Part shown: positions 1-64,000 of the stretch, in pieces | How positions within the stretch are numbered: position 1 is the first letter of the stretch | Layout: the number at the start of each line of letters is the position of its first letter | From: Parcubacteria group bacterium Greene0416_36 | GTDB taxonomy: Bacteria; Patescibacteriota; Patescibacteriia; VMEV01 | Length of the DNA: 64,000 nt | Assembly: GCA_007375725.1 (NCBI GenBank) | Contig: VMEV01000006.1 | Coordinates: forward strand, 6,929 to 70,928 | Direction of reading: 5' to 3' | Program-made: the position numbers and the translations under genes | The notes under the pieces: model-generated | Seen by the model: the letters and a program-made list of their open reading frames with translations, nothing else | The model's database searches: none | Told to the model about the DNA's origin: nothing

Positions 1-944
1 AAAACGTCATCGAGACTGTTAAGGCGGCTTATGCGGCTGGCAAGAATGATGAAAATATGGATCCGATCGTGATGACTGACGGAAAGGGTAATGCAGTGGG
101 GAATATCAAGGACGGGGACGTGGTGATTTTCTTCAATTTCCGTCCAGACCGCGCCCGCCAGATTGCTCGAGCCTTTGTGGCTCCTGTTTTCGATGGATTT
201 CCACGATCTAAAAAATTGGATATCCATTTTGTCGGTATGATGCAGTATGAGGCCGCCCTTCACTTACCCGTTGTTTTCCCTCCTCAAGATATCTCTCTGC
301 CTGTCGGAAAGGTGATTTCGGAGGCGGGAAAGAAGCAGCTGCGCATCGCTGAAACCGAGAAATACGCCCATGTGACTTATTTTTATAACGGTGGGGTGGA
401 AAATCCTTTCGAGGGTGAAGAGCACATAATGGTTCCGTCTCCTAATGTCGAAAGTTATGATCAAGTTCCCAAGATGAGTTCGGGGGAGGTTACGGATAAG
501 CTGATTGACGCGATTCGCACTGGGGATCATGATTTCATTTTGCTCAATTACGCCAATCCCGATATGATTGGACATACTGGCAATTGGGACGCGTGTATCG
601 AGACGATTGAGGCCACGGATGGCCACCTCAAGCGGCTCTATGACGAGTTTGTGGTGGCGAAAAATGGGATCATGCTGATCCTGGCTGATCATGGGAATAT
701 CGAGGTGATGATCGATCCCATTACCGGAAGAATCCACAAAGAACATACCAGCAATCCAGTGGGCGTTTTTTTAGTCGACCGGACGCGAAAATATGATAAG
801 CCTGAAGATCTAATCGAGATTCAAAAGCTGGACATGACCGCCATTGGTATTTTGGCGGATATTGGCCCGACCATTCTGGATATGCTGGATATTCCCAAGC
901 CGCCTGAAATGACGGGCCGCAGTATCAAAAATGATTGTGTTTAA
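1..944 (+). CDS. gpmI: 2,3-bisphosphoglycerate-independent phosphoglycerate mutase, C-terminal part (5' end outside window)
   Basis: Frame is open from position 3 (NVIETVKAAYAAG...). Motifs FRPDRARQIARAF, ANPDMIGHTGNWDA and ILADHGN are typical of iPGM. Confidence 0.8.
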   Translation, partial: NVIETVKAAYAAGKNDENMDPIVMTDGKGNAVGNIKDGDVVIFFNFRPDRARQIARAFVAPVFDGFPRSKKLDIHFVGMMQYEAALHLPVVFPPQDISLPVGKVISEAGKKQLRIAETEKYAHVTYFYNGGVENPFEGEEHIMVPSPNVESYDQVPKMSSGEVTDKLIDAIRTGDHDFILLNYANPDMIGHTGNWDACIETIEATDGHLKRLYDEFVVAKNGIMLILADHGNIEVMIDPITGRIHKEHTSNPVGVFLVDRTRKYDKPEDLIEIQKLDMTAIGILADIGPTILDMLDIPKPPEMTGRSIKNDCV

Positions 945-2250
945 ATATATGTCGGTCTCTTTTTTAGGGAGGGTGCGGGGAAGAATTGCATCTTGGATGC
1001 ATTTTTTGGAGGCTTTGGCAGCTCGAATCATTTTTTATTATCCCGGAGAGGTCAAAATCATTGGAGTCACCGGAACAGACGGAAAAACGACGACCACTTT
1101 TTTGATCGATGCGGTACTGCGCGGCGCAGGATATAAAACAGCTTTGTGCAATGGTCTGGTGTTTCGAATCGGGAGAGAAGAGTATCCCAATCCAACCGAT
1201 AATACGACGCCGAGAGCTTGGATTATTCATCAATTCATAAAAAAAGCCAAGCGGTCCGGATGCCAGTATATTATTATTGAATCGACTTCGTGGGCTATCC
1301 GCCAATGGCGCCTATGGGGAATTCCCTTTAGCACGGCGGTTTTTACGAATTTGACCCTAGAGCATCAGGATGTTCATGGATCCATGGATAAGTATAAGGA
1401 ATCCAAAGGCCTTTTATTCGCTACGGTGTCCCAGGCTAAAAATTCAACGAGTATTGTCAATAAAGATGATCCCGCTTCTGATTATTTTTTGTCTTTCCCT
1501 GTAGAAAAAAAGCTTTCCTACTCGATTAAGGATTCCTCGGCGGATCTTTGGGCTCATGATATCGTGCTGGAGCCCCATCGTTCTTTATTTAAAGTGTGTT
1601 ATTTGGGACAGGACTACCCTATTGAAATTAACTTGCCCGGAGACTATAATGTGGCTAATTCACTTGCCGCTATTTCGCTTGTTTTAGCGGAAAAAATAGA
1701 TTTTTCAATTCTCCAATCTTCTATTTTGGTGTTCACGGGTGCTCCTGGGCGTTTCGAATATGTCCAGACCGGAAAAGATTATCACGTGGTGGTTGATTTC
1801 GCGCATACACCGGGTGCCTTTCGGAATCTTTTTTCCAATGTCCGGCGCATCTATCCCAAGGCCCGCATCATCGCGGTGTTTGGCGCAGCGGGAGGGAGAG
1901 ATCCGATCAAACGCCCTTTTTTGGGAGAGGAAGCGGCAATGGGGGCGGATTTTTCAATATTGACTTCAGATGATCCACGCTTTGAAGATCCCGAGACTAT
2001 CGCACGTTCGATCATGGGAGGTTTTAGAAAAGCCGGAAAGCATGAAAATCAAGATTTTATATTTATCAAGGACCGTAAAGAGGCCATTCGGAAAGCACTC
2101 TCTATGGCCAGTGCTGGCGATGTGGTTTTGCTTCTGAGCATGGGCGCTTATGAGGCCATGTATGTGGGAGCGGGGAAAGTCCCCTGGAATGATAAAAAGG
2201 CGGTGGAAGAGATTGTGGGGCAGCAAATCCCTCCCCAACCCTCCCTTTGA
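931..2250 (+). CDS. murE: Mur ligase, UDP-N-acetylmuramoyl-tripeptide synthetase (MurE-like)
   Basis: P-loop GVTGTDGKTTTT. C-terminal TSDDPRFEDPETI matches the MurE TSDNPR.EDP motif. True start may be downstream of 931. The 3' end runs into a REP-like element (IPPQPSL). Confidence 0.75.
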   Translation: MIVFKYMSVSFLGRVRGRIASWMHFLEALAARIIFYYPGEVKIIGVTGTDGKTTTTFLIDAVLRGAGYKTALCNGLVFRIGREEYPNPTDNTTPRAWIIHQFIKKAKRSGCQYIIIESTSWAIRQWRLWGIPFSTAVFTNLTLEHQDVHGSMDKYKESKGLLFATVSQAKNSTSIVNKDDPASDYFLSFPVEKKLSYSIKDSSADLWAHDIVLEPHRSLFKVCYLGQDYPIEINLPGDYNVANSLAAISLVLAEKIDFSILQSSILVFTGAPGRFEYVQTGKDYHVVVDFAHTPGAFRNLFSNVRRIYPKARIIAVFGAAGGRDPIKRPFLGEEAAMGADFSILTSDDPRFEDPETIARSIMGGFRKAGKHENQDFIFIKDRKEAIRKALSMASAGDVVLLLSMGAYEAMYVGAGKVPWNDKKAVEEIVGQQIPPQPSL

Positions 2251-2307
2251 CAAGGGAGGGGGTAACTAGCCTCCCCCTTGTCAAAGGGGGACTGAGGGGG
2301 ATTTCTT
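2227..2307. repeat. REP/MITE-like compound hairpin element (family R1), copy 1
   Basis: atccctccccaaccctccctttgacaagggaggg..ctcccccttgtcaaagggggactgagggggattt. Two internal hairpins (CCCTCCCTT-TGACA-AAGGGAGGG and CCCCCTT-GTCA-AAGGGGGA) inside an outer inverted repeat. At least 9 copies in the window. Confidence 0.85.
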
Positions 2308-2390
2308 GCTTTAATTAAAAATGTATTGTAATAACTAACCCAAAAAAATCGCGTTTTTTATTCTATGTCCTAATTCTCGCATTAGGCTTT

Positions 2391-4403
2391 TTGCCGTCAC
2401 GAGCATTTGCCATATATCCGAATGATCCGGGGATTGTGCATCAGTGGTATCTCCGTCAAATCGGGGCGCCTGGAGCGTGGGAATATGTCACGGGTAGCCG
2501 CAATGTGGTGGTGGCAGTGTTGGATTCAGGGGTGGATATCGATCATCCCGATCTGAAAGAAAATATTTGGAAAAATACCCGCGAGATTCCGGGCGATGGG
2601 TTTGATAATGATCTCAATGGATATGTGGATGATACCGTAGGATGGGATTTTATTTTGAATTCCTCCAACCCTAGACCCAAATATACGTCTGAAGATAAAG
2701 CGAATCTCATCGCGGTATCCCATGGGACCATAGTAGCCGGACTCATTGCCTCAAAAGGAGGCAATGGTATTGGGGTTTCAGGCGTGGTCTGGGATGCTCA
2801 AATCATGCCGCTGCGAATTTTGAATAATAAAGGGTTGGGCAGTGCCAGTTTGGTGGTCTCGGCGATCGACTATGCTGTCGCCAATCGCGCGGACATTATC
2901 AATTTGAGTTTGTTTGGCATTGGAAAAAGTTCCATTATTGATGAGGCTATTTTGCGGGCCTATCGGGCGGGCGTGATAGTAGTGGCGGCCAGCGGCAATG
3001 ACGGCAATGTCTTTTCTCATCAGACTCTTAATTTGGACAAGGATCCTGGTACTCCAGTGTGTTCGTCAGCTGATAATTTGGATCACCGGATTGTTATTGG
3101 AGTAGCGGCCACTGACCCTCTTGATCAAAAAGCTCCGTTCTCTAATTATGGAAAAAATTGTATCGATATCTCCGCGCCGGGATACAGTTTTTTCTCGACC
3201 GTGGTCAAAGATCTGGCAATTGGAACATCCAGTGAATATGGCGGGCTTTTTTCCGGATCGTCTCTTGCGGCTCCTTTGGTTTCGGGATCTGCGGCACTGC
3301 TCAAATCCATGGAATTCGCTCTGACCAACTATCAGGTGATCGATTTATTGATTTCCGAAGCGGATCCTATCGAAGTCAATTCAGATTGGAAAGGATTGGT
3401 AGGTCAGGGCCGTATTAATATCGAAAAATCGGTTAAAAAAGCTATTGCCCGCTATGGATCGATACCCTCGCCGATTGTGCCAAAAAACCGTCCTTATTTA
3501 CTTTTGTCTTCCGAGGATAGAGTCTCTTCTGGTTTCTGGGTTTATTCTTTGCAGAAAGAACGCGCGGTGGCGGAAAAAAGTGCCAGCGCGTACCCTTTCT
3601 TATTTTTAAATGGCATATCCTCCGTCATGGATCGGTCCGGAACGATATTCACCCTTCCTGGAAAAGGAGGAGGTCCTCAAATTCGGTATTTTGATTTACT
3701 TGGAAAGGTGAAGGGGCAGTTTTTTGTTGGTGATTCCGCGGCTCGTTTTGGGGGGAATTTGGCACTGGTCGAAAATCCCGAAGCGGAATTGTTTGCTGTC
3801 GGGTCCGGGATTGGCGAGAGCGGCAAGGTCTCGATCTACACAAAACAGGCGAAATTATTGCGTTCGTTCCAGGCATATCCTGGGGCGTATGTCGGCGGAG
3901 TTCGAGTTTCGGTAGGTGATGTCGGGGGCGGAAATGAACCAGAAATTGTGACATCGACTCAGAGCGGCGGCGGACCGCAGATTCGCATTTGGAGCCAAGA
4001 GGGAAAATTAGCGGGTCAGTTTTTTGCCTATGTTTCCGGACATCGCGCTGGCGTGAAAATCGCTTTGGGCGATATTTATAACCAGGATAAGAAAAAGGAG
4101 ATCCTAGCGGCTATTTGGGGCAGCCGCGAGTCCATCATCCGCATTTTTGACAGAAGCGGAAAATTGCTCCGAGAATTTGCTCCATTTGGGGTGCTGTACC
4201 GGGGTGATTTGGACGTGGCGTCCGTAGATGTCAATGGCGACGGAAATGATGAAATGATCGTGCTCAAAAACGAGCCCGGCAACGCGAGCATTGCTGTATT
4301 TAATGCCTTAGGTGGGTTATTATATGAATGGAATATCGGCCGAGATATTACGGATTATTTTGGCAGGCTGAAAATTTCGGCCCAGAGCGTGGTGGAACCC
4401 TAA
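2391..4403 (+). CDS. Subtilisin-like serine protease (peptidase S8) with C-terminal FG-GAP/VCBS-like repeats
   Basis: Asp/His/Ser triad motifs VAVLDSGVD, SHGTIVAG and GSSLAAPLVSGSAALL. C-terminus has repeated GGGPQIR..G..GQFF..GD units. Confidence 0.85.
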   Translation: MPSRAFAIYPNDPGIVHQWYLRQIGAPGAWEYVTGSRNVVVAVLDSGVDIDHPDLKENIWKNTREIPGDGFDNDLNGYVDDTVGWDFILNSSNPRPKYTSEDKANLIAVSHGTIVAGLIASKGGNGIGVSGVVWDAQIMPLRILNNKGLGSASLVVSAIDYAVANRADIINLSLFGIGKSSIIDEAILRAYRAGVIVVAASGNDGNVFSHQTLNLDKDPGTPVCSSADNLDHRIVIGVAATDPLDQKAPFSNYGKNCIDISAPGYSFFSTVVKDLAIGTSSEYGGLFSGSSLAAPLVSGSAALLKSMEFALTNYQVIDLLISEADPIEVNSDWKGLVGQGRINIEKSVKKAIARYGSIPSPIVPKNRPYLLLSSEDRVSSGFWVYSLQKERAVAEKSASAYPFLFLNGISSVMDRSGTIFTLPGKGGGPQIRYFDLLGKVKGQFFVGDSAARFGGNLALVENPEAELFAVGSGIGESGKVSIYTKQAKLLRSFQAYPGAYVGGVRVSVGDVGGGNEPEIVTSTQSGGGPQIRIWSQEGKLAGQFFAYVSGHRAGVKIALGDIYNQDKKKEILAAIWGSRESIIRIFDRSGKLLREFAPFGVLYRGDLDVASVDVNGDGNDEMIVLKNEPGNASIAVFNALGGLLYEWNIGRDITDYFGRLKISAQSVVEP

Positions 4404-4428
4404 TATTTGAATAAATTTCAAAATCTAT

Positions 4429-5445
4429 ATGCCAAAGGCGATTTTTGATAAAAAAAATGTATTGGTTTTAGGGGGCGCCGGTTTTATTGGTTCCCATTTA
4501 TGCGAAGAATTGCTCCGAGAGAGCAAGGTTATTTGCGTGGATAATTTTATTTCCAGCACGCGCTCCAATATTGAGCATCTGCTCAAAAATCCTAATTTTA
4601 TTTTGCTCAAACACGATATTATCGAGCCTTTATTGCTTGAGAACCTTTCGGAACTTGATGCATTCAACTTAAAATTTCAAGGCATACAGGAAGTATATAA
4701 TTTGGCCATTCCCATGAATCCGAAAGATTTCGAGCAAGTTAAAATTCAGACATTACTGGCGAATTCTTATGGTACAAAAAATGCTTTAGACCTAGCTCTT
4801 AAATATAAGGCCAAACTATTTCATGCTTCCAGTGCGGTGGTTTATGGAGAACGAATCGACGAACACACCCTGTTCGCCGAGGATTATGTAGGAGCGCTCA
4901 ATCAATTCAGTCCCCGAAGTAATTATGATTTGGGCAAAAAATTTTCGGAGTCCATGGTCTATCATTACAACCAAGCCTATGGCGTGGATGGCCGCATCGG
5001 CAGAATTTTTAGGACCTATGGACCGAGGACTCCACTCGGAAAGGGCCACATGATACCGGATTTTATCGTCAGCGCGCTGCGGGGAGAGGATCTGGTGATT
5101 TACGGAAATGAAAATTTTACTACGACCCTTGTGTACGTGAGCGATGTTGTCGATGCCATTCTCCGGCAGATAAAGTTGGATCAGAATATCGGCGCGGTTA
5201 ATATTGGGACGGATGTATTGATACGGCTCGTGGATGTTTGCGGCCAGATCATCAGAAAAACGAATTCCAATTCTAAAATTCGTTTCGAACCCACCCTCTT
5301 ATTCATGTCCGAACTGGGGATTCCGGATATCACGCGCGCCCGAGAAAAATTGGGCTGGCTGCCGATCATGACCTTGGACAAGGGTCTGGACAAAGCTATT
5401 GAATATACCTTGGCCCATGAAGTTCTACTGGGTGTGAATCGCTAA
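4429..5445 (+). CDS. NAD-dependent epimerase/dehydratase, UDP-glucuronate decarboxylase (UXS)-like
   Basis: GGAGFIGSHL Rossmann motif. ASSAVVYG and YDLGKK catalytic motifs. RIFRTYGPRT and ..KLGWLP match the UXS/RmlB family. Confidence 0.8.
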   Translation: MPKAIFDKKNVLVLGGAGFIGSHLCEELLRESKVICVDNFISSTRSNIEHLLKNPNFILLKHDIIEPLLLENLSELDAFNLKFQGIQEVYNLAIPMNPKDFEQVKIQTLLANSYGTKNALDLALKYKAKLFHASSAVVYGERIDEHTLFAEDYVGALNQFSPRSNYDLGKKFSESMVYHYNQAYGVDGRIGRIFRTYGPRTPLGKGHMIPDFIVSALRGEDLVIYGNENFTTTLVYVSDVVDAILRQIKLDQNIGAVNIGTDVLIRLVDVCGQIIRKTNSNSKIRFEPTLLFMSELGIPDITRAREKLGWLPIMTLDKGLDKAIEYTLAHEVLLGVNR

Positions 5446-5447
5446 AT

Positions 5448-6125
5448 ATGAAGATTTTCGTCGTCATTCCCGCTTACAATGAAGAGACGAGAATCCGAAC
5501 CGTGATTGCGTCTCTTTTGTCGTTTCCTTATGAAATTGTCGTGGTCAATGATGGATCGAAGGATCGTACTTTGGCAGAACTTCAAGGTTTGGGCGGGGTG
5601 CATGTACTCTCCCATAGTATCAATCGCGGACAGGGAGCGGCACTCTCAACCGGGACCGTTTATGCCCTCAGGAATGGAGCGGATATTATTGTCCATTTCG
5701 ATGCGGACGGCCAGCATCAGGGCCATGAAATAAGAGAAATGGTGGATCTGCTTTTCAGGGGAAATCAAGATATTGTTTTGGGGTCTCGTTTTCTGGGTAA
5801 AAAAGCAAATATGCCCTTGCACCGAAAAATCGTGCTCAAGGCCGGATTGATTTTTATTTATTTTGTTTCCGGACTCAAACTGACGGACTCTCAAAACGGG
5901 TTTCGTGTGATGACTCGGGAAGCAGCCCATAAAATCACGATTACACAAGATAGAATGGGTCATGCCAATGAAATTATGGATGAGATTGGAAGTCATCATC
6001 TGAAATATGCCGAAGCGCCAATTGAGGTTATTTATGATGAATATTCTCTCCGAAAAGGCCAGAGTTCTTGGAATTTCATCCGCCTCGGCTTCGGTACTCT
6101 GTGGATGAAATGGACTAAGAAATAA
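5448..6125 (+). CDS. Glycosyltransferase family 2 (DPM1/GtrB-like polyprenol-phosphate glycosyltransferase)
   Basis: IPAYNEE...VVVNDGSKDRT and the DAD motif (FDADGQH). 225 aa. Confidence 0.8.
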   Translation: MKIFVVIPAYNEETRIRTVIASLLSFPYEIVVVNDGSKDRTLAELQGLGGVHVLSHSINRGQGAALSTGTVYALRNGADIIVHFDADGQHQGHEIREMVDLLFRGNQDIVLGSRFLGKKANMPLHRKIVLKAGLIFIYFVSGLKLTDSQNGFRVMTREAAHKITITQDRMGHANEIMDEIGSHHLKYAEAPIEVIYDEYSLRKGQSSWNFIRLGFGTLWMKWTKK

Positions 6126-6136
6126 ATAAAGAGGCT

Positions 6137-6215
6137 TTAGGCATTAGGCCATTAGCTTATTAAAAACAACCGTGGCTGTTTTCTAAGAAGCTAATTCCTA
6201 ATAGCCTAATGCCTA
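6137..6215. repeat. Palindromic intergenic element (family R2: GGCATTAGGC..TTAGCTTATTA / TAAGCTAATGCCTAATAGCCTAATGCC), copy 1
   Basis: Imperfect ~80-bp inverted repeat. Similar copies at 13108-13200 and 20612-20655. Confidence 0.75.
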
Positions 6216-6222
6216 ATTACAT

Positions 6223-6579
6223 ATGTTAGGTTTTCAACTCCTTGCTTTTATCGTAATATTGGCCATCGTCTCGAAAATTTTTGCCAGCTATCGAAAGAGA
6301 GAAATATCTTTTAGATTATTGCTGATCTGGATTGTATTTTGGTTCCTTGCTCTTTTATTTATTTGGCGACCGAATATCTCTTCAGAGATGGCGGTCCTCT
6401 TGGGAATTGGAAGAGGAACAGATTTGGTGGTTTATTTTTCAATTATATTTTTATTTTATTCTTTGTATCGGATCATGCTCCGTATGGATCGGCTGGACCG
6501 GAATGTCACGGATTTGGTGCGCCATATCGCGGTCCATAACCCTGTGGCAAAGCCCAAAGATGAAGATTCTCATAATTGA
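6223..6579 (+). CDS. Small membrane protein, DUF2304-like (GT2-associated)
   Basis: 118 aa with 3-4 TM helices, sandwiched between two GT2 genes. This pattern is typical of DUF2304. Confidence 0.55.
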   Translation: MLGFQLLAFIVILAIVSKIFASYRKREISFRLLLIWIVFWFLALLFIWRPNISSEMAVLLGIGRGTDLVVYFSIIFLFYSLYRIMLRMDRLDRNVTDLVRHIAVHNPVAKPKDEDSHN

Positions 6580-7643
6580 TCGCTATGATTCGCGTCTTTG
6601 TCAGCATCGTGACGTACAAATCCAGGCAGTACATTGAGGCCTGTTTGGAAAGTCTTTTCAAGCAGGATTTTGGGCGCGATCAATATCGGGTAGTGATTTC
6701 GGATAATGCCACGACGGACGGGACACTGGAATTTGTCCGAGCTCGGTATCCTCAAGTCGAAATCATTGAGAATAAGGCGAATTTGGGATTTGCGGGAGGG
6801 AATAATGTGGTCTTTAGAAAGGCTAAACAAGAAAAAATTCCTTATGTGGTACTCGTGAATTATGATATCGTAGCTGATCCAGGGTGGCTCCGCGAATTGA
6901 TTGCCAAGGCCGACAGCGAGCCGCGTGCGGGCTCGGTTCAGTCCTTGATTCTTCTCCATGACAAGCCACGTCTGATCAACTCGTCCGGTAACCGGATTCA
7001 TTATCTGGGATTTGGCTATACAGGAGGGTATTTGCAGGATAAAGATTCGTTTGGTTGCTCGGATTCCGACGAAATGGCCAATGCTTCGGGCTGTGCCGTT
7101 CTCTATCGCATGGAGGTACTCGACAAAACCGGATACTTTAATCCGGCATTCGTGGCTTACCATGAAGATTTGGATCTCGGCTGGAGACTGCGTTTGGCCG
7201 GCTATACCAATATTTTGGCTAAAAAATCTATTATTTATCACAAATACGAGTTCGGGCGTAGTATTTCTAAATATTATTTGATGGAAAGAAATCGCTGGAT
7301 GGTTCTTCTGACGCACTATGATTGGAGGACTTTATGGGTTATTTTGCCTATGTTTTTGGCGGTGGAAGCCGGAATGATTTTTTTTTCCATTCGCAATGGA
7401 TTCTGGAGGCAAAAAGCGAAGGCTGTTTTTTATTTTTGGAATCCGAAAAATATTTTTAGTGTTTTGGCGGACCGGGAAAGAGTTCAGTCAATCAGAAAAG
7501 TGAAGGATCGTGAAATTGTCTCTATTTTTGACAGCGAGATTTTATTTCAGGGAGACATCGCTCAAAATAGTTGGGTGACTCATCTTGGCAATCCGGTGCT
7601 CCGCTTTTATTGGACATGGGCCAAGAGACTCATTATTTGGTAA
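6576..7643 (+). CDS. Glycosyltransferase family 2 (rhamnosyltransferase/WbbL-like)
   Basis: SIVTYKS...VVISDNATTDGT GT2 N-terminal motifs. Start overlaps the upstream stop (ATGA). Confidence 0.75.
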   Translation: MIAMIRVFVSIVTYKSRQYIEACLESLFKQDFGRDQYRVVISDNATTDGTLEFVRARYPQVEIIENKANLGFAGGNNVVFRKAKQEKIPYVVLVNYDIVADPGWLRELIAKADSEPRAGSVQSLILLHDKPRLINSSGNRIHYLGFGYTGGYLQDKDSFGCSDSDEMANASGCAVLYRMEVLDKTGYFNPAFVAYHEDLDLGWRLRLAGYTNILAKKSIIYHKYEFGRSISKYYLMERNRWMVLLTHYDWRTLWVILPMFLAVEAGMIFFSIRNGFWRQKAKAVFYFWNPKNIFSVLADRERVQSIRKVKDREIVSIFDSEILFQGDIAQNSWVTHLGNPVLRFYWTWAKRLIIW

Positions 7644-7675
7644 GGCATCGTGTTTACAATGATCGTGCGAATCAT

Positions 7676-8797
7676 ATGAAAATCGCTCAAATCGTTTCCA
7701 CCTTTTGGCCTTATTTGGGCGGCATGGGCAATGTCACTCGTTTTTTTTCTCAGTATTTATCCGCGAGGGGCCATGAAGTGACGGTCATTACTCCGGAATA
7801 CAGAAAGAAAAATACCGCCGAAGGGGAAGAATCTTTTCCATTTGAAATCCAGAGAATCGCTCCGGTGTTACAATACGGCAATGCTGCGTACTTGTGGGGA
7901 CTTGGCCAATATCTCTGTCAATACGATATTTTGCATCTCCACTATCCTTTTTTCGGCGGAGTGGAACCTTTATTTTTCTACAAACTGCGGCCCAATCAGA
8001 AATTAGTGATCACTTATCACATGGAATTTATTCCCTCGTCGTTTTTTTTATCTTTGGCTTCGAGGCCGGAGAGGCTGCTCCGGGGATCGGTATTTGATCG
8101 TGCCTCTCGGGTGACGGTGTCCAGTCTGGATTATATTGAGCATTCGGGAGACCGGGCTCTCTATACCCAGACTCCGTCGAAATGGATCGAATTACCCTTT
8201 GGTTTTGATCCGCAATTTGATAAAGCGTTATGGACGGGGGGGCAAAAAAATCGTTCACAGAATCCTTTTGTTTTATTCGTGGGCGCCCTGGATCGGGCGC
8301 ATCAATTCAAAGGACTGGGCGTGCTACTGGATGCGATGTGTCTTCTGCCACGGGAGGTTCACTTACGGATCGTGGGAGAGGGGGACTGCCGTGTACTTTA
8401 TGAGAAAGAAGTCCTGACTTTGGGTCTAGCCGAGCGCGTGCGGTTTTGCGGGAGGGTCTCGGATACCATTTTGGGAGAATCTTATCGCGACTGCTTGTGT
8501 CTGGTTCTTCCTTCCACTGGGAAAGGAGAGGCTTTCGGCCTGGTTGCGGTCAATGCCATGGCCGCGGGAAAGCCAGTTATCGCCTCCAATTTGCCGGGAG
8601 TACGAACCGTGGTGGACCCTGGAGTGACCGGTTTTCTGGCCACTCCCGGAGACCCTAAAGATCTTGCCCTGCGATTATCTCATCTGACGGACGATCCTAT
8701 ACTAGCTATTTCAATGGGGGAACAAGGCTACCGGCGGGCTAAAGAAAAATATGACTGGGCTCATTTGGCTCTAAAATTAGAGGGAGTTTATTTATGA
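7676..8797 (+). CDS. Glycosyltransferase family 4
   Basis: MKIAQIVSTFWPYLGGMGN N-terminus. C-terminal GEAFGLVAVNAMAAGKPVIAS matches the GT4 E-x7-E region. ORF opens at 7571 but the ATG at 7676 is the plausible start. Confidence 0.75.
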   Translation: MKIAQIVSTFWPYLGGMGNVTRFFSQYLSARGHEVTVITPEYRKKNTAEGEESFPFEIQRIAPVLQYGNAAYLWGLGQYLCQYDILHLHYPFFGGVEPLFFYKLRPNQKLVITYHMEFIPSSFFLSLASRPERLLRGSVFDRASRVTVSSLDYIEHSGDRALYTQTPSKWIELPFGFDPQFDKALWTGGQKNRSQNPFVLFVGALDRAHQFKGLGVLLDAMCLLPREVHLRIVGEGDCRVLYEKEVLTLGLAERVRFCGRVSDTILGESYRDCLCLVLPSTGKGEAFGLVAVNAMAAGKPVIASNLPGVRTVVDPGVTGFLATPGDPKDLALRLSHLTDDPILAISMGEQGYRRAKEKYDWAHLALKLEGVYL

Positions 8798-10002
8798 AAA
8801 TATTACTCATTTCCAATTTGTATGACCCCTATATCCGGGGAGGGGCCGAGACGATTGCCAAAATTGCCGCCGACGGCCTCTCGAAAAAAGGGCATGAGGT
8901 TATTGTCTTTTCGAGCCGGCCTTACGATGGTATTACCCGCATGGGACTTCGCCAGGAGAGTGATACGATGTGGCGCCTGTGTCCGGTTAATTTATTTTCT
9001 TATTATTATATTGGGAAGTATCCGTATTGGATTCGGCTTCCTTGGCACGTAATCGACCTCTTATCTTTGTATCCTTATTTTGCGCTCCGGAATTTGATTC
9101 GCCAAATTCGTCCGGATGTAATTTTGACTCATAATCTCAAGGGATTAGGTTATCAAACGACGAAAGCGATCCATCAATCCGGCATACCCTGGATCCACAC
9201 CCTTCATGATATTCAGCTGGTGGAGCCTTCAGGCGTAAGGATTTTTGGACAGACTCCGGCCGAGAATCTATTCATCAAAGCGTATGTATCGTATTGCCGC
9301 TATTTATTCGGCAAGGCGGATATGATTGTATCGCCCTCCCAATTCCTCATTGATTTCTATCGGGAGCGAAAATTTTTTGCGGTCAGCGATGTGCGCCTTC
9401 TGCGCAATCCCGTGCCGGTATTTCCAAAAGAATCCAAAAAAACGAAAAGCGGCAAATGGAATGAGATTCATTTTCTCTATGTGGGACAAATCGAGAAGCA
9501 CAAAGGGGTAGAATTTATGTTACATGCTTTTTTTACTTATCTTTCTTTAGTTCCGGAATTCTGGAAGCCGGTCTTGCATGTGGTGGGGGATGGAAGTTTG
9601 CTCGAAGCTATGAAATTACAGTACGAGGGAGAAGGGCGCATTATTTTTTATGGCCGAATTCCACACGATTCTCTCGGGGTTTTTTTCAGCCAGAGCGATT
9701 TTCTTTTATTTCCATCATTGTGCTTCGAAAATGCTCCGGCTGTCATTCTCGAAGCTTTGGGCTCCGGCATTCCGGTTATTGCTTCAAAAATCGGAGGGAG
9801 TACGGAATTACTCGTTCACGGTGAAAATGGATTTATCTTCACTTCTAGTAACTTGAAGGAATTTTTGGACATTCTACTTTCGATTCCCAATTATTTAGAC
9901 CGTCTGGATGATCTGAAATCTGCCGCCCGAGAATCCGTGAGGCCTTATACAAAGGCGAATTATACCAAAACACTAGAAGGATTTATTGATGAATTATTAT
10001 AA
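8794..10002 (+). CDS. Glycosyltransferase family 4
   Basis: MKILLISNLYDPYIRGGAE and FENAPAVILEALGSGIPVIAS..GGSTELLVHGENGFIF. ATGA overlap with the upstream GT4. Confidence 0.8.
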   Translation: MKILLISNLYDPYIRGGAETIAKIAADGLSKKGHEVIVFSSRPYDGITRMGLRQESDTMWRLCPVNLFSYYYIGKYPYWIRLPWHVIDLLSLYPYFALRNLIRQIRPDVILTHNLKGLGYQTTKAIHQSGIPWIHTLHDIQLVEPSGVRIFGQTPAENLFIKAYVSYCRYLFGKADMIVSPSQFLIDFYRERKFFAVSDVRLLRNPVPVFPKESKKTKSGKWNEIHFLYVGQIEKHKGVEFMLHAFFTYLSLVPEFWKPVLHVVGDGSLLEAMKLQYEGEGRIIFYGRIPHDSLGVFFSQSDFLLFPSLCFENAPAVILEALGSGIPVIASKIGGSTELLVHGENGFIFTSSNLKEFLDILLSIPNYLDRLDDLKSAARESVRPYTKANYTKTLEGFIDELL

Positions 10003-10008
10003 TGATTT

Positions 10009-11157
10009 ATGAAGATTTTTGGATACAAAAAAATAGGGGGCATCATAATAATCCTTGTGTGTCTGGCCATTTGGAATGCGCGGGATTTCTTGAGAATTTC
10101 ATGGCATCAAGCAACTTATAAAGGCGGTTTCGAGCATATCAAAATTGGGGTGGAGAAAGATTTTGCCAATGTTGAATCTTTTTCAAAATTCGTGGCTGCC
10201 TCGGGTCTCGAGGGGGCGCGTTCGTTTATTTTTGGAGACCGCGGAGAAATATATGTTACGGATTCGGCCGCGGGGAAGATATGGGTCCTTCGGGATATGG
10301 ATCGGGATCTTATTTTTGAGTCGCGACAAGTATTTGCGGAGAATTTTGTGGCTCCGGAAGCGATAGTCTCCATTGATGGGAAAATTTATGTAGGGGATAA
10401 ATCTTCTGGAAAGACCTTGGTTTTTAAAATCACCGACGTCGACGGTGATTTTAAGGCTGATCAGGTTTTGCCTCTGGAGCTGGGTTTATCTCCTTTGGTG
10501 GAAGTTAGTTTTTTGTCGTGGCTCCCTTCTCGAAAAATATTTTATGTCGGGACCGTATCTCGAGCAAAGGATGATTCTCCTAAAATCGGACAAATTCTCC
10601 GCTTTGATCTGGATGGCCGTACCTTTGGACAAATCCTTACCACTCCGATTTTATTGGGATCCAATAACGGATTCAGTACCCCGGTAGCTATGGTCGAACA
10701 TCCACATACCGGAGACCTGATTGTCTTGGACCGTTCGTCAGGCCGAGAGGAAGAGCTTAATATGTTATTTGAGAATCGAGATTATGGTGCTCCGAAATGT
10801 TTTGGCCGGGATTGGGAGAATCTCTGTCCCGACAGTATCGGCAGTTTGTATGAATTCCCATTGGATATGGGTATTTCTTCCGCGGTGCTCTATACCGGAA
10901 CCCGTTTTCCGGAGGAGTTCGGAAATAATATTTTGATGGTGTCTATTGGGGTGAGTTCGGGTGATCCCAGCCTTTCTAAAAATATCATCCGTTTGAATCT
11001 AGTTCCCTTCAATGCCTCTTATGATGTGCGGCCATCCGTCTTTGCTACCGGATTCAGTCAGCCTACCGATATTGAGGTGGGGGGCGAGGGGGATATTTAT
11101 GTACTGGATGCCGAGGAAGGAGAAATTTATAGGATTGGGGTGAATTATAGGAAATAA
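10009..11157 (+). CDS. Membrane-anchored beta-propeller-like protein (NHL/SMP-30-like repeats), function unknown
   Basis: N-terminal TM helix. Repeated IYV(T/G)D..G.I.V blades (IYVTDSAAGKIWVL, IYVGDKSSGKTLVF, IYVLDAEEGEIYRI). Confidence 0.45.
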   Translation: MKIFGYKKIGGIIIILVCLAIWNARDFLRISWHQATYKGGFEHIKIGVEKDFANVESFSKFVAASGLEGARSFIFGDRGEIYVTDSAAGKIWVLRDMDRDLIFESRQVFAENFVAPEAIVSIDGKIYVGDKSSGKTLVFKITDVDGDFKADQVLPLELGLSPLVEVSFLSWLPSRKIFYVGTVSRAKDDSPKIGQILRFDLDGRTFGQILTTPILLGSNNGFSTPVAMVEHPHTGDLIVLDRSSGREEELNMLFENRDYGAPKCFGRDWENLCPDSIGSLYEFPLDMGISSAVLYTGTRFPEEFGNNILMVSIGVSSGDPSLSKNIIRLNLVPFNASYDVRPSVFATGFSQPTDIEVGGEGDIYVLDAEEGEIYRIGVNYRK

Positions 11158-11180
11158 TGGAATCATGTTGAATGCAAAAA

Positions 11181-11222
11181 GTAACGTAGGGATGCAGCAT
11201 GCTACATCCCTACGTTACTTTT
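11181..11222. terminator. Bidirectional rho-independent terminator hairpin
   Basis: gtaacgtagggatgcagcatgctacatccctacgttac followed by a T-run, between convergent genes. Confidence 0.7.
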
Positions 11223-11226
11223 TGTT

Positions 11227-11682
11227 CTACTCAATTTTCAACTCCGGATGTCGTGACTTAAAATCCATGAGATCCTGTCTTCCCAAAGCAATGATATCGA
11301 AAGCAACGATATGATCGGAGGGCCGGTAGTCGCTTTTGTTTTCGATTCTGCGGAGGGTCTTTCGAAACGGGCTGCCTTCGGTTTTGATCGTTACCGTTAC
11401 CATGGATTTGTCTATTTCTCTAAGAGCCTGCTCGAGCGTATCATTGACATCGATGAATCGTTTTTTTCCGTTTTCTTCAATATAATAAATGCGTCGAAGC
11501 TCGACCGGAGAATCAGAATTCTCGGCGAATATCTGCTCGATTTTATCTCCCGACACCTCGGTCTCGAAGGAAACTTGTGGAAGAAAAAAACGGTCGATGA
11601 ACATGTATAATGTTCCGGCGACAACGAAAATAGATAAAAATAAAAGGGTCAATAGTATTGGGATTTCTTTTTCTTCGGACAT
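11227..11682 (-). CDS. Hypothetical membrane-anchored protein
   Basis: 151 aa with an N-terminal TM helix. No recognisable domain. Confidence 0.4.
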   Translation of the reverse strand: MSEEKEIPILLTLLFLSIFVVAGTLYMFIDRFFLPQVSFETEVSGDKIEQIFAENSDSPVELRRIYYIEENGKKRFIDVNDTLEQALREIDKSMVTVTIKTEGSPFRKTLRRIENKSDYRPSDHIVAFDIIALGRQDLMDFKSRHPELKIE

Positions 11683-11770
11683 ACCTCCTAATTAGATTTT
11701 TGATAAAAATGCATTCCCTTTATAATCTGTCTGCGGAAAAAAAACAAGGTGTTTTTTCCACACAATCATT

Positions 11771-11802
11771 TTGATACGATAAAATCTTACTGTTACAATG
11801 GT
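11771..11802 (+). promoter_or_regulatory. Sigma70-like promoter (TTGATA-17-TACAAT, extended -10 TGTTACAATGG)
   Basis: Upstream of ndh. The same ctgttacaatgg.gag.atatta block recurs at 22049-22072 upstream of tkt. Confidence 0.5.
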
Positions 11803-11826
11803 GAGGATATTAAAACTTAGTTCATT

Positions 11827-13125
11827 ATGAATTCCAAACAAAGAATTGTGATTGCCGGGGCGGGTTTTGGGGGGACTTATACCTATGCCCATCTCCATAA
11901 ATATTTTCATGGCCGCCGAGACGTGGAACTGGTGATTATCAACAAGAATAATTATTTTATTTTCACGCCCCTCCTTCACGAGGTTGCCACTGGAGGAGTG
12001 GAGCCTTCCAATATCGTTGAGCCTCTGCGAAAAGTCTGCGGATGCTGTCTCCATGAATTCCATCTGGGGCAAATTGATAAAATTGATTTGGCCGCTAAGG
12101 AAGTTTGGATGGCTAATGAATCTTGCCGCCGTATTCCTTATGATCAGCTTGTTTTAGCCTTAGGAGCCACGACGGCTTATTACGGAACTCCGGGGGTGCC
12201 GGAGTGTGTATTTACTCTCAAAGACCTGGATGATGCCATTCGTATCAAAAATAACCTGATTCATTCCATAGAAGAAGCATATCATTTTCATGACTCGACG
12301 AAAGCAAAAAACAGGCTTCGATTTGTCATTGTGGGCGGAGGGGCAACCGGGGTGGAACTGGCCGCAGAACTGGCGGACTTTTGTTATGAAACTTTCTCTG
12401 CCTACTATCCTCAAGATTTAATTTCCAAAATCGAAATCATTCTTCTGTCAAAAGCAGATAGCCTTTTGGCTTCTTTTTCTCCCCATTTTCGTGAAATAGC
12501 TCATAAAATGTTACTACAAAAAGGGGTCAAAGTGCGCTTGAATGCGGGCGTTGTCCGGGTAGATTCTGATTCGATCGAATTGGATAATGGAGAAAAAATA
12601 GAAACACGAACCGTTATATGGGTCGCGGGTATAGTACCCTCAAAGTGTGATTTTATTTCGAATAAAGAAGTTCTTTTGGATCGTTCGGGCCGCATTGAGG
12701 TCAATGAATATCTGCAGATGAAGGATTATGCTGAGGTTTATGTATTGGGTGATATGGCGTGTTTCAAAAATCCTGGGGACACAAAAGTCGTGCCGGCTTT
12801 GGCTCAGGTGGCCACCAAACAATCAAAAATTGTGGCTTCCAATATCATTGCTTCGATAGACAATAAAACATATCGGCCCTTTTATTATCGTTCCTCGGGT
12901 TCTCTCCTTTCTTTAGGGCGCTGGCTCGCGGTTGCAGAAATAGGTTCTTTCCGATGGGGGGGACATTTGGCGTGGTGGATGTGGAGAACGGTTTATTTAT
13001 CGAAATTATTGTCCTGGAGCAAAAAAATGTATGTGGCGGTGGATTGGACTCTCAATTTATTTTCCCATCGCGATATTTCAGAAATTGGAGGGGGTGGGGG
13101 GAAAAAAACAGGCATTAGGCGTTAG
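11827..13125 (+). CDS. ndh: Type II NADH:quinone oxidoreductase (NDH-2)
   Basis: Two Rossmann motifs: IVIAGAGFGG and FVIVGGGATGVELAAELAD. C-terminal membrane-anchoring segment. Confidence 0.8.
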   Translation: MNSKQRIVIAGAGFGGTYTYAHLHKYFHGRRDVELVIINKNNYFIFTPLLHEVATGGVEPSNIVEPLRKVCGCCLHEFHLGQIDKIDLAAKEVWMANESCRRIPYDQLVLALGATTAYYGTPGVPECVFTLKDLDDAIRIKNNLIHSIEEAYHFHDSTKAKNRLRFVIVGGGATGVELAAELADFCYETFSAYYPQDLISKIEIILLSKADSLLASFSPHFREIAHKMLLQKGVKVRLNAGVVRVDSDSIELDNGEKIETRTVIWVAGIVPSKCDFISNKEVLLDRSGRIEVNEYLQMKDYAEVYVLGDMACFKNPGDTKVVPALAQVATKQSKIVASNIIASIDNKTYRPFYYRSSGSLLSLGRWLAVAEIGSFRWGGHLAWWMWRTVYLSKLLSWSKKMYVAVDWTLNLFSHRDISEIGGGGGKKTGIRR

Positions 13126-13200
13126 GTCATTAGCTTATTAGGAACAAGACCCAACTAGGGCTGTTCCCTAAAAAGCTAATGCCTAATAGCCTAATGCCTC
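13108..13200. repeat. Palindromic intergenic element family R2, copy 2
   Basis: ggcattaggcgttaggtcattagcttattagg...cctaaaaagctaatgcctaatagcctaatgcc. Confidence 0.75.
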
Positions 13201-13208
13201 TTGTTTAG

Positions 13209-13484
13209 CTATTCTAACTGACACTTCTCTCTCTTTTTTCCGTTTTCTTCCGTGATCGAGACTATGGTTCCTTTGTTTTTTTCACATTCCGTGCGGGCGA
13301 AATCAGGCAGGACATAGACGGGATCAGATGCAGGTAGGGCGAGCTCAATTGAATCGGCGGCTGGATTGGCGGAAATGTTATCCTCGGGAGTCGGAGTGGC
13401 CATGCGGCTCCAGATGAGCCACCCTCCCAGTCCTAAAACCAAGACGCCCCCTAGGGTGGCCAGAATAAGTCGGGTTCGATCCAT
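13209..13484 (-). CDS. Small secreted/membrane-anchored hypothetical protein
   Basis: 91 aa with an N-terminal hydrophobic segment. Confidence 0.35.
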   Translation of the reverse strand: MDRTRLILATLGGVLVLGLGGWLIWSRMATPTPEDNISANPAADSIELALPASDPVYVLPDFARTECEKNKGTIVSITEENGKKREKCQLE

Positions 13485-13495
13485 ATATTTATGAA

Positions 13496-14332
13496 TTATT
13501 TAGTATTTAAAAGCTCTTTGCATTCTTTGATGGCCCGGATCACTTCGTCTTTTTTGGCTGGCAGATTTTGAGATAATGTCACGGGGTCCTGTCTGGCCAG
13601 CTGTGAACAGAGCATGATATTTTGTTCAGAAAGAGTCCGTATCGTATGAGTGGAGAGATTATCCAGAATAGTGACGGGATACATGAGCTGAAGATCGATC
13701 ATTTGAGCGAAGGTGCGCTCATGGGGGTGGTTCCATCCAATCATGACCATGTTTTTGCAGTGGCCATACTTGAGGGATTGTTCGGAGAATTTAGCATTGG
13801 TCACGATCCAAACTTCGTCGAAATGAGGGCAAAGGCCGATGCGGTTGCCGTCGATCAAATCCATGTATCGCGCCCAAGTGGACATAGTGTCCTTGATCCC
13901 GATGAAGTCTGATGGATTGTGGCGGAACTTCGCCTCGATCATGGCCGTCCGGCCGTCTTTCTCAACCGTGACATCCACTTCATGTGTCACGCAGGCCCCC
14001 TGCAGATCTCCCGGGAGATCTGCCTTGTATCCATAGGCTGTGAGCACCGCCGCGACATATTTTTCAAAATCAAATCCCGTGGGCCCGAGGCGCAAAATCG
14101 CACTGCGGAGATTATATTTTTTGGCCAGAATCGGATGTTCTCTCCGCAAAATATGATTGAGTTCTTGTGACAATTCCCACGAGAAAATTTTCCGCCCCAA
14201 GAATTTTTTCTCCAGCTGGGCGGATATATGATTAATCGTCTCGGTCGGCGCACCCAATTTGATTAGGATTTTGGACATTTTATCTTTGGAGAAATTTTCG
14301 ATTTGTCCGTTGTTTTTGATGATGGTAAACAT
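13496..14332 (-). CDS. ATP-cone domain fused to Mrr-like PD-(D/E)xK restriction-endonuclease domain
   Basis: N-terminal MFTIIKNNGQIENFSKDKMSKILIKLG...ILAKKYNLRSAI fits ATP-cone. C-terminal FEKYVAAVLTAYGYKADLPGDLQGACVTHEVDVTVEKDGRTAMIEAKF fits the Mrr catalytic core (D..EAK). ORF is open to 14452, but the ATG at 14332 starts exactly at the ATP-cone. Confidence 0.65.
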   Translation of the reverse strand: MFTIIKNNGQIENFSKDKMSKILIKLGAPTETINHISAQLEKKFLGRKIFSWELSQELNHILRREHPILAKKYNLRSAILRLGPTGFDFEKYVAAVLTAYGYKADLPGDLQGACVTHEVDVTVEKDGRTAMIEAKFRHNPSDFIGIKDTMSTWARYMDLIDGNRIGLCPHFDEVWIVTNAKFSEQSLKYGHCKNMVMIGWNHPHERTFAQMIDLQLMYPVTILDNLSTHTIRTLSEQNIMLCSQLARQDPVTLSQNLPAKKDEVIRAIKECKELLNTK

Positions 14333-14341
14333 AGAGCTAGT

Positions 14342-14376
14342 TGAGTAGTGGGTAGGGAGTAGTGAGTAGGTAATAA
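14342..14376. repeat. Heptamer direct repeats (TGAGTAG/TGGGTAG x4-5) in the 5' leader of the ATP-cone nuclease gene
   Basis: tgagtag tgggtag ggagtag tgagtag gtaataa, immediately 5' of the start codon on the minus strand. Confidence 0.6.
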
Positions 14377-14539
14377 GGAGGGCGATGGGGATGGCTGTCA
14401 TCCTGAGCCTGTCGAAGGATCTCATGTGAGAAATCAATATTACCCAATTCATTCATATTACCAAATTGAAGGGCTCTTTGAAAACAAAAAATTGCCTCCG
14501 TTCGGGCAATTTGAGAATAGTTTTTTGCGTGACCCATAT

Positions 14540-14728
14540 CTATTTATCATAGACCCAAGCCTTGGCTTTATTCATGGCGTCTTGTAAGTCTTTTCCTGTT
14601 AGGTCGAGTTTTGTGTTTCCGGAGGATGTGCCGACGTAAATATTTTTTGTACCCTTATCCCATTTTACGGTATATGTTTTGTGCGGGGATTTTCCACCTG
14701 TAACTTTGCCGATAACTTCAGCTGACAT
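14540..14728 (-). CDS. Small hypothetical protein (62 aa)
   Basis: MSAEVIGKVTGGKSPHKTYTVKWDKG... Possibly a small beta-barrel (Tudor/KOW-like). No confident family. Confidence 0.35.
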   Translation of the reverse strand: MSAEVIGKVTGGKSPHKTYTVKWDKGTKNIYVGTSSGNTKLDLTGKDLQDAMNKAKAWVYDK

Positions 14729-14888
14729 GGTTTTCTCCTTTGTCAGAAATAGAAGGAAATATAAAAATCTGAATCGATCATATAGGAAATATCATTTTTG
14801 TCAATAGTTGCCAACCTTCGATCAATGATTTACCCTGAAATGGCGCATTCTTAAATTCTTGAAACTAAAAACTTGAAACTTATTTTCA

Positions 14889-14962
14889 GCACTCGTAGCT
14901 CAACTGGATAGAGCGCAGGCCTCCGAAGCCTGAGGTTACAAGTTCGACCCTTGTCGAGTGCA
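14889..14962 (+). tRNA. tRNA-Arg (anticodon CCG)
   Basis: Acceptor stem GCACTCG/CGAGTGC. D-arm TAGCTCAACTGGATAGAGC. Anticodon loop CTCCGAA. T-arm ACAAGTTCGACCCTTGT. Discriminator A. Confidence 0.85.
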
Positions 14963-15060
14963 CCCCACTTCGCTCTTTTGTCCGGAATTAAAACGCTGTC
15001 AATTAATTTGACAGCGTTTTTGACGCGCGATAAAATTGAGAAAATATTTTTAGAAAAACT

Positions 15061-15807
15061 ATGCACCTCATACAAAAACAAATCCTAAAAATCGCCCAGG
15101 AGCGGAATCTTCGGGAACTGAGTCTTCGCGCAATCGGCGAGCTTATTGGCGAGCCGAATAGCCCGCAGAAGATCAAGCATCATATGGAGAGTCTCATGGC
15201 CAAGGGATTGCTTGTGGCGTCTGAAGATGGTCAGTCGATCACTCCCATGTCCACGACCATTGATCCGAAGTATCGGCTGGCATCGATTCCTATCTATGGC
15301 GCGGCCAATTGCGGGCAGGCGCTCGTATTTGCCCAAGATCATATTGAAGGGTATTTGAAGTTATCTTTCGGTATTCTCGGGCCCAAGAATCTCAAGAAAG
15401 TGGGGGATCTATTCGTACTCAAGGCGGCGGGAACCTCCATGAACCGTGCGGATATAAAAGGGAAGAGTATCGATGACGGCGATTTTGTGATTATCGAGAA
15501 GACGAGCGTGCAACCGGAAGACGGGGCGTATGTGGTCTCGATCATCGACGGCTCCGCCAATATCAAGAAGTTTTTCCACAATAAAGACGAGGGGCAAATT
15601 ATTCTCCTGTCCGAATCCACGCAAAATCACCCGCCGATTTATATTCATGAAAGCGATTATTCGGATTATGTGGTGTGCGGGCGGGTGATCGATGTGATGA
15701 AAAAGCCAGATGAGCTGTGTTTCGTGCGCAACAAGGCGGCTGAGGATATTTTTCGTCAACTGGGGCCAATTTCGAGGGGCGAATATGATTATTATGAAAA
15801 TTTATGA
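15061..15807 (+). CDS. LexA-like transcriptional repressor / S24 peptidase
   Basis: N-terminal LexA-type wHTH (LIQKQILKIAQERNLRELSLRAIGELIG...HMESLMAKGLL). S24 catalytic Ser in AAGTSMN and Lys in ANIKKF. About 50-aa C-terminal extension. Confidence 0.7.
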   Translation: MHLIQKQILKIAQERNLRELSLRAIGELIGEPNSPQKIKHHMESLMAKGLLVASEDGQSITPMSTTIDPKYRLASIPIYGAANCGQALVFAQDHIEGYLKLSFGILGPKNLKKVGDLFVLKAAGTSMNRADIKGKSIDDGDFVIIEKTSVQPEDGAYVVSIIDGSANIKKFFHNKDEGQIILLSESTQNHPPIYIHESDYSDYVVCGRVIDVMKKPDELCFVRNKAAEDIFRQLGPISRGEYDYYENL

Positions 15808-16157
15808 CAAATAAACTCGAACTCCAATTCGGCGATATTGTCTGGGCGGAGTTTGCTCCCAGCGTGGCGCACCGTTATCAGGATAAGAGGCTCGCGGTTG
15901 TGATTCAATCAGCCAAACCACTCGAAAAATCGCGCCTGGTGACCGTGATTCCGCTCTCATCTCTCGTCGAGGAAAAAGGCGAGGACGATATCATGATTTT
16001 CGCCGACCTAAAAAACAAACTCAAACAAGACGCCATCGCCAAGGTCTATTGCATCTCCTCCTTCGATCACTCCCGTTTCACCAAGAAAATCGGCTCGGTC
16101 AGCCCCAAGGTTTCAGCGGATATTAAAAAATATTTGGAGAGGCATTTTGGGATTTAG
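15804..16157 (+). CDS. PemK/MazF-family toxin (putative endoribonuclease)
   Basis: GDIVWAEFAPSVAHRYQDKRLAVVIQS matches the PemK/MazF N-terminal signature. ATGA start/stop overlap with the upstream LexA-like gene. Confidence 0.65.
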   Translation: MTNKLELQFGDIVWAEFAPSVAHRYQDKRLAVVIQSAKPLEKSRLVTVIPLSSLVEEKGEDDIMIFADLKNKLKQDAIAKVYCISSFDHSRFTKKIGSVSPKVSADIKKYLERHFGI

Positions 16158-16179
16158 TTAAAAATTATTTTTTTGTTCT

Positions 16180-17193
16180 ATGATTAAAAATACTGAGCCG
16201 ACAAAAGGGGAAATTCTTATATATCAAACATCGCCCAATGAGCCCCAAATTGAAATCAAAATTGAAAGGGAAACTATTTGGTTAACCTTAAATCAGATTG
16301 CTGAATTGTTTGATGTAGATAAATCAGGTGTTTCTCGCCACATAAAGAATGTTTTTAAATCTAAGGAATTGCAAAAAGAGGCAACTGTTGCAAATTTTGC
16401 AACAGTTCAAAAAGAAGGGGGTAGGCTCCTGAATCGTACTATTGAATACTATAATTTGGATGCCATTGTTTCTGTTGGATACCGCATTAATTCGAAGAAA
16501 GGTACTCAATTCCGTATCTGGGCTAGTCAAATATTAAAGGATCATCTCGTAAAAGGCTTCACACTCAACCCAAAACGGCTTTCTCAAACCGGCCTTGGTG
16601 AATTTGAAAGAGCGCTTCGTCTTATTAAAAGCACGATTGATTCCAAAGACCTTACTGCCGGTGAGGCTAAAGGCATTTTAGATGTGATCACATCCTATGC
16701 GAATTCATGGGTTCTTCTTCAGAAATATGATGAGGGAAGTATTGGGGCTCCAAAGAAGAAAACAACTCCCTCATTCAAACTAGATTATGGAATAGCTAAA
16801 AAGGCAATCAAAAATCTCAAAGAAGATTTGTTGGATAAACAATCTGCTACTGAATTGTTTGGTGCTGAGCGAGATAAAATGCTTGAGGGCGTGTTGGGCA
16901 GTATTTACCAAACCTTTGCCAAAAAAGAGGTTTACCCTAGTATCGAAGAAAAAGCCGCGCATTTACTTTATTTCATTATAAAAGACCACCCCTTCTCTGA
17001 TGGAAACAAGCGCATCGGCGCCTTCCTCTTCATTTATTTTCTCCAGGAAAATAAATATCTCTACAACCAGCAATCCGAGCGAAAAATTAACGATAATGCC
17101 CTCGTCGCTTTGGCCCTCCTCATCGCCCAAAGTGATCCCAAGGAGAAAGAGGTGATGATCAAATTAGTTATGCATTTTTTGGGGAATAGATAA
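16180..17193 (+). CDS. RhuM-family N-terminal domain fused to Doc/Fic domain
   Basis: IWLTLNQIAELFDVDKSGVSRHIKNVF...HYNLDAIVSVGYRINSKKGTQFRIWASQ matches RhuM. C-terminal HPFSDGNKRIGAF is the Doc-type Fic motif (HxFxDGNKR). Confidence 0.65.
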   Translation: MIKNTEPTKGEILIYQTSPNEPQIEIKIERETIWLTLNQIAELFDVDKSGVSRHIKNVFKSKELQKEATVANFATVQKEGGRLLNRTIEYYNLDAIVSVGYRINSKKGTQFRIWASQILKDHLVKGFTLNPKRLSQTGLGEFERALRLIKSTIDSKDLTAGEAKGILDVITSYANSWVLLQKYDEGSIGAPKKKTTPSFKLDYGIAKKAIKNLKEDLLDKQSATELFGAERDKMLEGVLGSIYQTFAKKEVYPSIEEKAAHLLYFIIKDHPFSDGNKRIGAFLFIYFLQENKYLYNQQSERKINDNALVALALLIAQSDPKEKEVMIKLVMHFLGNR

Positions 17194-17220
17194 GAAAACA
17201 GGACGTGATTTATATTGTTA

Positions 17221-17290
17221 TCGTAGGGGCGTACCTGTGTGTGCGCCCTCAACGTGTTGTGTGGGCAGGCCCACAGGCCTGCCCCTACAC
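17221..17290. repeat. GC-rich palindromic element related to family P1 (gtaggggc...gcccctac)
   Basis: cgtaggggcgtacctgtgtgtgcgccctcaacg...gggcaggcccacaggcctgcccctacac. Followed at 17349-17385 by an AT hairpin plus T-run terminator. Confidence 0.6.
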
Positions 17291-17414
17291 AAAAACGAGC
17301 TATCCAGAATTTCCGGATAGCTCGAAAACCGCCCCTAGAACAACAACAACCTAATTGAATTAATCAAATTAGGTTGCGTTTTTTTGTTTGGGTTTCGGAA
17401 AAAAGTTGGGGGCT

Positions 17415-17969
17415 TTATTTTGATCCCTCATTTTTCGCCGCATTATCGGGGAAAATGTTTAAATAAGGGGACCTTAAAACGTAATTTGACATAATTACGT
17501 ATATGGTAAAACCCACCCCAATAATTCCCGCTACAAAATATAAAAGAAGTTTTCTCCATTTATATTTTTCTGTAAGTTCTGCCAGTTTGAACTTGTTTTC
17601 GAGCTGAATTTTTTCTTGTTCTGTTTTTTCTCGAGTTTGTTGCAACTCTATTCTTTTTTCCAGCTCGATTTGTTTCAGGCGAAGCTCCTGTTCGCGGCAT
17701 TTTTGGTAGGCCTCAATTGCCAATTTTTGTTCATTGGCTACGTGATTGAGGTAAGTATTGACGCCTACCGAATCTCCAAGAATGACTTTAAGCACCTCGG
17801 CTTCTATCTTAGGCAGACGAAGTGTATCTTCTCTATTTTCAGGGTCTTTCAGGGAAATCAGAGTCAAGTCCTGTTCTGTTTCCCTTGGGGCGACAGTCGT
17901 TTGTGGTTTTTCTGATTCTTTTTTTTCTTCCATGGCTGGGTCCCTCCCATTTAACTTTTGAAAAAACAA
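17415..17969 (-). CDS. Coiled-coil protein with C-terminal TM anchor, hypothetical
   Basis: Heptad-rich region ELRLKQIELEKRIELQQTREKTEQEK and C-terminal hydrophobic LLLYFVAGIIGVGFTIYVIM. Start possibly at 17933. Confidence 0.4.
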   Translation of the reverse strand: MFFQKLNGRDPAMEEKKESEKPQTTVAPRETEQDLTLISLKDPENREDTLRLPKIEAEVLKVILGDSVGVNTYLNHVANEQKLAIEAYQKCREQELRLKQIELEKRIELQQTREKTEQEKIQLENKFKLAELTEKYKWRKLLLYFVAGIIGVGFTIYVIMSNYVLRSPYLNIFPDNAAKNEGSK

Positions 17970-18052
17970 TATTCATTAGCAGTAATAATAGCACACCACC
18001 TTATTTTTGTCAAACAAACACGAAGTGTGTACAAGTTCCAGAGAGATCTTCA

Positions 18053-18733
18053 TTACCGGGGAGGGATGAGGTACTGGGTCCAGTTTTCTGTATTTAAATC
18101 CGCGATTTTGACGGCTTGGTCGAGTCGGATGCCCTTGGTTTCAGTGCGGATAAGGCCCGATAAATAGGCCCCGGCACCTAGTTTTTGTCCCAGATCATGG
18201 GCGATCGAACGGATGTAGGTGCCGGAGGAACAGCGGATGCGGAGCTGGGCGATAGGCCAAGTATAAGACAAGAGCTCAAGCTCCTTGATTTCAATGCCTA
18301 CGGGGGCGAGTTCCACGGGTTTATTCTGCCGGGCCAGATCATAGGCTTTTTGGCCTTTGATTTTTTTGGCCGAGAAAATAGGCGGCATTTGTTGCTGGGC
18401 GCCCAAAAATGTTTTGAGGGTTTCTTCGAGTTGGGTTTTTGAAAGGGGTTGTGGCAGAGGTTGAGTCGGCACAACTATACCCTCCGCATCATAAGTATTC
18501 GAAACCCCGCCGAAAATGATGCTGGCGATATACTCTTTGTCGGATGCCAGAAAGTCTCCCAGATGTTTGGTGGCCTCCCGTCCCACCCCCACGATCAAAA
18601 GACCCTCGGCAAGAGGGTCTAATGTGCCGGCATGTCCTATCTTCTTCGTCCCCGTGATCTTCTTGATCGCATGTATCACTCCATAGGACGTGGGGCCGGA
18701 GGGTTTGTGGATGAATAAAAATCCGCTTGGCAT
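18053..18733 (-). CDS. truB: tRNA pseudouridine(55) synthase
   Basis: FLFIHKPSGPTSYGVIHAIKKITGTKKIGHAGTLDPLAEGLL is the TruB catalytic Asp motif. Confidence 0.85.
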   Translation of the reverse strand: MPSGFLFIHKPSGPTSYGVIHAIKKITGTKKIGHAGTLDPLAEGLLIVGVGREATKHLGDFLASDKEYIASIIFGGVSNTYDAEGIVVPTQPLPQPLSKTQLEETLKTFLGAQQQMPPIFSAKKIKGQKAYDLARQNKPVELAPVGIEIKELELLSYTWPIAQLRIRCSSGTYIRSIAHDLGQKLGAGAYLSGLIRTETKGIRLDQAVKIADLNTENWTQYLIPPR

Positions 18734-18749
18734 ATTTATAAACCCCCCT

Positions 18750-18822
18750 TAGTCCCCCCTTAACAGGGGGGAAACAACTGCCCCCTCCCTTGTTAAGGGG
18801 AGGGTTGGGGTGGGGTTTGTTG
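18750..18822. repeat. REP/MITE-like element family R1, copy 2 (inverted orientation, TTAACA variant)
   Basis: ccccccttagtccccccttaacaggggggaaacaactgccccctcccttgttaaggggagggttggggtggggtttgttg. Confidence 0.8.
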
Positions 18823-18830
18823 CTTTGTTA

Positions 18831-20609
18831 TTATCTCTTAGATTTCTTCCGATCGATCTCCGTCAATCCCTTCTTTCTGAGGCGAATATTAAGCGGGGTG
18901 ATTTCGAGGTATTCGTCGTCGCCCATGATTTCCATGCCGGTTTCGATTTCGAGAATGAGGGGGGGCGCCAAGAGAATGTTTTCATCAGATCCGGCGGCGC
19001 GGATATTGGTCTGGTGTTTGGCCTTGGTGGGATTCACGACGAGCTGATCGCCTTTAGAGGTGTTCCCAATGACCATGCCCTCATAGACTTCGGTATTCTC
19101 AGGGATATAGAGCGCGCCTCGCTGCTGAATGGTATTCATGGAGTAGGCCATAGCTTTTCCGGTATTGCCGGAAATCATGGATCCGACTGAGCGCTTCTGG
19201 ATATCGCCTTTATGCGGCTGGTATTCCTTAAATCGGGAAGAAATAATGCCTTCACCGCGCGTGTCGAGCAAGAATTCGCTCTTGTATCCGAGCAGTCCTC
19301 GAGTCGGAATTTCGAATACCATGCGGCTCATTTTTCCTCGAGTTTCGAGGTTGACCATGAGGCCACGCCGCTTTCCCAATTTTTCGATGATCACACCGGA
19401 GAAGTTTTCGGGAGTATCAATAATGAGCTCTTCGATAGGCTCGCATTTCTCGCCATTGATGGTTTTGAAAATAACTTCGGGCTGAGAAACCTGGAGCTCA
19501 AAGCCCTCTCGGCGCATATTCTCAATGAGAATGCCCAAGTGTAATTCTCCTCGGCCGTAGACCTTGAGATAATCCATGCTGGAAAAGTCCACTCGGAGTC
19601 CCACATTGACTTCCAATTCTTTCTCGAGGCGTTCTCGGATCTGGCGGGAAGTGACATATTTGCCTTCGCGTCCAGCGAAAGGGGAGTTATTGACCAAAAA
19701 TTCCATGGAGATGGTCGGCTCTTCGATGGAAATGGCGGGCATGGCTTCCTGATCTTTGGACACGCAAACCGTATCTCCGATGTAAATATCCGGAAAACCA
19801 GCGATCATCACAATGTCTCCGGCAATGGCCGATGCAATCGGCACTCGTTCCATGCCGCGGAACGCAAATATCTTGGTGATTTTTCCATTGATCACAGTTC
19901 CGTCCGGTTTTTTGGCGATGAGTACATCGCCGTCCTTGATGGTCCCTTCATAAATGCGGCCCACAGCCATGCGTCCCAAGAAATTATCGTAGGCGAGGTT
20001 GAAAGACTGGAATCGGAGAGGAAGTTCGGGCTGTGATGGCGCTGGTTTGACATGTTTTAAAATCAGATCGAGCAGAGGATCCAGATTTCCATATTCATCC
20101 GCCAAATTGATCTTGGTTTTTCCTTCGCGCGCGATGGCATAGACGATCGGGAATTCCAGCTGAATGTCATTGGCACCCAAATCAATGAATAGGGAGTAGA
20201 CCTGCTCGAGCACCCACTCTGGCCGGGCCGATGCCTTATCCATCTTATTGATCACGAGAATCGGCTTGAGCCCCAATTCAAGGGATTTCTTGAGCACGAA
20301 TTTGGTCTGAGGCATGGGTCCTTCATCCGCGTCCACGAGCAAAACGACCGAATCAATGGAGCGCAAAACGCGTTCCACCTCGGATCCAAAATCCGCGTGT
20401 CCGGGAGTATCCACGATATTGACCTTCACCCCTTTATAATCAAAAGAGGCGTTTTTGGCATAAATCGTGATGCCTTTTTCCTTTTCGAGAGTATTGATAT
20501 TCATCGAAAAATCGGCATTTACCATTCCGGTTTGCTTGAGAATGGCGTCGGTCAGCGAGGTTTTCCCGTGGTTGACGTGCGCGATGATGGCGATATTACG
20601 AAATTCCAT
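18831..20609 (-). CDS. typA: Translational GTPase TypA/BipA
   Basis: [19 protein letters not shown] and DTPGHADF GTPase motifs. Length 592 aa with EF-G-like domains. Confidence 0.85.
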
Positions 20610-20611
20610 AG

Positions 20612-20655
20612 GGGGTTAGGCTTTAGGCTGTTAGGCATTAGCTTATTAGGCTAAG
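20612..20655. repeat. Palindromic element family R2, partial copy 3
   Basis: ggttaggctttaggctgttaggcattagcttattaggctaagg. Confidence 0.6.
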
Positions 20656-20778
20656 GTTTTAGAAAATTTTGCCTCAACAATAAATAGCCGCTAAATTGAT
20701 TGAAATAAATAAAAAATATCTCGGTTACCGAGGTAATTTGTAGCTTTTTAGCTTAGATTAGTTGACAATATTTATCAA

Positions 20779-20807
20779 TTGACTTTTATACTGAAATATT
20801 CTATACT
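20779..20807 (+). promoter_or_regulatory. Sigma70-like promoter TTGACT-17-TATACT
   Basis: Sits in an AT-rich 220-bp intergenic region upstream of ORF 20859. Confidence 0.5.
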
Positions 20808-20858
20808 AAATGCAGTTTTTTAGCAAATTAAGATTGTTTTTATTGAAAGGTAATAAAA

Positions 20859-21437
20859 ATGAGCCTAGAAAAGGCATTGCAGTCCTTAGTCGAAGCCAAA
20901 AATATCAAATATTTTGGTCGACTCATTACAAGATATGATAGTAGTTTCTATCTTATCTCTCGAGAAATCGAGAATTTTCGAGATCTTCTTTCTTGGTTTA
21001 TAGATCCTCGTGACCATTTTGATGGGCCAGAATGGATGATTTGGTCATCTAATTGTGAGGATATGGCAGATTTTCTTACTCGCATAAAAGGTTATCTTCC
21101 TATTAAATCTGTGGATACAGTAGTTCTAAATCAGCAAATCATTTTTTTTCAAGATGCAAAAGAAAAGTTTATTCAACTGGTTTGTGTTGATCAAGATTCT
21201 TATTTTGGGGATCGGGAAGAAGGAATAGATATCTTTTGGGGGGTAATAAAAGACATAGACAGAACTTTCTGTGAATTCCTATATGAGTGGTTACCGATTT
21301 TGTCAGATGATGACATTGACGAATTCAAAGAAGCCAAAACAAAAAGAGAAAAAAAGGAGATAATGGGCGCGATTCAATCCAATATAGAAGAGATTTTAAA
21401 GTACTGGAATATTTGGGGTTTTGTCGATAGCAACTAA
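20859..21437 (+). CDS. Hypothetical protein (192 aa), no recognisable domain, low-GC
   Basis: Acidic protein. Flanked by AT-rich DNA. Convergent with a minimal nucleotidyltransferase gene. Confidence 0.4.
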   Translation: MSLEKALQSLVEAKNIKYFGRLITRYDSSFYLISREIENFRDLLSWFIDPRDHFDGPEWMIWSSNCEDMADFLTRIKGYLPIKSVDTVVLNQQIIFFQDAKEKFIQLVCVDQDSYFGDREEGIDIFWGVIKDIDRTFCEFLYEWLPILSDDDIDEFKEAKTKREKKEIMGAIQSNIEEILKYWNIWGFVDSN

Positions 21438-21564
21438 GCCTGAAAATATCGACATGACAATAAAGAAATAAGGGAAATCAACCTTATTTTTTTGATTTCT
21501 CCATCTTTGTCAGAAATTTCGCAATATGCTTAGTAAAATCATCGAAATCACTTGGGGTGTTTTA

Positions 21565-21972
21565 TTAAACACACATATACTCCATTTTAGCCACCCGGTC
21601 ATGATAAAATTTGAGAATATTAAATTCAAACTCCACCCGCGCGTCATCATCGTGATTATATAAAATATGACCATCTTTGAGGATTTCAAATTTAAATGAT
21701 AAAGGCAATTGATCGTCCAAGATAATAACTTCTACATCCTCGCGTCCCATCATCGTACTTAAAAGATCCATCAATTTTAAACGAATTTTTAAATAATCGG
21801 GAGATTTTTTCATCTTCTTGTCCAAAAGCACAGCAAAATCAACATCACTCCGCGCCTCAGCATCTCCCCTTGCCTGCGAGCTAAAAAGATAGACGACAAT
21901 AACTCCCAATCTCTTGAGGTCAGGCGAGAAAGTTTCTAGTTGCTTTTCTAATTTTTTCAGAAATTTCTGCAT
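21565..21972 (-). CDS. Minimal nucleotidyltransferase (Pol-beta superfamily MNT)
   Basis: GVIVVYLFSSQARGDAEARSDVDFAVLL matches GS-x9-13-DxD. No HEPN partner is visible. Confidence 0.65.
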   Translation of the reverse strand: MQKFLKKLEKQLETFSPDLKRLGVIVVYLFSSQARGDAEARSDVDFAVLLDKKMKKSPDYLKIRLKLMDLLSTMMGREDVEVIILDDQLPLSFKFEILKDGHILYNHDDDARVEFEFNILKFYHDRVAKMEYMCV

Positions 21973-22083
21973 ATTTTTTCTCTAAAATAGCAGATTTTAA
22001 AGAAAAAATAAAATTTTACGGGCTTCTATTTTTTTGATTCCAAAAAATTCTGTTACAATGGAGAGAATATTATTCTCTCGACA

Positions 22084-22127
22084 CGAGATTGCTTCAGTCA
22101 CGCTAAAGCGCGTGACTTCGCAATGAC
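22084..22127. repeat. Hairpin repeat family R3 (CGAGATTGCTTC...GTCACGC..GCGTGAC..TTCGCAATGAC)
   Basis: Related copies at 23085-23130 and 24496-24617. Followed by the conserved leader cctgaatcct..cctaaatc before the ATG. Confidence 0.7.
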
Positions 22128-22171
22128 CGTTGTTCTCCTAGATCCTGAATCCTTATTCCTAAATCCTAGAT

Positions 22172-23017
22172 ATGTACACCATCGCCCAACTCCAACAAAA
22201 ATCCAACCGCCTCCGCGAGGATGTCATTGATATGCTCGTGCACGCGGGATCTGGCCACAGCGCGGGGCCGCTGGATCTCGCGGAGATTTTCACGGCGCTT
22301 TATTTTCGGATTATGGATCATGATCCGAAGAATCCTTCGTGGGAAGATCGCGACCGGCTGTATCTCTCCTGCGGCCACAATGCGCCGATTCGGTACGCGG
22401 CCATGATCGAGGCGGGGTATTTGCCTAAAAGCTATTTGAAAACTCTGCGAAAGCTTGGGTCGCCTCTCCAGGGCCACCCGAGCCGGCATGACTGGAAAGC
22501 CGTGGAAAGTTCGTCCGGTCCTTTGGGACAGGGTTCCTCGGTCGCGGTAGGAGCCGCTCTTTCCGCGCGGATGGACAAGAAGAGGCACTGGGTTTACTGC
22601 GTGGTCTCGGACGGCGAACAGAATGAGGGGCAGACATGGGAAGCGGCTATGCTTGCCGGAAAGATGAAACTGCACAATCTGATCTTCCTCATGGACCGCA
22701 ATAATATTCAGATCGATGGGTACACCGAGAATATCATGCCTCTGGAACCCATTGCCGACAAATACCGGGCCTTCAACTGGCATGTGATCGAAGTCGACGG
22801 CCACAATATCGAGGCCATCATCGACGCGGTCAATGAAGCCAAAGCCGTTTACGAGAAACCCACCATGATCATCTGCCACACCATCCCCGGCAAAGGCGTT
22901 TCCTTCATGGAGCGCGACTACCTCTGGCACGGCAAACCCCCGACCAAGGATGAGGCGAAGATTGCTTTGAGAGAGCTCCGAAGTATGAGGGGGAAGATTA
23001 TGACGGAATATGACTAG
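22172..23017 (+). CDS. tktA: Transketolase, N-terminal (TPP-binding) subunit
   Basis: HAGSGHSAGPLDLAEIFTALYF..SCGHNAPIRYAAM...DGEQNEGQTWEAAMLAG. Split transketolase arrangement. Confidence 0.85.
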   Translation: MYTIAQLQQKSNRLREDVIDMLVHAGSGHSAGPLDLAEIFTALYFRIMDHDPKNPSWEDRDRLYLSCGHNAPIRYAAMIEAGYLPKSYLKTLRKLGSPLQGHPSRHDWKAVESSSGPLGQGSSVAVGAALSARMDKKRHWVYCVVSDGEQNEGQTWEAAMLAGKMKLHNLIFLMDRNNIQIDGYTENIMPLEPIADKYRAFNWHVIEVDGHNIEAIIDAVNEAKAVYEKPTMIICHTIPGKGVSFMERDYLWHGKPPTKDEAKIALRELRSMRGKIMTEYD

Positions 23018-23084
23018 GCAGCAAATGAAGAATGAAAAATTAAAAATTAAGAATGAAACAAAGGATAAGCTGAAAGAAATGTCA

Positions 23085-23130
23085 TTGCGAGAATATGCAT
23101 TTTAGCAGAAGCGAAGCAATCTCGTATCGA
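23085..23130. repeat. Hairpin repeat family R3, copy 2
   Basis: tgtcattgcgagaatatgcattttagcagaagcgaagcaatctcgt. Confidence 0.6.
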
Positions 23131-23465
23131 AGGGGAGGATTTTATGTATATTTTCTTGAAATAAAAAAGACCATCGCGATTTTGCTAGGTCCTATAAAAC
23201 CAATGAAAATGAGTTAATGTTCTGTTTTTCAATGGTTGGTTGTTTGTTTTTTTCCTTGTTCTTCTTCCTTTTCTTTTATCCTTGTGGCTTCTCTTTTATC
23301 AGCATCTTGTCCTATTATTATAAGTAGTCGTTGGATCTCTTCTAATTCCGTTATAAGAATTATTCCAATCGTTATAATTGCACACAAAATTGCTATTTCC
23401 ATTAAATATTCCTTTAAAATATATAAAAATTAGAACCACATTATTACTATCATTTCAGAATATAT

Positions 23466-24488
23466 TTGTCAAATATGTTGAATCTCAAGATGAATCTCGA
23501 CACTAACATTTTCAATCCCGAAAAACTCAAATGGATCCCGACGCGGAATGGTTTTGGAGAGGGTTTAGTGTTGGCTGGGGAAAAGAATCCGAATGTGGTG
23601 GCGCTAACGGCGGATCTGGAGGAGTCCACTCGTTTTTTGGCATTTCATAAGAAATTTCCGGAGCGGTTTATCGATGTGGGAGTCGCGGAGCAGAATCTGA
23701 TGGGGGTGGCGGCGGGGATGGCCCTCAATGGAAAGATCCCTTTTATCGGTTCTTATGCCACATTTAGTCCTGGGAGAAATTGGGACCAACTTCGAGTCTC
23801 CGTATGCTATAATAATCTGCCCGTCAAAATCGCGGGGGCACATGCGGGTCTTTCCGTAGGTCCCGATGGCGCGACGCATCAGGCGCTCGAAGATATTGCC
23901 ATCACTCGGGTACTTCCCAACATCACGGTGATTGTCCCGTGTGATTATCACGAGGCGCGAAAAGCGGCAATGGCCGCGGCGGAAATGCCAGGCCCGGTTT
24001 ATGTCCGTTTCGCGCGTCCCAATACCGCCGTCCTGACCACGGAGAATACGCCCTTCGAAGTGGGGAAGGCGACGCTTCTGTGGGACAGCGGGGATGACGT
24101 AGCCATTGTAGGCGCGGGTCCTCAATTGTACGAGGCTCTCTTGGCCGCGAAGACTTTGAGCGAGAAAAAGCCGGCCAAGGGTGATAAGAAACTGGGCGTA
24201 AAAGTTCTCAATTTACATACGATTAAACCCATCGACGAAAAAATGCTCTTCGCTCTGGGCAAGAAAACCGGTGCCTTTGTTGTGGTGGAAGAACATCAAA
24301 TCCACGGCGGCGTCTTCGGCGCAGTCGCTGAGACCATGGCTCAAATATGTCCCATCCCCATCGAATCCGTGTCTGTGGCCGACACTTTCGGCGAATCCGG
24401 AGAACATCAAGAACTGCTCGAGAAATATGGACTCTTGGCCGAGGATATTATTGAGGCGGTGGGGAGAGTGATGAAACGAAAAGTCTAA
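23466..24488 (+). CDS. tktB: Transketolase, C-terminal (pyrimidine-binding) subunit
   Basis: GVAEQNLMGVAAGMALNGKIPFIGSYATF and C-terminal transketolase_C region. Confidence 0.85.
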   Translation: MSNMLNLKMNLDTNIFNPEKLKWIPTRNGFGEGLVLAGEKNPNVVALTADLEESTRFLAFHKKFPERFIDVGVAEQNLMGVAAGMALNGKIPFIGSYATFSPGRNWDQLRVSVCYNNLPVKIAGAHAGLSVGPDGATHQALEDIAITRVLPNITVIVPCDYHEARKAAMAAAEMPGPVYVRFARPNTAVLTTENTPFEVGKATLLWDSGDDVAIVGAGPQLYEALLAAKTLSEKKPAKGDKKLGVKVLNLHTIKPIDEKMLFALGKKTGAFVVVEEHQIHGGVFGAVAETMAQICPIPIESVSVADTFGESGEHQELLEKYGLLAEDIIEAVGRVMKRKV

Positions 24489-24495
24489 AGAGTAT

Positions 24496-24617
24496 TGTCA
24501 TTGCGAAGCCCCGCGTTTTAGCGGGGATGAAGCAATCTCGTGTCGGGTCCCTCTCTCTATTTCAATACGAGATTGCTTCGCCTCCGCTAAGGCGCGGATT
24601 CTCGCAATGACACGTAT
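24496..24617. repeat. Hairpin repeat family R3, full palindromic dimer
   Basis: gtcattgcgaagccccgcgttttagcggggatgaagcaatctcgtgtcg...acgagattgcttcgcctccgctaaggcgcggattctcgcaatgac. Confidence 0.75.
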
Positions 24618-24648
24618 CTCCTGAATCCTGACTCCTAAATCTCAATCT

Positions 24649-25830
24649 ATGATCGGACCCCTTCTCACCTTCATGCGAATCCATTTCTCCCAGGCGACTC
24701 GGGTGGAACTTTTGGAATCGATCAAAGCATCACTCCGAAGCCCAAGAAGGCTTCCTTTGTTTATTACCACTCCTAATCCGGAAATCGTACTTTTGTCTCT
24801 GGCAAATTCGGAGTATCGAAAGGTCCTTAATTCTTCGGATTATTCGATCGCGGACGGGTTTGGGTTACAGCTGGCGGCGCGAGTATTTGGATTTCCTCTG
24901 GCTGCTCGTATTGCGGGAGTAGATTTGATGGCGGATCTTTGCAATCTCGCCTCTTCATCGGGCTACCGAGTTGCTCTACTGGGCGCAGGAAAGGGTGTGG
25001 CCGCCAGGGCCAAAGAGAAATTGGAGGCCAAGTTTCCAACCTTGGAAATCGTCTACGCTGACCCCGGAATGCCCGCGGAGTCTTTTAGTTTCGATTCGCC
25101 CGAATGCATACAAGCAATCAACCAAACCCAGGCTGATTTTTTATTTTGCGCGTTCGGCGCGCCCAAACAGGAGCTCTGGATCCACAAAAATTTGTCAAAA
25201 TTGAACGTGAAACTGGCCATGGGAGTGGGGGGATCGCTCGATTGTATTTCTGGACACAAAAAAAGAGCGCCTCTTCTTATGAGAAAGATGGGCTTTGAAT
25301 GGTTATTTCGTTTTTTTTATGAGCCCACACGCGCCTTGCGGATCTGGAATGCCGTAGTTGTTTTCCCTATGACTGTAATGCTATGGAAAGCGAGGATTTT
25401 ATTTCAGTATCGTAAAAATGTCGTGGCTCTGATTTTAGATCAAGATAATCGCATTCTGATGGTCAATGCCGCACGCAATCAGGATATCAAATGGCAGTTT
25501 CCTCAAGGGGGCATTGATAGAGGAGAGGATGCCACGGTCGCGGTGATGCGCGAGATGAGAGAGGAGTTGGGCATTGCTCAACTTGAAATCATTCGGCATG
25601 TCCCACACTATAGTTCTTATATCTGGCCCCCTCAATACCAGATTATTTATGGCTATAAAGGCCAGCTCCAAGATCTGTTTATCCTACGATTTACCGGACA
25701 GGATTCGGATTTTAATCTCGAATACGATCATGAGCTCTCCAGCTGGAAATGGATGACAAAATCGGACGTTCTTGTTAATGTAGACCCGCTGCGCCGCTCG
25801 AGCGTGGAGAAAGCGTTTAGTTTTTTATAA
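24649..25830 (+). CDS. WecB/TagA/CpsF-family glycosyltransferase (GT26) fused to C-terminal NUDIX hydrolase domain
   Basis: N-terminal ...SIADGFGLQLAAR...LFCAFGAPKQELWI.. matches GT26. C-terminal Nudix box GGIDRGEDATVAVMREMREELGI. The 3' end is followed by an R1 element. Confidence 0.7.
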   Translation: MIGPLLTFMRIHFSQATRVELLESIKASLRSPRRLPLFITTPNPEIVLLSLANSEYRKVLNSSDYSIADGFGLQLAARVFGFPLAARIAGVDLMADLCNLASSSGYRVALLGAGKGVAARAKEKLEAKFPTLEIVYADPGMPAESFSFDSPECIQAINQTQADFLFCAFGAPKQELWIHKNLSKLNVKLAMGVGGSLDCISGHKKRAPLLMRKMGFEWLFRFFYEPTRALRIWNAVVVFPMTVMLWKARILFQYRKNVVALILDQDNRILMVNAARNQDIKWQFPQGGIDRGEDATVAVMREMREELGIAQLEIIRHVPHYSSYIWPPQYQIIYGYKGQLQDLFILRFTGQDSDFNLEYDHELSSWKWMTKSDVLVNVDPLRRSSVEKAFSFL

Positions 25831-25834
25831 AAAA

Positions 25835-25912
25835 AATCCCTCCCCAACCCTCCCCTTGACAAGGGAGGGCGTTGCTTCCCCCTTGTCAAAGGGGGACTGA
25901 GGGGGATTTGTT
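25835..25912. repeat. REP/MITE-like element family R1, copy 3
   Basis: atccctccccaaccctccccttgacaagggagggcgttgcttcccccttgtcaaagggggactgagggggatttgttg. Confidence 0.85.
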
Positions 25913-25937
25913 GTTTCATTCCTAATGCCTAATTTCT

Positions 25938-27434
25938 ATGATTCGAACTCGTTCCGCACCCTCTCCCACTGGATTCATGCATGTGGGAAATCTCCGCACT
26001 TCTCTTTATTGCTATTTATTCGCAAAAAAAAATAAGGGCCAATATCTCCTGCGCATAGAAGATACGGATCAGACCCGTTTTATGCCGGGAGCGACCGAGG
26101 ATATTTACGCATCTCTGCGATGGGCCGGACTTCTCTATGATGAAGGACCGGATGTCGGAGGCCCCAATGGCCCGTATATACAATCACAAAGATCAGAAAT
26201 TTATAATGCTGAGGTTTCTAAACTGCTCAACGAGGGCAAGGCTTATCGTTGTTTTTGTTCTCCCCAGAGACTGGAAGCCATGAGAGAAGAGCAGCAGGCC
26301 AAGGGAGAGGCGTCGCGATATGATGGAAAGTGCCTGAGTTTATCAAAAGAGGAGCTAATTACTCTCGAGGCTTCCAAGGCTCCGCATGTCATTCGTTTCC
26401 GAATGTCGGAAAAAGAATACAAATACATGGATATTATGCGAGGTGAATTGGCCTTTCCAGTCGGGTCTGCGGATGATTTTGTGCTCATCAAAAGCGATGG
26501 GTTTCCGGTCTATCACTTCGCCAATATTGTCGATGATCACTACATGAAAATCAGCCATGTGATCCGAGGCGAAGAATGGCTTTCTTCATTGCCCAAACAT
26601 CTGGCTTTATATGAAGCTTTCGGATGGAATCATCCTGAGTTTATTCATTTGCCTCTCCTTTTATCCAAGACTAAGAAGAAGCTGTCCAAGCGCGACGGCG
26701 ATGTTTCGGTACGGGACTACATTGCCAAGGGATATTTGCCCGAAGCCCTTCTGAATTTTATTTTACTTTTGGGCTGGAATCCTGGAACGGACAAAGAATT
26801 ATTTACGAAAGAGGAGATGATCGAGGCTTTTTCGTTTGAACGCCTCAATAAATCCGGAGCCGTATTTGATTTGGAGAAACTGGACTGGATGAATAGCCAC
26901 TACATTCGGGGGAAAAATATTTCCGAATTATTTAGTTTGTCTTTGCCCTATTTTGAATCTGCTGGGCTGATTGTAAAAACCGAAGATCCCTCTCTTTGGA
27001 AAACCGCGGCCGGACGCAATATTTCAAGGAATTATTTGGAAAAGATCGTGGGCATTGAAAAAGAGCGCGTCAAAAAACTTTCAGATTTCGCCGATACTGA
27101 CAGGGTGGGGTTTTTCTTTGCCGACTCTTTGGTATACGAGAAGGATCTGTTATTCTGGAAGAAGATGGAGACGGCTCAGGTAGTTCAAAATCTCACACAG
27201 GCCAAAATTTTGCTCGAAAAAACTTTGGAAACGGAATTCACGAAAGAGCATCTCCGCGATACAATCATGCGCTGGACCGCCGAGACGGGCATCAAAAATG
27301 GCGAGATGCTTTGGCCGCTCCGTGTGGCTCTCACCGGCATGAAAGCGTCTCCCGACCCGTTCGAGGTCGCTGATGTATTAGATAAGCCGATGTGTCTGGC
27401 GAGACTGGATCAAGCATTGGAGAAATTGACATAA
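25938..27434 (+). CDS. gltX: Glutamyl-tRNA synthetase
   Basis: RSAPSPTGFMHVGNLRTSLY (HIGH) and KLSKRDG (KMSKS). 498 aa. Confidence 0.9.
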   Translation: MIRTRSAPSPTGFMHVGNLRTSLYCYLFAKKNKGQYLLRIEDTDQTRFMPGATEDIYASLRWAGLLYDEGPDVGGPNGPYIQSQRSEIYNAEVSKLLNEGKAYRCFCSPQRLEAMREEQQAKGEASRYDGKCLSLSKEELITLEASKAPHVIRFRMSEKEYKYMDIMRGELAFPVGSADDFVLIKSDGFPVYHFANIVDDHYMKISHVIRGEEWLSSLPKHLALYEAFGWNHPEFIHLPLLLSKTKKKLSKRDGDVSVRDYIAKGYLPEALLNFILLLGWNPGTDKELFTKEEMIEAFSFERLNKSGAVFDLEKLDWMNSHYIRGKNISELFSLSLPYFESAGLIVKTEDPSLWKTAAGRNISRNYLEKIVGIEKERVKKLSDFADTDRVGFFFADSLVYEKDLLFWKKMETAQVVQNLTQAKILLEKTLETEFTKEHLRDTIMRWTAETGIKNGEMLWPLRVALTGMKASPDPFEVADVLDKPMCLARLDQALEKLT

Positions 27435-27452
27435 ATCCCTCCCTTACAAACT

Positions 27453-28727
27453 ATGCAGTTAAATTTTCAATTCTTTTTCTTAATTGTCCTGTCGATTGCC
27501 GTTCTCTTCGGCGCGGGACAGATCAATGCCCAGGTTTCTTCGGCTACGCTTTTTGATTATTATTATACGGAAAATGCCGCTGAAATCACCGCATTATCCA
27601 AAGAAATTAAACAAAAAGAATTGGAAATCAAAAAAGTAGAGGAGCAGTCCAATTCTTTTGAAGGAGAAATTAAGAAAAAGCAGGAGGAAAAGCTGACCAT
27701 CGAGAGCCAAATTGTTGATCTAGAAAATCAAATGGCTAAGAAAACATTGGAGCTCAGCCGCATCGGCAAACAAAAAGAATTGGTTAACCTGGAAACGAGA
27801 CAGGTCGAGAAACAACTGGAATCGACGCGGCGCCAGATCGATACCGGCAAATCCAGAATCTCAGAAGTCATCGGCAAAATCCATCAATTGGACAGCCGTT
27901 CCTATTTAGAAATCATGGTGTCCAACCCTGATTTTTCCTCTTTTTTTAATGATTTGGAAGCCATCGAGAGCGTGGAAAAAGGACTCTCCGTGAATATCGA
28001 AGCACAAAAAGTGCTTTATTCTCAGCAAAAATCTCAGTCTGAGGATGTGAAGGGAAAACTGCAGCGATTGGATTTGCTCAAACTGGAAGAAGAGCGGGGG
28101 AAGATCCTCTTGGAAAGCGAAAAAGAAGCAAAAATCCAACTAGTAGAAGCCACTGACAGAAACGAGAAGAAATTTCAAGAATTATTAGCTGGACTGCATC
28201 TCGAACAAAATAAGCTCGAGCAGGAAATCAAGCAAATTGAAGAAGATATACAAATTAAGTTGAAAGAGAAAAAATTAAATTTTAATTGGGACCCCGATAA
28301 TGTGCGTCTGATTTGGCCCGTACCCAATCAAGGCATTGTCACCTATTTTCATGATCCGGGGTATCCCTACAAGAGGCTAGTGGGGCCGCATTCAGGACTA
28401 GATTTGCGTACTCTCATCGGAGGTAAACCCTCCAATGGAGTACCGGTTCGGGCTGTTGCTCCGGGCGTGGTAGTCAAAGTGATCCGAGGCGGAAAATACG
28501 TGGGCAATGCGGTTTATATCGCCCACAGCGACAACTTCATGAGCATCTATTTACATCTTTCGAGAGTAAATGTGGCGGAAGATCAGGTGGTAGGGGTGGC
28601 CGAGGTGATTGCGGCCAGCGGCGGAATGCCTGGAACGGAAGGTGCTGGCCTCAGCTCCGGACCCCATCTCCATTTTGAAACCAGAGTGGACGGCGTACCG
28701 GCAGACCCTCTGCAGTATTTGCAGTAA
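27453..28727 (+). CDS. M23-family peptidase with N-terminal coiled coil (EnvC-like)
   Basis: Signal peptide, long coiled coil, C-terminal HSGLDLRT...HLHFETRVDG M23 motifs. Confidence 0.8.
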   Translation: MQLNFQFFFLIVLSIAVLFGAGQINAQVSSATLFDYYYTENAAEITALSKEIKQKELEIKKVEEQSNSFEGEIKKKQEEKLTIESQIVDLENQMAKKTLELSRIGKQKELVNLETRQVEKQLESTRRQIDTGKSRISEVIGKIHQLDSRSYLEIMVSNPDFSSFFNDLEAIESVEKGLSVNIEAQKVLYSQQKSQSEDVKGKLQRLDLLKLEEERGKILLESEKEAKIQLVEATDRNEKKFQELLAGLHLEQNKLEQEIKQIEEDIQIKLKEKKLNFNWDPDNVRLIWPVPNQGIVTYFHDPGYPYKRLVGPHSGLDLRTLIGGKPSNGVPVRAVAPGVVVKVIRGGKYVGNAVYIAHSDNFMSIYLHLSRVNVAEDQVVGVAEVIAASGGMPGTEGAGLSSGPHLHFETRVDGVPADPLQYLQ

Positions 28728-28926
28728 CCCATTTAATTTTGCTATATTATTCTTCATATGGAAGAATTCATCGTCAAAAATTCCGTGGTATTGGGACTGA
28801 CTCTCTTCTTTTCTCTTATTTTCTGGAGTTTGTCCCGTCTCGTGGGCCTTTTCTGGGCGCCTTGGATCGCCGTAATTTTTTATATCGGCATTTATTGGAT
28901 GCTGTCGGATGAATAAAATAAAAAAA

Positions 28927-28961
28927 TGTAGGGGGTCCCGCGTAACGTCCGACCCCCTACA
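28927..28961. terminator. Rho-independent terminator hairpin
   Basis: tgtagggggtcccgcgtaacgtccgaccccctaca plus T-run. Confidence 0.65.
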
Positions 28962-29015
28962 TTTTTTTATTTGTTTCTAATTTTCCCTCGTCAGTTGTAT
29001 AATTGAAAAAAACAT

Positions 29016-30317
29016 ATGTCTACAAAGATACAATCCATTCGAGCGCGCGAAATATTGGATTCGCGGGGAGATCCGACCGTGGAGGTAAGGCTGGAGTTAT
29101 CTAATGCTCAGGGTGTAAGAGCTTCCGTTCCCTCTGGGGCGTCCACTGGGGTGCATGAGGCCTTAGAACTTCGAGACGGCGACCGGGGCCGGTATGCTGG
29201 AAAAGGTGTTTTAAAAGCGTGCCACAATATCAATACCTTGATCGCACCGAAATTGGCTGGAAAAGACGTGCGTCATATCGAGGAAATCGACCGGTGGATG
29301 ATTGACCGCGACGGCACGCCCAACAAGAGCTATTTGGGTGCCAATGCCATTCTTGCGGTCTCGATGGCGGTCTGCCGCGGCGGAGCTTTGGCTGAAAATG
29401 TTGAGCTGTACCAATATATCAAAGAAAAATTTTCTTTTTCGTTTAAGAAATTTAGCCTCCCTACGCCGCTCATGAATATCCTCAATGGAGGCGCTCATGC
29501 GGACAATGACTTGTCTCTCCAAGAAATGATGATCGTGCCGCTCTCTCCCAAATTGCTCCGTGAAAAAGTGCGGGTGGGATCTGAAATTTTTCACATGCTT
29601 GGAAAAATTCTCAAATCCAAAAAAATGAATACGGCGGTAGGGAATGAAGGGGGATATGCTCCCAATGTCGGAAAATCTGAAAATGCTATCCGCTTAGTGA
29701 TCAAAGCCATAGAAGAAACCGGGTACCAAGCCGGAAAAGACGTCTCCATTGCTCTCGATGTGGCTGCGTCCGAATTTTATGATGAAAATAAAAGGCTCTA
29801 CCATATTGCGACCGATGGCTGGGACTTTAATTCTGGAGAAATGATTGATCTGTATGACAAGTGGGTGACTCAATATCCGATTATTTCGATTGAAGACGGC
29901 TTGTCTGAGGATGACTGGTCCGGATGGGAGCAATTGACCGCAGCTCTAGGGGAATCCACTATGCTGGTGGGCGATGATTTATTTGTTACTAATACGACAC
30001 GAATCCAGCGGGGTATAGAATCGAACGTGGCCAATTCGGTGCTCATCAAAATGAACCAAATCGGCTCTATTACCGAAACCATCGAGGCCATCCGACTGGC
30101 CCAAGAAAATAAGTATTCAGTGGTGATTTCCCACCGTTCCGGAGAAACCTGTGACAATACGATCGCCGATCTAGCCGTAGGCACTGGCGCCGAATATATC
30201 AAAACCGGCAGTCTCTCCCGTTCTGAACGTATTTCCAAATACAATCGCCTGATGGAAATCGAAGAGATTTTGGCAGGGAAGAAGAAATCAGGAGGGAATA
30301 CCTTTAATGTGTGTTAG
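29016..30317 (+). CDS. eno: Enolase
   Basis: IRAREILDSRGDPTVEV N-terminus. 433 aa. Confidence 0.9.
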   Translation: MSTKIQSIRAREILDSRGDPTVEVRLELSNAQGVRASVPSGASTGVHEALELRDGDRGRYAGKGVLKACHNINTLIAPKLAGKDVRHIEEIDRWMIDRDGTPNKSYLGANAILAVSMAVCRGGALAENVELYQYIKEKFSFSFKKFSLPTPLMNILNGGAHADNDLSLQEMMIVPLSPKLLREKVRVGSEIFHMLGKILKSKKMNTAVGNEGGYAPNVGKSENAIRLVIKAIEETGYQAGKDVSIALDVAASEFYDENKRLYHIATDGWDFNSGEMIDLYDKWVTQYPIISIEDGLSEDDWSGWEQLTAALGESTMLVGDDLFVTNTTRIQRGIESNVANSVLIKMNQIGSITETIEAIRLAQENKYSVVISHRSGETCDNTIADLAVGTGAEYIKTGSLSRSERISKYNRLMEIEEILAGKKKSGGNTFNVC

Positions 30318-30336
30318 AACAACAAAACAACTTTTT

Positions 30337-30747
30337 ATGAATGACTGTATTTTTTGTAAAATAATCAAAAAGGAAGTGGGGGCAGAGATAATAGCTGAAA
30401 ATGAGCATGCGTTTGCTTTTTTGGATATTTGTCCGATCAATAAAGGACATACTTTGGTGATTCCCAAGAAACATTTTGTGCTTTTGGACGAGGTTTCCAA
30501 GGAGTTATTAGGAGAATTGATGATCTTCACTCAAAAAATCGCCGGAGCCGTGTGCCGCTCTTTAGGAACCACAGACTATAATATTTTCCAGCGCAATGGC
30601 CCCTTGGCCGGGCAGGTGGTAAAACATGTGCATATCCATATCGTCCCTCGTTTCGGAGGCGACGGCCACCGCGAATGGCCCACGAAGATGTGTTACCGAG
30701 AAGGAGAAATAAAAGCCTGCGCAGATAAGATCAAGAGTTTCTTATGA
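30337..30747 (+). CDS. HIT-family hydrolase
   Basis: CIFCKII..E and histidine triad HVHIHIVPR. Confidence 0.8.
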   Translation: MNDCIFCKIIKKEVGAEIIAENEHAFAFLDICPINKGHTLVIPKKHFVLLDEVSKELLGELMIFTQKIAGAVCRSLGTTDYNIFQRNGPLAGQVVKHVHIHIVPRFGGDGHREWPTKMCYREGEIKACADKIKSFL

Positions 30748-31622
30748 AGAAAGTTTTAATTTTTGGATCAAAGGGATTATTGGGAACCGATTTAGCTCGA
30801 ATCGGGAAGGATTTGAATTATGACCTATCGGCTTTTTCTCGGCATGATCTGGATATCACCCATTATCGCATCCTGAAGGACGCGATTTTCTCTATTGAAC
30901 CTGATTTTGTGATCAATGCTGCGGCCATCACCAATCCTCTGAGATGTCAAGAGGAAAAAAATCTGGCTATGGAAGTCAATGCGACAGCCGTAAAACATAT
31001 GGCTGAGATTTGTTGGGATTTAGGATGCACCCTAGTGCACTTCAGCACGGAACAGGTATTTGATGGTTCGCAATCTTCTCCCTATGTCGAATCTCATGGG
31101 ATTTTAAAACCCGTAAATTTCTACGGCTACACGAAAGCAAAAGCAGAATCCTATATCGCGTTATTACAAAGGCTGGTGCATGCCGATCATCCCCTCCAAT
31201 ACTATTTGATTCGTTCATCTTGGCTTTTTGGTTCTGGCAGAAATAATTTTGTGGAAAATATATTTCGCGCCGTCTCTGATACGGGCCGAGCTGAGGCTTT
31301 ATATGATCAGTCTTCCATCCCGACTTTTTCTTCGGATCTGGCTAGGAGAACTTATGAAATTATTGCCTGGGAACTGCCATTTGGGATTTATCATGCGACC
31401 AATCAGGGAAGTGCCACCCAATTTGAAGTGGCAGAAGCGGTCATTAGTCTGGGGGGATTCCAAGAAGCTCAGATTCAGCCTCTGTATCGAAAAAATATCA
31501 CGGACAGAAGAGCACCTCTGGCTCCTTCGGTCATATTGGGCAATACAAAATTACCCCTCATGCGCCACTGGAAAGACGCCTTGATGGAGTATTTGACAGA
31601 TTTAAAAAATAAGGCGATATAA
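30744..31622 (+). CDS. dTDP-4-dehydrorhamnose reductase (RmlD)-like SDR
   Basis: MKKVLIFGSKGLLG Rossmann. RmlD-like length and architecture. ATGA overlap with HIT. Confidence 0.6.
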   Translation: MKKVLIFGSKGLLGTDLARIGKDLNYDLSAFSRHDLDITHYRILKDAIFSIEPDFVINAAAITNPLRCQEEKNLAMEVNATAVKHMAEICWDLGCTLVHFSTEQVFDGSQSSPYVESHGILKPVNFYGYTKAKAESYIALLQRLVHADHPLQYYLIRSSWLFGSGRNNFVENIFRAVSDTGRAEALYDQSSIPTFSSDLARRTYEIIAWELPFGIYHATNQGSATQFEVAEAVISLGGFQEAQIQPLYRKNITDRRAPLAPSVILGNTKLPLMRHWKDALMEYLTDLKNKAI

Positions 31623-32645
31623 TCCCTCTTTATCATTGATAATCCCATGGAAATACAGCCTGCGGTCTTGGTTATTTTGGATCGTGGAATAAATGATTCC
31701 CCCTTCTAAAAGCGTCCATTTATTATTGATCCCTCCGATGGGATAGATTTCAACCATAGAAATGGACTCGGCCGTGACTAAGGTCAGATAATTATCACTC
31801 TGGTCTAAATAAAATTCCAAAATATCCTTCTCGCTTTTGGTCAGTTCGATCATTTGCTTTTTTTCTTTATCTAAAAACACAATCGAATTTCCGTTTTGGC
31901 AGATAAAAGTGACGTCTTGGAGAGGAGAGAAACATTTTGTAAGAGGGGGGAACCAATTTTCCGGGCCTGCTACTGGCCAGGCTGATTCTATTAGAGAAAC
32001 CTCAGGTAATTCAGTTTTGATCGGATTGAGAAAAGTGACTCCATAAGGAGAAGACAGGCCCAAGAGGACAAATTGGAGAGCCTCTCCTTTTTTAATTTCA
32101 GCCAATACTTGACGATTTTGATAGAGCCACTCTATTTTATCCACTTTATATTCCGGCGGAATTTCTAAAATTTGCTTTTTGATGGAAAAAGGCTCAAGTT
32201 GTGTTAAAAGCAATTTGTTTCCAGACCAAATAATGGCCTCATTGGTTTCCGATGAGAAATAAATCCGGTTGATTTTGTCCGGAAAAAGCAAAACGGGCTC
32301 ATTTTTGGAAAACAATTGAATATACCGGAGCAATGTGGCAGAATTAGCCTGGACAAGAACATTTTTATTCCATTTCAAAAAACCTTCTCGGTTTACTTCT
32401 ACCGGATATATGCCCGGAGCCAGCGAGATCATCTGCAGATTTCGGCTTTTGGCATATGTTTTATTTTCAATGGCAATCGTGACTTCCTGCGGAAACGTTT
32501 TAAAAACAATGGCGCCATACTTTTCAATGCTGAGCGTCTCCCAATCAATACGGTGCCCCGTTGTATATAAAAGCAGTCCCGGAGCCGCGAGCGCGAAAAC
32601 TCCCACAAATACGAGGAAAATTAAAAATCTCTGTTTATAAGTCAT
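31602..32645 (-). CDS. PEGA domain-containing membrane-anchored protein
   Basis: N-terminal TM. SLAPGIYPVEVNREGFLKWNKNVLVQANSATLL matches the PEGA consensus. Confidence 0.55.
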   Translation of the reverse strand: MTYKQRFLIFLVFVGVFALAAPGLLLYTTGHRIDWETLSIEKYGAIVFKTFPQEVTIAIENKTYAKSRNLQMISLAPGIYPVEVNREGFLKWNKNVLVQANSATLLRYIQLFSKNEPVLLFPDKINRIYFSSETNEAIIWSGNKLLLTQLEPFSIKKQILEIPPEYKVDKIEWLYQNRQVLAEIKKGEALQFVLLGLSSPYGVTFLNPIKTELPEVSLIESAWPVAGPENWFPPLTKCFSPLQDVTFICQNGNSIVFLDKEKKQMIELTKSEKDILEFYLDQSDNYLTLVTAESISMVEIYPIGGINNKWTLLEGGIIYSTIQNNQDRRLYFHGIINDKEGLYRLIF

Positions 32646-33896
32646 ATGGATTTGACAAGAAAAAAATATTCATTTTATTTTTTCAACCATTATTTCGTGA
32701 TAGTGGCCATTATCATCGCTTTTATCGGCGGTTATTTTTTAGGCACCGAGGCCCCAAGCGACCCTGACAAAGCAGTATCGGCAATTGACAATCCCTACGG
32801 GAAACTTAATTTGCGGCAGACTTTGCCGCCCTATTTGCTCGAGAATGTTGACTTTAACATCTTCTGGAGGGTTTGGAAAGACTTGCAGACGCAGTTTGTG
32901 GATATGCCGGTTGGAGACACCCAGCTCTTTTATGGCGCGCTCCGAGGCATGACGGATTCTTTGAAAGATCCCTATACGGTTTTTTTGGATCCGGAAGTCT
33001 ACGAAGAATTCTCCAGCGATTTGGCCGGCCAGTTTGAAGGGATCGGCGCGGAAATCGGCATCAAAGAAGGCGCTCTCACGGTCATTGCCCCGATCGGCGG
33101 ATCTCCTGCTGAACGTGCCGGCATTAAGGCCGGGGATTTGATTCTCGAAATCGACGGGCGCCAGACGGCAGGAATCACTTTAGATCTGGCAGTAAAATGG
33201 ATCCGCGGACCTAAAGATAGCTCAGTGGCGATCAAATTATTTAGGAAAGGAGAAGATAAGCCGCGCGACGAAAAAATAACCCGTGGGACTATTGATATTG
33301 ACAGTGTGGAGTGGGAAAGAAAAGCGGGAAATATCTTTTATATCAAAATAACTCATTTTAACGATGATACTCAAGCCTTGCTCGGAAAAGCTGTGGCTGA
33401 AATGAAAGCCGATCGCCCTAAATCTATTATAGTGGATTTTCGCAATAATCCCGGCGGCTATTTGGAATTAGCCATTTGGATGGCGGGACTATGGGTGGAT
33501 GAAGATACGGTCGTGGTTGAAAAATTTTCTGATGGCAAGGAGCGAAAACACCGGTCCACCAATGAGAATGTTTTGAGCGGCATCAAAACCGCGTTATTGG
33601 TCAATGGAGGCAGTGCTTCAGCCTCCGAAATCGTGGCAGGGGCCTTGCAAGAGTACCATCTAGCCCGATTGTTCGGCGAAAAAACCTTTGGCAAAGGCTC
33701 GGTCCAGACTTTGGAAGAACTGCCTGACGGTTCGGCTCTCAAAATAACGGTTGCTAAATGGCTGACCCCCAAAGGCCGAAGCATCAATGAACAAGGCGTC
33801 GAACCCGATGTTCAGGTGACCAATAAGCCCCCGGCCGAGGGAGAGGAAGAGAAGGATTTGCAGCTGGAGAAGGCGATGGAGTGGGTGAGGAAATAG
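32646..33896 (+). CDS. ctpA: C-terminal processing peptidase, S41 family
   Basis: PDZ (GIKAGDLILEIDG), FRNNPGGYL and LVNGGSASASEIVAGALQ motifs. Confidence 0.85.
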   Translation: MDLTRKKYSFYFFNHYFVIVAIIIAFIGGYFLGTEAPSDPDKAVSAIDNPYGKLNLRQTLPPYLLENVDFNIFWRVWKDLQTQFVDMPVGDTQLFYGALRGMTDSLKDPYTVFLDPEVYEEFSSDLAGQFEGIGAEIGIKEGALTVIAPIGGSPAERAGIKAGDLILEIDGRQTAGITLDLAVKWIRGPKDSSVAIKLFRKGEDKPRDEKITRGTIDIDSVEWERKAGNIFYIKITHFNDDTQALLGKAVAEMKADRPKSIIVDFRNNPGGYLELAIWMAGLWVDEDTVVVEKFSDGKERKHRSTNENVLSGIKTALLVNGGSASASEIVAGALQEYHLARLFGEKTFGKGSVQTLEELPDGSALKITVAKWLTPKGRSINEQGVEPDVQVTNKPPAEGEEEKDLQLEKAMEWVRK

Positions 33897-34109
33897 GAGG
33901 GGGCGTTGTCATCCCCGCGAAAGCGGGGATCCAGGCCCTGCAGTAGTAAAATGCTACAAAAGTATTTTAGACTAATTGGGTATGTAGAGAATTTAAAATG
34001 TATTTCAATTACTACAGAATCTGTACGACCGATCATTTATTATTTACATGTTCTGTGGTCTGGATCCCCGATCCGCCCTACGGGGCTCTCGGGGATGACG
34101 TGATAATCT

Positions 34110-34487
34110 ATGACTCTCGAATTCACAAAACAACTCACACAAAATCCCGCTAATATTCTTCGAAAATGCGGGTATTTCGCGAATTTTGATCCGGTGACGG
34201 GCCACAATAGCTTTATCCGGAGACTCTCCGGCGGCCGTTATCCCCGGTTTCATATTTATATTCTGAAAGAAGGGGTCGGCTTTTTACAGCTCAATTTGCA
34301 TCTGGACATGAAAAAAGAAAGTTACGGCGATCAAACCGCCCATTCGGGAGAATATGATACCGAGGTTGTTGATACCGAGGCGACTCGCATTGGGAAAATG
34401 TTTACGTCACATTATGTGAGGCACTCTGATTCTGCCGTTCAAATTCCGCAAAAAAAGAGTTTTTGGAGGAGGATTTTTGGATTATAA
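34110..34487 (+). CDS. Hypothetical protein (125 aa)
   Basis: No recognisable family. 3' end followed by an R1 element. Confidence 0.35.
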   Translation: MTLEFTKQLTQNPANILRKCGYFANFDPVTGHNSFIRRLSGGRYPRFHIYILKEGVGFLQLNLHLDMKKESYGDQTAHSGEYDTEVVDTEATRIGKMFTSHYVRHSDSAVQIPQKKSFWRRIFGL

Positions 34488-34493
34488 AACAGC

Positions 34494-34574
34494 AAATCCC
34501 ACCCCAGCCCTCCCTTTGACAAGGGAGGGAGCAGCTTCCCCCTTGTCAAAGGGGGATTGAGGGGGATTTGTTGC
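34494..34574. repeat. REP/MITE-like element family R1, copy 4
   Basis: atcccaccccagccctccctttgacaagggagggagcagcttcccccttgtcaaagggggattgagggggatttgttg. Confidence 0.85.
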
Positions 34575-34581
34575 CAAATCT

Positions 34582-36204
34582 ATGAAAACAAAATTCATTT
34601 TCATCGTAGGCGGAGTGATGTCGGGGGTGGGGAAGGGCGTGACGGCGGCTTCGATTGGCAGGATTCTCACGAATAAGGGATATTCCGTGAGCGCGGTCAA
34701 AATCGATCCGTACATCAATGTGGACGCGGGGACCATGAACCCGGTCGAACATGGCGAGGTGTTTGTCACCCAAGACGGGGACGAAACCGACCAGGATATT
34801 GGAAACTATGAGCGATTTTTGGGGAAGGATATTCTTTCATCCAACTACATGACCACGGGTCGCGTGTATCTGTCCGTGATTGAGAAGGAGAGGAAACTCG
34901 CCTACCGAGGCAAATGCGTCGAGGTCGTGCCTCACATTCCGGAAGAAGTGATTCTGAGGATCAAAACCGCGGTCAAAGACAGCGGAGCGGAGATCATGAT
35001 CGTCGAAATCGGCGGGACGGTCGGCGAATACCAAAATATTCTCTTCCTCGAAGCCGCCCGCATGATGCATCTCCGCGCCAAAAAAGACGTGCAGTTCATC
35101 TTGGTAAGCTATTTGCCTATTCCGGGCAATCTCGGCGAGATGAAGACCAAGCCCACTCAATACGCCATCCGAACCCTGAACTCCGCCGGAATCCAGCCGG
35201 ATTTTGTGGTCTGCCGCGCGGAAAAAGACCTCGATATTCCGCGTCGCCACAAACTCGAACTTTTCGGCAATATGGCTTCGGGCAGTGTGATTTCTGCTCC
35301 AGATGTCGCCAGTATCTACGATGTCCCGGGGGTTCTGGAAGATCAGCATATGGGCAATAAACTCCTCCGTAATTTTGGCATTCGCCCGCGCAAAAATAAC
35401 TGGACCAGCTGGAAAAAACTCACTCACAATATTCATAATCCCGGCAAACCGGTCCGCATCGCCATGGTCGGGAAATATTTTGGGAGCGGCGATTTTGTCC
35501 TGCCAGATGCCTATATTTCCGTGATCGAATCGGTCAAACATGCAGCATGGAGCCAGAATTTGAAACCGGAATTGGCTTGGATCGATTCGGAAAAGTTTGA
35601 AAACGGCCAAGCACCTAAAGATATTTTGAAAGACTTCGACGGTGTCATTGTGCCTGGAGGATTCGGCAAGAGGGGAGTGGAAGGTAAAATCAAAGCCATC
35701 GAGTATTGCCGTACGCATAAAGTGCCGTATTTCGGCCTTTGCTACGGCATGCAGCTCGCCGCCGTAGAATTCGCCCGACATGTCCTAGGCCATAAAAAAG
35801 CCCATACCACGGAAATCGACCCCTCGACTCCCGACCCCCTCATCTACATCATCCCGAATAAGATATTCGAGGAAACAAAAAAATATGGCGGGACCATGAG
35901 GCTCGGCGCCTATCCCTGCCAAATAGATAAAAATTCTAAGGCCTTCGAGTATTACGGATCGGAAATGATCTCTGAACGACATCGCCACCGATACGAATTC
36001 AACAATGATTACAAAGACGCATTCAATAAAAAGGGATTTAAAACTGTAGGTATTTGTCCCGACAACGGTCTTGTTGAAATACTTGAGCTTGAGGGCCACC
36101 CGTTCTTCATCGGCACCCAATTTCATCCGGAGTTTAAGTCGCGGCCGCTGGATCCACATCCCTTGTTTGTGGGGTTTGTGAGGGCGGCGGCAACAGTCAA
36201 TTAA
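34582..36204 (+). CDS. pyrG: CTP synthase
   Basis: FIFIVGGVMSGVGKGVTAASIG N-terminus and glutamine amidotransferase motifs (GLCYGMQ). Confidence 0.9.
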   Translation: MKTKFIFIVGGVMSGVGKGVTAASIGRILTNKGYSVSAVKIDPYINVDAGTMNPVEHGEVFVTQDGDETDQDIGNYERFLGKDILSSNYMTTGRVYLSVIEKERKLAYRGKCVEVVPHIPEEVILRIKTAVKDSGAEIMIVEIGGTVGEYQNILFLEAARMMHLRAKKDVQFILVSYLPIPGNLGEMKTKPTQYAIRTLNSAGIQPDFVVCRAEKDLDIPRRHKLELFGNMASGSVISAPDVASIYDVPGVLEDQHMGNKLLRNFGIRPRKNNWTSWKKLTHNIHNPGKPVRIAMVGKYFGSGDFVLPDAYISVIESVKHAAWSQNLKPELAWIDSEKFENGQAPKDILKDFDGVIVPGGFGKRGVEGKIKAIEYCRTHKVPYFGLCYGMQLAAVEFARHVLGHKKAHTTEIDPSTPDPLIYIIPNKIFEETKKYGGTMRLGAYPCQIDKNSKAFEYYGSEMISERHRHRYEFNNDYKDAFNKKGFKTVGICPDNGLVEILELEGHPFFIGTQFHPEFKSRPLDPHPLFVGFVRAAATVN

Positions 36205-36235
36205 AAATTAAGAATGAAGAATTAAAAATGAGCAA

Positions 36236-36267
36236 CAAAAAACATGACTTTTCCAAGTCATGTTTTT
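36236..36267. terminator. Bidirectional terminator hairpin between pyrG and rpmA
   Basis: aaaaaacatgacttttccaagtcatgtttttt. Confidence 0.65.
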
Positions 36268-36285
36268 TGTTTGAATTCAGAAGAT

Positions 36286-36573
36286 TTACTTCTTCACCTG
36301 CTCGTCTACATGGACGAACACACCTTCTTTCAAGGCGCCCGAGAATGATCGGACTTGTTTCTTGTTGAAGCGGACAACTCCGGGGACCAAGGCAAAAAGA
36401 GTATCGTCTTTGCCGATTCCCACGTTTTTGCCGGGTCGATATTTGGTTCCGCGCTGGCGGGCCAAGATATTGCCGGCGGCTGCGATTTCACCCGCGAATA
36501 ATTTGATTCCAAGGCGTTGGCCGGGCGAATTTCGGCCCAACTCGGTACTACCGCCTGACTTTTTAGTAGCCAT
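36286..36573 (-). CDS. rpmA: 50S ribosomal protein L27
   Basis: [54 protein letters not shown]. Confidence 0.85.
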
Positions 36574-36777
36574 AGGTTTGCTTTATAAAATTCTTGCGGC
36601 CCTGCCGTGTTTCTGGGGCAGAGAGGCTTATTCAGCCAAAGAATTTGATAGTGAGGTTAAAAAACAGTGTTATATTAGAAAATATTCGAGGGTTTGTCAA
36701 TTTTTTGGCATGCAACTGATTTTTTTGACATATATCAAAAAGATAGCTATTATATATCAATAATTATCCATTATCTT

Positions 36778-37053
36778 ATGACCACACAAGTTATCTTTAG
36801 AATCGATGAAAAGACAAAAGAACAGGCCATGAAAAAGGCACATCATTCTGGTTTGTCTTTTGCCACCGTGCTCAAACTCGCTACCTATGCTTTTGTAGAA
36901 GACAAATTCACGATCAGCCTCAATCAAGTAGAGCCCTTCAATTTACAAACACGGAAGAAACTCAATAAAATCCAAAAAGATCTTTCTTTGCGTAAAAATT
37001 TATCGCCACGGTTCAAATCTGCCAAAGATGCTATGGGATATCTCATGAAATAG
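36778..37053 (+). CDS. RelB/DinJ-family antitoxin (ribbon-helix-helix)
   Basis: TQVIFRIDEKTKEQAMKKAHHSGLSFATVLKLA resembles DinJ. Immediately upstream of a RelE-like gene. Confidence 0.6.
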   Translation: MTTQVIFRIDEKTKEQAMKKAHHSGLSFATVLKLATYAFVEDKFTISLNQVEPFNLQTRKKLNKIQKDLSLRKNLSPRFKSAKDAMGYLMK

Positions 37054-37057
37054 ATTT

Positions 37058-37315
37058 ATGGATGTTATTTTTCATCGGGATTTTAAAAAACAATTCAAAA
37101 AATTGCCAGTGAAAATTCAAAAGAAATTTGAAGAACGTTTGAACTTATTTTTAAATGAACCTGATAATTCAACTCTCAATAACCATTCGGTGGAAAAAGC
37201 ATACCCGAAATCGAGGAGTATCAATATAACCGGAGATTATCGAGCTATTTATCAAAAAGACGAAGACCTGATTTGTTTTATGATCATCGGCACACACTCT
37301 GAATTATATTCATGA
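37058..37315 (+). CDS. RelE/YafQ/ParE-superfamily toxin
   Basis: 85 aa. ...ITGDYRAIYQKDEDLICFMIIGTHSELY. 4-bp gap after the antitoxin. Confidence 0.6.
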   Translation: MDVIFHRDFKKQFKKLPVKIQKKFEERLNLFLNEPDNSTLNNHSVEKAYPKSRSINITGDYRAIYQKDEDLICFMIIGTHSELYS

Positions 37316-37322
37316 AACGTGT

Positions 37323-38369
37323 TTATTTCCTCCCAATCTCCGTGATCAACTGTCCGCATGCCCCTGCGATGTCGTCGCCCATGGTCTTACGGACCGTGAC
37401 GGGGATGTCGGCGGATTCGAGGCGGTCGACCATTTTTTGGATGCGAACAGGCTCGGAGCGGCGGAAAGGGGAGTCGGTGAAGTTGTAGGGGATGAGGTTC
37501 ACACGGACACGACCGACGGACTGGACGAAGCGGAGGAGTTTCTCGATGTCGGCATCGCGGTCATTGTGGCCGGAGAGGAGGACGTATTCGAAGGTGAGAT
37601 GATGACTGCGGTTGCCGAGAATTTCGAGGTATCGGCGACCCCAGTCTTGGAGCTTATTTAGAAATTCTGTTCCTCCGGACGGCACGATTTCTCCGCGCAC
37701 ATCTTTGTCCGCGCTATGAAGAGAGACGGCGAGGCGGACATGGGGCCAGGTCGTGTCCGCGAGGAGCTTCTCGAGCGGGGCCATGAGTCCCACGGTCGAA
37801 ACCGTGATTTTGGTCTCGCCCAGATCCGTGTATTCGAGCCATGTTTTGATGGCAGACTTCACATTTTCGTAATTGGCCATGGGTTCGCCCATGCCCATGA
37901 ACACGACATTGCTGATTCTCTGGGGAAGAGCCGGATGTTCTCTTAGAAATTTTACCCAAAATCGATATTGATCCACAATTTCATCCTCCGATAGATTTCG
38001 GGAAAGCCCCATTTTCCCGGTGGCGCAAAAAGTGCATTTCATGGCGCATCCGATCTGCGAAGAAACACAGATAGTCCATTGATCTCGGGCGTTTTCCATG
38101 AGCACGCTCTCAATCAGGTGGCCGTCGAAGGTGCAAAGCGCCGCCTTATAAGTGTCTTTTTTCTTGCTTTCCATCACCTTTTTGCAGTCGAGGGATATCC
38201 ATGGGATTTTATCAGCTACCACCGCTCGGATCGGCGCCGGCAGTACCGTCACATCCTTCCACCCTCCATAAGCAACATTAAAAACCGCATCCTCCAATTG
38301 TTTGGCGCGGAAGGGTTTTTCGGTGGGGAAGAGGGAGGCGAATTGTTCGGCGCGGGTTGATGGGGTCAT
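37323..38369 (-). CDS. rlmN: 23S rRNA/tRNA (adenine-C2)-methyltransferase, radical SAM (RlmN/Cfr family)
   Basis: CVSSQIGCAMKCTFCATG radical-SAM CxxxCxxC and MGMGEP..N motif. Confidence 0.85.
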   Translation of the reverse strand: MTPSTRAEQFASLFPTEKPFRAKQLEDAVFNVAYGGWKDVTVLPAPIRAVVADKIPWISLDCKKVMESKKKDTYKAALCTFDGHLIESVLMENARDQWTICVSSQIGCAMKCTFCATGKMGLSRNLSEDEIVDQYRFWVKFLREHPALPQRISNVVFMGMGEPMANYENVKSAIKTWLEYTDLGETKITVSTVGLMAPLEKLLADTTWPHVRLAVSLHSADKDVRGEIVPSGGTEFLNKLQDWGRRYLEILGNRSHHLTFEYVLLSGHNDRDADIEKLLRFVQSVGRVRVNLIPYNFTDSPFRRSEPVRIQKMVDRLESADIPVTVRKTMGDDIAGACGQLITEIGRK

Positions 38370-38611
38370 AATGATTCGAATATTTCAATATAATAGGGAA
38401 AATCGTACCCAAAAACAAGCCACTCTTAAATTTGACAATAGTCTTAATAATATGGTATATAGACTTCAGTTATTTCGACCGTCTAAACTATAGATAAAAC
38501 AGTTATAAATCCCGCATAAGTGCCATATAGAAATAGAATAAAAAAGGCTATTTTTGGGGAAATTATGCGTGGAATTTAACTGGTTTATCTATAAATAAGA
38601 AAGATAGAAAA

Positions 38612-38935
38612 ATGAAAAATTGGAAGACAACTGAAAAAAAAGCGTTCTTGAAAAAAATACAGACATTCGCAGAAAAAGCCCTATCCCAAGCTACGAAAGA
38701 GATGAGCTTCGAGGAGGCAATGAAGGCTTTGGAAAGCGGTGAGAAAAAAAAGGAGCAGACTTTTCTTGACTTGTTTTCTGCTTCTGCCGTAAACAAAATC
38801 TCCCCTCCCACAAAACCCGAGGACTCGGAATTTCTCCAAGTGGTCGGTAAAGATTTCTTGGTTCCCGCATGCGATGGCAAGGCAACGATCATCGGATCGA
38901 GCGGGGTGTTCCATTACATTGATCCCAATTTTTGA
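38612..38935 (+). CDS. Small hypothetical protein, paralog A (inverted duplicate)
   Basis: MKNWKTTEKKAFLKKIQ...PACDGKATIIGSSGVFHYIDPNF. 60-70% identical to the convergent gene 38889-39257. Confidence 0.5.
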   Translation: MKNWKTTEKKAFLKKIQTFAEKALSQATKEMSFEEAMKALESGEKKKEQTFLDLFSASAVNKISPPTKPEDSEFLQVVGKDFLVPACDGKATIIGSSGVFHYIDPNF

Positions 38936-39257
38936 AATTGGGATCAATATATGAGAAAAACCCGTTCGATCCGGCAATGGTTGCTTTGCCATCGCATGCG
39001 GGGATGACAAGATCTTTTTGGATCACTCGAAGGAATTCTGAATTCTGGGGTTTTGGGGGAGGGACATTTGTCGAGCTTGTTTTTATGGTAGAAAACAAGT
39101 CAAACAAAACCTGTTCCATTTTTCTCTCGCCATTCTCCAAAGCCCCCATTGCCTCATCAAAACTGATCTCTTTCGTGGCTTGAGATACGACTTTTTTTGT
39201 AAGTTTTTCTATTTTTTTCAAGAACATTTTTTTTTGAGCAGTTTTCCAATTTTTCAT
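38889..39257 (-). CDS. Small hypothetical protein, paralog B (inverted duplicate)
   Basis: MKNWKTAQKKMFLKKIE...PACDGKATIAGSNGFFSYIDPNF.. 3' end overlaps paralog A across the palindrome at 38918-38948. Confidence 0.5.
   Translation of the reverse strand: MKNWKTAQKKMFLKKIEKLTKKVVSQATKEISFDEAMGALENGERKMEQVLFDLFSTIKTSSTNVPPPKPQNSEFLRVIQKDLVIPACDGKATIAGSNGFFSYIDPNFKNWDQCNGTPRSIR
38918..38948. repeat. Perfect 13-bp inverted repeat (attgatcccaatt / aattgggatcaat, 5-nt spacer) at the junction of the two inverted paralogs
   Basis: Each arm encodes the IDPNF C-terminus of one paralog. Confidence 0.85.
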
Positions 39258-39434
39258 TTTTGATCCTTTTTTTATTGCTTTTAACCAAAATCAGCCACAA
39301 ACAATATGGCAGAAATAATTTTGATTTTTTAAAAATGAAGCAGAGTATATTTACCACACTATTGCATATATTGTCAAGAATAAATTATAAATAAAGCCAA
39401 TCTTAGTATTTTTCTGTAAAATTCCAATAAAATG

Positions 39435-39463
39435 TTGACGAAATTTCGATTTCACCCTAGTAT
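39435..39463 (+). promoter_or_regulatory. Sigma70-like promoter TTGACG-17-TAGTAT, followed by a ~190-nt structured leader (candidate L10 leader) upstream of rplJ
   Basis: Consensus -35/-10 hexamers with 17-bp spacing. Leader 39464-39649 is GC-structured, as expected for L10(L12)4 autoregulation. Confidence 0.55.
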
Positions 39464-39649
39464 TTGCTCATACCGTAGACAGCAGGCTTGGTGCGCCGAA
39501 ACCCGAAAGGGTGAAGGCGACGAGTACCATATAAGTCCTGCCGAGGCATATTCATATCATTTTCGCATAATTGCGGGGAGAAATATGGATTTACCCCATT
39601 TTTTAAAAGTCGATTACGGTATGGTTATAAACCATATTTTTTTATTTCT

Positions 39650-40192
39650 ATGGCAAAAAGTAAACAAGCCAAAGCCCAAACCATGGAAACTTTAGTGACG
39701 GGATTTGCCAATTCCAAATCCGCGATTTTCGCTAATTTCATGGGACTCAAAGTCAAGGACATGATCAAATTGCGACGTACTTGCCGCAAGGAGAATGTTC
39801 AGTGCTTGGTTCTCAAAAAGAGCCTACTTCGAAAGAGTCTGGCTGATGCCAAACTGCATCCTGATTTCGACACCTCGGTTATTTCAAAAGGAGTTGCCGT
39901 ATTTTTGGGTGCGGATGAGGTAGGACCGGCCAAAATCATCAAGGAATTCGCCAAGGATCATCCCGTGGTCGAATTCTACGGCGGAGTGCTCAATGATCCC
40001 AATATGGCCGACAAAATGTTGTCCATTGAGGCGGTCAAAGCCTTGGCTTCCATCCCCAGCCGAGCCGAACTCTATGGCAAACTGGTCGGGACGCTCAATG
40101 CGCCGATGTCCGGTTTCGTCAATGTTCTCTCGGGCAATTTGCGCGGACTGGTCAATACGCTCAAGGCGGTAGCGGATAAGAAGACGGCTTAA
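39650..40192 (+). CDS. rplJ: 50S ribosomal protein L10
   Basis: AKSKQAKAQTMETLVTGFANSKSAIFANFMGLKVKDMIKLRR.. matches L10. Confidence 0.85.
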   Translation: MAKSKQAKAQTMETLVTGFANSKSAIFANFMGLKVKDMIKLRRTCRKENVQCLVLKKSLLRKSLADAKLHPDFDTSVISKGVAVFLGADEVGPAKIIKEFAKDHPVVEFYGGVLNDPNMADKMLSIEAVKALASIPSRAELYGKLVGTLNAPMSGFVNVLSGNLRGLVNTLKAVADKKTA

Positions 40193-40200
40193 ATTCGAAA

Positions 40201-40283
40201 CAAATCCCACCCCAACCCTCCCTTTGACAAGGGAGGGAGCAGCAGCCTCCCCCTTGTCAAAGGGGGACTGAGGGGGATTTGTT
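40201..40283. repeat. REP/MITE-like element family R1, copy 5 (between rplJ and rplL)
   Basis: caaatcccaccccaaccctccctttgacaagggagggagcagcagcctcccccttgtcaaagggggactgagggggatttgttg. Confidence 0.85.
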
Positions 40284-40325
40284 GTTATCATTCAACATCA
40301 CTTATAAATTTTTAATTTAAATTTT

Positions 40326-40724
40326 ATGGAAGAGAAAAAAGAAGTCGTAGTTCCCGAGAAGTTTAAATCTTTCGTGGAAACTGTAGAAAAAATGTCCGTT
40401 TTGGACTTGTCTGAATTGGTCAAAATTTTGGAAGAGAAGTTTGGCGTGTCTGCCGCTGCTCCCATGATGATGGCCGGCGCCGCTCCTGTAGCCGCTGCCG
40501 CCGCTGAAGAGAAGACCTCCTTCAATGTCGAGCTCACTGAATCCGGAGCCAATAAGATCAATGTGATCAAAGCCGTCCGAGAAGCCACGGGTCTTGGCCT
40601 CAAAGAAGCCAAGGACATGGTTGACGCCGCTCCCAAGATGATCAAAGAAGGCGTGAACAAAGAAGACGCCGAGAAGATGAAGAAAGCTTTCGAAGCCGCT
40701 GGGGCGAAGGTAACTCTCAAATAA
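40326..40724 (+). CDS. rplL: 50S ribosomal protein L7/L12
   Basis: C-terminal ...[54 protein letters not shown]. Confidence 0.9.
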
Positions 40725-40794
40725 TAGCCAGATTTGCTACTAAAACACACTGGATTTATACCTAGTGTGTTTTAGTTTTATGCGAATCAGGCTA

Positions 40795-40885
40795 TTATAA
40801 TTAAAAATTCAAAATTAAAAATTAATAATGTGACAGCCGGTTGCTTCATTTTTAATTTTTAATTTTTAATTATTAATTGTTGTAT
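40795..40885. repeat. AT-rich ~90-bp palindrome built from AATTAAAAATTAA units
   Basis: aattaaaaattcaaaattaaaaattaataatg...cattttt aatttttaatttttaattattaatt. The related motif aattaaaaattaagaatgaa recurs at about 23045, 36205 and 43380. Confidence 0.6.
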
Positions 40886-41669
40886 GTCTACCACCTCTTG
40901 GTCCGAAGTCTCCGAATGGTATGATCAACTGCTCGAAGAAGACCCAAACTCATTTCAAAAAAAAGTGATACTGCCGAATTTAGAGAGGCTCACGGCGTGC
41001 AAAGCGGGGGACTCGGTGCTGGATCTCGCTTGCGGGCAGGGATTTTTTTCGTTCGCGCTTTCGGCTTCGGGCGCGAAATTCACGGGCATTGATTTGGGCG
41101 AGAATCTGATCGCCAAAGCCAACCAAAAACGGAAAACATTTCCCAAAAAGGAACTGGTGTCTTTTGCCGTGGGGAATGCCGAGGCTCTCCCTGAACTCAA
41201 GAACCAGTCCTTTAATAAAATTATTATCATTCTCGCCATCCAGAATATCGAAAAAGCGCATCAGGTCTTCGCTGAATGTGCGAGAGTCCTCCAGCCTGGA
41301 GGGAAGATGTGGCTTGTGATGAATCATCCCTCTTTTCGAGTGCCGCAGGGCTCGGACTGGGGTTTTGACGAAGCAAAAAAGCAGTATTATCGGAAGGTTG
41401 ACACCTACATGTCTGAGTCCAAAATCAAAATCGACATGACCCCAGGCAGCAAAATCAATAAGCAGTTCACGCTTACTTTTCATCGTCCTCTTCAATATTA
41501 CTTCAAGCTTTTGGGAAAGGCCGGGTTCAATATTACTCGCTTGGAAGAATGGATTTCCCACAAATCTCGCCAGCAAGATTCTAAGCACGAGGCTTGGGAG
41601 AAGGCGAGGCATGAGATTCCGATGTTTATGTGTTTGGAGGCGGCTAAGGGTGTGGTTGAAATTAAATAA
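40884..41669 (+). CDS. Class I SAM-dependent methyltransferase
   Basis: VLDLACGQGFFS (motif I) and type-11 methyltransferase layout. Confidence 0.75.
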   Translation: MSTTSWSEVSEWYDQLLEEDPNSFQKKVILPNLERLTACKAGDSVLDLACGQGFFSFALSASGAKFTGIDLGENLIAKANQKRKTFPKKELVSFAVGNAEALPELKNQSFNKIIIILAIQNIEKAHQVFAECARVLQPGGKMWLVMNHPSFRVPQGSDWGFDEAKKQYYRKVDTYMSESKIKIDMTPGSKINKQFTLTFHRPLQYYFKLLGKAGFNITRLEEWISHKSRQQDSKHEAWEKARHEIPMFMCLEAAKGVVEIK

Positions 41670-41707
41670 AAAATCCATCAGTTATTTTGACCAATGGAAT
41701 TTGCTAG

Positions 41708-41757
41708 CAACAAACCCATCCCCCGACCCCTTCCCTTAACAAGGAAGGGGGGAAACA
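41708..41757. repeat. REP/MITE-like element family R1, half copy (single hairpin)
   Basis: caacaaacccatcccccgaccccttcccttaacaaggaaggggggaaacatcc. Confidence 0.6.
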
Positions 41758-41772
41758 TCCATTGCTTTATTA

Positions 41773-42177
41773 TTACCTGATCCAAGTCAAAGCCTTTTTC
41801 CAGAGATCTCCACAGTAGGATAATTCCATCATTTCTTCGTCATCAATGCCATAGTGCCGGAGGGTATTATAGAGATGATCAGACAGTCGTTCATAGAGGA
41901 TGTATGGCGACGAAGATTGGGAAGATTCGTGATTTGAAACAATAAATTCCTTTTGCCGGAATAAATTGATCAAATCATAGATCCAGGGTGAACTTCCAAG
42001 GAACGAATAAATATCTTTTTTTTTCCACCCGTATTCCCATAAACTGTGATACAAATAATCCGCTTTGCCTTCTCGTCTTGCCCGTCGAGTCCAATTTTTT
42101 GCCATTTTTGTTTTCCATTTCGAATAAAAAAACCGGATATTTATATTTAAATTAGGGGGAATGGGGGGAAATTGCAA
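41773..42177 (-). CDS. Hypothetical protein (134 aa)
   Basis: Basic, Trp/Tyr-rich. No recognisable domain. Confidence 0.35.
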   Translation of the reverse strand: MQFPPIPPNLNINIRFFYSKWKTKMAKNWTRRARREGKADYLYHSLWEYGWKKKDIYSFLGSSPWIYDLINLFRQKEFIVSNHESSQSSSPYILYERLSDHLYNTLRHYGIDDEEMMELSYCGDLWKKALTWIR

Positions 42178-43365
42178 GATATTATGAAATCAAAATCTCA
42201 AATTCACTCCCCCCTTATCGCCTGGTTCGCCCTCCACCAGCGCGTTTTGCCGTGGCGCGAAATCCGCACTCCTTACCGCTCTTGGATTTCCGAAATCATG
42301 CTTCAACAGACGCAGGTGGACACGGTGGTGCCTTATTTTTTGCGTTGGATGGAGAAGTATCCAGATGTGGAAACATTGTCGAGGGCTTCGGAAGAGGAAA
42401 TAGTGAAGATGTGGGAGGGGCTGGGATATTATTCGCGCGCGAAAAATATTCTAAGAAGCGCCAAAATGATTATGGAACGATGGGGCGGACGGTTTCCGGA
42501 AAATTATGACGATATATTGTCCCTGCCCGGAATAGGGGAGTATACCGCGGGCGCGATTCTGTCGATTGCCATGAAAAAGCCCTATCCGATTGTGGACGGC
42601 AATGTCATGCGCGTGTATTCACGTCTTCTCCGAGACGACACGGACATTTCTTCGACGGCTGGCAAAAAGCATTTCTGGAAAATTGCCGAAAAATACCTGG
42701 ATCGCGAAAAACCCCATTTGTACAATGAGGCTCTTATGGAATTAGGCGCCTTGGTCTGCACTCCGGCCAATCCCAAATGCGCCGTGTGTCCGTGGCACGA
42801 TATTTGCGTAGCTCGCCGTGACAAAAAACAGTCCCTGTATCCCGTCAAAAATAAAAAAAACGACTGTCAAAAACTGAATAAAATTGCGTGGATTATTAGA
42901 AAAGAGGATTTAAAAAAAGGATCCATGATTTGGATTCAAAAAACGCCTATGGGTCAGGCGAGGGGAGGGCTGTGGGAATTCCCGACGGAGGATGTAACGG
43001 GTCAGAGCACGGTTCGTAACCCCGATGCGCCTCGGGGCGGGTTTAAAACCCGCCCCTACCGAGGAGATGCCACATACCTCTGCCGTGTCCAGCATTCCTA
43101 CACGAAATATCGGGTGACCCTGGACGCGTATTGCGTTGAAATTCCAATGGATGGGTCTGATGGTGTAGCGGCGCAGCGCGCTGTGCCCCTACAGGCTTGC
43201 ATAGATAAACAAAACGGCAAATGGGTCGTTTTGGATGAGCTAAAAAACTACACCTTTTCTTCTGGCGCCCGAAAAGTGCTAAAGTACTTACAGAGAATAA
43301 ATCCCTCCCCAACCCTCCCTTTGACAAGGGAGGGAGCTGTTTCCCCCTTGTCAAAGGGGGACTAA
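42172..43365 (+). CDS. mutY: A/G-specific adenine DNA glycosylase MutY (with C-terminal NUDIX-like domain)
   Basis: HhH-GPD region, 4Fe-4S C-x6-C-x2-C-x5-C (CTPANPKCAVCPWHDIC). Contains an in-frame P1 palindrome (43165-43194). 3' end runs into an R1 element. Confidence 0.85.
   Translation: MQDIMKSKSQIHSPLIAWFALHQRVLPWREIRTPYRSWISEIMLQQTQVDTVVPYFLRWMEKYPDVETLSRASEEEIVKMWEGLGYYSRAKNILRSAKMIMERWGGRFPENYDDILSLPGIGEYTAGAILSIAMKKPYPIVDGNVMRVYSRLLRDDTDISSTAGKKHFWKIAEKYLDREKPHLYNEALMELGALVCTPANPKCAVCPWHDICVARRDKKQSLYPVKNKKNDCQKLNKIAWIIRKEDLKKGSMIWIQKTPMGQARGGLWEFPTEDVTGQSTVRNPDAPRGGFKTRPYRGDATYLCRVQHSYTKYRVTLDAYCVEIPMDGSDGVAAQRAVPLQACIDKQNGKWVVLDELKNYTFSSGARKVLKYLQRINPSPTLPLTREGAVSPLSKGD
43165..43194. 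repeat. GC-rich palindrome family P1 (GTAGGGGCACAGCGCGCTGTGCCCCTACA), degenerate copy inside mutY
   Basis: gtagcggcgcagcgcgctgtgcccctacag, read in-frame as VAAQRAVPLQ. Confidence 0.7.
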
Positions 43366-43376
43366 GGGGGATTTGT
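43299..43376. repeat. REP/MITE-like element family R1, copy 6
   Basis: aaatccctccccaaccctccctttgacaagggagggagctgtttcccccttgtcaaagggggactaagggggatttgttg. Confidence 0.85.
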
Positions 43377-43407
43377 TGTTTCATTTTTAATTCTTAATTA
43401 TTTATCT

Positions 43408-43617
43408 ATGCAGAATATTAATTACGATTTGATCAAAGTCCTTCACATGAATCAGCGCCTCTCCTGGTTCATCGAGCATCACGCTCTCCCTGACGCCAAT
43501 ACCGCCAAATGTCACAGTGTCCCCGCGCTCGAAAAAATGCTCGCGGATCTCAAAGGCCACGAAAAGGCCATTTCCGCGGAAATCGGCATGAGAGTGGGGG
43601 CGAAGGTGTGGGAGTAG
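43408..43617 (+). CDS. Small hypothetical protein (69 aa)
   Basis: Followed by a strong hairpin terminator. No family recognised. Confidence 0.35.
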   Translation: MQNINYDLIKVLHMNQRLSWFIEHHALPDANTAKCHSVPALEKMLADLKGHEKAISAEIGMRVGAKVWE

Positions 43618-43623
43618 ATCTCA

Positions 43624-43668
43624 AAATAAATATAGGGATGTAGCATGCTACATCCCTATATTTATTTT
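43624..43668. terminator. Rho-independent terminator hairpin
   Basis: aaataaatatagggatgtagcatgctacatccctatatttatttt. Same core (gggatg(c/t)agcatgctacatccc) as the hairpin at 11181. Confidence 0.7.
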
Positions 43669-43733
43669 GAGCATTTCTTTCACGAATCTCTCTAAAATGC
43701 TATATTCAGAAAATAAAAAACTCTATTTCTGCT

Positions 43734-45155
43734 ATGAAAAAATCCACCCTCATTGCCACCATCAGCCTCATCCCTCTTGATTTCGCCGCTCTTCTTGCGG
43801 CGGGAAGTGTGGCGTATTTGATTCGTTTCGCACAATTTTTCAAGGAGGCGCGTCCCATTATTTTCAATCTGCCTTTTGAGGCTTATTTGGCTTATTTACT
43901 ACCGGCAGCTGCTATCGGAGTTGGGATATTCTCACTGTTCGGCCTCTATTCCACAAAGAAAAAAAATAAGGCGGATTTTCGAATGATTTTCGCGGCTTCA
44001 TCGGTGCTTCTGACTCTCATTGTCTTTTTATTTTTCTTCTCCCGCGAATTATTTTCTTCCCGATTTATCGTGCTGGCCGGATGGATTCTGGCGATTTTTT
44101 TTGTATTTTTGGGGAGACTGGCATTCGTCTCCATACAAAAATCACTTTTCAAAAAAGGCATTGGCACACAAAAAGTCATATTATTCGGTTCCAATTCCAG
44201 CGCGCGTGATCTGGAAATGTTTATAAACGAAAACCCGGAAGAAGGCTATGAAATCATCGGAACTTTCGACAGCTACAAAAAAGACTGGGAAACTCGGCTA
44301 TCCGTTTTTATGGCTGAGCACCCGGCGGATTTGATTTTGCAAACCGATATTTCGCTCTCGAGAGAAGATTCGCTTAGACTCCTAGCCATCAGCCAACAAA
44401 CCCACACAGATTTTCAATATGTGGCGAACATGTTCGAGACTCTCGGAGGGCGCATGAATATCGATACTCTTTTCGGACTCCCTATTATTTCAATACAAAA
44501 AACCCCGCTGGAAGGGTGGGGGACGGTTTACAAGAGAATTTACGATATTATTGTTTCCCTGTTTGCCATGATTATTTTTTCGCCCATTTTTCTATTGCTG
44601 GCGGTCTTGGTGAAACTTGACTCCAAAGGCCCGATTATCTACAAAAATGAAAGGGTGGGACGAAAAGGAAACACCTTCACCACCTACAAATTCCGCACCA
44701 TGAGAATCGAATACTGCACGGGTTCGGGATACGACAAAACCGGAACCGCCCTCGAATACGAACAGGAACTGATCCGCGCGCAGAATATGCGAAAAGGCGG
44801 GATTTATAAAATCGAGGATGATCCCCGCCGGACAGGCTTGGGGAGATTTCTCGAGCGCACCAGCCTCGATGAGCTGCCTCAGTTTTTCAATGTGCTTCTC
44901 GGAAACATGAGCATAGTCGGACCCCGTCCCCACCAGCCCCGAGAAGTCGACCATTACGGCCGCATCTATCCCAAACTCTTCGACGTCAAACCCGGCATCA
45001 CGGGACTCCCTCAAATTTCCGGCCGGTCGGATCTGGATACCGAGGATGAGGTCAAACTGGATCTCTATTACATCGAAAATTGGTCTCTTTGGCAGGATAT
45101 TGCCATCTCGATCAAGACGCCATTTATAGCGGTGTTGGGGAAGCATAAGTCATAA
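43734..45155 (+). CDS. Polyprenyl-phosphate sugar phosphotransferase (WbaP/WcaJ bacterial sugar transferase family)
   Basis: N-terminal TM block. C-terminal ...SPIFLLLAVLVKLDSKGPIIYKNERVGRKG..F..YKFRTM...DELPQFFNVLLGNMSIVGPRP. Confidence 0.85.
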   Translation: MKKSTLIATISLIPLDFAALLAAGSVAYLIRFAQFFKEARPIIFNLPFEAYLAYLLPAAAIGVGIFSLFGLYSTKKKNKADFRMIFAASSVLLTLIVFLFFFSRELFSSRFIVLAGWILAIFFVFLGRLAFVSIQKSLFKKGIGTQKVILFGSNSSARDLEMFINENPEEGYEIIGTFDSYKKDWETRLSVFMAEHPADLILQTDISLSREDSLRLLAISQQTHTDFQYVANMFETLGGRMNIDTLFGLPIISIQKTPLEGWGTVYKRIYDIIVSLFAMIIFSPIFLLLAVLVKLDSKGPIIYKNERVGRKGNTFTTYKFRTMRIEYCTGSGYDKTGTALEYEQELIRAQNMRKGGIYKIEDDPRRTGLGRFLERTSLDELPQFFNVLLGNMSIVGPRPHQPREVDHYGRIYPKLFDVKPGITGLPQISGRSDLDTEDEVKLDLYYIENWSLWQDIAISIKTPFIAVLGKHKS

Positions 45156-45185
45156 AGAGGCAAAGACAGACAAAAAAAACAGCCA

Positions 45186-45303
45186 GCAACAAACCCCATC
45201 CCAGCCTTCCCCTTAACAAGGGAAGGAGTAACAGCCATACCAATGAAATAGAGGGGCTGTTCCCTCCCTTGTTAAGGGGAGGGTTAAGGAGGGGTTTGTT
45301 GCT
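45186..45303. repeat. REP/MITE-like element family R1, TTAACA variant with internal insertion
   Basis: caacaaaccccatcccagccttccccttaacaagggaagg...ctgttccctcccttgttaaggggagggttaaggaggggtttgttg. Confidence 0.75.
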
Positions 45304-45389
45304 ATCGTCTATTGTCCCTAATTGGAATAGGCGATTTTTAAATTGATTTTTAGCGAATTTTGGTGTAAATTAGGAACAAAATATTTCAT

Positions 45390-45674
45390 ATGAAGGTCGC
45401 TTTGGTCCATGATCACCTGGCTCAGGACGGGGGATCAGAACAAGTGCTGAAAGTTTTTCACGAGCTTTTCCCTGAAGCTCCGACCTTTGTTTTGGTTCAT
45501 GACCGGGCCAAGGCTTCGCCGCAATTCCTCAAAAAAGATATCCGTACTTCTTTCATTCAAGATATCCCCATGGGACTCCGAAAATACCAGTGGTTTTTGC
45601 CGCTCATGCCGCACGCAGTGGAGCGCTACGACCTCTCGGGATTTGATATCGTCCTGTCATCATCCGCAATATGA
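45390..45674 (+). pseudogene. Glycosyltransferase family 4, N-terminal fragment (split/disrupted gene)
   Basis: MKVALVHDHLAQDGGSEQVL...FDIVLSSSAI matches the GT4 N-terminal domain and stops prematurely. The next ORF continues the family after an apparent ~60-90 codon gap and frame change. Confidence 0.45.
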
Positions 45675-46330
45675 GCGCCCAGAGAGTTGACCATTTCATC
45701 GCCAATTCAGATACCGTGCGAGGCCGTATTGAAAAATATTATGATCGGGACAGTCATGTCATTTATCCGCCGGTGCAAACCGGAATTTTTCAAATTACGC
45801 CCAAAACAGACGATTATTTTTTGGCGGGAGGAAGACTGGTTTATTACAAACGCATTGATTTGGTAGTCAAAGCTTTCAATACTACTGGAATTAAGCTCAA
45901 AATTTTCGGCGATGGGCCGGAAAGGGAAAAATTAGAGAAGATGGCTAGAGGAAATATTGAATTTGTTGGGAAAGTCGATGATAGTGTCAAAGCTCAATTA
46001 TTCTCTGGCGCAAAGGCCTATATTCACCCTCAGGAAGAAGATTTTGGTATTTCTGCGGTTGAATCCATGGCCGCCGGCCGGCCGGTATTGGCTCTTGGTC
46101 AAGGCGGGGCCCTTGAAAGCGTGATCCCGGGCGTAACCGGTGAACTGTTTTATCACCAAGGCTGGGAAGAAATCGCCGATCTGTCCGTCCGATTTGACAC
46201 CCAAAAGTATAATCCGTACCGTATCCGTGAACACGCTGAAAAGTTTTCGGTAGAGAGGTTTAAGAGGGAGATAATGGAATTTGTGAATAATAAGTATCAA
46301 GAATTTAACAAAAAATATGACTCTCAGTGA
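45671..46330 (+). CDS. Glycosyltransferase family 4, C-terminal domain fragment
   Basis: VDHFIANSDTVRGRIEKYYDRDSHVIYPPV...FGISAVESMAAGRPVLALGQGGALESV. ATGA junction with the N-fragment. Confidence 0.5.
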   Translation: MSAQRVDHFIANSDTVRGRIEKYYDRDSHVIYPPVQTGIFQITPKTDDYFLAGGRLVYYKRIDLVVKAFNTTGIKLKIFGDGPEREKLEKMARGNIEFVGKVDDSVKAQLFSGAKAYIHPQEEDFGISAVESMAAGRPVLALGQGGALESVIPGVTGELFYHQGWEEIADLSVRFDTQKYNPYRIREHAEKFSVERFKREIMEFVNNKYQEFNKKYDSQ

Positions 46331-48086
46331 ACTCAAAAAAAAGTATCTCGATTTTTTCAAATCGAAAGAACACGCGATTGTGCCGTCAGCGTCTCTCATT
46401 CCCGACAATGATCCTACTGCTCTATTCATCAATTCCGGTATGCATCCGCTGGTTCCCTATCTCTTGGGCCAGCCTCATCCGGCAGGGAAGCGGTTGGCGG
46501 ACGTGCAGAAATGCATCCGGACCGGCGATATTGAAGATGTGGGGGACAATACCCATCTAACTTTCTTCGAAATGCTCGGCAACTGGTCGCTGGGGGACTA
46601 TTTCAAAAAAGAAGCCATTGAGTGGAGTTTTGAATTTTTGACCGGCAAAGAATGGCTCAATATTCCGATTTCGAAATTGGCAGTGACCGTATTTGAAGGC
46701 GAAGAAGGAATTCCTCGGGATGAATTTTCGGCCGGAGTGTGGGAAAAGCTGGGTATGCCCAAGGACAGTATTTTTTTCATGCCTCGCGAAGACAACTGGT
46801 GGGGACCTGCCGGACAAACCGGACCCTGCGGACCGGATTCGGAGATGTTTTTCGTATTCGACAAGCCGGACTGCTCGCCCAAATGCCGCCCGGGCTGTAA
46901 ATGCGGCAAATACGTGGAGATCTGGAATGACGTATTCATGGAATTCAACAAGAACGCGGAAGGGAAGTATGTGCCCTTGGTTCAGCAGAATATCGATACG
47001 GGAATGGGTGTCGAGCGCACGGTCGTGGTCTTATCCGGAAAAAACAATGTTTATGAAATTGACGAATTCCAGGCGATTTTCAGAAAAATCGAAGAGATTT
47101 CCGGCAAGAAATACGTGGACTTCCAGAAATCCTTCCGCATCATCGGTGATCATATCCGCAGTTCGACCTTTATTTTGGGCGATCAAAAAGGTATTAGTCC
47201 CTCCAACGTCGATCAGGGCTATATTCTCCGCCGTCTCATTCGCCGCGCTTCCCGCCACGGCAAACTTTTGGGCATTACCGAACCTTTCTTGGGCCGACTC
47301 GCGGTCATCGTGATTGATCTCTATAGCAATGATTACGCGGAATTAAAACAGAATAAGGACCGAGTGATTTTAGAATTAGAAAAAGAAGAACAGAAATTTT
47401 TGGAAACCCTTGAAAAAGGACTCAAAGAATTTGAAAAACTGCTCAAAACCGGACCAGAACATACTATTGACGGCAAAACCGCCTTTGATCTTTTTGGCAC
47501 TTACGGCTTTCCTCTAGAAATGACGCGCGAGCTCGCCATGGAAAAAGGCATGAATGTGGATGAAACCGCTTTTTGGGAAGCGTATAAAGCCCACCAAGAG
47601 CTCTCCCGCGCCGGAGCCGAGCAGAAATTTAAAGGGGGACTCGCCGATCATTCGGAAATTTCAACCAAGTATCACACTGCCACTCATCTTCTCCACAAAG
47701 CTCTGCGAATGACTCTCGGCAATCATGTGGAACAGCGGGGAAGCAATATCACCCAGGAACGCATGCGCTTTGATTTTTCGCATCCGACCAAAATGACTCC
47801 GGACGAGATCAAGAAAGTCGAAGACATCGTAAACGAGGCCATCAAACGCGATATGCCCGTTTCCTGGAAAGAAATGACCGTCCCCGAAGCCAAAGCCGAA
47901 GGAGCCATCGGCCTCTTTGAAGAGAAATACGGCAATCAGGTCAAAGTCTACACCATGGGCGACTTCTCCAAAGAAATCTGCGGCGGACCTCATGTGGAAC
48001 ACACGGGAACACTCGGAACCTTCAAGATCGCGAAGGAAGAGGCCTGTTCGGCGGGGGTGAGGAGAATAAAGGCTGTATTGACATAA
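46317..48086 (+). CDS. alaS: Alanyl-tRNA synthetase, short form (catalytic + editing domains, no C-Ala domain)
   Basis: FINSGMHPLVPYLLG and GNWSLGDYFK class II motifs. Editing-site HTATHLLHKAL and CGGPHVEHTG. 589 aa. Confidence 0.85.
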   Translation: MTLSELKKKYLDFFKSKEHAIVPSASLIPDNDPTALFINSGMHPLVPYLLGQPHPAGKRLADVQKCIRTGDIEDVGDNTHLTFFEMLGNWSLGDYFKKEAIEWSFEFLTGKEWLNIPISKLAVTVFEGEEGIPRDEFSAGVWEKLGMPKDSIFFMPREDNWWGPAGQTGPCGPDSEMFFVFDKPDCSPKCRPGCKCGKYVEIWNDVFMEFNKNAEGKYVPLVQQNIDTGMGVERTVVVLSGKNNVYEIDEFQAIFRKIEEISGKKYVDFQKSFRIIGDHIRSSTFILGDQKGISPSNVDQGYILRRLIRRASRHGKLLGITEPFLGRLAVIVIDLYSNDYAELKQNKDRVILELEKEEQKFLETLEKGLKEFEKLLKTGPEHTIDGKTAFDLFGTYGFPLEMTRELAMEKGMNVDETAFWEAYKAHQELSRAGAEQKFKGGLADHSEISTKYHTATHLLHKALRMTLGNHVEQRGSNITQERMRFDFSHPTKMTPDEIKKVEDIVNEAIKRDMPVSWKEMTVPEAKAEGAIGLFEEKYGNQVKVYTMGDFSKEICGGPHVEHTGTLGTFKIAKEEACSAGVRRIKAVLT

Positions 48087-48161
48087 ATATATTTTTGTGA
48101 TAAAAAGAACCCGCGTAAAAATGGGTTCTTTTTATTTTTTTACAAAAAAAGGATATAAATA

Positions 48162-48614
48162 ATGACAGAAAATGATTTCATAAAGAAATTAGAAAGTCTA
48201 ATTTCAATATGTCCCCCGCTCTCTGAAGATTTAATGGATCAAATTATTCAGATGGTTGATTCATATAGGTGGGAATGGATTAAAACTCACAATGAATCGC
48301 ATATAAACACCTTGGATTATATACAGGCTTTGGGGCTGTTATATAAAAATTATTCTTCTGTGGTTGGTAATAAACTTAGTTCCTTTGTGGAGGAGCTAAT
48401 AAAATCATGGTTACTTACTGCGTCTGATGTGTCAGTACTGTGTCTTATAAGAAACTACTGGTTTCCAGATAACCAAGGGTTAATCTACTGGATTTTGATG
48501 ACCCCTAGATTGAAAGGGCAAGAATTATTGTCGAAAATCAGATATCTAATTCTAGAAAAAGTAGGATTAATTAGTGGGGGAATGCTTCAATTATTTGATG
48601 CTAGAGTGAATTAA
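48162..48614 (+). CDS. Hypothetical protein (150 aa), low-GC
   Basis: No recognisable domain. AT-rich flanks. Confidence 0.35.
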   Translation: MTENDFIKKLESLISICPPLSEDLMDQIIQMVDSYRWEWIKTHNESHINTLDYIQALGLLYKNYSSVVGNKLSSFVEELIKSWLLTASDVSVLCLIRNYWFPDNQGLIYWILMTPRLKGQELLSKIRYLILEKVGLISGGMLQLFDARVN

Positions 48615-48851
48615 ACAAAAATATACCCATATTCAGGAGAATATCATGTTTATTGACGAAAAGATCCTAATCGGATTTTTGATCGTAATTATCTCGATTG
48701 TTGTTTTCCTAGCTGGGCGCGGTGGTTCAGACGGTGATGACAAATACGATTATCCTAATAATAGATAAAATCATTGCCAAATTCAATATCTTGTGATAAG
48801 AAGAGCCTGGTACAAAATCAGGTTCTTTTACTTTTTCATTTAGAAAAAAGG

Positions 48852-49388
48852 ATGAAAAAAATGAAATTTTTGATCATAAATGCCTCGCCGAACAAAAGGG
48901 GAATGACCTCCAAATTCTGCAGAACCTTCGCGAAGGCAGCTAAAAAAGTCGGAGAAGTGAAGCAGTTTGACCTGCACGATGCTCCGCCGTCGTTTTGCAA
49001 AGGCAGTAAACCCAGACCGAAGAAGCTCAGCCTCTATCAAAAAGAAACATTAGACTGTGACGCTTTATTTATCGGCACCCCTCCTTATTGGTTCTCGGCG
49101 CCGTCAATACTCAAGGCTTATATAGAAGATCTCGATCCAATCGAAAACGATTTGTGGAAAAGGCCAAGACCATTAGGAATGTGCATTTACGCACCAGAAG
49201 GTGGAGAATTAGGTGTTGCGGGGCCAATCGCTCTTGCCTTCAATCATTTGAAATTCTCGCTTGTTGAATGGGGATATATCTTCAATCGAGGAATCAAAAA
49301 AGACGATTCTTGGTCTTGGGATGATATCAAGGGCATGCCCAAGCGTATGGAAAGGATCAGCCGCGCCTATAAGATGTACCCTGATTGA
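48852..49388 (+). CDS. Flavodoxin-like fold NAD(P)H-dependent FMN reductase family protein
   Basis: MKFLIINASPNKRGMTSKF..VKQFDLHD...C.G. matches the NADPH-dependent FMN reductase / iron-sulfur flavoprotein family. ORF opens at 48774. Confidence 0.5.
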   Translation: MKKMKFLIINASPNKRGMTSKFCRTFAKAAKKVGEVKQFDLHDAPPSFCKGSKPRPKKLSLYQKETLDCDALFIGTPPYWFSAPSILKAYIEDLDPIENDLWKRPRPLGMCIYAPEGGELGVAGPIALAFNHLKFSLVEWGYIFNRGIKKDDSWSWDDIKGMPKRMERISRAYKMYPD

Positions 49389-49459
49389 AATTGCAAAACC
49401 TAACAACACAAAAATCAAAGTTTCCTTCTATGCAAGGAAACTTTAATTTTTCTAAAATA

Positions 49460-51541
49460 TTACAAATCCCAAAACTCAAACACCCACACCTTCCCGCCGT
49501 CGATTGGATAAACACTATCCGCGACGGCTTTTGTATTTTGGAGGATACTCTCGAAGTGGGTCCAGTAGGGATGGAGGACGAAATAGGCTTGGTGGACGCC
49601 AGCGATGGCAGCAGCCTGTTTCATAGTCTCGCGCGAGGGCTGCTCGTAAACCATGTCGAGATATTTCTGGTAAAGAGGGGCGCCAGTGGGAATGGAGTAG
49701 AAGAAATTATCACCATAATATTTGCGGAAACCAAATTCACGGAGCGCGGCCGCGCCGAGATTTTGATTGCCGAGGACGATGTATTCTTGGCCATCACTAG
49801 ATGTAGGGGCACAGCGCGCTGTGCCCCTACATCGCGACAATTCTTCAATCTTATGAACCGCCTTGATATCCGACAGAGACACGCTGTACCCGCGTCCGGT
49901 TTCGAAAATATGATGGCGGGGGTAGGAGAAATAGAAAGAGTTAGCGAGGAGAAATACGAGAAAAAGACTTAAAAATAAATGAAACACCCGATTTTTGAGG
50001 CTTTTCTGATAAATGAAATAAAGTCCCGCTAAGAAGAAGGGGAACAGGAAATAGAAGCTCAATTGAATAAGGCGATTGGCATAATCAAGCCGCTCGTATT
50101 CGATGAGATTGCTAAAATTAATGAAGGAGGCGAGAAGGAAGGCGTTGGAGAGGAGGATGAGGAAGGAGGTGAGGAAGAGCGAACGGACCTTTTCAAGTAA
50201 GGGCGTATTGCAATACGCCCTTACGGATAGAGCTACCCCCAATACAACAACGGCCCCATAAATCCAATACACCCCCACCTTCCAAAAATACGCCAAGTCA
50301 TAAAACAGACTGAAATTTTGATTCCATGCCGACCAGTTGAGAAAAGAAAATAGGCTGGAAATAGGGGTAAATCCCTGCCAAGAAAAATTCTCAAAAGGCG
50401 CGCCGGAGAGAATGCCTTGTAGTAAAAATACTGCGGGAACAGCAAAGCAAAGCAGAATTATGGCTGATATTTGAATGAATCGAGGAAAATACTGCTTGAG
50501 TAAAATAAGTATCGGCAAAATAAGCGCGGGAATGCCGACCAGAGGGTGGATGGCGAGAGTGGCGAGGGCGAAAATCCACAGAAGTAAGGGCGTATGGCCA
50601 TACGCCCTTACGAGTAAAGCAGGCTCTATCTTCTGCAAATAAATCCATGCCTCGCACAAAACAAACACCAAAAAGACAGTCGCCAAATTATAAGGCGTGG
50701 GCATGATCCAGTAGGAGAAGGGGAGGATGAGGAGGGTGAAAGGTAATAACAACCATGTCGTGCCTTGTAGGGGCACAGCGCGCTGTGCCCCTAGACCTAG
50801 GGGCGTCGATACAAGCGCCCTCCACACAAAATACGGCACTGCAAAAATACACATCGCCAAGAGTATCTTTTCGATCCAAAAAGGAGATATCGACAAAATT
50901 TTTGCAAAAAACACGACCAAACTATACTGACCGATATAATAAAAAGGTTTGGGCGTAATCGTCCCATGATCCAGAATATATTGCTCGGTCGCTTGGTGAA
51001 TAAACGGATCAAAACCAAATCCGACCGGATAAATAATGAGAGCCGCGGAAACGGAAAAAAGAAAATGGCACGCAATCGCGAAGAGAGCCAAACGCGCCTG
51101 TACACCTTTCTTGATCAAGAGCATCAAAATCCCCGTACAGGCGAAATAGAGGGCGAAGAATTCGGAGCCGACTTGCTCCCAGGGAGAACGGATACTATCC
51201 CAGGTTCGGTGGAGATAGAGATAGTAGGTGAGACAGGCGAGGAGGGTGGCTACCCAAAACCAAGAGCATCCCCGAGGTAAGGGCGTATTGCAATACGCCC
51301 TTACCGACATGGGTAGGGCTGGTGGAAGTAAGGGTACAGCCGCGGCTTGGTGGAGCGACAGGCTCAGGATGACAAGGGTGTGGGATATTAAGGACAATAT
51401 AACAACAATAGCGAGCATCGGCGTGCTCAAATCAACAATATAAAACAGCGCCGTGCCCCAAATAGCGACTAGGGCGAAAAAAAGCATGAGGCTTCTCATC
51501 AGGCCAAATTTGCTGTATGTTTTTAATAAAGTTTTAATCAT
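49460..51541 (-). CDS. Large polytopic membrane protein (putative GT-C-type glycosyltransferase/polymerase-like) carrying five in-frame palindromic insertions
   Basis: At least 12 predicted TM helices. C-terminal soluble domain. ATG at 51541 (the ORF track starts at TTG 51547). Contains P1 copies at 49802-49831 and 50766-50794, and P2 copies at 50197-50224, 50584-50611 and 51277-51304. Confidence 0.6.
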   Translation of the reverse strand: MIKTLLKTYSKFGLMRSLMLFFALVAIWGTALFYIVDLSTPMLAIVVILSLISHTLVILSLSLHQAAAVPLLPPALPMSVRAYCNTPLPRGCSWFWVATLLACLTYYLYLHRTWDSIRSPWEQVGSEFFALYFACTGILMLLIKKGVQARLALFAIACHFLFSVSAALIIYPVGFGFDPFIHQATEQYILDHGTITPKPFYYIGQYSLVVFFAKILSISPFWIEKILLAMCIFAVPYFVWRALVSTPLGLGAQRAVPLQGTTWLLLPFTLLILPFSYWIMPTPYNLATVFLVFVLCEAWIYLQKIEPALLVRAYGHTPLLLWIFALATLAIHPLVGIPALILPILILLKQYFPRFIQISAIILLCFAVPAVFLLQGILSGAPFENFSWQGFTPISSLFSFLNWSAWNQNFSLFYDLAYFWKVGVYWIYGAVVVLGVALSVRAYCNTPLLEKVRSLFLTSFLILLSNAFLLASFINFSNLIEYERLDYANRLIQLSFYFLFPFFLAGLYFIYQKSLKNRVFHLFLSLFLVFLLANSFYFSYPRHHIFETGRGYSVSLSDIKAVHKIEELSRCRGTARCAPTSSDGQEYIVLGNQNLGAAALREFGFRKYYGDNFFYSIPTGAPLYQKYLDMVYEQPSRETMKQAAAIAGVHQAYFVLHPYWTHFESILQNTKAVADSVYPIDGGKVWVFEFWDL
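49802..49831. repeat. GC-rich palindrome family P1, copy in membrane-protein gene (read CRGTARCAPT)
   Basis: tgtaggggcacagcgcgctgtgcccctaca. Perfect 30-bp palindrome, about 70% GC. Confidence 0.85.
50197..50224. repeat. Palindrome family P2 (GTAAGGGCGTATTGCAATACGCCCTTAC), copy 1 (read VRAYCNTPL)
   Basis: Perfect 28-bp palindrome inside the CDS. Confidence 0.85.
50584..50611. repeat. Palindrome family P2, copy 2 (GTAAGGGCGTATGGCCATACGCCCTTAC; read VRAYGHTPL)
   Basis: Perfect palindrome with a centre variant. Confidence 0.85.
50766..50794. repeat. GC-rich palindrome family P1, second copy in membrane-protein gene (read GAQRAVPLQ)
   Basis: tgtaggggcacagcgcgctgtgcccctag. Confidence 0.85.
51277..51304. 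repeat. Palindrome family P2, copy 3 (read VRAYCNTPL)
   Basis: gtaagggcgtattgcaatacgcccttac. Confidence 0.85.
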
Positions 51542-53269
51542 ATGCAAGAGTCAATGCAAGCATTTATAGCTAAATTTCGTAATTTTTTAAATAGGCCGAA
51601 GGTACGAGAATACGCTCCTTTCTTTATTTTAGCGTGTTTTCTGTTTCCGCTATACTCTTACCTCTATTGGACCACGGGTAATCTATTCAATTCTCCGGAT
51701 GAGACGGCCGCTTCTTTCTTTTCACGACTTTATATTGAAACCGGGACTTTTTCATACACCGAACCTTTTAATTCACTGCTTCCCGGGTGGATCCACCCAC
51801 GAAGCATGGTGATTGAAAATGGAACCGTTCTGCCTATCTCTTTTCTGGGGATTTTATTGTTTTTAGGAACTCTTGGCGGAATAGTAGGACCGTGGAGCAT
51901 TCCCTATATCATCCCGCTCCTGTCGGCGATTATTCCTCTATTTTTCTACGGATTTGCCAAACATATTTTCTCATCAAAAACTGCTTTTTGGAGTGCGATT
52001 TTATTGGCCATACATCCGGCTATTATCTACTATAACGAAAGGAATTTTCTGCCAAATGCCTTATTTCTCGATATTTTCATTTTATTCCTCTTCTTTTTTT
52101 TCGCCTGGATATCATGGAAACAGAAGCAAAAATGGATTTTCGCGGTATCGAGTTCGTCTCTCTTGGCACTGCTTATTTCTATTCGACTCTTTGAGGCCAT
52201 ATGGCTGGGGCCGCTGGTACTGATCTTATGCATTCTGTTTTGGAAGAAGAATTCGATGAAAGAATGGCTGATGTGGGGAATATTATGCTCGCTCTTCATG
52301 ACACCTCTCTTGGCGGGTCAATGGATCACATACGGATCTCCCTTTAAAACAGGATATGGCATCACTGGGGATATTATTCCGCCGCCGGAACCATCCGAGG
52401 TAATTGGAGAGCCTGCGATACCCCCCGAACCACCGATTCCAGAACCCCCCGCATGCAAAAGCGTCGAGTGCCTGCCCGGATTCAACAAGGTCTTTCCTTT
52501 TGGCCTAGACCGATATAATATCACTCATAATTTCCAGGCTATTGGCGTGAACCTCTTGGGCATAATTTTCCTGCCTTGTCTTGTTGGGCTTCTTTTATTT
52601 TTCTGGAAAGAAAAGGCCTTTCCTCAAAGAGTTTACAGTGTTTTGGCGCTAGGCATTGCTTTGTATCTCATTGCGGTTTATGGAAGCTGGGGAGTCCGGG
52701 ATAATATCAATCCAAATATTACGACTATTGGACTATCCCATGTGCGCTATTGGCTGCCGATCTGGGCTTTCTTCCTGCCTTTTAGCGCGTACCTTTATCT
52801 CAAAATTACCCGGGGAAACAAAATAGCCATGAGCATAATTATTCTAGGACTATCCATTTACTCAGGAAAAGTCGTCTTGGGATCTTCTGAAGACAGCATT
52901 CATCATGTGTTAGCCAGCATCCGCCACTATCAGCAAGTCCAGAATGATTTTTCCGCTTTGGCTCCCGAGGACTCCATCATCATTTCCGAACGCAGCGACA
53001 AAATTTTCTTTCCCAAGTATCGCGTGATTTCAGTTCCCGATAAGAATTACGTGCATGTGTTTTCTCATATCCAAAAACTTTTAGAACAAGCTCCGATTTA
53101 TTTTTATACCCAAATGCCCGATTCCGATATCCAATACCTCCAGTCCCGGCATTTAGAATTTCAGGGGCTTTATTTTAAAGAAGTAAAGAAGTGGGAGGAT
53201 GGGTTTAGGATGCACGTCATCCGCGATCAACAAATCCCCCTTAATCCCCCTTTGACAAGGGGGACATAG
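51542..53269 (+). CDS. GT-C fold glycosyltransferase (ArnT/PMT-like, family 39/83)
   Basis: Polytopic membrane protein. First extracytoplasmic loop has NSPDETAASFF (DE motif). 575 aa. 3' end runs into an R1 element (..PLNPPLTRGT). Confidence 0.6.
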   Translation: MQESMQAFIAKFRNFLNRPKVREYAPFFILACFLFPLYSYLYWTTGNLFNSPDETAASFFSRLYIETGTFSYTEPFNSLLPGWIHPRSMVIENGTVLPISFLGILLFLGTLGGIVGPWSIPYIIPLLSAIIPLFFYGFAKHIFSSKTAFWSAILLAIHPAIIYYNERNFLPNALFLDIFILFLFFFFAWISWKQKQKWIFAVSSSSLLALLISIRLFEAIWLGPLVLILCILFWKKNSMKEWLMWGILCSLFMTPLLAGQWITYGSPFKTGYGITGDIIPPPEPSEVIGEPAIPPEPPIPEPPACKSVECLPGFNKVFPFGLDRYNITHNFQAIGVNLLGIIFLPCLVGLLLFFWKEKAFPQRVYSVLALGIALYLIAVYGSWGVRDNINPNITTIGLSHVRYWLPIWAFFLPFSAYLYLKITRGNKIAMSIIILGLSIYSGKVVLGSSEDSIHHVLASIRHYQQVQNDFSALAPEDSIIISERSDKIFFPKYRVISVPDKNYVHVFSHIQKLLEQAPIYFYTQMPDSDIQYLQSRHLEFQGLYFKEVKKWEDGFRMHVIRDQQIPLNPPLTRGT

Positions 53270-53311
53270 CGCCCTCCCTTGTCAAAGGGAGGGTTGGGGA
53301 GGGATTTGTTG
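53229..53311. repeat. REP/MITE-like element family R1, copy 9 (inverted orientation)
   Basis: aaatcccccttaatccccctttgacaagggggacatagcgccctcccttgtcaaagggagggttggggagggatttgttg. Confidence 0.85.
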
Positions 53312-53376
53312 TTTAGGATTCTTTCAAATTCGATATAACAGCCCAAATAGAAATAAACAACAAACAGCAACCTAAT

Positions 53377-54795
53377 ATGCGCCTAGCCTATCTCATTATT
53401 CTAATCATCATCCCTTTAATCGGTCTATATATATTGGCCGACCGTTATTTTATTTGGGAAGGAGAAATCACTTACCAGACAGATTTTCAAGACAAAAAAG
53501 CGGTATTATCTCGATTATTGCCGGAAGGACGAGTCCAGATCCAAGAAAATCGAGTGCGAATTCTGCAAGAACCTGTGTATGTCGATGTACGCATGCGGGA
53601 AAAATTCAAAAACGCGTCAGTGGATATGGCCTTTAGTCCCGAAAATACCCCAAATATCATCAAATTAGGCCCGCAGATAGGACCGGATTTTCAGTATGAT
53701 TTGAAGCCAGTTTACAGCCGAACCCTCGAAGAAACTCTTGTGAATCCAGAATGGGGAAATATACAGGAAGACGGAGAGATATTATTTTTTAGAAAAAAAT
53801 CGGATAACGCGAATATAAATATTACTGATTTTAAGAAAAATCTGCCGGATCAAAATAAACTAGCTGTTTTTAATATAAAATTAGAGAATCCTTTTAAAAT
53901 AGAGGCTTATCGAGCTGAAAAAGATATAAAAAAGACCTCTCTTGAACTACGAGGAAGCCATGAAATCGAGTTTTATGCAAAAAACGAAATGGTTTCAATA
54001 ACTTTCGATTATCAAGATATCAATAGACTGGAAGGGGAGGATCCTGTGAATTTGCTTCTCTTTAAAGGATCCAACCTGCTCTCCAATCAACAATCTGAGG
54101 ATGATGGTATTTCCAGTGTTATTAATAAAGCCAGTCCGATAAAAACCGTCTCACTCGAACGATTTTTCGAGGAGGGGATCTATACGCTCAAAATCAGCAC
54201 AACCGAGGATATTATTATTCGAAATATCAAAACGAATCTGTCTAGGTGGGGGATTAAGAGCCGTATTTACTTAGCCAATAATAGCGAATATAAAAATTTA
54301 TTGCCGGATTTGAATCTCTCCGCCACCCAACTATGGACCAATGGCAAATTTTTTCGAGCCAGAACCACACATGCGTCAGGCATTCAGGAGGTTCAAATAC
54401 ATAATCAAACTTTTCCAATTTCCCAAACCCATCAATTTCTGAGCCATGAGTATTTGGGCAAAGATGATTGGATCCCTATCACTATTCCTAAAAATGATCT
54501 ATATCTTGAAACCAATGGCCTTTATTTTTTTGATCCTCTGGTTGCATTTAATCCTAACCCTCTAGAAATTAATGAATTCGTGGAAACGATTCCTGATTCA
54601 GTGGATTATATCTTGGCAAAATATACCCCGGCCCAGCGGACCAACGAATCCACATGGCATTTGAATGCCGAATTTGCAGTCAAAAACGCTTGGGTTCAAG
54701 ACCAGAAATTACGATTTTTATTCTCTATTCCGCGGATAGAGGAGCAAAAGGCGGCTTTTGGCATATCCAATTTCAAGATTCGATTATCTCAATAA
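53377..54795 (+). CDS. Hypothetical membrane-anchored extracytoplasmic protein (472 aa)
   Basis: N-terminal TM. No recognisable domain. Confidence 0.4.
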   Translation: MRLAYLIILIIIPLIGLYILADRYFIWEGEITYQTDFQDKKAVLSRLLPEGRVQIQENRVRILQEPVYVDVRMREKFKNASVDMAFSPENTPNIIKLGPQIGPDFQYDLKPVYSRTLEETLVNPEWGNIQEDGEILFFRKKSDNANINITDFKKNLPDQNKLAVFNIKLENPFKIEAYRAEKDIKKTSLELRGSHEIEFYAKNEMVSITFDYQDINRLEGEDPVNLLLFKGSNLLSNQQSEDDGISSVINKASPIKTVSLERFFEEGIYTLKISTTEDIIIRNIKTNLSRWGIKSRIYLANNSEYKNLLPDLNLSATQLWTNGKFFRARTTHASGIQEVQIHNQTFPISQTHQFLSHEYLGKDDWIPITIPKNDLYLETNGLYFFDPLVAFNPNPLEINEFVETIPDSVDYILAKYTPAQRTNESTWHLNAEFAVKNAWVQDQKLRFLFSIPRIEEQKAAFGISNFKIRLSQ

Positions 54796-54798
54796 AAT

Positions 54799-54984
54799 AT
54801 GAGGCCTCAATTACAAATATTAGCCAAAGATTGTTTTTATATCGCCTTGGCGACATATATTCTCTATTTCATCGCAGAACTAGTATATCCGGGGATAATT
54901 CTCGATTATTTTGATTTGAATATCTTGTTGGTTGCGGTGGTGATTTTGGGAGCATTATCGATTGTAGAGGCTTATAAATATTAA
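54799..54984 (+). CDS. Small membrane protein (61 aa, 2 TM)
   Basis: Hydrophobic. 4 bp after the preceding gene. Confidence 0.35.
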   Translation: MRPQLQILAKDCFYIALATYILYFIAELVYPGIILDYFDLNILLVAVVILGALSIVEAYKY

Positions 54985-55127
54985 AAAACGCGCACGATTG
55001 ACTTTATTCGTTTTTTATGTTAATATTGCAGTAGTTGTTTAAAAATTATCATTTTTGAGGCATTTCTAAAGAAGAAACCTCACCTAGTTACATATCTAGG
55101 GTCTTTTTATTTAAAAAGGAGAAAAAT

Positions 55128-56249
55128 ATGGATAATATATTCGAAAAATACGGGCAATCTTGCACTTACGGCAAGAAGAAAGCGGAGGCAGAAGAGATCA
55201 TCAGTAAAATTGATCTAATGACTTTGCCAGCCCTTAAAAATGGACAGACAAAGTTTTTCGCGGCGGAAATCAACCACGAATTAAGTGGAAAGGGGAGGTT
55301 CATCGTTAATTCGACAGAGTATAGCCCCAAAGTAGGTTCGACGAAAATTCTCGGGTCAGATAGACACATTCCAAAAGACATCACGAAAATATTTCCAGAA
55401 CTTTGCAACGAAAAATTTTTCGTGGCAACAGAAGTGTTGAGGCACCATGTAAGCCAACCCACGGAAAGCCTAATCGTAGAATTTCTGGGAGATAATAAAC
55501 TCAGAGAGTGGAAAGTGACTGCAGTAGTTGATCTCTCTACAAGAGAGATTATCGACCTATTTGAATTCCTAGAGTCGAACTTAGCCTGGAGACATTCTTT
55601 GTCTGAACCTGAATTCTGCGTGGAGGGAGTCCGATTTGGTGGCAGAGGATCTCATTTTAAAGATGATGCTTTAAATGAGCTCATCACAAGATCTCTGAAG
55701 CAAAGTGGTTCAGAGTTATCAACTCGTTATCTTGTGAAAAATTTCGACAAAGAAAATTGCCTCTATGTTGAGTGGCTTAAAAAATGGGGGCTTCTGCCGA
55801 ATGGGGAAAAGAATTTTCGAAAAATTACGGGATTAAAGGGGTTAAAAGAAAACTTTAACTCCACTAAAGCCGGAAAATTTTTCAACGAACCCATCACCGG
55901 ACTTCCAGATCAATGGAATTGGTTGTCCGCAATTCCAAAAGAACGTAGAACGATCATTGTTCAGGACGGACAAGCCACATTACCCACTGGTGAAACATTT
56001 CTAGTAAAAAACGTTCGTGGTCCAGACGGCAGTTCAAGGGGATATATTCACACCAGAGAAGATGGGAGTGTGGATGTCTTCCTACGACGAGGAAGTCGTG
56101 AACTGGGTTTTTGCGGATGGTTATGGGCGCAAAAAAAAGTGGGAGAGATCATTGCCGCAATCGATCCCTTGGATAACTATGAAGGACTGAGTCAAGGCAA
56201 TGCTCCCATTGCTGGAAGAATCAACGAGTGCATTGATTTTTCCTTCTAA
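55128..56249 (+). CDS. Hypothetical protein (373 aa), no recognisable domain
   Basis: Soluble, low-GC. Strong RBS-like AGGAG upstream. Terminator hairpin downstream. Confidence 0.4.
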   Translation: MDNIFEKYGQSCTYGKKKAEAEEIISKIDLMTLPALKNGQTKFFAAEINHELSGKGRFIVNSTEYSPKVGSTKILGSDRHIPKDITKIFPELCNEKFFVATEVLRHHVSQPTESLIVEFLGDNKLREWKVTAVVDLSTREIIDLFEFLESNLAWRHSLSEPEFCVEGVRFGGRGSHFKDDALNELITRSLKQSGSELSTRYLVKNFDKENCLYVEWLKKWGLLPNGEKNFRKITGLKGLKENFNSTKAGKFFNEPITGLPDQWNWLSAIPKERRTIIVQDGQATLPTGETFLVKNVRGPDGSSRGYIHTREDGSVDVFLRRGSRELGFCGWLWAQKKVGEIIAAIDPLDNYEGLSQGNAPIAGRINECIDFSF

Positions 56250-56273
56250 GTTTTTTTTCGGTCAACTTGCACT

Positions 56274-56306
56274 AAAAAAGGTGAAGTAATAAACTTCACC
56301 TTTTTC
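56274..56306. terminator. Bidirectional terminator hairpin
   Basis: aaaaaaggtgaagtaataaacttcacctttttc. Confidence 0.65.
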
Positions 56307-56337
56307 ATTTTGTCCAAAAAAAGAGATTTTTTGTATT

Positions 56338-56970
56338 CTACACATCCATCGCCGACTTCACATTCGCATTTGTATTATCATCGAGCTGTTCGATGCGTTT
56401 CTCTCGGGCTTGGAGTATCAAATTTTCGAGGTATTGAGGTGATTTGACGCCTTCGATATCAAGCACCAAGGTCGGACCAGCCGTGCGCAGCTGAATTGTC
56501 GCATAATCAAATAGAGTTTCCATCACTCCATATTTGCGGTAGGTAATATCCTGCACGCGCTCAAGATTGGCTTCCGACATAATAATATGGAAAAATCCCT
56601 GCTGATCTTGGTCAATGATGCGCAGATTAGTCACGAAAAAAAGGGTGTGTGACCAGATATAGAGGAACCGGATAATGGCTATAAACAAAATCAGATAAAA
56701 TACAGCGAGTCCGGCCACCCCCCAAAAGGCCCATCCCCACTGAGATAAAAAGCCAATCAGAAAAGGGGAAAGGGCACCGGGCAAAACAAGAAACAAAAAT
56801 AAAAAACACAGCGGGCCAAATTGGCTCATCCAATACCAGCGATGCGCTGCGAGTACTACCTCGCCTTTCTGAAGAGGGACATTTTTGGGTTTAAGCATAA
56901 AAAATAAGTCACCAACCTTCGCCCCGCAAAAAGGCAGGGCTACGGCCTGGCAAAGAAAGTTAGAAATCAA
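56338..56970 (-). CDS. Bacterial PH-domain (bPH_2/DUF304, YdbS/YdbT-like) membrane protein
   Basis: Two TM helices followed by ...LFFVTNLRIIDQDQQGFF.....DITYRKYGVMETLFDYATIQLRTAG. True start possibly at 56898. Confidence 0.55.
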   Translation of the reverse strand: MISNFLCQAVALPFCGAKVGDLFFMLKPKNVPLQKGEVVLAAHRWYWMSQFGPLCFLFLFLVLPGALSPFLIGFLSQWGWAFWGVAGLAVFYLILFIAIIRFLYIWSHTLFFVTNLRIIDQDQQGFFHIIMSEANLERVQDITYRKYGVMETLFDYATIQLRTAGPTLVLDIEGVKSPQYLENLILQAREKRIEQLDDNTNANVKSAMDV

Positions 56971-57346
56971 AAGTCAAATTTATCCTAAACCAAAAAACTG
57001 AATTTGACAAACAATTTTATGTATGGTTAGATTTTGCGGTAGCGACATAATTTGTTGTTTGTTTGAATATAATAAACAAAAAAGGGGATGCTCAACCGAG
57101 ACACCCCTTTTTTGTTTATATTGGGTCTTAAAATGTATCTTTTACGACACATTAACCAAAACAACTTGATTTTCCAAAATAAACTGATAAGATCAACTCA
57201 TCATTCGCTTTTATCTTTAGCAAAAGATTAACCGATCAACCGATCGGTTTTTATTATTTTTATAGTAATATTGGTAATTTTCATGGCCTTAACATAAAAT
57301 TATTACGAATTCTTTAGAGTAGCTTAGGAAATTTTTTTTTATTTTT

Positions 57347-58516
57347 ATGAGGAGGCATTATCACACCTACGGCTTTTACGGGATATTCTTTTTAGCGTCT
57401 CTTTTGTCATTTGGGTCCATCCATAGCCAAACCCAATCCCTCGACCGAGACCTCTCCTCTATCCACCTGTCTCATTTATATAACAATGTTTTACGACACA
57501 ATAGAATCGTCGATGTAAAAACTGAGTATGTAAATAGGGAGAATTTTATAAAAGGACTGTACCTCACTGCGCAGACGGCGGGATCGAAGCGCCTTGCCGA
57601 CTTCATTGAACTTGCCAATAAAACCGAGATCAATGCCTTTGTGATCGATGGCAAGAATCCGAATGGCAGTCTGCCATTTATCCCGGAAGATGAATCTCTC
57701 AAGGATTATAGTGAAAAGAATAAAATGCCACTCAAAAATCTGAATGAAATTTTGAAAGACCTCAAGAAAAATAATATTTATAGCATAGCCAGAATCATCA
57801 TTTTTTTGGATCCTTTTTATGCGTCTAAGCATCCGGATCTGATTTTTTATAATAAAAATAAGCAGCCTTGGAAAGATTTTAACGGCAATAAGTGGCTCAA
57901 TCCAGTCAATCAGCAGATGTGGGACTATAACGTACGTGTCGCAAAAGAATTACACGAGAGAGGGTTCGACGAGATTCAATTCGACTATATCCGATTCCCT
58001 TCCGATGGCGTGATTCGGGATCTTACGTGGACGCACAAAGGAACCAAGGAAGAAACCATGCGAGATTTTTTCAAATACTTGCATGCAGAATTGCGCGAGA
58101 AAGAAAATATAAAAATTTCCGCAGATTTATTCGGTCTGACCTTCAATATGACCGAATTCGACCTCAATATCGGCCAGCGCCTCGAATACGCCGCCCCTTA
58201 TTTCGACGCGATCTCGCCCATGGTCTACCCGTCGCACTACCCCACCGGCTACATGGGTTTCAAAAATCCGGCCAATTATCCTTATGAAGTCATTTATCAG
58301 GCCATGGAAAAAGGAAAACCCATTTATAAAAAATTAGGACTCCCATTCACCGCCCGCCCATGGATACAGGCCTTTGATATGGGCGCCCTCTACAATCGAG
58401 AGCGAACCCGGCTTCAAATGCAGGCTATCGAGGATGCCGAAGGCGCGGGATGGATCCTATGGAATGCGCGGAATGAGTATAAAAGTGAGATATTAGATGA
58501 GGAAATACAAAAATAA
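57347..58516 (+). CDS. Putative glycoside-hydrolase-like TIM-barrel protein (DUF4015-like)
   Basis: Signal/TM N-terminus. NKWLNPVNQQMWDYNVRVAKELHERGFDEIQFDYIRFPSDG resembles DUF4015 proteins. Confidence 0.45.
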   Translation: MRRHYHTYGFYGIFFLASLLSFGSIHSQTQSLDRDLSSIHLSHLYNNVLRHNRIVDVKTEYVNRENFIKGLYLTAQTAGSKRLADFIELANKTEINAFVIDGKNPNGSLPFIPEDESLKDYSEKNKMPLKNLNEILKDLKKNNIYSIARIIIFLDPFYASKHPDLIFYNKNKQPWKDFNGNKWLNPVNQQMWDYNVRVAKELHERGFDEIQFDYIRFPSDGVIRDLTWTHKGTKEETMRDFFKYLHAELREKENIKISADLFGLTFNMTEFDLNIGQRLEYAAPYFDAISPMVYPSHYPTGYMGFKNPANYPYEVIYQAMEKGKPIYKKLGLPFTARPWIQAFDMGALYNRERTRLQMQAIEDAEGAGWILWNARNEYKSEILDEEIQK

Positions 58517-58567
58517 AAATCTCCAACTAGGGTCGGAGGTTTTTAAATGTTATGATGATCAAAATAT

Positions 58568-59758
58568 ATGCCCGCAAAAACAAATGAAAAAACTCCCATC
58601 AAAAAATCTAGCCTACGCCCCATCAAAAATTTCTTTATTCCACATGAGAGCAACAATTTTAAGGCGCACGCCCTGCACCCCAGCCATTTGATGTTCCATG
58701 CTCTGGCCGCATTTTTTTTAAAAATGTTCGTTTTTGTAGCGGTATCTTTTCTCCCTTTTTCCGCCTTGGTCGCTCCCGACTTATTGCTGAGGCAAGAACA
58801 AAAGATTATTGAACTCACCAACAATATAAGGGAGTCTCTCAATATTCCGCCCCTTAAAACAAACCCTCAACTTGCCCGGGCGGCGGCTAATAAGGCCAAG
58901 GACATGTCGGGGCTCGAGTACTTTTCCCATACCAGTCCCGATGGAAAAACCGTAGCCGATTGGATTGTAGCGGAAGGCTATGATTTCGCGGTATCCGGAG
59001 AAAATTTAGCGGTTGGTTTTTCTCTTCCTCAAAATATCATCGCCGGATGGAGAAAAAGCCAAACCCACTACGCGAATCTTATTGACGAAAATTTTAGCGA
59101 AATCGGGGTCGGCATCGCTTTGGGACGTTATAAAGAAAAAGAAACCGTCTATGTGGCGGAGTTTTTTGCCACCCCCAACCAAATTGCCTCCAGCGCTCCG
59201 GTTGCAAAAACGAAACCTGCCGTCACAAAACCCGCTCTCACTAATCTCATAGTGGAGAATAAAACCTCGCTCAAATCCGTACCCACCCGGTCCGGAAACC
59301 TGCTTGAAGCCACCGCGACTCTAAACAAGCCAGCTGAATCAGCTACAATATTCTTTGCGGATTATAAAATACCTTTACAGCCCTCGCCAACGGATTCCAA
59401 CACATGGACCGGGACCCTCGTGACGGATGCGGAAAAAAAACAAGAGTATGATCCCATAGTCCTAGCAGCCGTGGCCGTAAAAGATTCCGATGGAAAGATC
59501 TTGATGCAAGACATACCGGTCGAAAATATCAGTGTAGCCCAGCCTGGATTCATTGATATTTATAATTTCTACAAAAAAAATCCAAGTTTTTTAACCCAAT
59601 TATTTAAATTCAATAATATTTATTATGCCCTAGTTATTTCCATTATTTTTATCGCTCTATTGGGGGGAGTATTTGTAGAAATAAAACACAAACATAAAGA
59701 GGCACTCTTCCCCGCCTTTGGGTTAATGGCTTTTCTACTCATTCTCATTAGATTTTAA
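58568..59758 (+). CDS. CAP/SCP/PR-1-like domain protein with N- and C-terminal TM anchors
   Basis: SHTSPDGKTVADWIVAEGYDFAVSGENLAVGF...WRKSQTHYANLID.NFSEIGVGIALG matches the CAP domain. Confidence 0.6.
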   Translation: MPAKTNEKTPIKKSSLRPIKNFFIPHESNNFKAHALHPSHLMFHALAAFFLKMFVFVAVSFLPFSALVAPDLLLRQEQKIIELTNNIRESLNIPPLKTNPQLARAAANKAKDMSGLEYFSHTSPDGKTVADWIVAEGYDFAVSGENLAVGFSLPQNIIAGWRKSQTHYANLIDENFSEIGVGIALGRYKEKETVYVAEFFATPNQIASSAPVAKTKPAVTKPALTNLIVENKTSLKSVPTRSGNLLEATATLNKPAESATIFFADYKIPLQPSPTDSNTWTGTLVTDAEKKQEYDPIVLAAVAVKDSDGKILMQDIPVENISVAQPGFIDIYNFYKKNPSFLTQLFKFNNIYYALVISIIFIALLGGVFVEIKHKHKEALFPAFGLMAFLLILIRF

Positions 59759-59829
59759 CTTGACCGGAGGCAATAAAAGGACTAAAATTGAAAGATATAA
59801 TCAATTTTAGCTAATAAAGAAATTATTTT

Positions 59830-62800
59830 ATGATTGTAAATCAATCATTTTCAATAAAGCAGAGTATCGTCCTCCCTGCTTTATTTTTATTTGCGACTTT
59901 ATTGCCCCAGACTGTACTTGGAGCAGTTCCAAGTACACTGACCGCTACCAATGTAGAACCCGCTAGCTTGCTCGTTGGTTCTACCAATACCGTAACTGTT
60001 AATTTCACAACAGTTGGAGGCATCAACAAAAAAGATGCTATCAAAATTACATTCGGAGCTGGATTTAATATAGCCGCAGCTTCCGGAGGTGCTTGTGCTA
60101 CCTTCGATGACGCTGGCACGGTTGTGACATCCGTCGCTGGCCAAGTTGTCACCCTTACAAGACAGAACGATGGGTCCATTCAGACCGCGGCCGCCGAAAC
60201 TTGTACCATTAACAATATCGTGAACCCGGTGACTATCGGTTCTACAGGAACCTACTCTATTCAAATCGTCAATCCCAGCAATAATGTCGTGCAAGAAGAA
60301 GATCTTGCTGTCACGGCCGATACCATAGTAGCCGACACCGTAGCTCCAACCATCACAATCACGGCTCCCACGAAAACATCCGGCGCGGTGGTCACAGACA
60401 CGACGATTTTAGTGACTGATAATGCGGCGGTCACGGCAGCCAATGTGATTATCGATCCCTCATCGACCGCTACGGCAACCCTCTCGTGCATCCAAACTGA
60501 TTCAAAAACAGTAAACTGCACAACCACAATTTCTTCTTCCGGTGATCTGGTCATCAAAGCGACTGATAGTTCCACAAATATATCCACATCTACGTCGGCT
60601 GGATACACCATCACGCTTCCGGACACAACCGTTCCAATTGTAACTATCACCGCCCCTACAAAAATCTCAACTGCAGCTATTACCGATACGACCATTTTAA
60701 TTACTGATAATAAAGCTATCACTGCGACCAATATCTTAGTGGACGGGACTTCGACTGCTACAGCCACCCTCAACTGCACCCAGACGAATGCTACTACGGT
60801 TAACTGTACAACTAACATTTCCACTTCTGGAAATTTGGTTATCAAAGCCACAGACGATGCTGCAAATATTACAACTGCCACGGAAACCGGTTATTCCATC
60901 AATCTTCCTGATACAACTGCTCCAACAATCGCGATTACAGCTCCTACAAAAAATGATGTCGCTATTATTACTAATACAACTATTGCCGTTACTGACAACA
61001 AAGCTATCACAGCTGCGAATGTTGTAGTAGATGGAACCTCAACGGCTACAGCAACCATCACCTGCACTCAAACGAATGCAACTACGGTAAACTGCACCTC
61101 TACGGTCTTCACCTCAGGGAATTTAGTTATCAAAGCAACCGATGATGCAGCCAATGTAACCACCAAAACCGAGGCGGGTTATGTTATCACCATTCCAGTT
61201 GTCGACACCACTGCCCCCACAGTTGCGATCACCGCACCTACGAAGACATCGGCCGCGACTATTACCGATACAACCATTGCAGTTACCGATAATACAGCCA
61301 TCACGGCTACCAGCGTCGTCGTGGATCCCACTTCGACAGCTACAGCTACCCTCAACTGCGTCCAAACCAATGCGACAACAGTGAATTGCACCAGCAGTAT
61401 CTCTACTTCGGGCAATTTAGTGATCAAAGCAGTAGATAATGCAGCGAACGCTACAACAACTGCTGAAAACAATTATACGATCAATTTACCCGATACAACG
61501 GCCCCAGTCGCGACTATTACAGCCCCAACAAAAATAGCGGCAGCCGCGATAACCGATACCACTATTTCTATTACAGACAATAAAGGAATTACAGCCATCA
61601 ATATAACAGTTGATGTTTCCTCTACAGCTACAGCCGTTCTCAACTGTGTACAAACCAATGCCACTAAGGTTGACTGTACTACTAATATTTCTACTTCTGG
61701 AGACTTGATCATCAAATCCGCGGATGATGCTGGCAACTCCAACCTGACAACTGAAGCAGGCTATACGGTCAATCTGCCTGATACTACGGCTCCAGTTATA
61801 GTATTCAATGCCCCAACCAAGGCTTCGACTTCCAACATTACCAATACCACCATCACTATTACAGATAATAAAGCAATTACAGCAGCTAATGTCATTATTG
61901 ACCCATCCTCCACGGCCACAGCCACGATCGCCTGTACTCAAACCAATGCCACTACAGTGGACTGCACCAGCAATATCACCACCTCCGGCAATTTGACGAT
62001 CAAGGCTACGGATAACGCAGTTAATGTCAGCACGGTGAGTGAAAATGGTTATTCAATTACTCCTCCACCCATTCAGATACAAAACCAGACCTTTGGGGGT
62101 TCCCAGATTTGCCGAACTGGTGAAGGAAGCATTATAATTAATGGAAATGCTATCAGTTCCTCTTCTCGGGAAGTCATGATCTCAGTTATATTGAGTGCTA
62201 ATAATACGCCAGTTGAACTGATCGCGAGCGAATCCGCCACATTTGAAGGAGCCAATTATCGGCCTTATTCCGGACAATTCTCCTTCATCCTCAGCCCGGC
62301 CTCAGGAGAGAAAAAAGTCTATGCCATTGTCCGAACCACCTGCTTTGAAACCCCGGTTCTGTTCGATACGATCAACTTAGAAGCAGGCGCGACTGAAACG
62401 ATCTTGCCCCCCACCCCGCCAACCGAAAATACAAATATCCCCCCCGCTCCAACGGAAAACAATACCAATGTCACTCCAACCCCTACTCCCACTCCCACTG
62501 AAAATAATGCCAATCTGAATCCTAATTCCAATGCAGGATCCAATGGATCTGGAACGGAATCTGGAACAGGTGCAGGCGCTGGAATCGACAATATCCCCGG
62601 ATCAGGTACTTTGCCGGAAAATAGCGTGGTAGATAATACCCAAGCCGACGGCGAAATCTTAGGTATCAAGCTCTACGCCCCCGGACAATTGATTCGAGCG
62701 CTCGTGGACAGAAAAGTCTATATTATCAATAAGAATGGAACCAAACACCATATCTTGAATCTCAAAGAACTCGCAAAATCTTATCGGGGCAAAACAATAT

Positions 62801-62847
62801 TTAATACAACGATTGCGATGATAAAATTGTATGCCAATGAAAAATAA
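59830..62847 (+). CDS. Large surface protein with at least 7 tandem ~98-aa Ig-like repeats, Thr/Pro-rich linker and conserved C-terminal domain
   Basis: Signal peptide. Repeats (TAPT..ITAPTK.S.A.ITDTTI.VTDN.AITA.NV.VD.TSTATATL.C.QTNATTVNCT..IS.SGNLVIKATD) span about 60340-62100. PT-rich segment 62400-62520. Confidence 0.65.
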   Translation: MIVNQSFSIKQSIVLPALFLFATLLPQTVLGAVPSTLTATNVEPASLLVGSTNTVTVNFTTVGGINKKDAIKITFGAGFNIAAASGGACATFDDAGTVVTSVAGQVVTLTRQNDGSIQTAAAETCTINNIVNPVTIGSTGTYSIQIVNPSNNVVQEEDLAVTADTIVADTVAPTITITAPTKTSGAVVTDTTILVTDNAAVTAANVIIDPSSTATATLSCIQTDSKTVNCTTTISSSGDLVIKATDSSTNISTSTSAGYTITLPDTTVPIVTITAPTKISTAAITDTTILITDNKAITATNILVDGTSTATATLNCTQTNATTVNCTTNISTSGNLVIKATDDAANITTATETGYSINLPDTTAPTIAITAPTKNDVAIITNTTIAVTDNKAITAANVVVDGTSTATATITCTQTNATTVNCTSTVFTSGNLVIKATDDAANVTTKTEAGYVITIPVVDTTAPTVAITAPTKTSAATITDTTIAVTDNTAITATSVVVDPTSTATATLNCVQTNATTVNCTSSISTSGNLVIKAVDNAANATTTAENNYTINLPDTTAPVATITAPTKIAAAAITDTTISITDNKGITAINITVDVSSTATAVLNCVQTNATKVDCTTNISTSGDLIIKSADDAGNSNLTTEAGYTVNLPDTTAPVIVFNAPTKASTSNITNTTITITDNKAITAANVIIDPSSTATATIACTQTNATTVDCTSNITTSGNLTIKATDNAVNVSTVSENGYSITPPPIQIQNQTFGGSQICRTGEGSIIINGNAISSSSREVMISVILSANNTPVELIASESATFEGANYRPYSGQFSFILSPASGEKKVYAIVRTTCFETPVLFDTINLEAGATETILPPTPPTENTNIPPAPTENNTNVTPTPTPTPTENNANLNPNSNAGSNGSGTESGTGAGAGIDNIPGSGTLPENSVVDNTQADGEILGIKLYAPGQLIRALVDRKVYIINKNGTKHHILNLKELAKSYRGKTIFNTTIAMIKLYANEK

Positions 62848-62876
62848 ATCATCCCGATGATGATTTGATAAGAAGA

Positions 62877-62909
62877 AAACGGTCCGAAGCAATATCGGAC
62901 CGTTTTTTG
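62877..62909. terminator. Rho-independent terminator hairpin
   Basis: aaaacggtccgaagcaatatcggaccgtttttt. Confidence 0.7.
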
Positions 62910-63187
62910 TTCCGAATATAAAAACCCCTCGATGTTAAATCGGGGGTCAATCTTTGTTACGGGGGTGTTCGCCCCTTAAAATTAAAATCATTTCATGGCT
63001 AGACAGCCCTCTATAAAAACACACCTGAATCAAAAAATCAATAGACGAATACACTCGCTCGCATTTTTTTACTTCATATTAGCGATTTTTTAAAATTACT
63101 ATTGACTTTTTAATGCAAACAGAGTATAAAAAAATCAGTTTTCGATACTTTGACAATTTTTTACACCTTTTAAAAAAGGAATTTTCA

Positions 63188-64000
63188 ATGAAAATTCATA
63201 TCGCACTACAAAATCCGCTTCAAACAGCACTTGTTCAAGTGCTGAATCTAATTGATGGTCAAGAATTTGTCGATTTTCTATCAGCAAAACTCGTGATAGT
63301 AGAAGATAAATCGGCGCTGATTAAACTTCACTCACTGGATAAATATTTCATTGTATTTTCAGTGAAAAATCCAGGGGTATTACCCGCAAATGCAGAGTGG
63401 ATCAATCTATTGGGAGGTATAGTAACTCGACTAATGCCTTTAATTGCCGATCCAAAAGAAATCGAAAATCGAATTGCGAAGGCGACTAGTCATGTAGGGG
63501 TGCCAAGCACAAGAGACCCTATAGAGTCCGTGACCAAAGTTCGAGGTTTTGGTCCAGAAGTGAATATACTAGTCGTGGACGATCGAGAAAAAAATCGAGA
63601 AAGGGCAAAAACGGAGTTGGCTAGTCAGTATAATCTGACTATCGCCTCTACTTATATTGAGGCTATGGAGGTGCTAAACTGGGACGAACACTATGAATAT
63701 GTGTTGAGCGACCTGTATCTACCTCCGAACGACAAGAATAAAACCCTCTCACCTGAAGCTATAGAGATCGGCGCACAAATCCCGTATGGATTCCTCATTG
63801 CCCTCGAAGCGGCACGTAAAGGCAGTCACGTAGCAATCGTGACAGACGCCAACCATCATCAAGACTGCTTGTCTGCCGAACTAGACTCGCTCCGAAAAGG
63901 CTATTTGGTGAACGGTAAAAAGCTCATGCTCATCAATTATTGCGGAAAAAATTGGGCAGAAGCTTTGCAAATACTGAAGGGAGAACAAAAAGAACCAAAC
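63188..64000 (+). CDS. Hypothetical protein with CheY-like receiver domain (3' end outside window)
   Basis: Frame open from ATG 63188 to the window end. NILVVDDREKNRERAK...YVLSDLYLP resembles a response-regulator receiver (acidic pocket plus phospho-acceptor Asp). Confidence 0.4.
   Translation, partial: MKIHIALQNPLQTALVQVLNLIDGQEFVDFLSAKLVIVEDKSALIKLHSLDKYFIVFSVKNPGVLPANAEWINLLGGIVTRLMPLIADPKEIENRIAKATSHVGVPSTRDPIESVTKVRGFGPEVNILVVDDREKNRERAKTELASQYNLTIASTYIEAMEVLNWDEHYEYVLSDLYLPPNDKNKTLSPEAIEIGAQIPYGFLIALEAARKGSHVAIVTDANHHQDCLSAELDSLRKGYLVNGKKLMLINYCGKNWAEALQILKGEQKEPN

Follow-up and report, generated by a model that had tools for sequence, protein, structure and literature searches.

The window, by which we mean the whole stretch of 64,000 nucleotides that was analysed, contains two short open reading frames on opposite strands whose 3' ends overlap tail to tail by 47 bp (38889-38935). 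ORF-L (107 aa) and ORF-R (122 aa) are the genes G01um101418_132 and G01um101418_133 of the MAG Gr01-1014_18 (GCA_007376335.1), in which both are annotated as hypothetical; they lie between a radical-SAM gene and rplJ. A sequence-only reading of this DNA had described the pair as an inverted duplication of a small gene, and the ORF listing confirmed both frames at the lengths and coordinates it gave, together with its overlap of about 47 bp. The two proteins are 62% identical (67/108, E 5e-50, BLASTP), somewhat below the 65% or so that had been estimated. The features of the locus are as follows.

38612-38935, plus strand: ORF-L, 107 aa, G01um101418_132, a truncated family member ending ...YIDPNF*
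38889-39257, minus strand: ORF-R, 122 aa, G01um101418_133, a truncated family member
39078-39248, minus strand: predicted N-terminal helical hairpin, ORF-R residues 4-60 (pLDDT 75-89)
38934-39041, minus strand: retained core segment, ORF-R residues 73-108 (SEFL..IPACDGKATI..YIDPNF), the first ~35 residues of a ~150-aa core
38825-38932, plus strand: retained core segment, ORF-L residues 72-107, the counterpart of the ORF-R segment
38597-38931, no strand: left arm of the diverged palindrome, from 15 nt 5' of the ATG through the IDPNF codons
38935-39272, no strand: right arm of the diverged palindrome, mirroring the left arm, 77-79% complementary
38918-38948, no strand: core palindrome ATTGATCCCAATTT-TTG-AAATTGGGATCAAT, which joins both gene fragments and has no flanking A/T tract
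38432-38465, plus strand: possible promoter of ORF-L by our own reading, TTGACA..TGGTATATA, 74% complementary to 39344-39377
39344-39377, minus strand: possible promoter of ORF-R by our own reading, TTGACA..TGGTAAATA, the mirror partner of 38432-38465

A self-comparison of the locus bore out the central observation of the sequence-only reading, that two paralogous coding sequences in opposite orientation converge on a perfect palindrome. A repeat finder resolved two inverted segment pairs, 38597-38779 with 39090-39272 (183 nt, 79% complementary) and 38803-38931 with 38935-39063 (129 nt, 77% complementary, 3 nt between the arms), which are in register and are offset by a 3-nt indel in the linker. 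The diverged palindrome measures about 676 bp in total, close to the 650 bp first proposed, and its centre of symmetry, 38933, is the first base of the ORF-L TGA stop. The perfect core is better described as 14-bp arms (38918-38931 and 38935-38948) around a 3-nt loop (38932-38934) than as the 13-bp arms and 5-nt spacer originally reported. The ORF-L stop (38933-38935, in the context TTT TGA) is made up of the loop and the first base of the right palindrome arm, the stop codon being the inverted loop itself. On either strand the core hairpin has an RNA dG of -16.1 kcal/mol. In Markov-1 random sequences of window size, perfect stems with at least 12 bp occur at a rate of 0.025, and the palindrome is far beyond chance expectation. 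About 16 other perfect hairpins of at least 10 bp are found in the window, most of them terminator-like.

The mirror similarity starts some 15 nt 5' of each ATG, and comparison of the upstream regions of ORF-L and ORF-R revealed no alignable homology beyond about -15. The pair of TTGACA elements may be residual upstream homology; the elements match the consensus weakly, below the rules of the promoter scanner, and are not a common pattern in the window.

Truncated members of a DGR-target family

Neither the two ORFs nor their full-length relatives matched any model in Pfam, NCBIfam, PADLOC or PHROGs at E <= 0.01, and a word-indexed search seeded with ORF-R alone recovered nothing beyond ORF-R and its paralogue. 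When a profile of both ORFs was run exhaustively with HMMER against 1.84 billion representative proteins, it yielded eight matches with lengths of 107-1735 aa. Among them, a protein of 223 aa, here called P0003, matched at E 1.8e-19 over profile positions 2-113, and several proteins of 159-218 aa aligned at about positions 72-113 (E 2e-4 to 7e-4). The alignments extend beyond IDPNF into the next five residues of ORF-R. P0003 is G01um101418_476, encoded elsewhere in the MAG that carries the two ORFs. A further profile search expanded the family to at least 458 protein clusters, mostly of 210-225 aa, unnamed or hypothetical and without Pfam domains; the 120 matches listed range from 153 to 249 aa. 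Where named, the sources are mostly Patescibacteria, for example Falkowbacteria, Moranbacteria and Paceibacterota, and a few MAGs carry other source labels that are possibly wrong. P0003 is 28-43% identical to the members found at genome loci, with E values down to 6e-30. In this way two 'hypothetical proteins' gain a place in a large, mainly patescibacterial family of diversity-generating-retroelement (DGR) targets.

An alignment of 63 sequences shows that full-length members consist of a variable N-terminus of about 60-80 aa followed by a conserved core of about 150 aa, with the consensus ILxLISxGE..IDACDG..TLA.AKDVF.S.IDSDFKNWG.D ... LCLTQHQI ... FFLFK ... FFVA.V ... VW.A...HRVVVPQL. The N-terminal helical hairpin is lineage-specific, being common only to ORF-L, ORF-R and their full-length paralogue P0003. 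The predicted structure of the full-length family core is confident, and no relative of it was detected among solved structures, which is relevant to the question of whether DGR variable regions are always carried by C-type-lectin folds. The core could conceivably be a DGR variable scaffold other than the C-type lectin.

The DGR nature of the family emerged when six-frame ORFs from 65 genome loci were searched with its profile. About 25 of these loci show an additional short match, on the same strand, 200-450 bp downstream of the gene and confined to the last ~40 profile positions. When these downstream repeats were aligned to the 3' end of the gene (24 loci, 111-134 nt each), 399 of the 446 mismatches fell at adenines of the repeat; the remainder fell at T (23), G (12) and C (12). 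At locus L005 all 15 mismatches in a 115-nt alignment are at adenines, inside AAC/AAT codons of the repeat. More than 20 loci have a YADD reverse transcriptase (Pfam RVT_1) immediately downstream. Members often occur as several copies on one strand (L007, L012, L038 and L060). Because a variable region is followed by a template repeat with adenine mismatches, and this in turn by a reverse transcriptase, we identify the family as one of DGR variable (target) proteins, in which the last ~40 core residues form the variable region and are overwritten from the template repeat by the reverse transcriptase. A DGR clade that is restricted to Patescibacteria and whose targets typically lack recognisable domains was described by Roux et al. 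2021 (PMC8144416), and the present family agrees with that account. The window ORFs have homologues with a variable region, a template repeat and a YADD reverse transcriptase and, like the Candidate Phyla Radiation (CPR) targets of that study (DGR clade 2), match no domain model at E <= 0.01. The locus also bears on the modular evolution of DGR targets suggested in the same paper (PMC8144416).

Unlike CPR DGR targets, the window copies have no variable region and lack about 115 core residues. Both end at IDPNF|KNW, about 115 residues before the variable region of the family, and in the 63-sequence alignment they alone are without the C-terminal ~115 aa. What they keep is the N-terminal helical hairpin and, from the ~150-aa core, its first ~35 residues. 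Among the matches listed, no member besides the window ORFs ends at the IDPNF motif; the shorter listed members, of about 150-200 aa, have the core and are missing the N-terminus. By this comparison ORF-L and ORF-R are 5' fragments of a gene of about 215 aa that belongs to a large, mostly patescibacterial family, and not the complete 'small gene' of unknown family that the sequence-only reading had supposed. They are the only two family matches in the window. No remnant of the family C-terminal part was detected in the 64 kb (best E 2.9), and neither a reverse transcriptase nor a template repeat was found in the window or in the 12.7-kb locus of P0003. Since the stubs have no variable region, they cannot be diversified or serve as DGR targets.

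Structure prediction is consistent with truncation. In a model of the 122-aa ORF-R built from the same alignment, the hairpin is predicted with the confidence listed above, whereas the core segment has a pLDDT of 41-66, its strand is lost and the pTM is 0.31. Within the model of P0003 the same segment has a pLDDT of 92-97. The retained core segment is thus predicted to behave as a broken domain that would not fold alone.

Coding constraint and a natively palindromic motif

Both ORFs bear the marks of coding sequence. Over 107 aligned codons the Nei-Gojobori estimates are dS 0.74 and dN 0.245 (dN/dS 0.33); the differences between ORF-L and ORF-R number 28, 20 and 36 at the three codon positions, and the alternative reading frames contain 4-5 stops each. 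Constraint varies along the proteins: dN/dS is lowest in the retained core segment (0.24), somewhat higher in the helices (0.30) and highest in the disordered linker (0.73). The two copies have evolved at equal rates relative to the outgroup P0003 (dN 0.560 and 0.565), and all family-invariant residues of the retained stretch are kept in both.

A palindrome at a contig-internal site of a metagenome-assembled genome raises the suspicion of an assembly artefact (a fold-back chimera), or of a structural palindrome that does not code. The likelihood of either is next to nil. A chimera would have produced identical arms, and the arms here differ at 21-23% of positions with an excess of synonymous change. 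An independent assembly, a 1665-bp Logan contig from SRR8438314, matches the window with 100% identity over the entire junction. The exact ORF-R protein is present on nine contigs, of which this one was aligned; seven further occurrences were grouped as sharing most of their neighbouring genes. The diverged arms and the identical independent assembly exclude the fold-back chimera. A non-coding structure is contradicted by the homology of both arms to one protein family and by the stops in the other frames. Two outcomes that the sequence-only reading had said would undo it, an assembly artefact and a second ORF that is no more than a non-coding mirror, can accordingly be set aside: both copies match the family, with coding constraint and equal rates.

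The self-complementarity of the core is more than a by-product of the junction. ORF-R residues 1-108 mirror ORF-L, and its last ten residues (113-122, QCNGTPRSIR) are an antisense read-through of ORF-L. The four residues between these parts (109-112, K-N-W-D, 38933..38922) match the family consensus FKNW(G/D), in which F is followed by K-N-W-(G/D) and conservation of the N and W is 90% or higher. Read on the minus strand, this part of ORF-R is ATT GAT CCC AAT TTC AAA AAT TGG GAT CAA, which encodes I-D-P-N-F-K-N-W-D-Q. Although the DNA encoding residues 109-112 is the reverse complement of the IDPNF codons in ORF-L, these residues match the motif of the family; GATCCCAATTT (DPNF) and AAATTGGGATC (KNWD) are reverse complements of each other. 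From codon counts, we estimate the chance of finding N and then W at these two positions as about 5e-4. Because ORF-R reads the consensus K-N-W across the palindrome, the self-complementarity of the core is native coding sequence, and the simplest reading of the codons is that the ancestral gene natively encoded DPNFKNWD in self-complementary form. The earlier view of IDPNF as a shared C-terminus needs to be amended: both arms do encode it, but it lies in the middle of the longer motif ID..FKNW(G/D), and ORF-R reads on into K-N-W-D.

A distant full-length member provides a parallel. L072 (YIDPNFKKWD) natively carries TATATTGATCCCAATTT..TGGGATC; L072 (SYIDPNFKKWDLD) has TATATTGATCCCAATTTTAAAAAATGGGATC, with a GATCCCA/TGGGATC quasi-palindrome in the same place as the window motif. 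The idea that the motif is self-complementary throughout the family was rejected, since in 36 homologues the best stem averages 3.3 bp, compared with 3.4 in the background. A 10-bp stem results from just 0.8% of the synonymous codings of DPNFKNWD, and the palindrome is specific to lineage and codon choice. The locus offers a clean, sequence-resolved example of a conserved peptide motif in self-complementary DNA leading to a breakpoint that cuts two paralogues at the same residue.

Origin of the paired stubs

The locus is a truncated pair of paralogues from a CPR DGR-target family, joined by a rearrangement at the palindromic motif. The origin that we favour, with about even confidence, is a short-homology deletion between paralogues that were already diverged and lay tail to tail, leaving two convergent 5' stubs of DGR-target genes. 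Two full-length paralogues (dS about 0.7) would have lain in convergent orientation at the start. As the palindrome reads alike on both strands, the copies of the motif in such paralogues could act as short direct repeats of 11-14 nt, and a deletion between them would have taken out both 3' parts and both variable regions, possibly with a TR/RT cassette that lay between the genes. The deletion would have left the 5' portions of the two genes joined through one palindromic motif, with ORF-R keeping its native K-N-W-D and ORF-L gaining a stop from the inverted loop. The truncation would then be recent. Such an event resembles known short-homology (slipped-strand or RecA-independent) deletions in the 11-14 nt of identity at both ends and in the single repeat copy left behind; it differs from them in that the 'direct repeats' are a palindrome in two opposite genes and in that the product is mirror-symmetric. 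Two events are needed.

An ancestral convergent full-length pair was not seen among the 65 loci. L072 was considered as a precedent and judged a weak one: it is the sole opposite-strand pair among these loci, and two unrelated genes lie between its copies. Word-indexed protein searches and JGI metagenome scans yielded no sister genome or population variant that would date the truncation; the two JGI scans, one for a protein pattern and one for the palindromic motif as DNA, gave no match.

The sequence-only reading had suggested a hairpin-mediated inverted duplication, and we retain this as a possible, if somewhat doubtful, alternative that ranks second to deletion between pre-existing diverged copies. 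In detail, a single full-length gene on the minus strand would undergo a fold-back (template switch): snap-back at the native 10-11-bp quasi-palindrome in the DPNFKNWD codons would copy the 5' 337 bp in reverse, a second switch would rejoin upstream of the radical-SAM gene and replace the gene's own 3' part, and an initially perfect 674-bp palindrome would diverge to 78% while selection preserved both truncated proteins. Tandem inversion duplications in Salmonella have been proposed to originate by snap-back at quasi-palindromes, and the locus shares with quasi-palindrome rearrangements of this kind a near-zero spacer and a junction at short pre-existing self-complementarity, which is inferred here from the K-N-W reading and from L072. 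The exact symmetry about 38933 and the perfect 31-nt core are readily accommodated, and a single complex event suffices. Under fold-back, moreover, ORFs that are still intact after a dS of 0.74, with a dN/dS of 0.33 and equal rates, directly imply selection on the truncated forms. Unlike the Salmonella duplications, however, the locus has two arms only, 22% diverged, with a junction that is still symmetric and not remodelled; there is no third, direct copy and hence no direct-inverted-direct triplet, only two family matches being present in the window.

What inclines us towards deletion is the fate that each origin predicts for the palindrome and for the core segment. Bacteria do not stably maintain long perfect palindromes, and one that has been imperfect from the start persists more readily. 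A fold-back would have begun as a perfect 674-bp palindrome with a 3-nt spacer, expected to be highly unstable, whereas under deletion the palindrome was never perfect. The copied segment would also have had to end by coincidence just 5' of the ribosome-binding region, so as to yield a complete ORF, and the copy would then have had to gain a promoter. Furthermore, the strongest constraint (dN/dS 0.24, with the invariant residues kept) acts on a 35-residue piece of a 150-residue domain for which independent folding is not predicted. Deletion is preferred because dN/dS follows the architecture of the full-length protein, the invariants are kept and the two copies show equal rates relative to P0003. 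The pattern is natural if the copies were complete genes during most of their divergence and awkward for a lone 35-residue piece. This argument from domain constraint presupposes that the 35-residue core piece is not functional by itself.

An inversion at the palindromic motif is highly improbable. In such an event two direct full-length copies would recombine at their self-complementary motifs, paired in inverted register, so that the DNA between them is turned round, giving the present 5'-5' junction and a reciprocal 3'-3' junction elsewhere. The same-strand multi-copy arrangements of the family would supply the substrate, and a palindromic motif can pair with itself in either orientation. 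Deletion is nevertheless preferred to inversion because there is no C-terminal remnant in the 64 kb, the GC skew is continuous across 38.9 kb and the genes on both sides have the same orientation, mostly on the plus strand. A word-indexed search seeded with P0003, insensitive to 3' fragments, found P0003 itself and no fragment protein. A large inversion was rejected, there being no break in GC skew or strand bias and no reciprocal product in the window. Nor does the locus have the form of an invertible segment, since the arms abut with a 3-nt spacer only. As the sequence-only reading had remarked, no recombinase is nearby (no such domain is annotated within +/-5 kb). Its suggestion of a hotspot for recombination or inversion found no counterpart in the data, which gave no evidence of ongoing inversion or alternative orientations; the aligned Logan contig has the same orientation and configuration as the window.

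Present role of the locus

If the stubs arose by deletion from convergent full-length genes, they are probably recent, decaying remnants that have so far escaped disabling mutations and lack variable-protein function, and the locus is most likely a gene remnant, real but fairly ordinary. Each stub is an intact ORF with a plausible ribosome-binding region, and functional stubs would fit this equally well. That they are two complete, functional small genes of a short family form, with the overlap and hairpin acting as a bidirectional terminator or antisense regulator, seems to us quite improbable. In its favour, both ORFs are undisrupted, show purifying selection and carry gene annotations; prediction of the isolated N-terminal helical hairpin is confident, and the core hairpin has the stability noted above. 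Against this, no other member ends at the IDPNF motif among the matches listed, and the core segment is an incomplete domain.

The hairpin itself argues against a role in termination. Its flanks (...CATTAC / ATATATG...) contain no T-tract and the terminator scanner did not call it, unlike the genome's own terminators, which are A-tract/stem/T-tract hairpins (for example at 14990, 36234, 56275 and 62876). It resembles bidirectional intrinsic terminators in being a perfect hairpin between or overlapping convergent 3' ends; in contrast to them, its stem is AT-rich toward the loop, there are no flanking A/T tracts and it lies inside both coding regions. An intrinsic bidirectional terminator was rejected on this anatomy. 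An Rfam scan returned a sub-threshold L10 leader next door and a spurious mir-85 match on the hairpin, and nothing else.

Another view, unlikely in our estimation, combines a fold-back origin with selection that keeps the stubs, now without variable regions, as a new kind of accessory to a DGR system. The products would be invariant helical-hairpin proteins that associate with the full-length variable protein P0003, for instance as hetero-oligomers formed through the helical hairpins, or else serve as decoys or adaptors. Should the stubs turn out to be functional, no earlier case would be known of DGR-target derivatives retained as separate genes without a variable region.

Diversity-generating retroelement anatomy of the family

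The protein family to which ORF-L and ORF-R, the two tail-to-tail 5' fragments, belong is a target of diversity-generating retroelements (DGRs). At 24 loci a template repeat (TR) lies 200-450 bp 3' of the family gene, and 399 of the 446 mismatches between the TR and the 3' end of the gene fall at adenines. At family loci the TR is followed directly by a reverse transcriptase (RT) gene of the YADD type, and at some of them (L012, L060) a second family gene lies just 3' of the RT. The genome loci listed with DGR anatomy are L005, L008, L011-L013, L016-L019, L023, L025, L026, L032, L035-L037, L040, L042, L043, L052, L055, L059, L060 and L069. The arrangement at L005 is an example:

6001-6642, family gene
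6518-6632, variable region (VR)
6961-7075, TR
7500-8495, RT

A separate observation concerns P0004, a 1735-aa match from the HMMER search of protein representatives with the two-ORF profile, which carries PPMVDGKATYVDENGVLHYMDGT in five tandem repeats. These repeats match the family motif ACDGKAT..F.YID (E = 3e-9), a match that may be mere compositional or short-motif likeness.

Ribosomal and RNA polymerase gene neighbourhood

The rplJ-rplL / rpoB-rpoC cluster is a repeated neighbour of family genes:

Window 38.6-40.7 kb, family genes adjoining rplJ
L005 1-6642, family gene downstream of rpoB
L007 1-7910, one family gene flanked by rpoC/yceG and rplL-rplJ, another on the far side of rplJ

Directly 5' of rplJ in the window is an 87-aa ORF (39432-39695) that is called a gene in the MAG. 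It overlaps a match to the Rfam L10_leader model (39455-39652) that scores 34.3 bits and so falls short of the gathering score, 44, and the interval is probably a leader RNA rather than a protein gene.

Hairpins, palindromes and other features of the window

Perfect stems of at least 10 bp number about 17 in the window, against an expectation of 0.5. Long perfect hairpins of the A-tract/stem/T-tract type, their stems spanning 12-24 bp, presumably serve as intrinsic terminators in both directions; one follows tRNA-Arg and another separates pyrG from rpmA, two convergent genes:

14990-15020, hairpin
36234-36271, hairpin
43620-43671, hairpin
56275-56305, hairpin
62876-62906, hairpin

A membrane-protein ORF of 695 aa (49460..51547, minus strand) houses two families of perfect GC-rich palindromes of 26-28 nt, TGTAGGGGCACAGCGCGCTGTGCCCCTA and GTAAGGGCGTATTGCAATACGCCCTTAC, where chance predicts none:

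49802-49829, palindrome
50766-50793, palindrome
50197-50224, palindrome
50584-50611, palindrome
51276-51305, palindrome
43166-43191, degenerate copy, outside this ORF

Their in-frame peptides are CRGTARCAPTS and VRAYCNTPL, and they resemble Rickettsia palindromic elements, which are small, palindromic and inserted in-frame in coding sequence.

A toxin gene of the RelE/ParE family at 37058-37315, matching Pfam ParE_toxin/YafQ_toxin, and a short partner ORF 5' of it (together 36694-37315) are flanked by rpmA and a radical-SAM (RlmN-like) gene. GC skew switches sign at about 56000-58000, from about +0.02 to -0.17, which could reflect a replication origin or terminus, or the composition of the 1005-aa gene at 59830-62847.

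Follow-up and report, generated by a model that had tools for sequence, protein, structure and literature searches.

How one reading frame can accommodate five short palindromes and still encode a complete membrane protein, and what such palindromes are, are the questions raised by a gene of Parcubacteria group bacterium Greene0416_36. Of this genome, ~86 kb were read, consisting of the stretch of DNA analyzed here (the window, 64,000 nucleotides of contig VMEV01000006.1) and ~22 kb of contig sequence flanking it. An initial inspection of the letters alone (the sequence-only reading) rightly took the source for a probable CPR lineage, Parcubacteria being one, and noticed palindromes of two families, P1 (GTAGGGGCACAGCGCGCTGTGCCCCTAC) and P2 (GTAAGGGCGTATTGCAATACGCCCTTAC). 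We propose that both are, very probably, 28-bp double-foot GTAG REP elements linked to the RAYT/TnpA_REP proteins of subclass 2.4 (= group 4). The palindromes thus represent an already described class of hairpin repeats, and they are unusual in degree, not in kind.

Five palindromes in one open reading frame

The host gene (49460..51547, minus strand) is an intact ORF for a polytopic membrane protein, and its one uninterrupted 695-aa frame spans five 28-bp perfect or near-perfect palindromes, all interpreted here as intact double-foot REPs. One of the two P1 copies, P1a (49803..49830), is an exact double-foot GTAG REP with 0 mismatches, translated as CRGTARCAPT (aa 573-582), and the other, P1b (50767..50794), has one mutated foot (CTAC>CTAG, a single mismatch, the last C>G) and is translated as (L)GAQRAVPLQ (aa 253-261), the same DNA being read in two different frames inside one protein. 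The remaining three copies have GTAA feet. P2a (50197..50224; VRAYCNTPL, aa 442-450) and P2c (51277..51304; VRAYCNTPL, aa 82-90) are exact, the former located in a short inter-helix loop and the latter in a hypervariable N-terminal loop, and P2b (50584..50611; VRAYGHTPL, aa 313-321), with the interior GTATGGCCATAC, differs from P2 by two changes (TTGCAA>TGGCCA) that are compensatory, so that it is still a perfect palindrome. A segment at 51329..51356 (GTAAGGGTACAGCCGCGGCT..., translated as AAAVPLL), read from the sequence directly, may tentatively be seen as a decayed P1-like copy, with a left arm agreeing with P1 at 11 of 13 positions and a right arm without a match. The copy load of the gene is put at 5-7 REPs.

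The in-frame presence of five palindromes, as originally noticed, is far beyond chance, as neither the P1 nor the P2 pattern is expected at all (0 matches in 100 shuffles). The estimate of about 70% GC for P1 was also accurate (71%, with 50% for P2 and 38-50% for the window). The predicted fold is a 12-bp stem in which GGGC/GCCC adjoins the foot; as DNA, P1 folds at -13.2 kcal/mol and P2 and P2b at -11.8 kcal/mol (z = -5 to -6.5), with no shuffle equaling them.

The protein itself is 100% identical to the NCBI record G01um101418_146. Searches with Pfam, NCBIfam, and PDB profiles returned nothing for it, and the fold search alone points to GT-C: the AF2 model (pLDDT 86.8, pTM 0.91) has AglB, AftA, ArnT, and AftB as its top Foldseek matches in the PDB, with weak E-values (~1e-3) and TM of 0.33-0.47. 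The protein is, as judged from this model, probably a glycosyltransferase of the GT-C fold.

Insertion into tolerant loops

An alignment of orthologues had been suggested as the check on insertion, with clean indels of 9-10 codons anticipated at the palindromes. Gaps are indeed found at four of the sites in all of the 69 aligned membrane-protein homologues, four of the five peptides being absent from every one of them, and the alignment columns of a P1 copy in mutY (see below) are almost empty among 90 MutY homologues. As to size, the excess over the homologues is 9 aa each for P1b and P2b, 13 aa for P1a, and ~5 aa for P2a. With the MutY alignment and a comparison of a Peribacteria DHPS with its 66%-identical PDB homologue added to that of the membrane protein, the insertion sizes are estimated at +9, +9, +13, +13, and ~+5 aa, so that the increment is not a fixed one. 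Insertion is not provable for P2c, because the length of the N-terminal loop varies among homologues, and an empty-site allele is lacking, since the best of the 229 homologues after the identical record is only 38% identical. The structural model is consistent with tolerant positions, with pLDDT below 50 at residues 72-83 (P2c), 253-260 (P1b), and 310-316 (P2b), and with P1a and P2a placed in loops between helices or between a helix and a strand, where confidence is intermediate (block mean pLDDT 67-68 and 75).

Compared with the orthologues, the palindromes are real insertions, located in loops that tolerate them, and this, along with the use of two frames, rules out both an ancestral internal peptide-repeat module, raised as an alternative in the sequence-only reading, and a pseudogene. 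Repetition itself, and nothing further, would speak for such a module, for a pseudogene whose ORF is open by accident, or for an assembly artefact, and these can practically be dismissed: the homologues lack the segments, the ORF has its full length, is colinear with homologues of ~700 aa, and has a confident model, the contig sequence is identical in the NCBI and ENA assemblies, and the protein is recorded on 4 contigs. One property of the insertions does count against double-foot REPs as the explanation, namely that a 28-nt unit alone cannot keep the frame and that the excess varies.

Copies elsewhere in the genome

At least eight double-foot copies and one dimer are present in the ~86 kb, five of them within the one gene. 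All six P1/P2 monomers of the window are intragenic, and so is a GTAA-foot variant 9 kb upstream of the window, a perfect palindrome lying in frame in a Mur-ligase gene (L241:777-804). The sixth monomer is in mutY (42172..43365, plus strand; HhH-GPD and NUDIX_4 by Pfam, PDB MutY at E = 6e-70), where a decaying P1 copy (43165..43192) is translated as VAAQRAVPLQ in the C-terminal domain, exactly as had been described. Its two mismatches are both in the left arm, and these substitutions break the hairpin (-6.3 kcal/mol as DNA, z = -0.5). The same gene hosts an imperfect hairpin with a single foot (CTAC) at 43028..43062, CCTCG-GGGCGGGTTTAAAACCCGCCCC-TAC-CGAGG (APRGGFKTRPYRGD), folding at -14.5 kcal/mol. 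This hairpin (P3) was considered as a further insertion and rejected, as the alignment of MutY homologues reveals no net length gain.

The intergenic copy previously placed at 17221-17290 is real, and it occupies 17223..17290, where two single-foot GTAG REPs that differ from each other form an inverted dimer, REPIN-like, with the feet outside. It folds as GTAG plus an 8-bp stem, a 14-nt spacer, and a 9-bp stem plus CTAC (-19.5 kcal/mol, z = -3.6). Other intergenic relatives include a palindrome of 28 bp at 11186..11213 that has two feet but a sequence of its own (GTAGGGATGCAGCATGCTACATCCCTAC, 1 mismatch), between convergent genes and flanked by an A-run and a T-run; a copy with the same interior and ATAG/CTAT feet at 43633..43658, at the center of a 52-bp perfect palindrome (43620-43671); and, at 28928..28960, a GTAG...CTAC hairpin whose stem is 10 bp and whose loop is 13 nt long, terminator-like, with A/T-run flanks. 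GTAG...CTAC feet are thus present in the P1 copies at 49803 and 43165, in the dimer at 17223, and in the hairpins at 11186 and 28928, and GTAA...TTAC feet in P2a, P2b, P2c, and the Mur-ligase copy, which therefore do not carry a GT[AG]G foot. No RNA family of Rfam covers any of the palindromes.

Such surroundings invite the thought that the hairpins are kept by the host, and are not selfish, for mRNA structure, pausing, internal termination, or the loop peptides they add to the glycosyltransferase. The stable DNA folds (-12 to -13 kcal/mol) would agree with this, as would the relatives between convergent genes, whose A/T-run flanks resemble bidirectional terminators, and clustering in one gene has no explanation otherwise. 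We consider such a role improbable, given that in other phyla the same 28-mers are found in unrelated genes (one in a DinG-like helicase) and mostly between genes, that the peptides are absent from all homologues, with three of them in segments of very low confidence, and that one sequence is read in two frames.

A repeat of many phyla, associated with RAYT genes

The distribution of these sequences extends far beyond the Parcubacteria. The exact P1 28-mer is present at more than 115 loci, in Terriglobia, Chloroflexota, Peribacteria, Planctomycetota, Omnitrophota, Margulisiibacteriota, and others, and the pattern GTAGGGGC-N12-GCCCCTAC has matches in more than 120 viral contigs. The confinement of P2 to a single gene, remarked upon at first, holds within the window and no further, as exact P2 is found in 20 metagenome contigs. 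A total of 146 interiors of the generic pattern from the viral contigs, those of P2 and P2b included, were compared, of which 79 are perfectly palindromic and 33 more are so at 5 of 6 positions. P1 had been described as a 30-bp unit, but the conserved unit is 28 bp, with sharp ends at GTAG/CTAC, and 87 of 116 copies have no extension of the palindrome, as chance predicts. By a crude, ORF-based call made under a strict criterion, P1 is intragenic in 6 of 13 copies in Peribacteria MAGs, in 2 of 28 in Terriglobia, and in 15 of 75 elsewhere. One apparent intragenic case, Ham1 (L206), was rejected, its copy being upstream of the real start, and the criterion was then tightened.

In 11 of the 115 loci, a RAYT/TnpA_REP-like gene lies beside or around P1, and in L127, L138, L153, L204 (Peribacteria, a CPR MAG), and L214, P1 is located inside the RAYT ORF, just past the HUH motif. 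The RAYT scores 24.7 with Pfam Y1_Tnp (gathering cutoff 23) and 77.1 with NCBIfam REP_Tyr_transpos, below the 80-bit cutoff. The recovered RAYTs, 180-205 aa in length, present MPNH[FILV]HG, VWQRNYYEH, and EYIxNNP, in agreement with TnpA_REP subclass 2.4, as described with a HuH motif NH[IFV]H, WQ, and YIxNNP, a length of ~194 aa, and a variable insert between HuH and Y (PMC6006769). The peptide [RK]G-x4-A[PL]T follows the HUH motif in 76 of 120 RAYT homologues; its form RG-x4-APT is the translation of the generic pattern, and 70 of the 76 have an interior whose codons would permit a perfect palindrome. Among these homologues RGTARCAPT, the P1 peptide, occurs 11 times, RGVLQYAPT, with the P2 interior, 5 times, and GVWPYA, with the P2b interior, 4 times.

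The relation of P2 to P1 becomes apparent from the same loci. In the REPtron of L244, GTAGGGGCGTATTGCAATACGCCCCTAC is found upstream of the RAYT gene, within it, and across its stop; in L243 and L244, GTAG-foot copies of the P2 interior are located both around and within the RAYT genes; exact P2 is directly downstream of a RAYT in L246; and among the five copies of the L265 REPtron, a GTAA-foot and a GTAG-foot copy share one interior, side by side. As copies with either foot share an interior in L265, and as the P2 interior is found with GTAG feet in RAYT loci, P2 is a foot variant and not a canonical member of the class. Among 230 RAYT homologues (162 with R..P, 12 with K..P, and one with K..L), none has an internal copy with symmetric GTAA feet, and the sole K..L peptide is in a flanking copy. 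Likewise, a chimeric RAYT query with CKGVLQYALT retrieved no RAYT with a symmetric GTAA-foot insert and none from this MAG.

Comparison with known systems

Double-foot REPs, including REPs in frame inside tnpA_REP genes of subclass 2.4, have been described (Quentin et al., 2018; PMC6006769), and the elements of the window resemble them in having a GC-rich, fully paired stem with three G-C pairs at its base, bordered by GTAG at the 5' and CTAC at the 3' side, in the location of copies beside the transposase gene or in frame inside it, between the HuH and Tyr motifs, and in their presence in many phyla. They differ in that the window has no transposase gene, that half of the copies have the GTAA/TTAC foot, and that the P1/P2 monomers of the window are all inside non-transposase genes. 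Intragenic GTAG and CGTC REPs, often in DNA-repair genes, are also known (Di Nocera et al., 2013; PMC3733652). As here, these may lie wholly within ORFs, sometimes twice per ORF, and encode short peptides, with sub-families that differ by complementary changes in the stem, and DNA repair is again concerned, through mutY here and a DinG-like helicase elsewhere. However, they have one unpaired foot and a loop of 2-3 nt and are mostly dimers if intragenic, whereas the present units have zero spacer and two feet and reach up to 5-7 per gene. CPR are not among the phyla covered by that survey (PMC3733652). REPINs, two inverted REPs that form the mobile unit of RAYT (Bertels and Rainey, 2011; PMC3116915), are similar in layout to the dimer at 17223-17290, but they differ from the monomers by their spacer, their extragenic position, and their association mainly with RAYT groups 2 and 3 in Proteobacteria.

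The likeness to Rickettsia palindromic elements (RPE), pointed out at the start, is valid for the behavior, palindromic repeats lying in frame in functional genes and translated as surface loops, but not for the type of element or its restriction to a lineage. Classical elements of the RPE-1 type are ~100-150 bp and restricted to Rickettsia, and P1 and P2, unlike these, are 28 bp, pan-bacterial, and RAYT-linked, P1 being identical at all of the loci counted above. An independent, lineage-specific family of in-frame palindromes of the RPE or MITE kind, unrelated to REP/RAYT, would share this behavior, and it remains very improbable, as the units are 28 bp, with identical sequence in many phyla, inside or beside RAYT genes. 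Nor is a MITE structure seen, each unit being one zero-spacer palindrome with no terminal inverted repeats apart from the hairpin itself to bound an interior, and with neither a target-site duplication nor a flank consensus among the 116 P1 copies compared (flank complementarity is at chance). Furthermore, two short elements of the Rickettsia set, RPE-4 and RPE-6, are now classed among the CGTC-tagged REPs (PMC3733652). Another candidate, in which GTA/TAC would result from duplication of TA at a target GTAC, was indistinguishable from a foot belonging to the element, and it was dropped in view of the conservation of the foot within RAYT genes as well.

A false lead is thereby removed, since what these palindromes represent is not a mobile element new and specific to CPR. 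What is new is the CPR host, the 5-7 copies in one GT-C-like gene, and the GTAA...TTAC foot variant in some copies. A search for REPs combined with CPR or Patescibacteria found nothing in the searchable literature, and as far as this literature goes the original statement that such behavior was uncharacterized in CPR appears to be right.

Mobility and persistence

The assignment to double-foot REPs is based on discrete 28-bp units, absent from the sites of orthologues, and on P1 or P2/P2b interiors in or beside RAYT genes elsewhere. As to how the copies arose, known biochemistry of Y1 HUH transposases suggests that the hairpin would form on single-stranded DNA and that the transposase would recognize the stem and the GTAG foot, cut there, and copy or move the unit to new sites. 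Intragenic insertions would persist only in surface loops and with the frame open; as one of the three frames holds TAG or TAA, two would remain, and both are used. The symmetry would be kept because only well-paired hairpins would serve as substrates, variants thus differing by compensatory changes in both arms. Binding and cleavage of the hairpin have been shown for the E. coli TnpA_REP only, and RAYT-driven transposition of REPs in vivo has been demonstrated for no system (PMC3733652, PMC6006769). The five copies in one gene are left unexplained by the double-foot REP model, and this counts against it, as do the GTAA/TTAC foot, which the defining GT[AG]G does not cover, the failure to find a symmetric GTAA-foot copy inside any of the 230 RAYT homologues, and the absence of a RAYT gene from the ~86 kb read.

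The copies could also be immobile leftovers, double-foot REPs without a cognate RAYT in the genome, being either the legacy of an ancestor whose transposase was lost or the product of an enzyme transiently present or horizontally supplied. This would depart from the reading we prefer in present-day activity only, and we hold it to be possible, if somewhat doubtful. Searches by tblastn with the E. coli RayT and a subclass 2.4 RAYT found no RAYT in the window and L238-L242 (~86 kb), and decay is evident in the mutY copy (two uncompensated changes and a poor fold), in the foot of P1b, and in the possible copy at 51329, while RAYTs reportedly recognize a motif with which the GTAA foot does not agree (PMC6006769). 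On the other hand, perfect symmetry is retained by four of the five copies in the membrane-protein gene and by the one in the Mur-ligase gene, which speaks for a recent origin or ongoing symmetrization, a RAYT gene that contains P1 is indeed present in a CPR MAG (Peribacteria, L204), and the part of the genome scanned is a minor one.

For double-foot REPs as such, carriage of the subclass 2.4 hairpin within the transposase gene itself may help explain identical 28-mers across phyla. To annotators of CPR and metagenomic genomes, RG-x4-APT, VGA-x4-PL, and VRA-x4-PL peptides should signify translations of REPs, not protein motifs, and the inserts point to loops in which proteins that are conserved otherwise can accommodate ~9-13 additional residues. 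With its many intragenic copies, two foot types, and different stages of decay, this genome is a compact test case for the entry of a 28-nt hairpin into a reading frame. More speculatively, and we think it unlikely, CPR, whose intergenic DNA is very sparse, may tend to retain double-foot REPs in coding loops, in line with the intragenic counts given above, with individual envelope genes such as that of this GT-C glycosyltransferase serving as sinks or hot spots for 5-7 copies, and the symmetric GTAA foot, with occasional palindromic flanks, may reflect a different insertion route or mobilization in trans by a transposase outside the genome of the episymbiont.

Palindromic extension into the flanks was also considered as an insertion signature and rejected; it is found for the Mur-ligase copy (6 nt), for P1a (3 nt at either side, 49800-49833), and for 5 of the 20 metagenomic P2 copies, and it is otherwise absent for GTAG-foot copies. 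One of the metagenomic P2 flank extensions is a fold-back at a contig end.

Palindromes within a membrane-protein gene

The palindromes noted in the Parcubacteria sequence are real, non-random, and were correctly described by the sequence-only reading: the copies were located, and the patterns of the two 28-bp families, P1 (GTAGGGGCACAGCGCGCTGTGCCCCTAC, terminal GTAG/CTAC feet) and P2 (GTAAGGGCGTATTGCAATACGCCCTTAC, GTAA/TTAC feet), had no occurrences in 100 dinucleotide-preserving shuffles. One single open reading frame, encoding a 695-aa membrane protein (49460-51547, minus strand), holds five copies: P1 at 49803-49830 (exact) and 50767-50794 (P1b; one mismatch, at the last base), P2 at 50197-50224 and 51277-51304 (both exact), and the variant P2b at 50584-50611, in which TTGCAA is changed to TGGCCA, two complementary differences that leave the palindrome perfect. 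They are translated as VRAYCNTPL (twice), VRAYGHTPL, GAQRAVPLQ, and CRGTARCAPT, and the concentration in this one gene amounts to five to seven copies. Four of these are perfect, as is a fourth GTAA-foot variant (GTAAGGGCACAAAATTTTGTGCCCTTAC), located in frame (CKGTKFCALT) in a Mur-ligase gene nine kb upstream of the window; decay is visible in P1b and in a P1 copy with two mismatches in mutY (43165-43192). A wider search of the window added an imperfect hairpin in mutY (APRGGFKTRPYRGD, 43028-43062) and three intergenic hairpins with GTAG/TAG feet (11186, 28928, and 43633), and an intergenic 68-nt element (17223-17290) folds as GTAG plus hairpin, spacer, and hairpin plus CTAC.

The host protein is 100% identical to an NCBI entry from Parcubacteria group bacterium Gr01-1014_18 ('Uncharacterized protein G01um101418_146'). 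The window corresponds to positions 47,595-111,594 of a 119-kb contig, which is also found in the ENA and Logan assemblies. It has no match in Pfam or NCBIfam, its ~229 homologues, mostly from CPR bacteria, forming an unannotated family (PF20176 is found on one match). Structure prediction by AlphaFold2 from 50 sequences gave a confident model (pLDDT 86.8, pTM 0.91) whose fold matches, with weak scores, are the GT-C glycosyltransferases AglB, AftA, ArnT, and AftB, and the protein is predicted to be a GT-C-like membrane glycosyltransferase. The gene adjoins, in a glycosyltransferase-rich region, a divergent PMT_2-like gene (51542-53269), its start lying 6 nt inside the start of the latter. The alternative of a pseudogene, raised in the sequence-only reading, is ruled out by colinearity with ~700-aa homologues and by the GT-C-like fold.

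Evidence for insertion

When the protein is aligned with 69 homologues (29-39% identity), every one of them is gapped precisely where CRGTARCAPT, GAQRAVPLQ, VRAYGHTPL, and the second copy of VRAYCNTPL stand, and the query exceeds the homologue median, between well-occupied anchor columns, by 13, 9, 9, and ~5 residues, respectively. The first VRAYCNTPL falls within a loop that is variable in all the sequences. Gaps are thus in place at four palindromes, where the sequence-only reading had proposed clean indels of 9-10 codons as support for insertion, but their size is not uniform; at the mutY P1 copy, the columns under AAQRAVPLQ are nearly empty among 90 homologues. The other mutY hairpin (APRGGFKTRPYRGD) was rejected as an insertion, as the alignment shows no net length gain. 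In the model, pLDDT falls below 50 only at residues 72-83, 253-260, 310-316, and 582-584; the first three segments overlap peptides encoded by the palindromes, and the fourth starts at the final residue of CRGTARCAPT (573-582) and extends beyond it, while the copy at residues 442-450 occupies a three-residue break between two helices. A 28-nt unit alone cannot preserve the reading frame, and the excesses are not constant; in a DHPS of Peribacteria the excess is +13 aa relative to a 66%-identical PDB homologue. No empty-site allele was found in the databases. In the corresponding loops of five CPR homologues (P0010, P0017, P0040, P0047, and P0064), repeat-like peptides of unrelated sequence are found (SPLAKGARGMF, LPCHPESLPCHPE..., and SECQRRILLEYQTLVNTRSFAVAQDDSS, for example), suggesting that the palindromic repeats gathered there differ from genome to genome.

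Association with RAYT transposases

The palindromes are explained by a known system, the short hairpin repeats termed REPs and their associated tyrosine transposases (RAYT, or TnpA_REP). A tblastn search of the P1 loci, in which E. coli RayT was the initial query and the first gene it matched the next, revealed RAYT-like genes at 11 of the 115 loci listed. In five (L127, L138, L153, L204, and L214), P1 lies within the gene itself, immediately past the HUH motif (…MPNHFHGII..DD-CRGTARCAPT-..FGKM..SLPAIIRSFKSAVTK…WQRNYYEH…YIVNNP), and the equivalent position is taken by decayed P1 copies in L205 and L215 and by a different GTAG palindrome in L186. The RAYT-like frame passes the Pfam Y1_Tnp cutoff (24.7 bits against 23) and scores slightly below that of NCBIfam REP_Tyr_transpos (77 against 80 bits). 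One of the loci with an internal P1, L204, comes from a Candidatus Peribacteria MAG, so such RAYT-like genes do exist in CPR bacteria. A set of 120 homologues from databases, many of them bearing the name 'REP element-mobilizing transposase RayT' at source, includes 76 with the motif [RK]G-x4-A[PL][TAS] at most 70 residues past the HUH motif, and in 70 of the 76 a perfect 12-nt palindrome could encode the four interior residues; RGTARCAPT (P1) occurs 11 times, RGVLQYAPT (the P2 interior, i.e., its central 12 nt) five times, and GVWPYA (the P2b interior) in four further homologues.

A textbook REPtron, a RAYT gene with its REPs, is presented by L244, with GTAGGGGCGTATTGCAATACGCCCCTAC 19 nt upstream of the RAYT start (46 nt start-to-start), within the gene, and over its stop. 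Another (L265, 1169-3885) has five double-foot REPs in 4.5 kb, including GTAA-foot and GTAG-foot copies of identical interior, other interiors differing by compensatory G>A/C>T changes; one copy in L265 lies within an Eco57I/MmeI-type restriction-modification methyltransferase gene. No RAYT gene was found by tblastn in ~86 kb of the source genome (window and flanking contig), and the Parcubacteria copies may still be active or may be orphans.

The hairpins and RAYTs found here are exactly what has been described for TnpA_REP subclass 2.4 (Bertels group 4; signature NH[IFV]H / WQ / YIxNNP; median 194 aa), which goes with 'double foot' REPs, 5' GT[AG]G and 3' C[TC]AC (Quentin et al., 2018, PMC6006769). 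Since its feet and RAYT association agree with this description, P1 qualifies, at the level of sequence, as a double-foot GTAG REP. P2 falls outside the strict definition of the foot, having GTAA in place of GT[AG]G, but is linked to the family by the co-occurrence data. GTAG and CGTC REPs wholly within open reading frames, sometimes two per frame and frequent in replication/repair genes, are on record, and the short Rickettsia elements RPE-4 and RPE-6 have been equated with CGTC REPs (Di Nocera et al., 2013, PMC3733652). The Rickettsia analogy of the sequence-only reading was therefore right as to behavior and wrong as to family. No paper linking REPs with CPR was found in the searchable literature. 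What is new is confined to the host lineage, the number of copies carried by one gene, and the foot variant.

Distribution and proposed mechanism

The exact P1 28-mer is present at at least 115 loci, in Terriglobia, Chloroflexia, Dehalococcoidia, Anaerolineae, Peribacteria, Planctomycetota, Omnitrophota, Margulisiibacteriota, Nitrospinota, Bacteroidota, and others. Among the 116 copies listed, the palindrome ends at GTAG/CTAC in 87, as expected by chance, and the flanks show neither consensus nor direct duplication. The majority are intergenic (longest spanning frame median 124 aa, versus 377 aa at random positions), and the intragenic ones use both stop-free frames equally (17 xRGTARCAPT, 17 VGAQRAVPLx). 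By a crude ORF criterion, P1 is strictly intragenic in 6 of the 13 copies listed from Peribacteria MAGs (hosts including a DinG-like exonuclease-helicase, ComEC, DHPS, and mevalonate-diphosphate decarboxylase), versus 2 of 28 in Terriglobia and 15 of 75 in other taxa, a small sample that hints at a CPR tendency. In one Terriglobia MAG (SPRUCE_281, Acidobacteriota; loci in L121-L232), P1 sits within a longer conserved repeat, gcggggccgggc-P1-aagatgcacatc, with at least 20 copies among the loci listed, almost all extragenic by ORF length.

A generic pattern that fixes just the eight outermost bases on each side (GTAGGGGC-N12-GCCCCTAC) has matches in at least 120 viral contigs. The 146 interiors include 79 perfect 12-nt palindromes and another 33 that are one pair short, those of P2 and P2b both being present. 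Exact P2 is found in 20 metagenome contigs (34-67% GC), once immediately downstream of a RAYT. Palindromic flanks accompany some GTAA-foot copies (6 nt at the Mur-ligase copy; at least 5 nt in 5 of the 20 metagenomic copies, one of these a contig-end fold-back) and were not found at GTAG-foot copies. In L263 (13802-13874) the palindromic sequence around P2 runs out to the end of the contig, 45 nt from it, suggesting an assembly fold-back at the hairpin, and a 1-kb contig (L262, 538-565) has P2 with 8-nt palindromic flanks; such perfect palindromes may break contigs or create artefacts in metagenome assemblies.

The units are discrete hairpins, absent from orthologues and physically coupled to RAYT genes elsewhere. 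E. coli TnpA_REP, according to work cited in PMC3733652 and PMC6006769, binds REP hairpins in single-stranded form and cuts them at the GTAG foot. By analogy with the biochemistry of Y1 HUH transposases, the hairpin would be the RAYT substrate, copied to new single-stranded sites, and a copy within a gene would survive only if it lay in a tolerant loop and was read in a frame free of stops. The symmetry would stay perfect if only well-paired stems were substrates, which would account for compensated variants such as P2b. As a hairpin copy sits within the ~600-bp transposase gene, one transfer would move both enzyme and substrate, a plausible reason, we infer, for identical 28-mers in distant phyla. 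The limited number of interiors that are possible (4^6 variants) is a further contributor.

Other repeats in the window

A second hairpin family, CCCTTTGACAAGGGAGGG-(14-18 nt)-CCCCCTTGTCAAAGGG, is found at gene 3' ends (2243-2288, 25856-25889, 34512-34553, 40220-40264, 43317-43358, and 53248-53289) and in a flanking stretch of the source genome (L238, 3443-3464 and 17156-17177). Often translated as the tail of a reading frame (mutY and the PMT_2-like gene, for example), it resembles a terminator-type REP, from a different sequence class. Across two small convergent ORFs lies a large imperfect palindrome (38803-39063; arms of 129 nt, 77% complementary, with a 3-nt spacer), apparently a coding segment duplicated in inverted orientation, and an intergenic inverted repeat pair (24496-24612, TGTCATTGCGAAGCCCCGCG...) has 46-nt arms, 80% complementary, 25 nt apart. 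An island of accessory genes (15061-17969), near a tRNA (14889-14962), adjoins the REP dimer (17223-17290) and encodes a LexA-like S24 peptidase, a small ORF that is MazF-like by eye only, a RhuM/Fic gene, and a weak DUF5677-like ORF.
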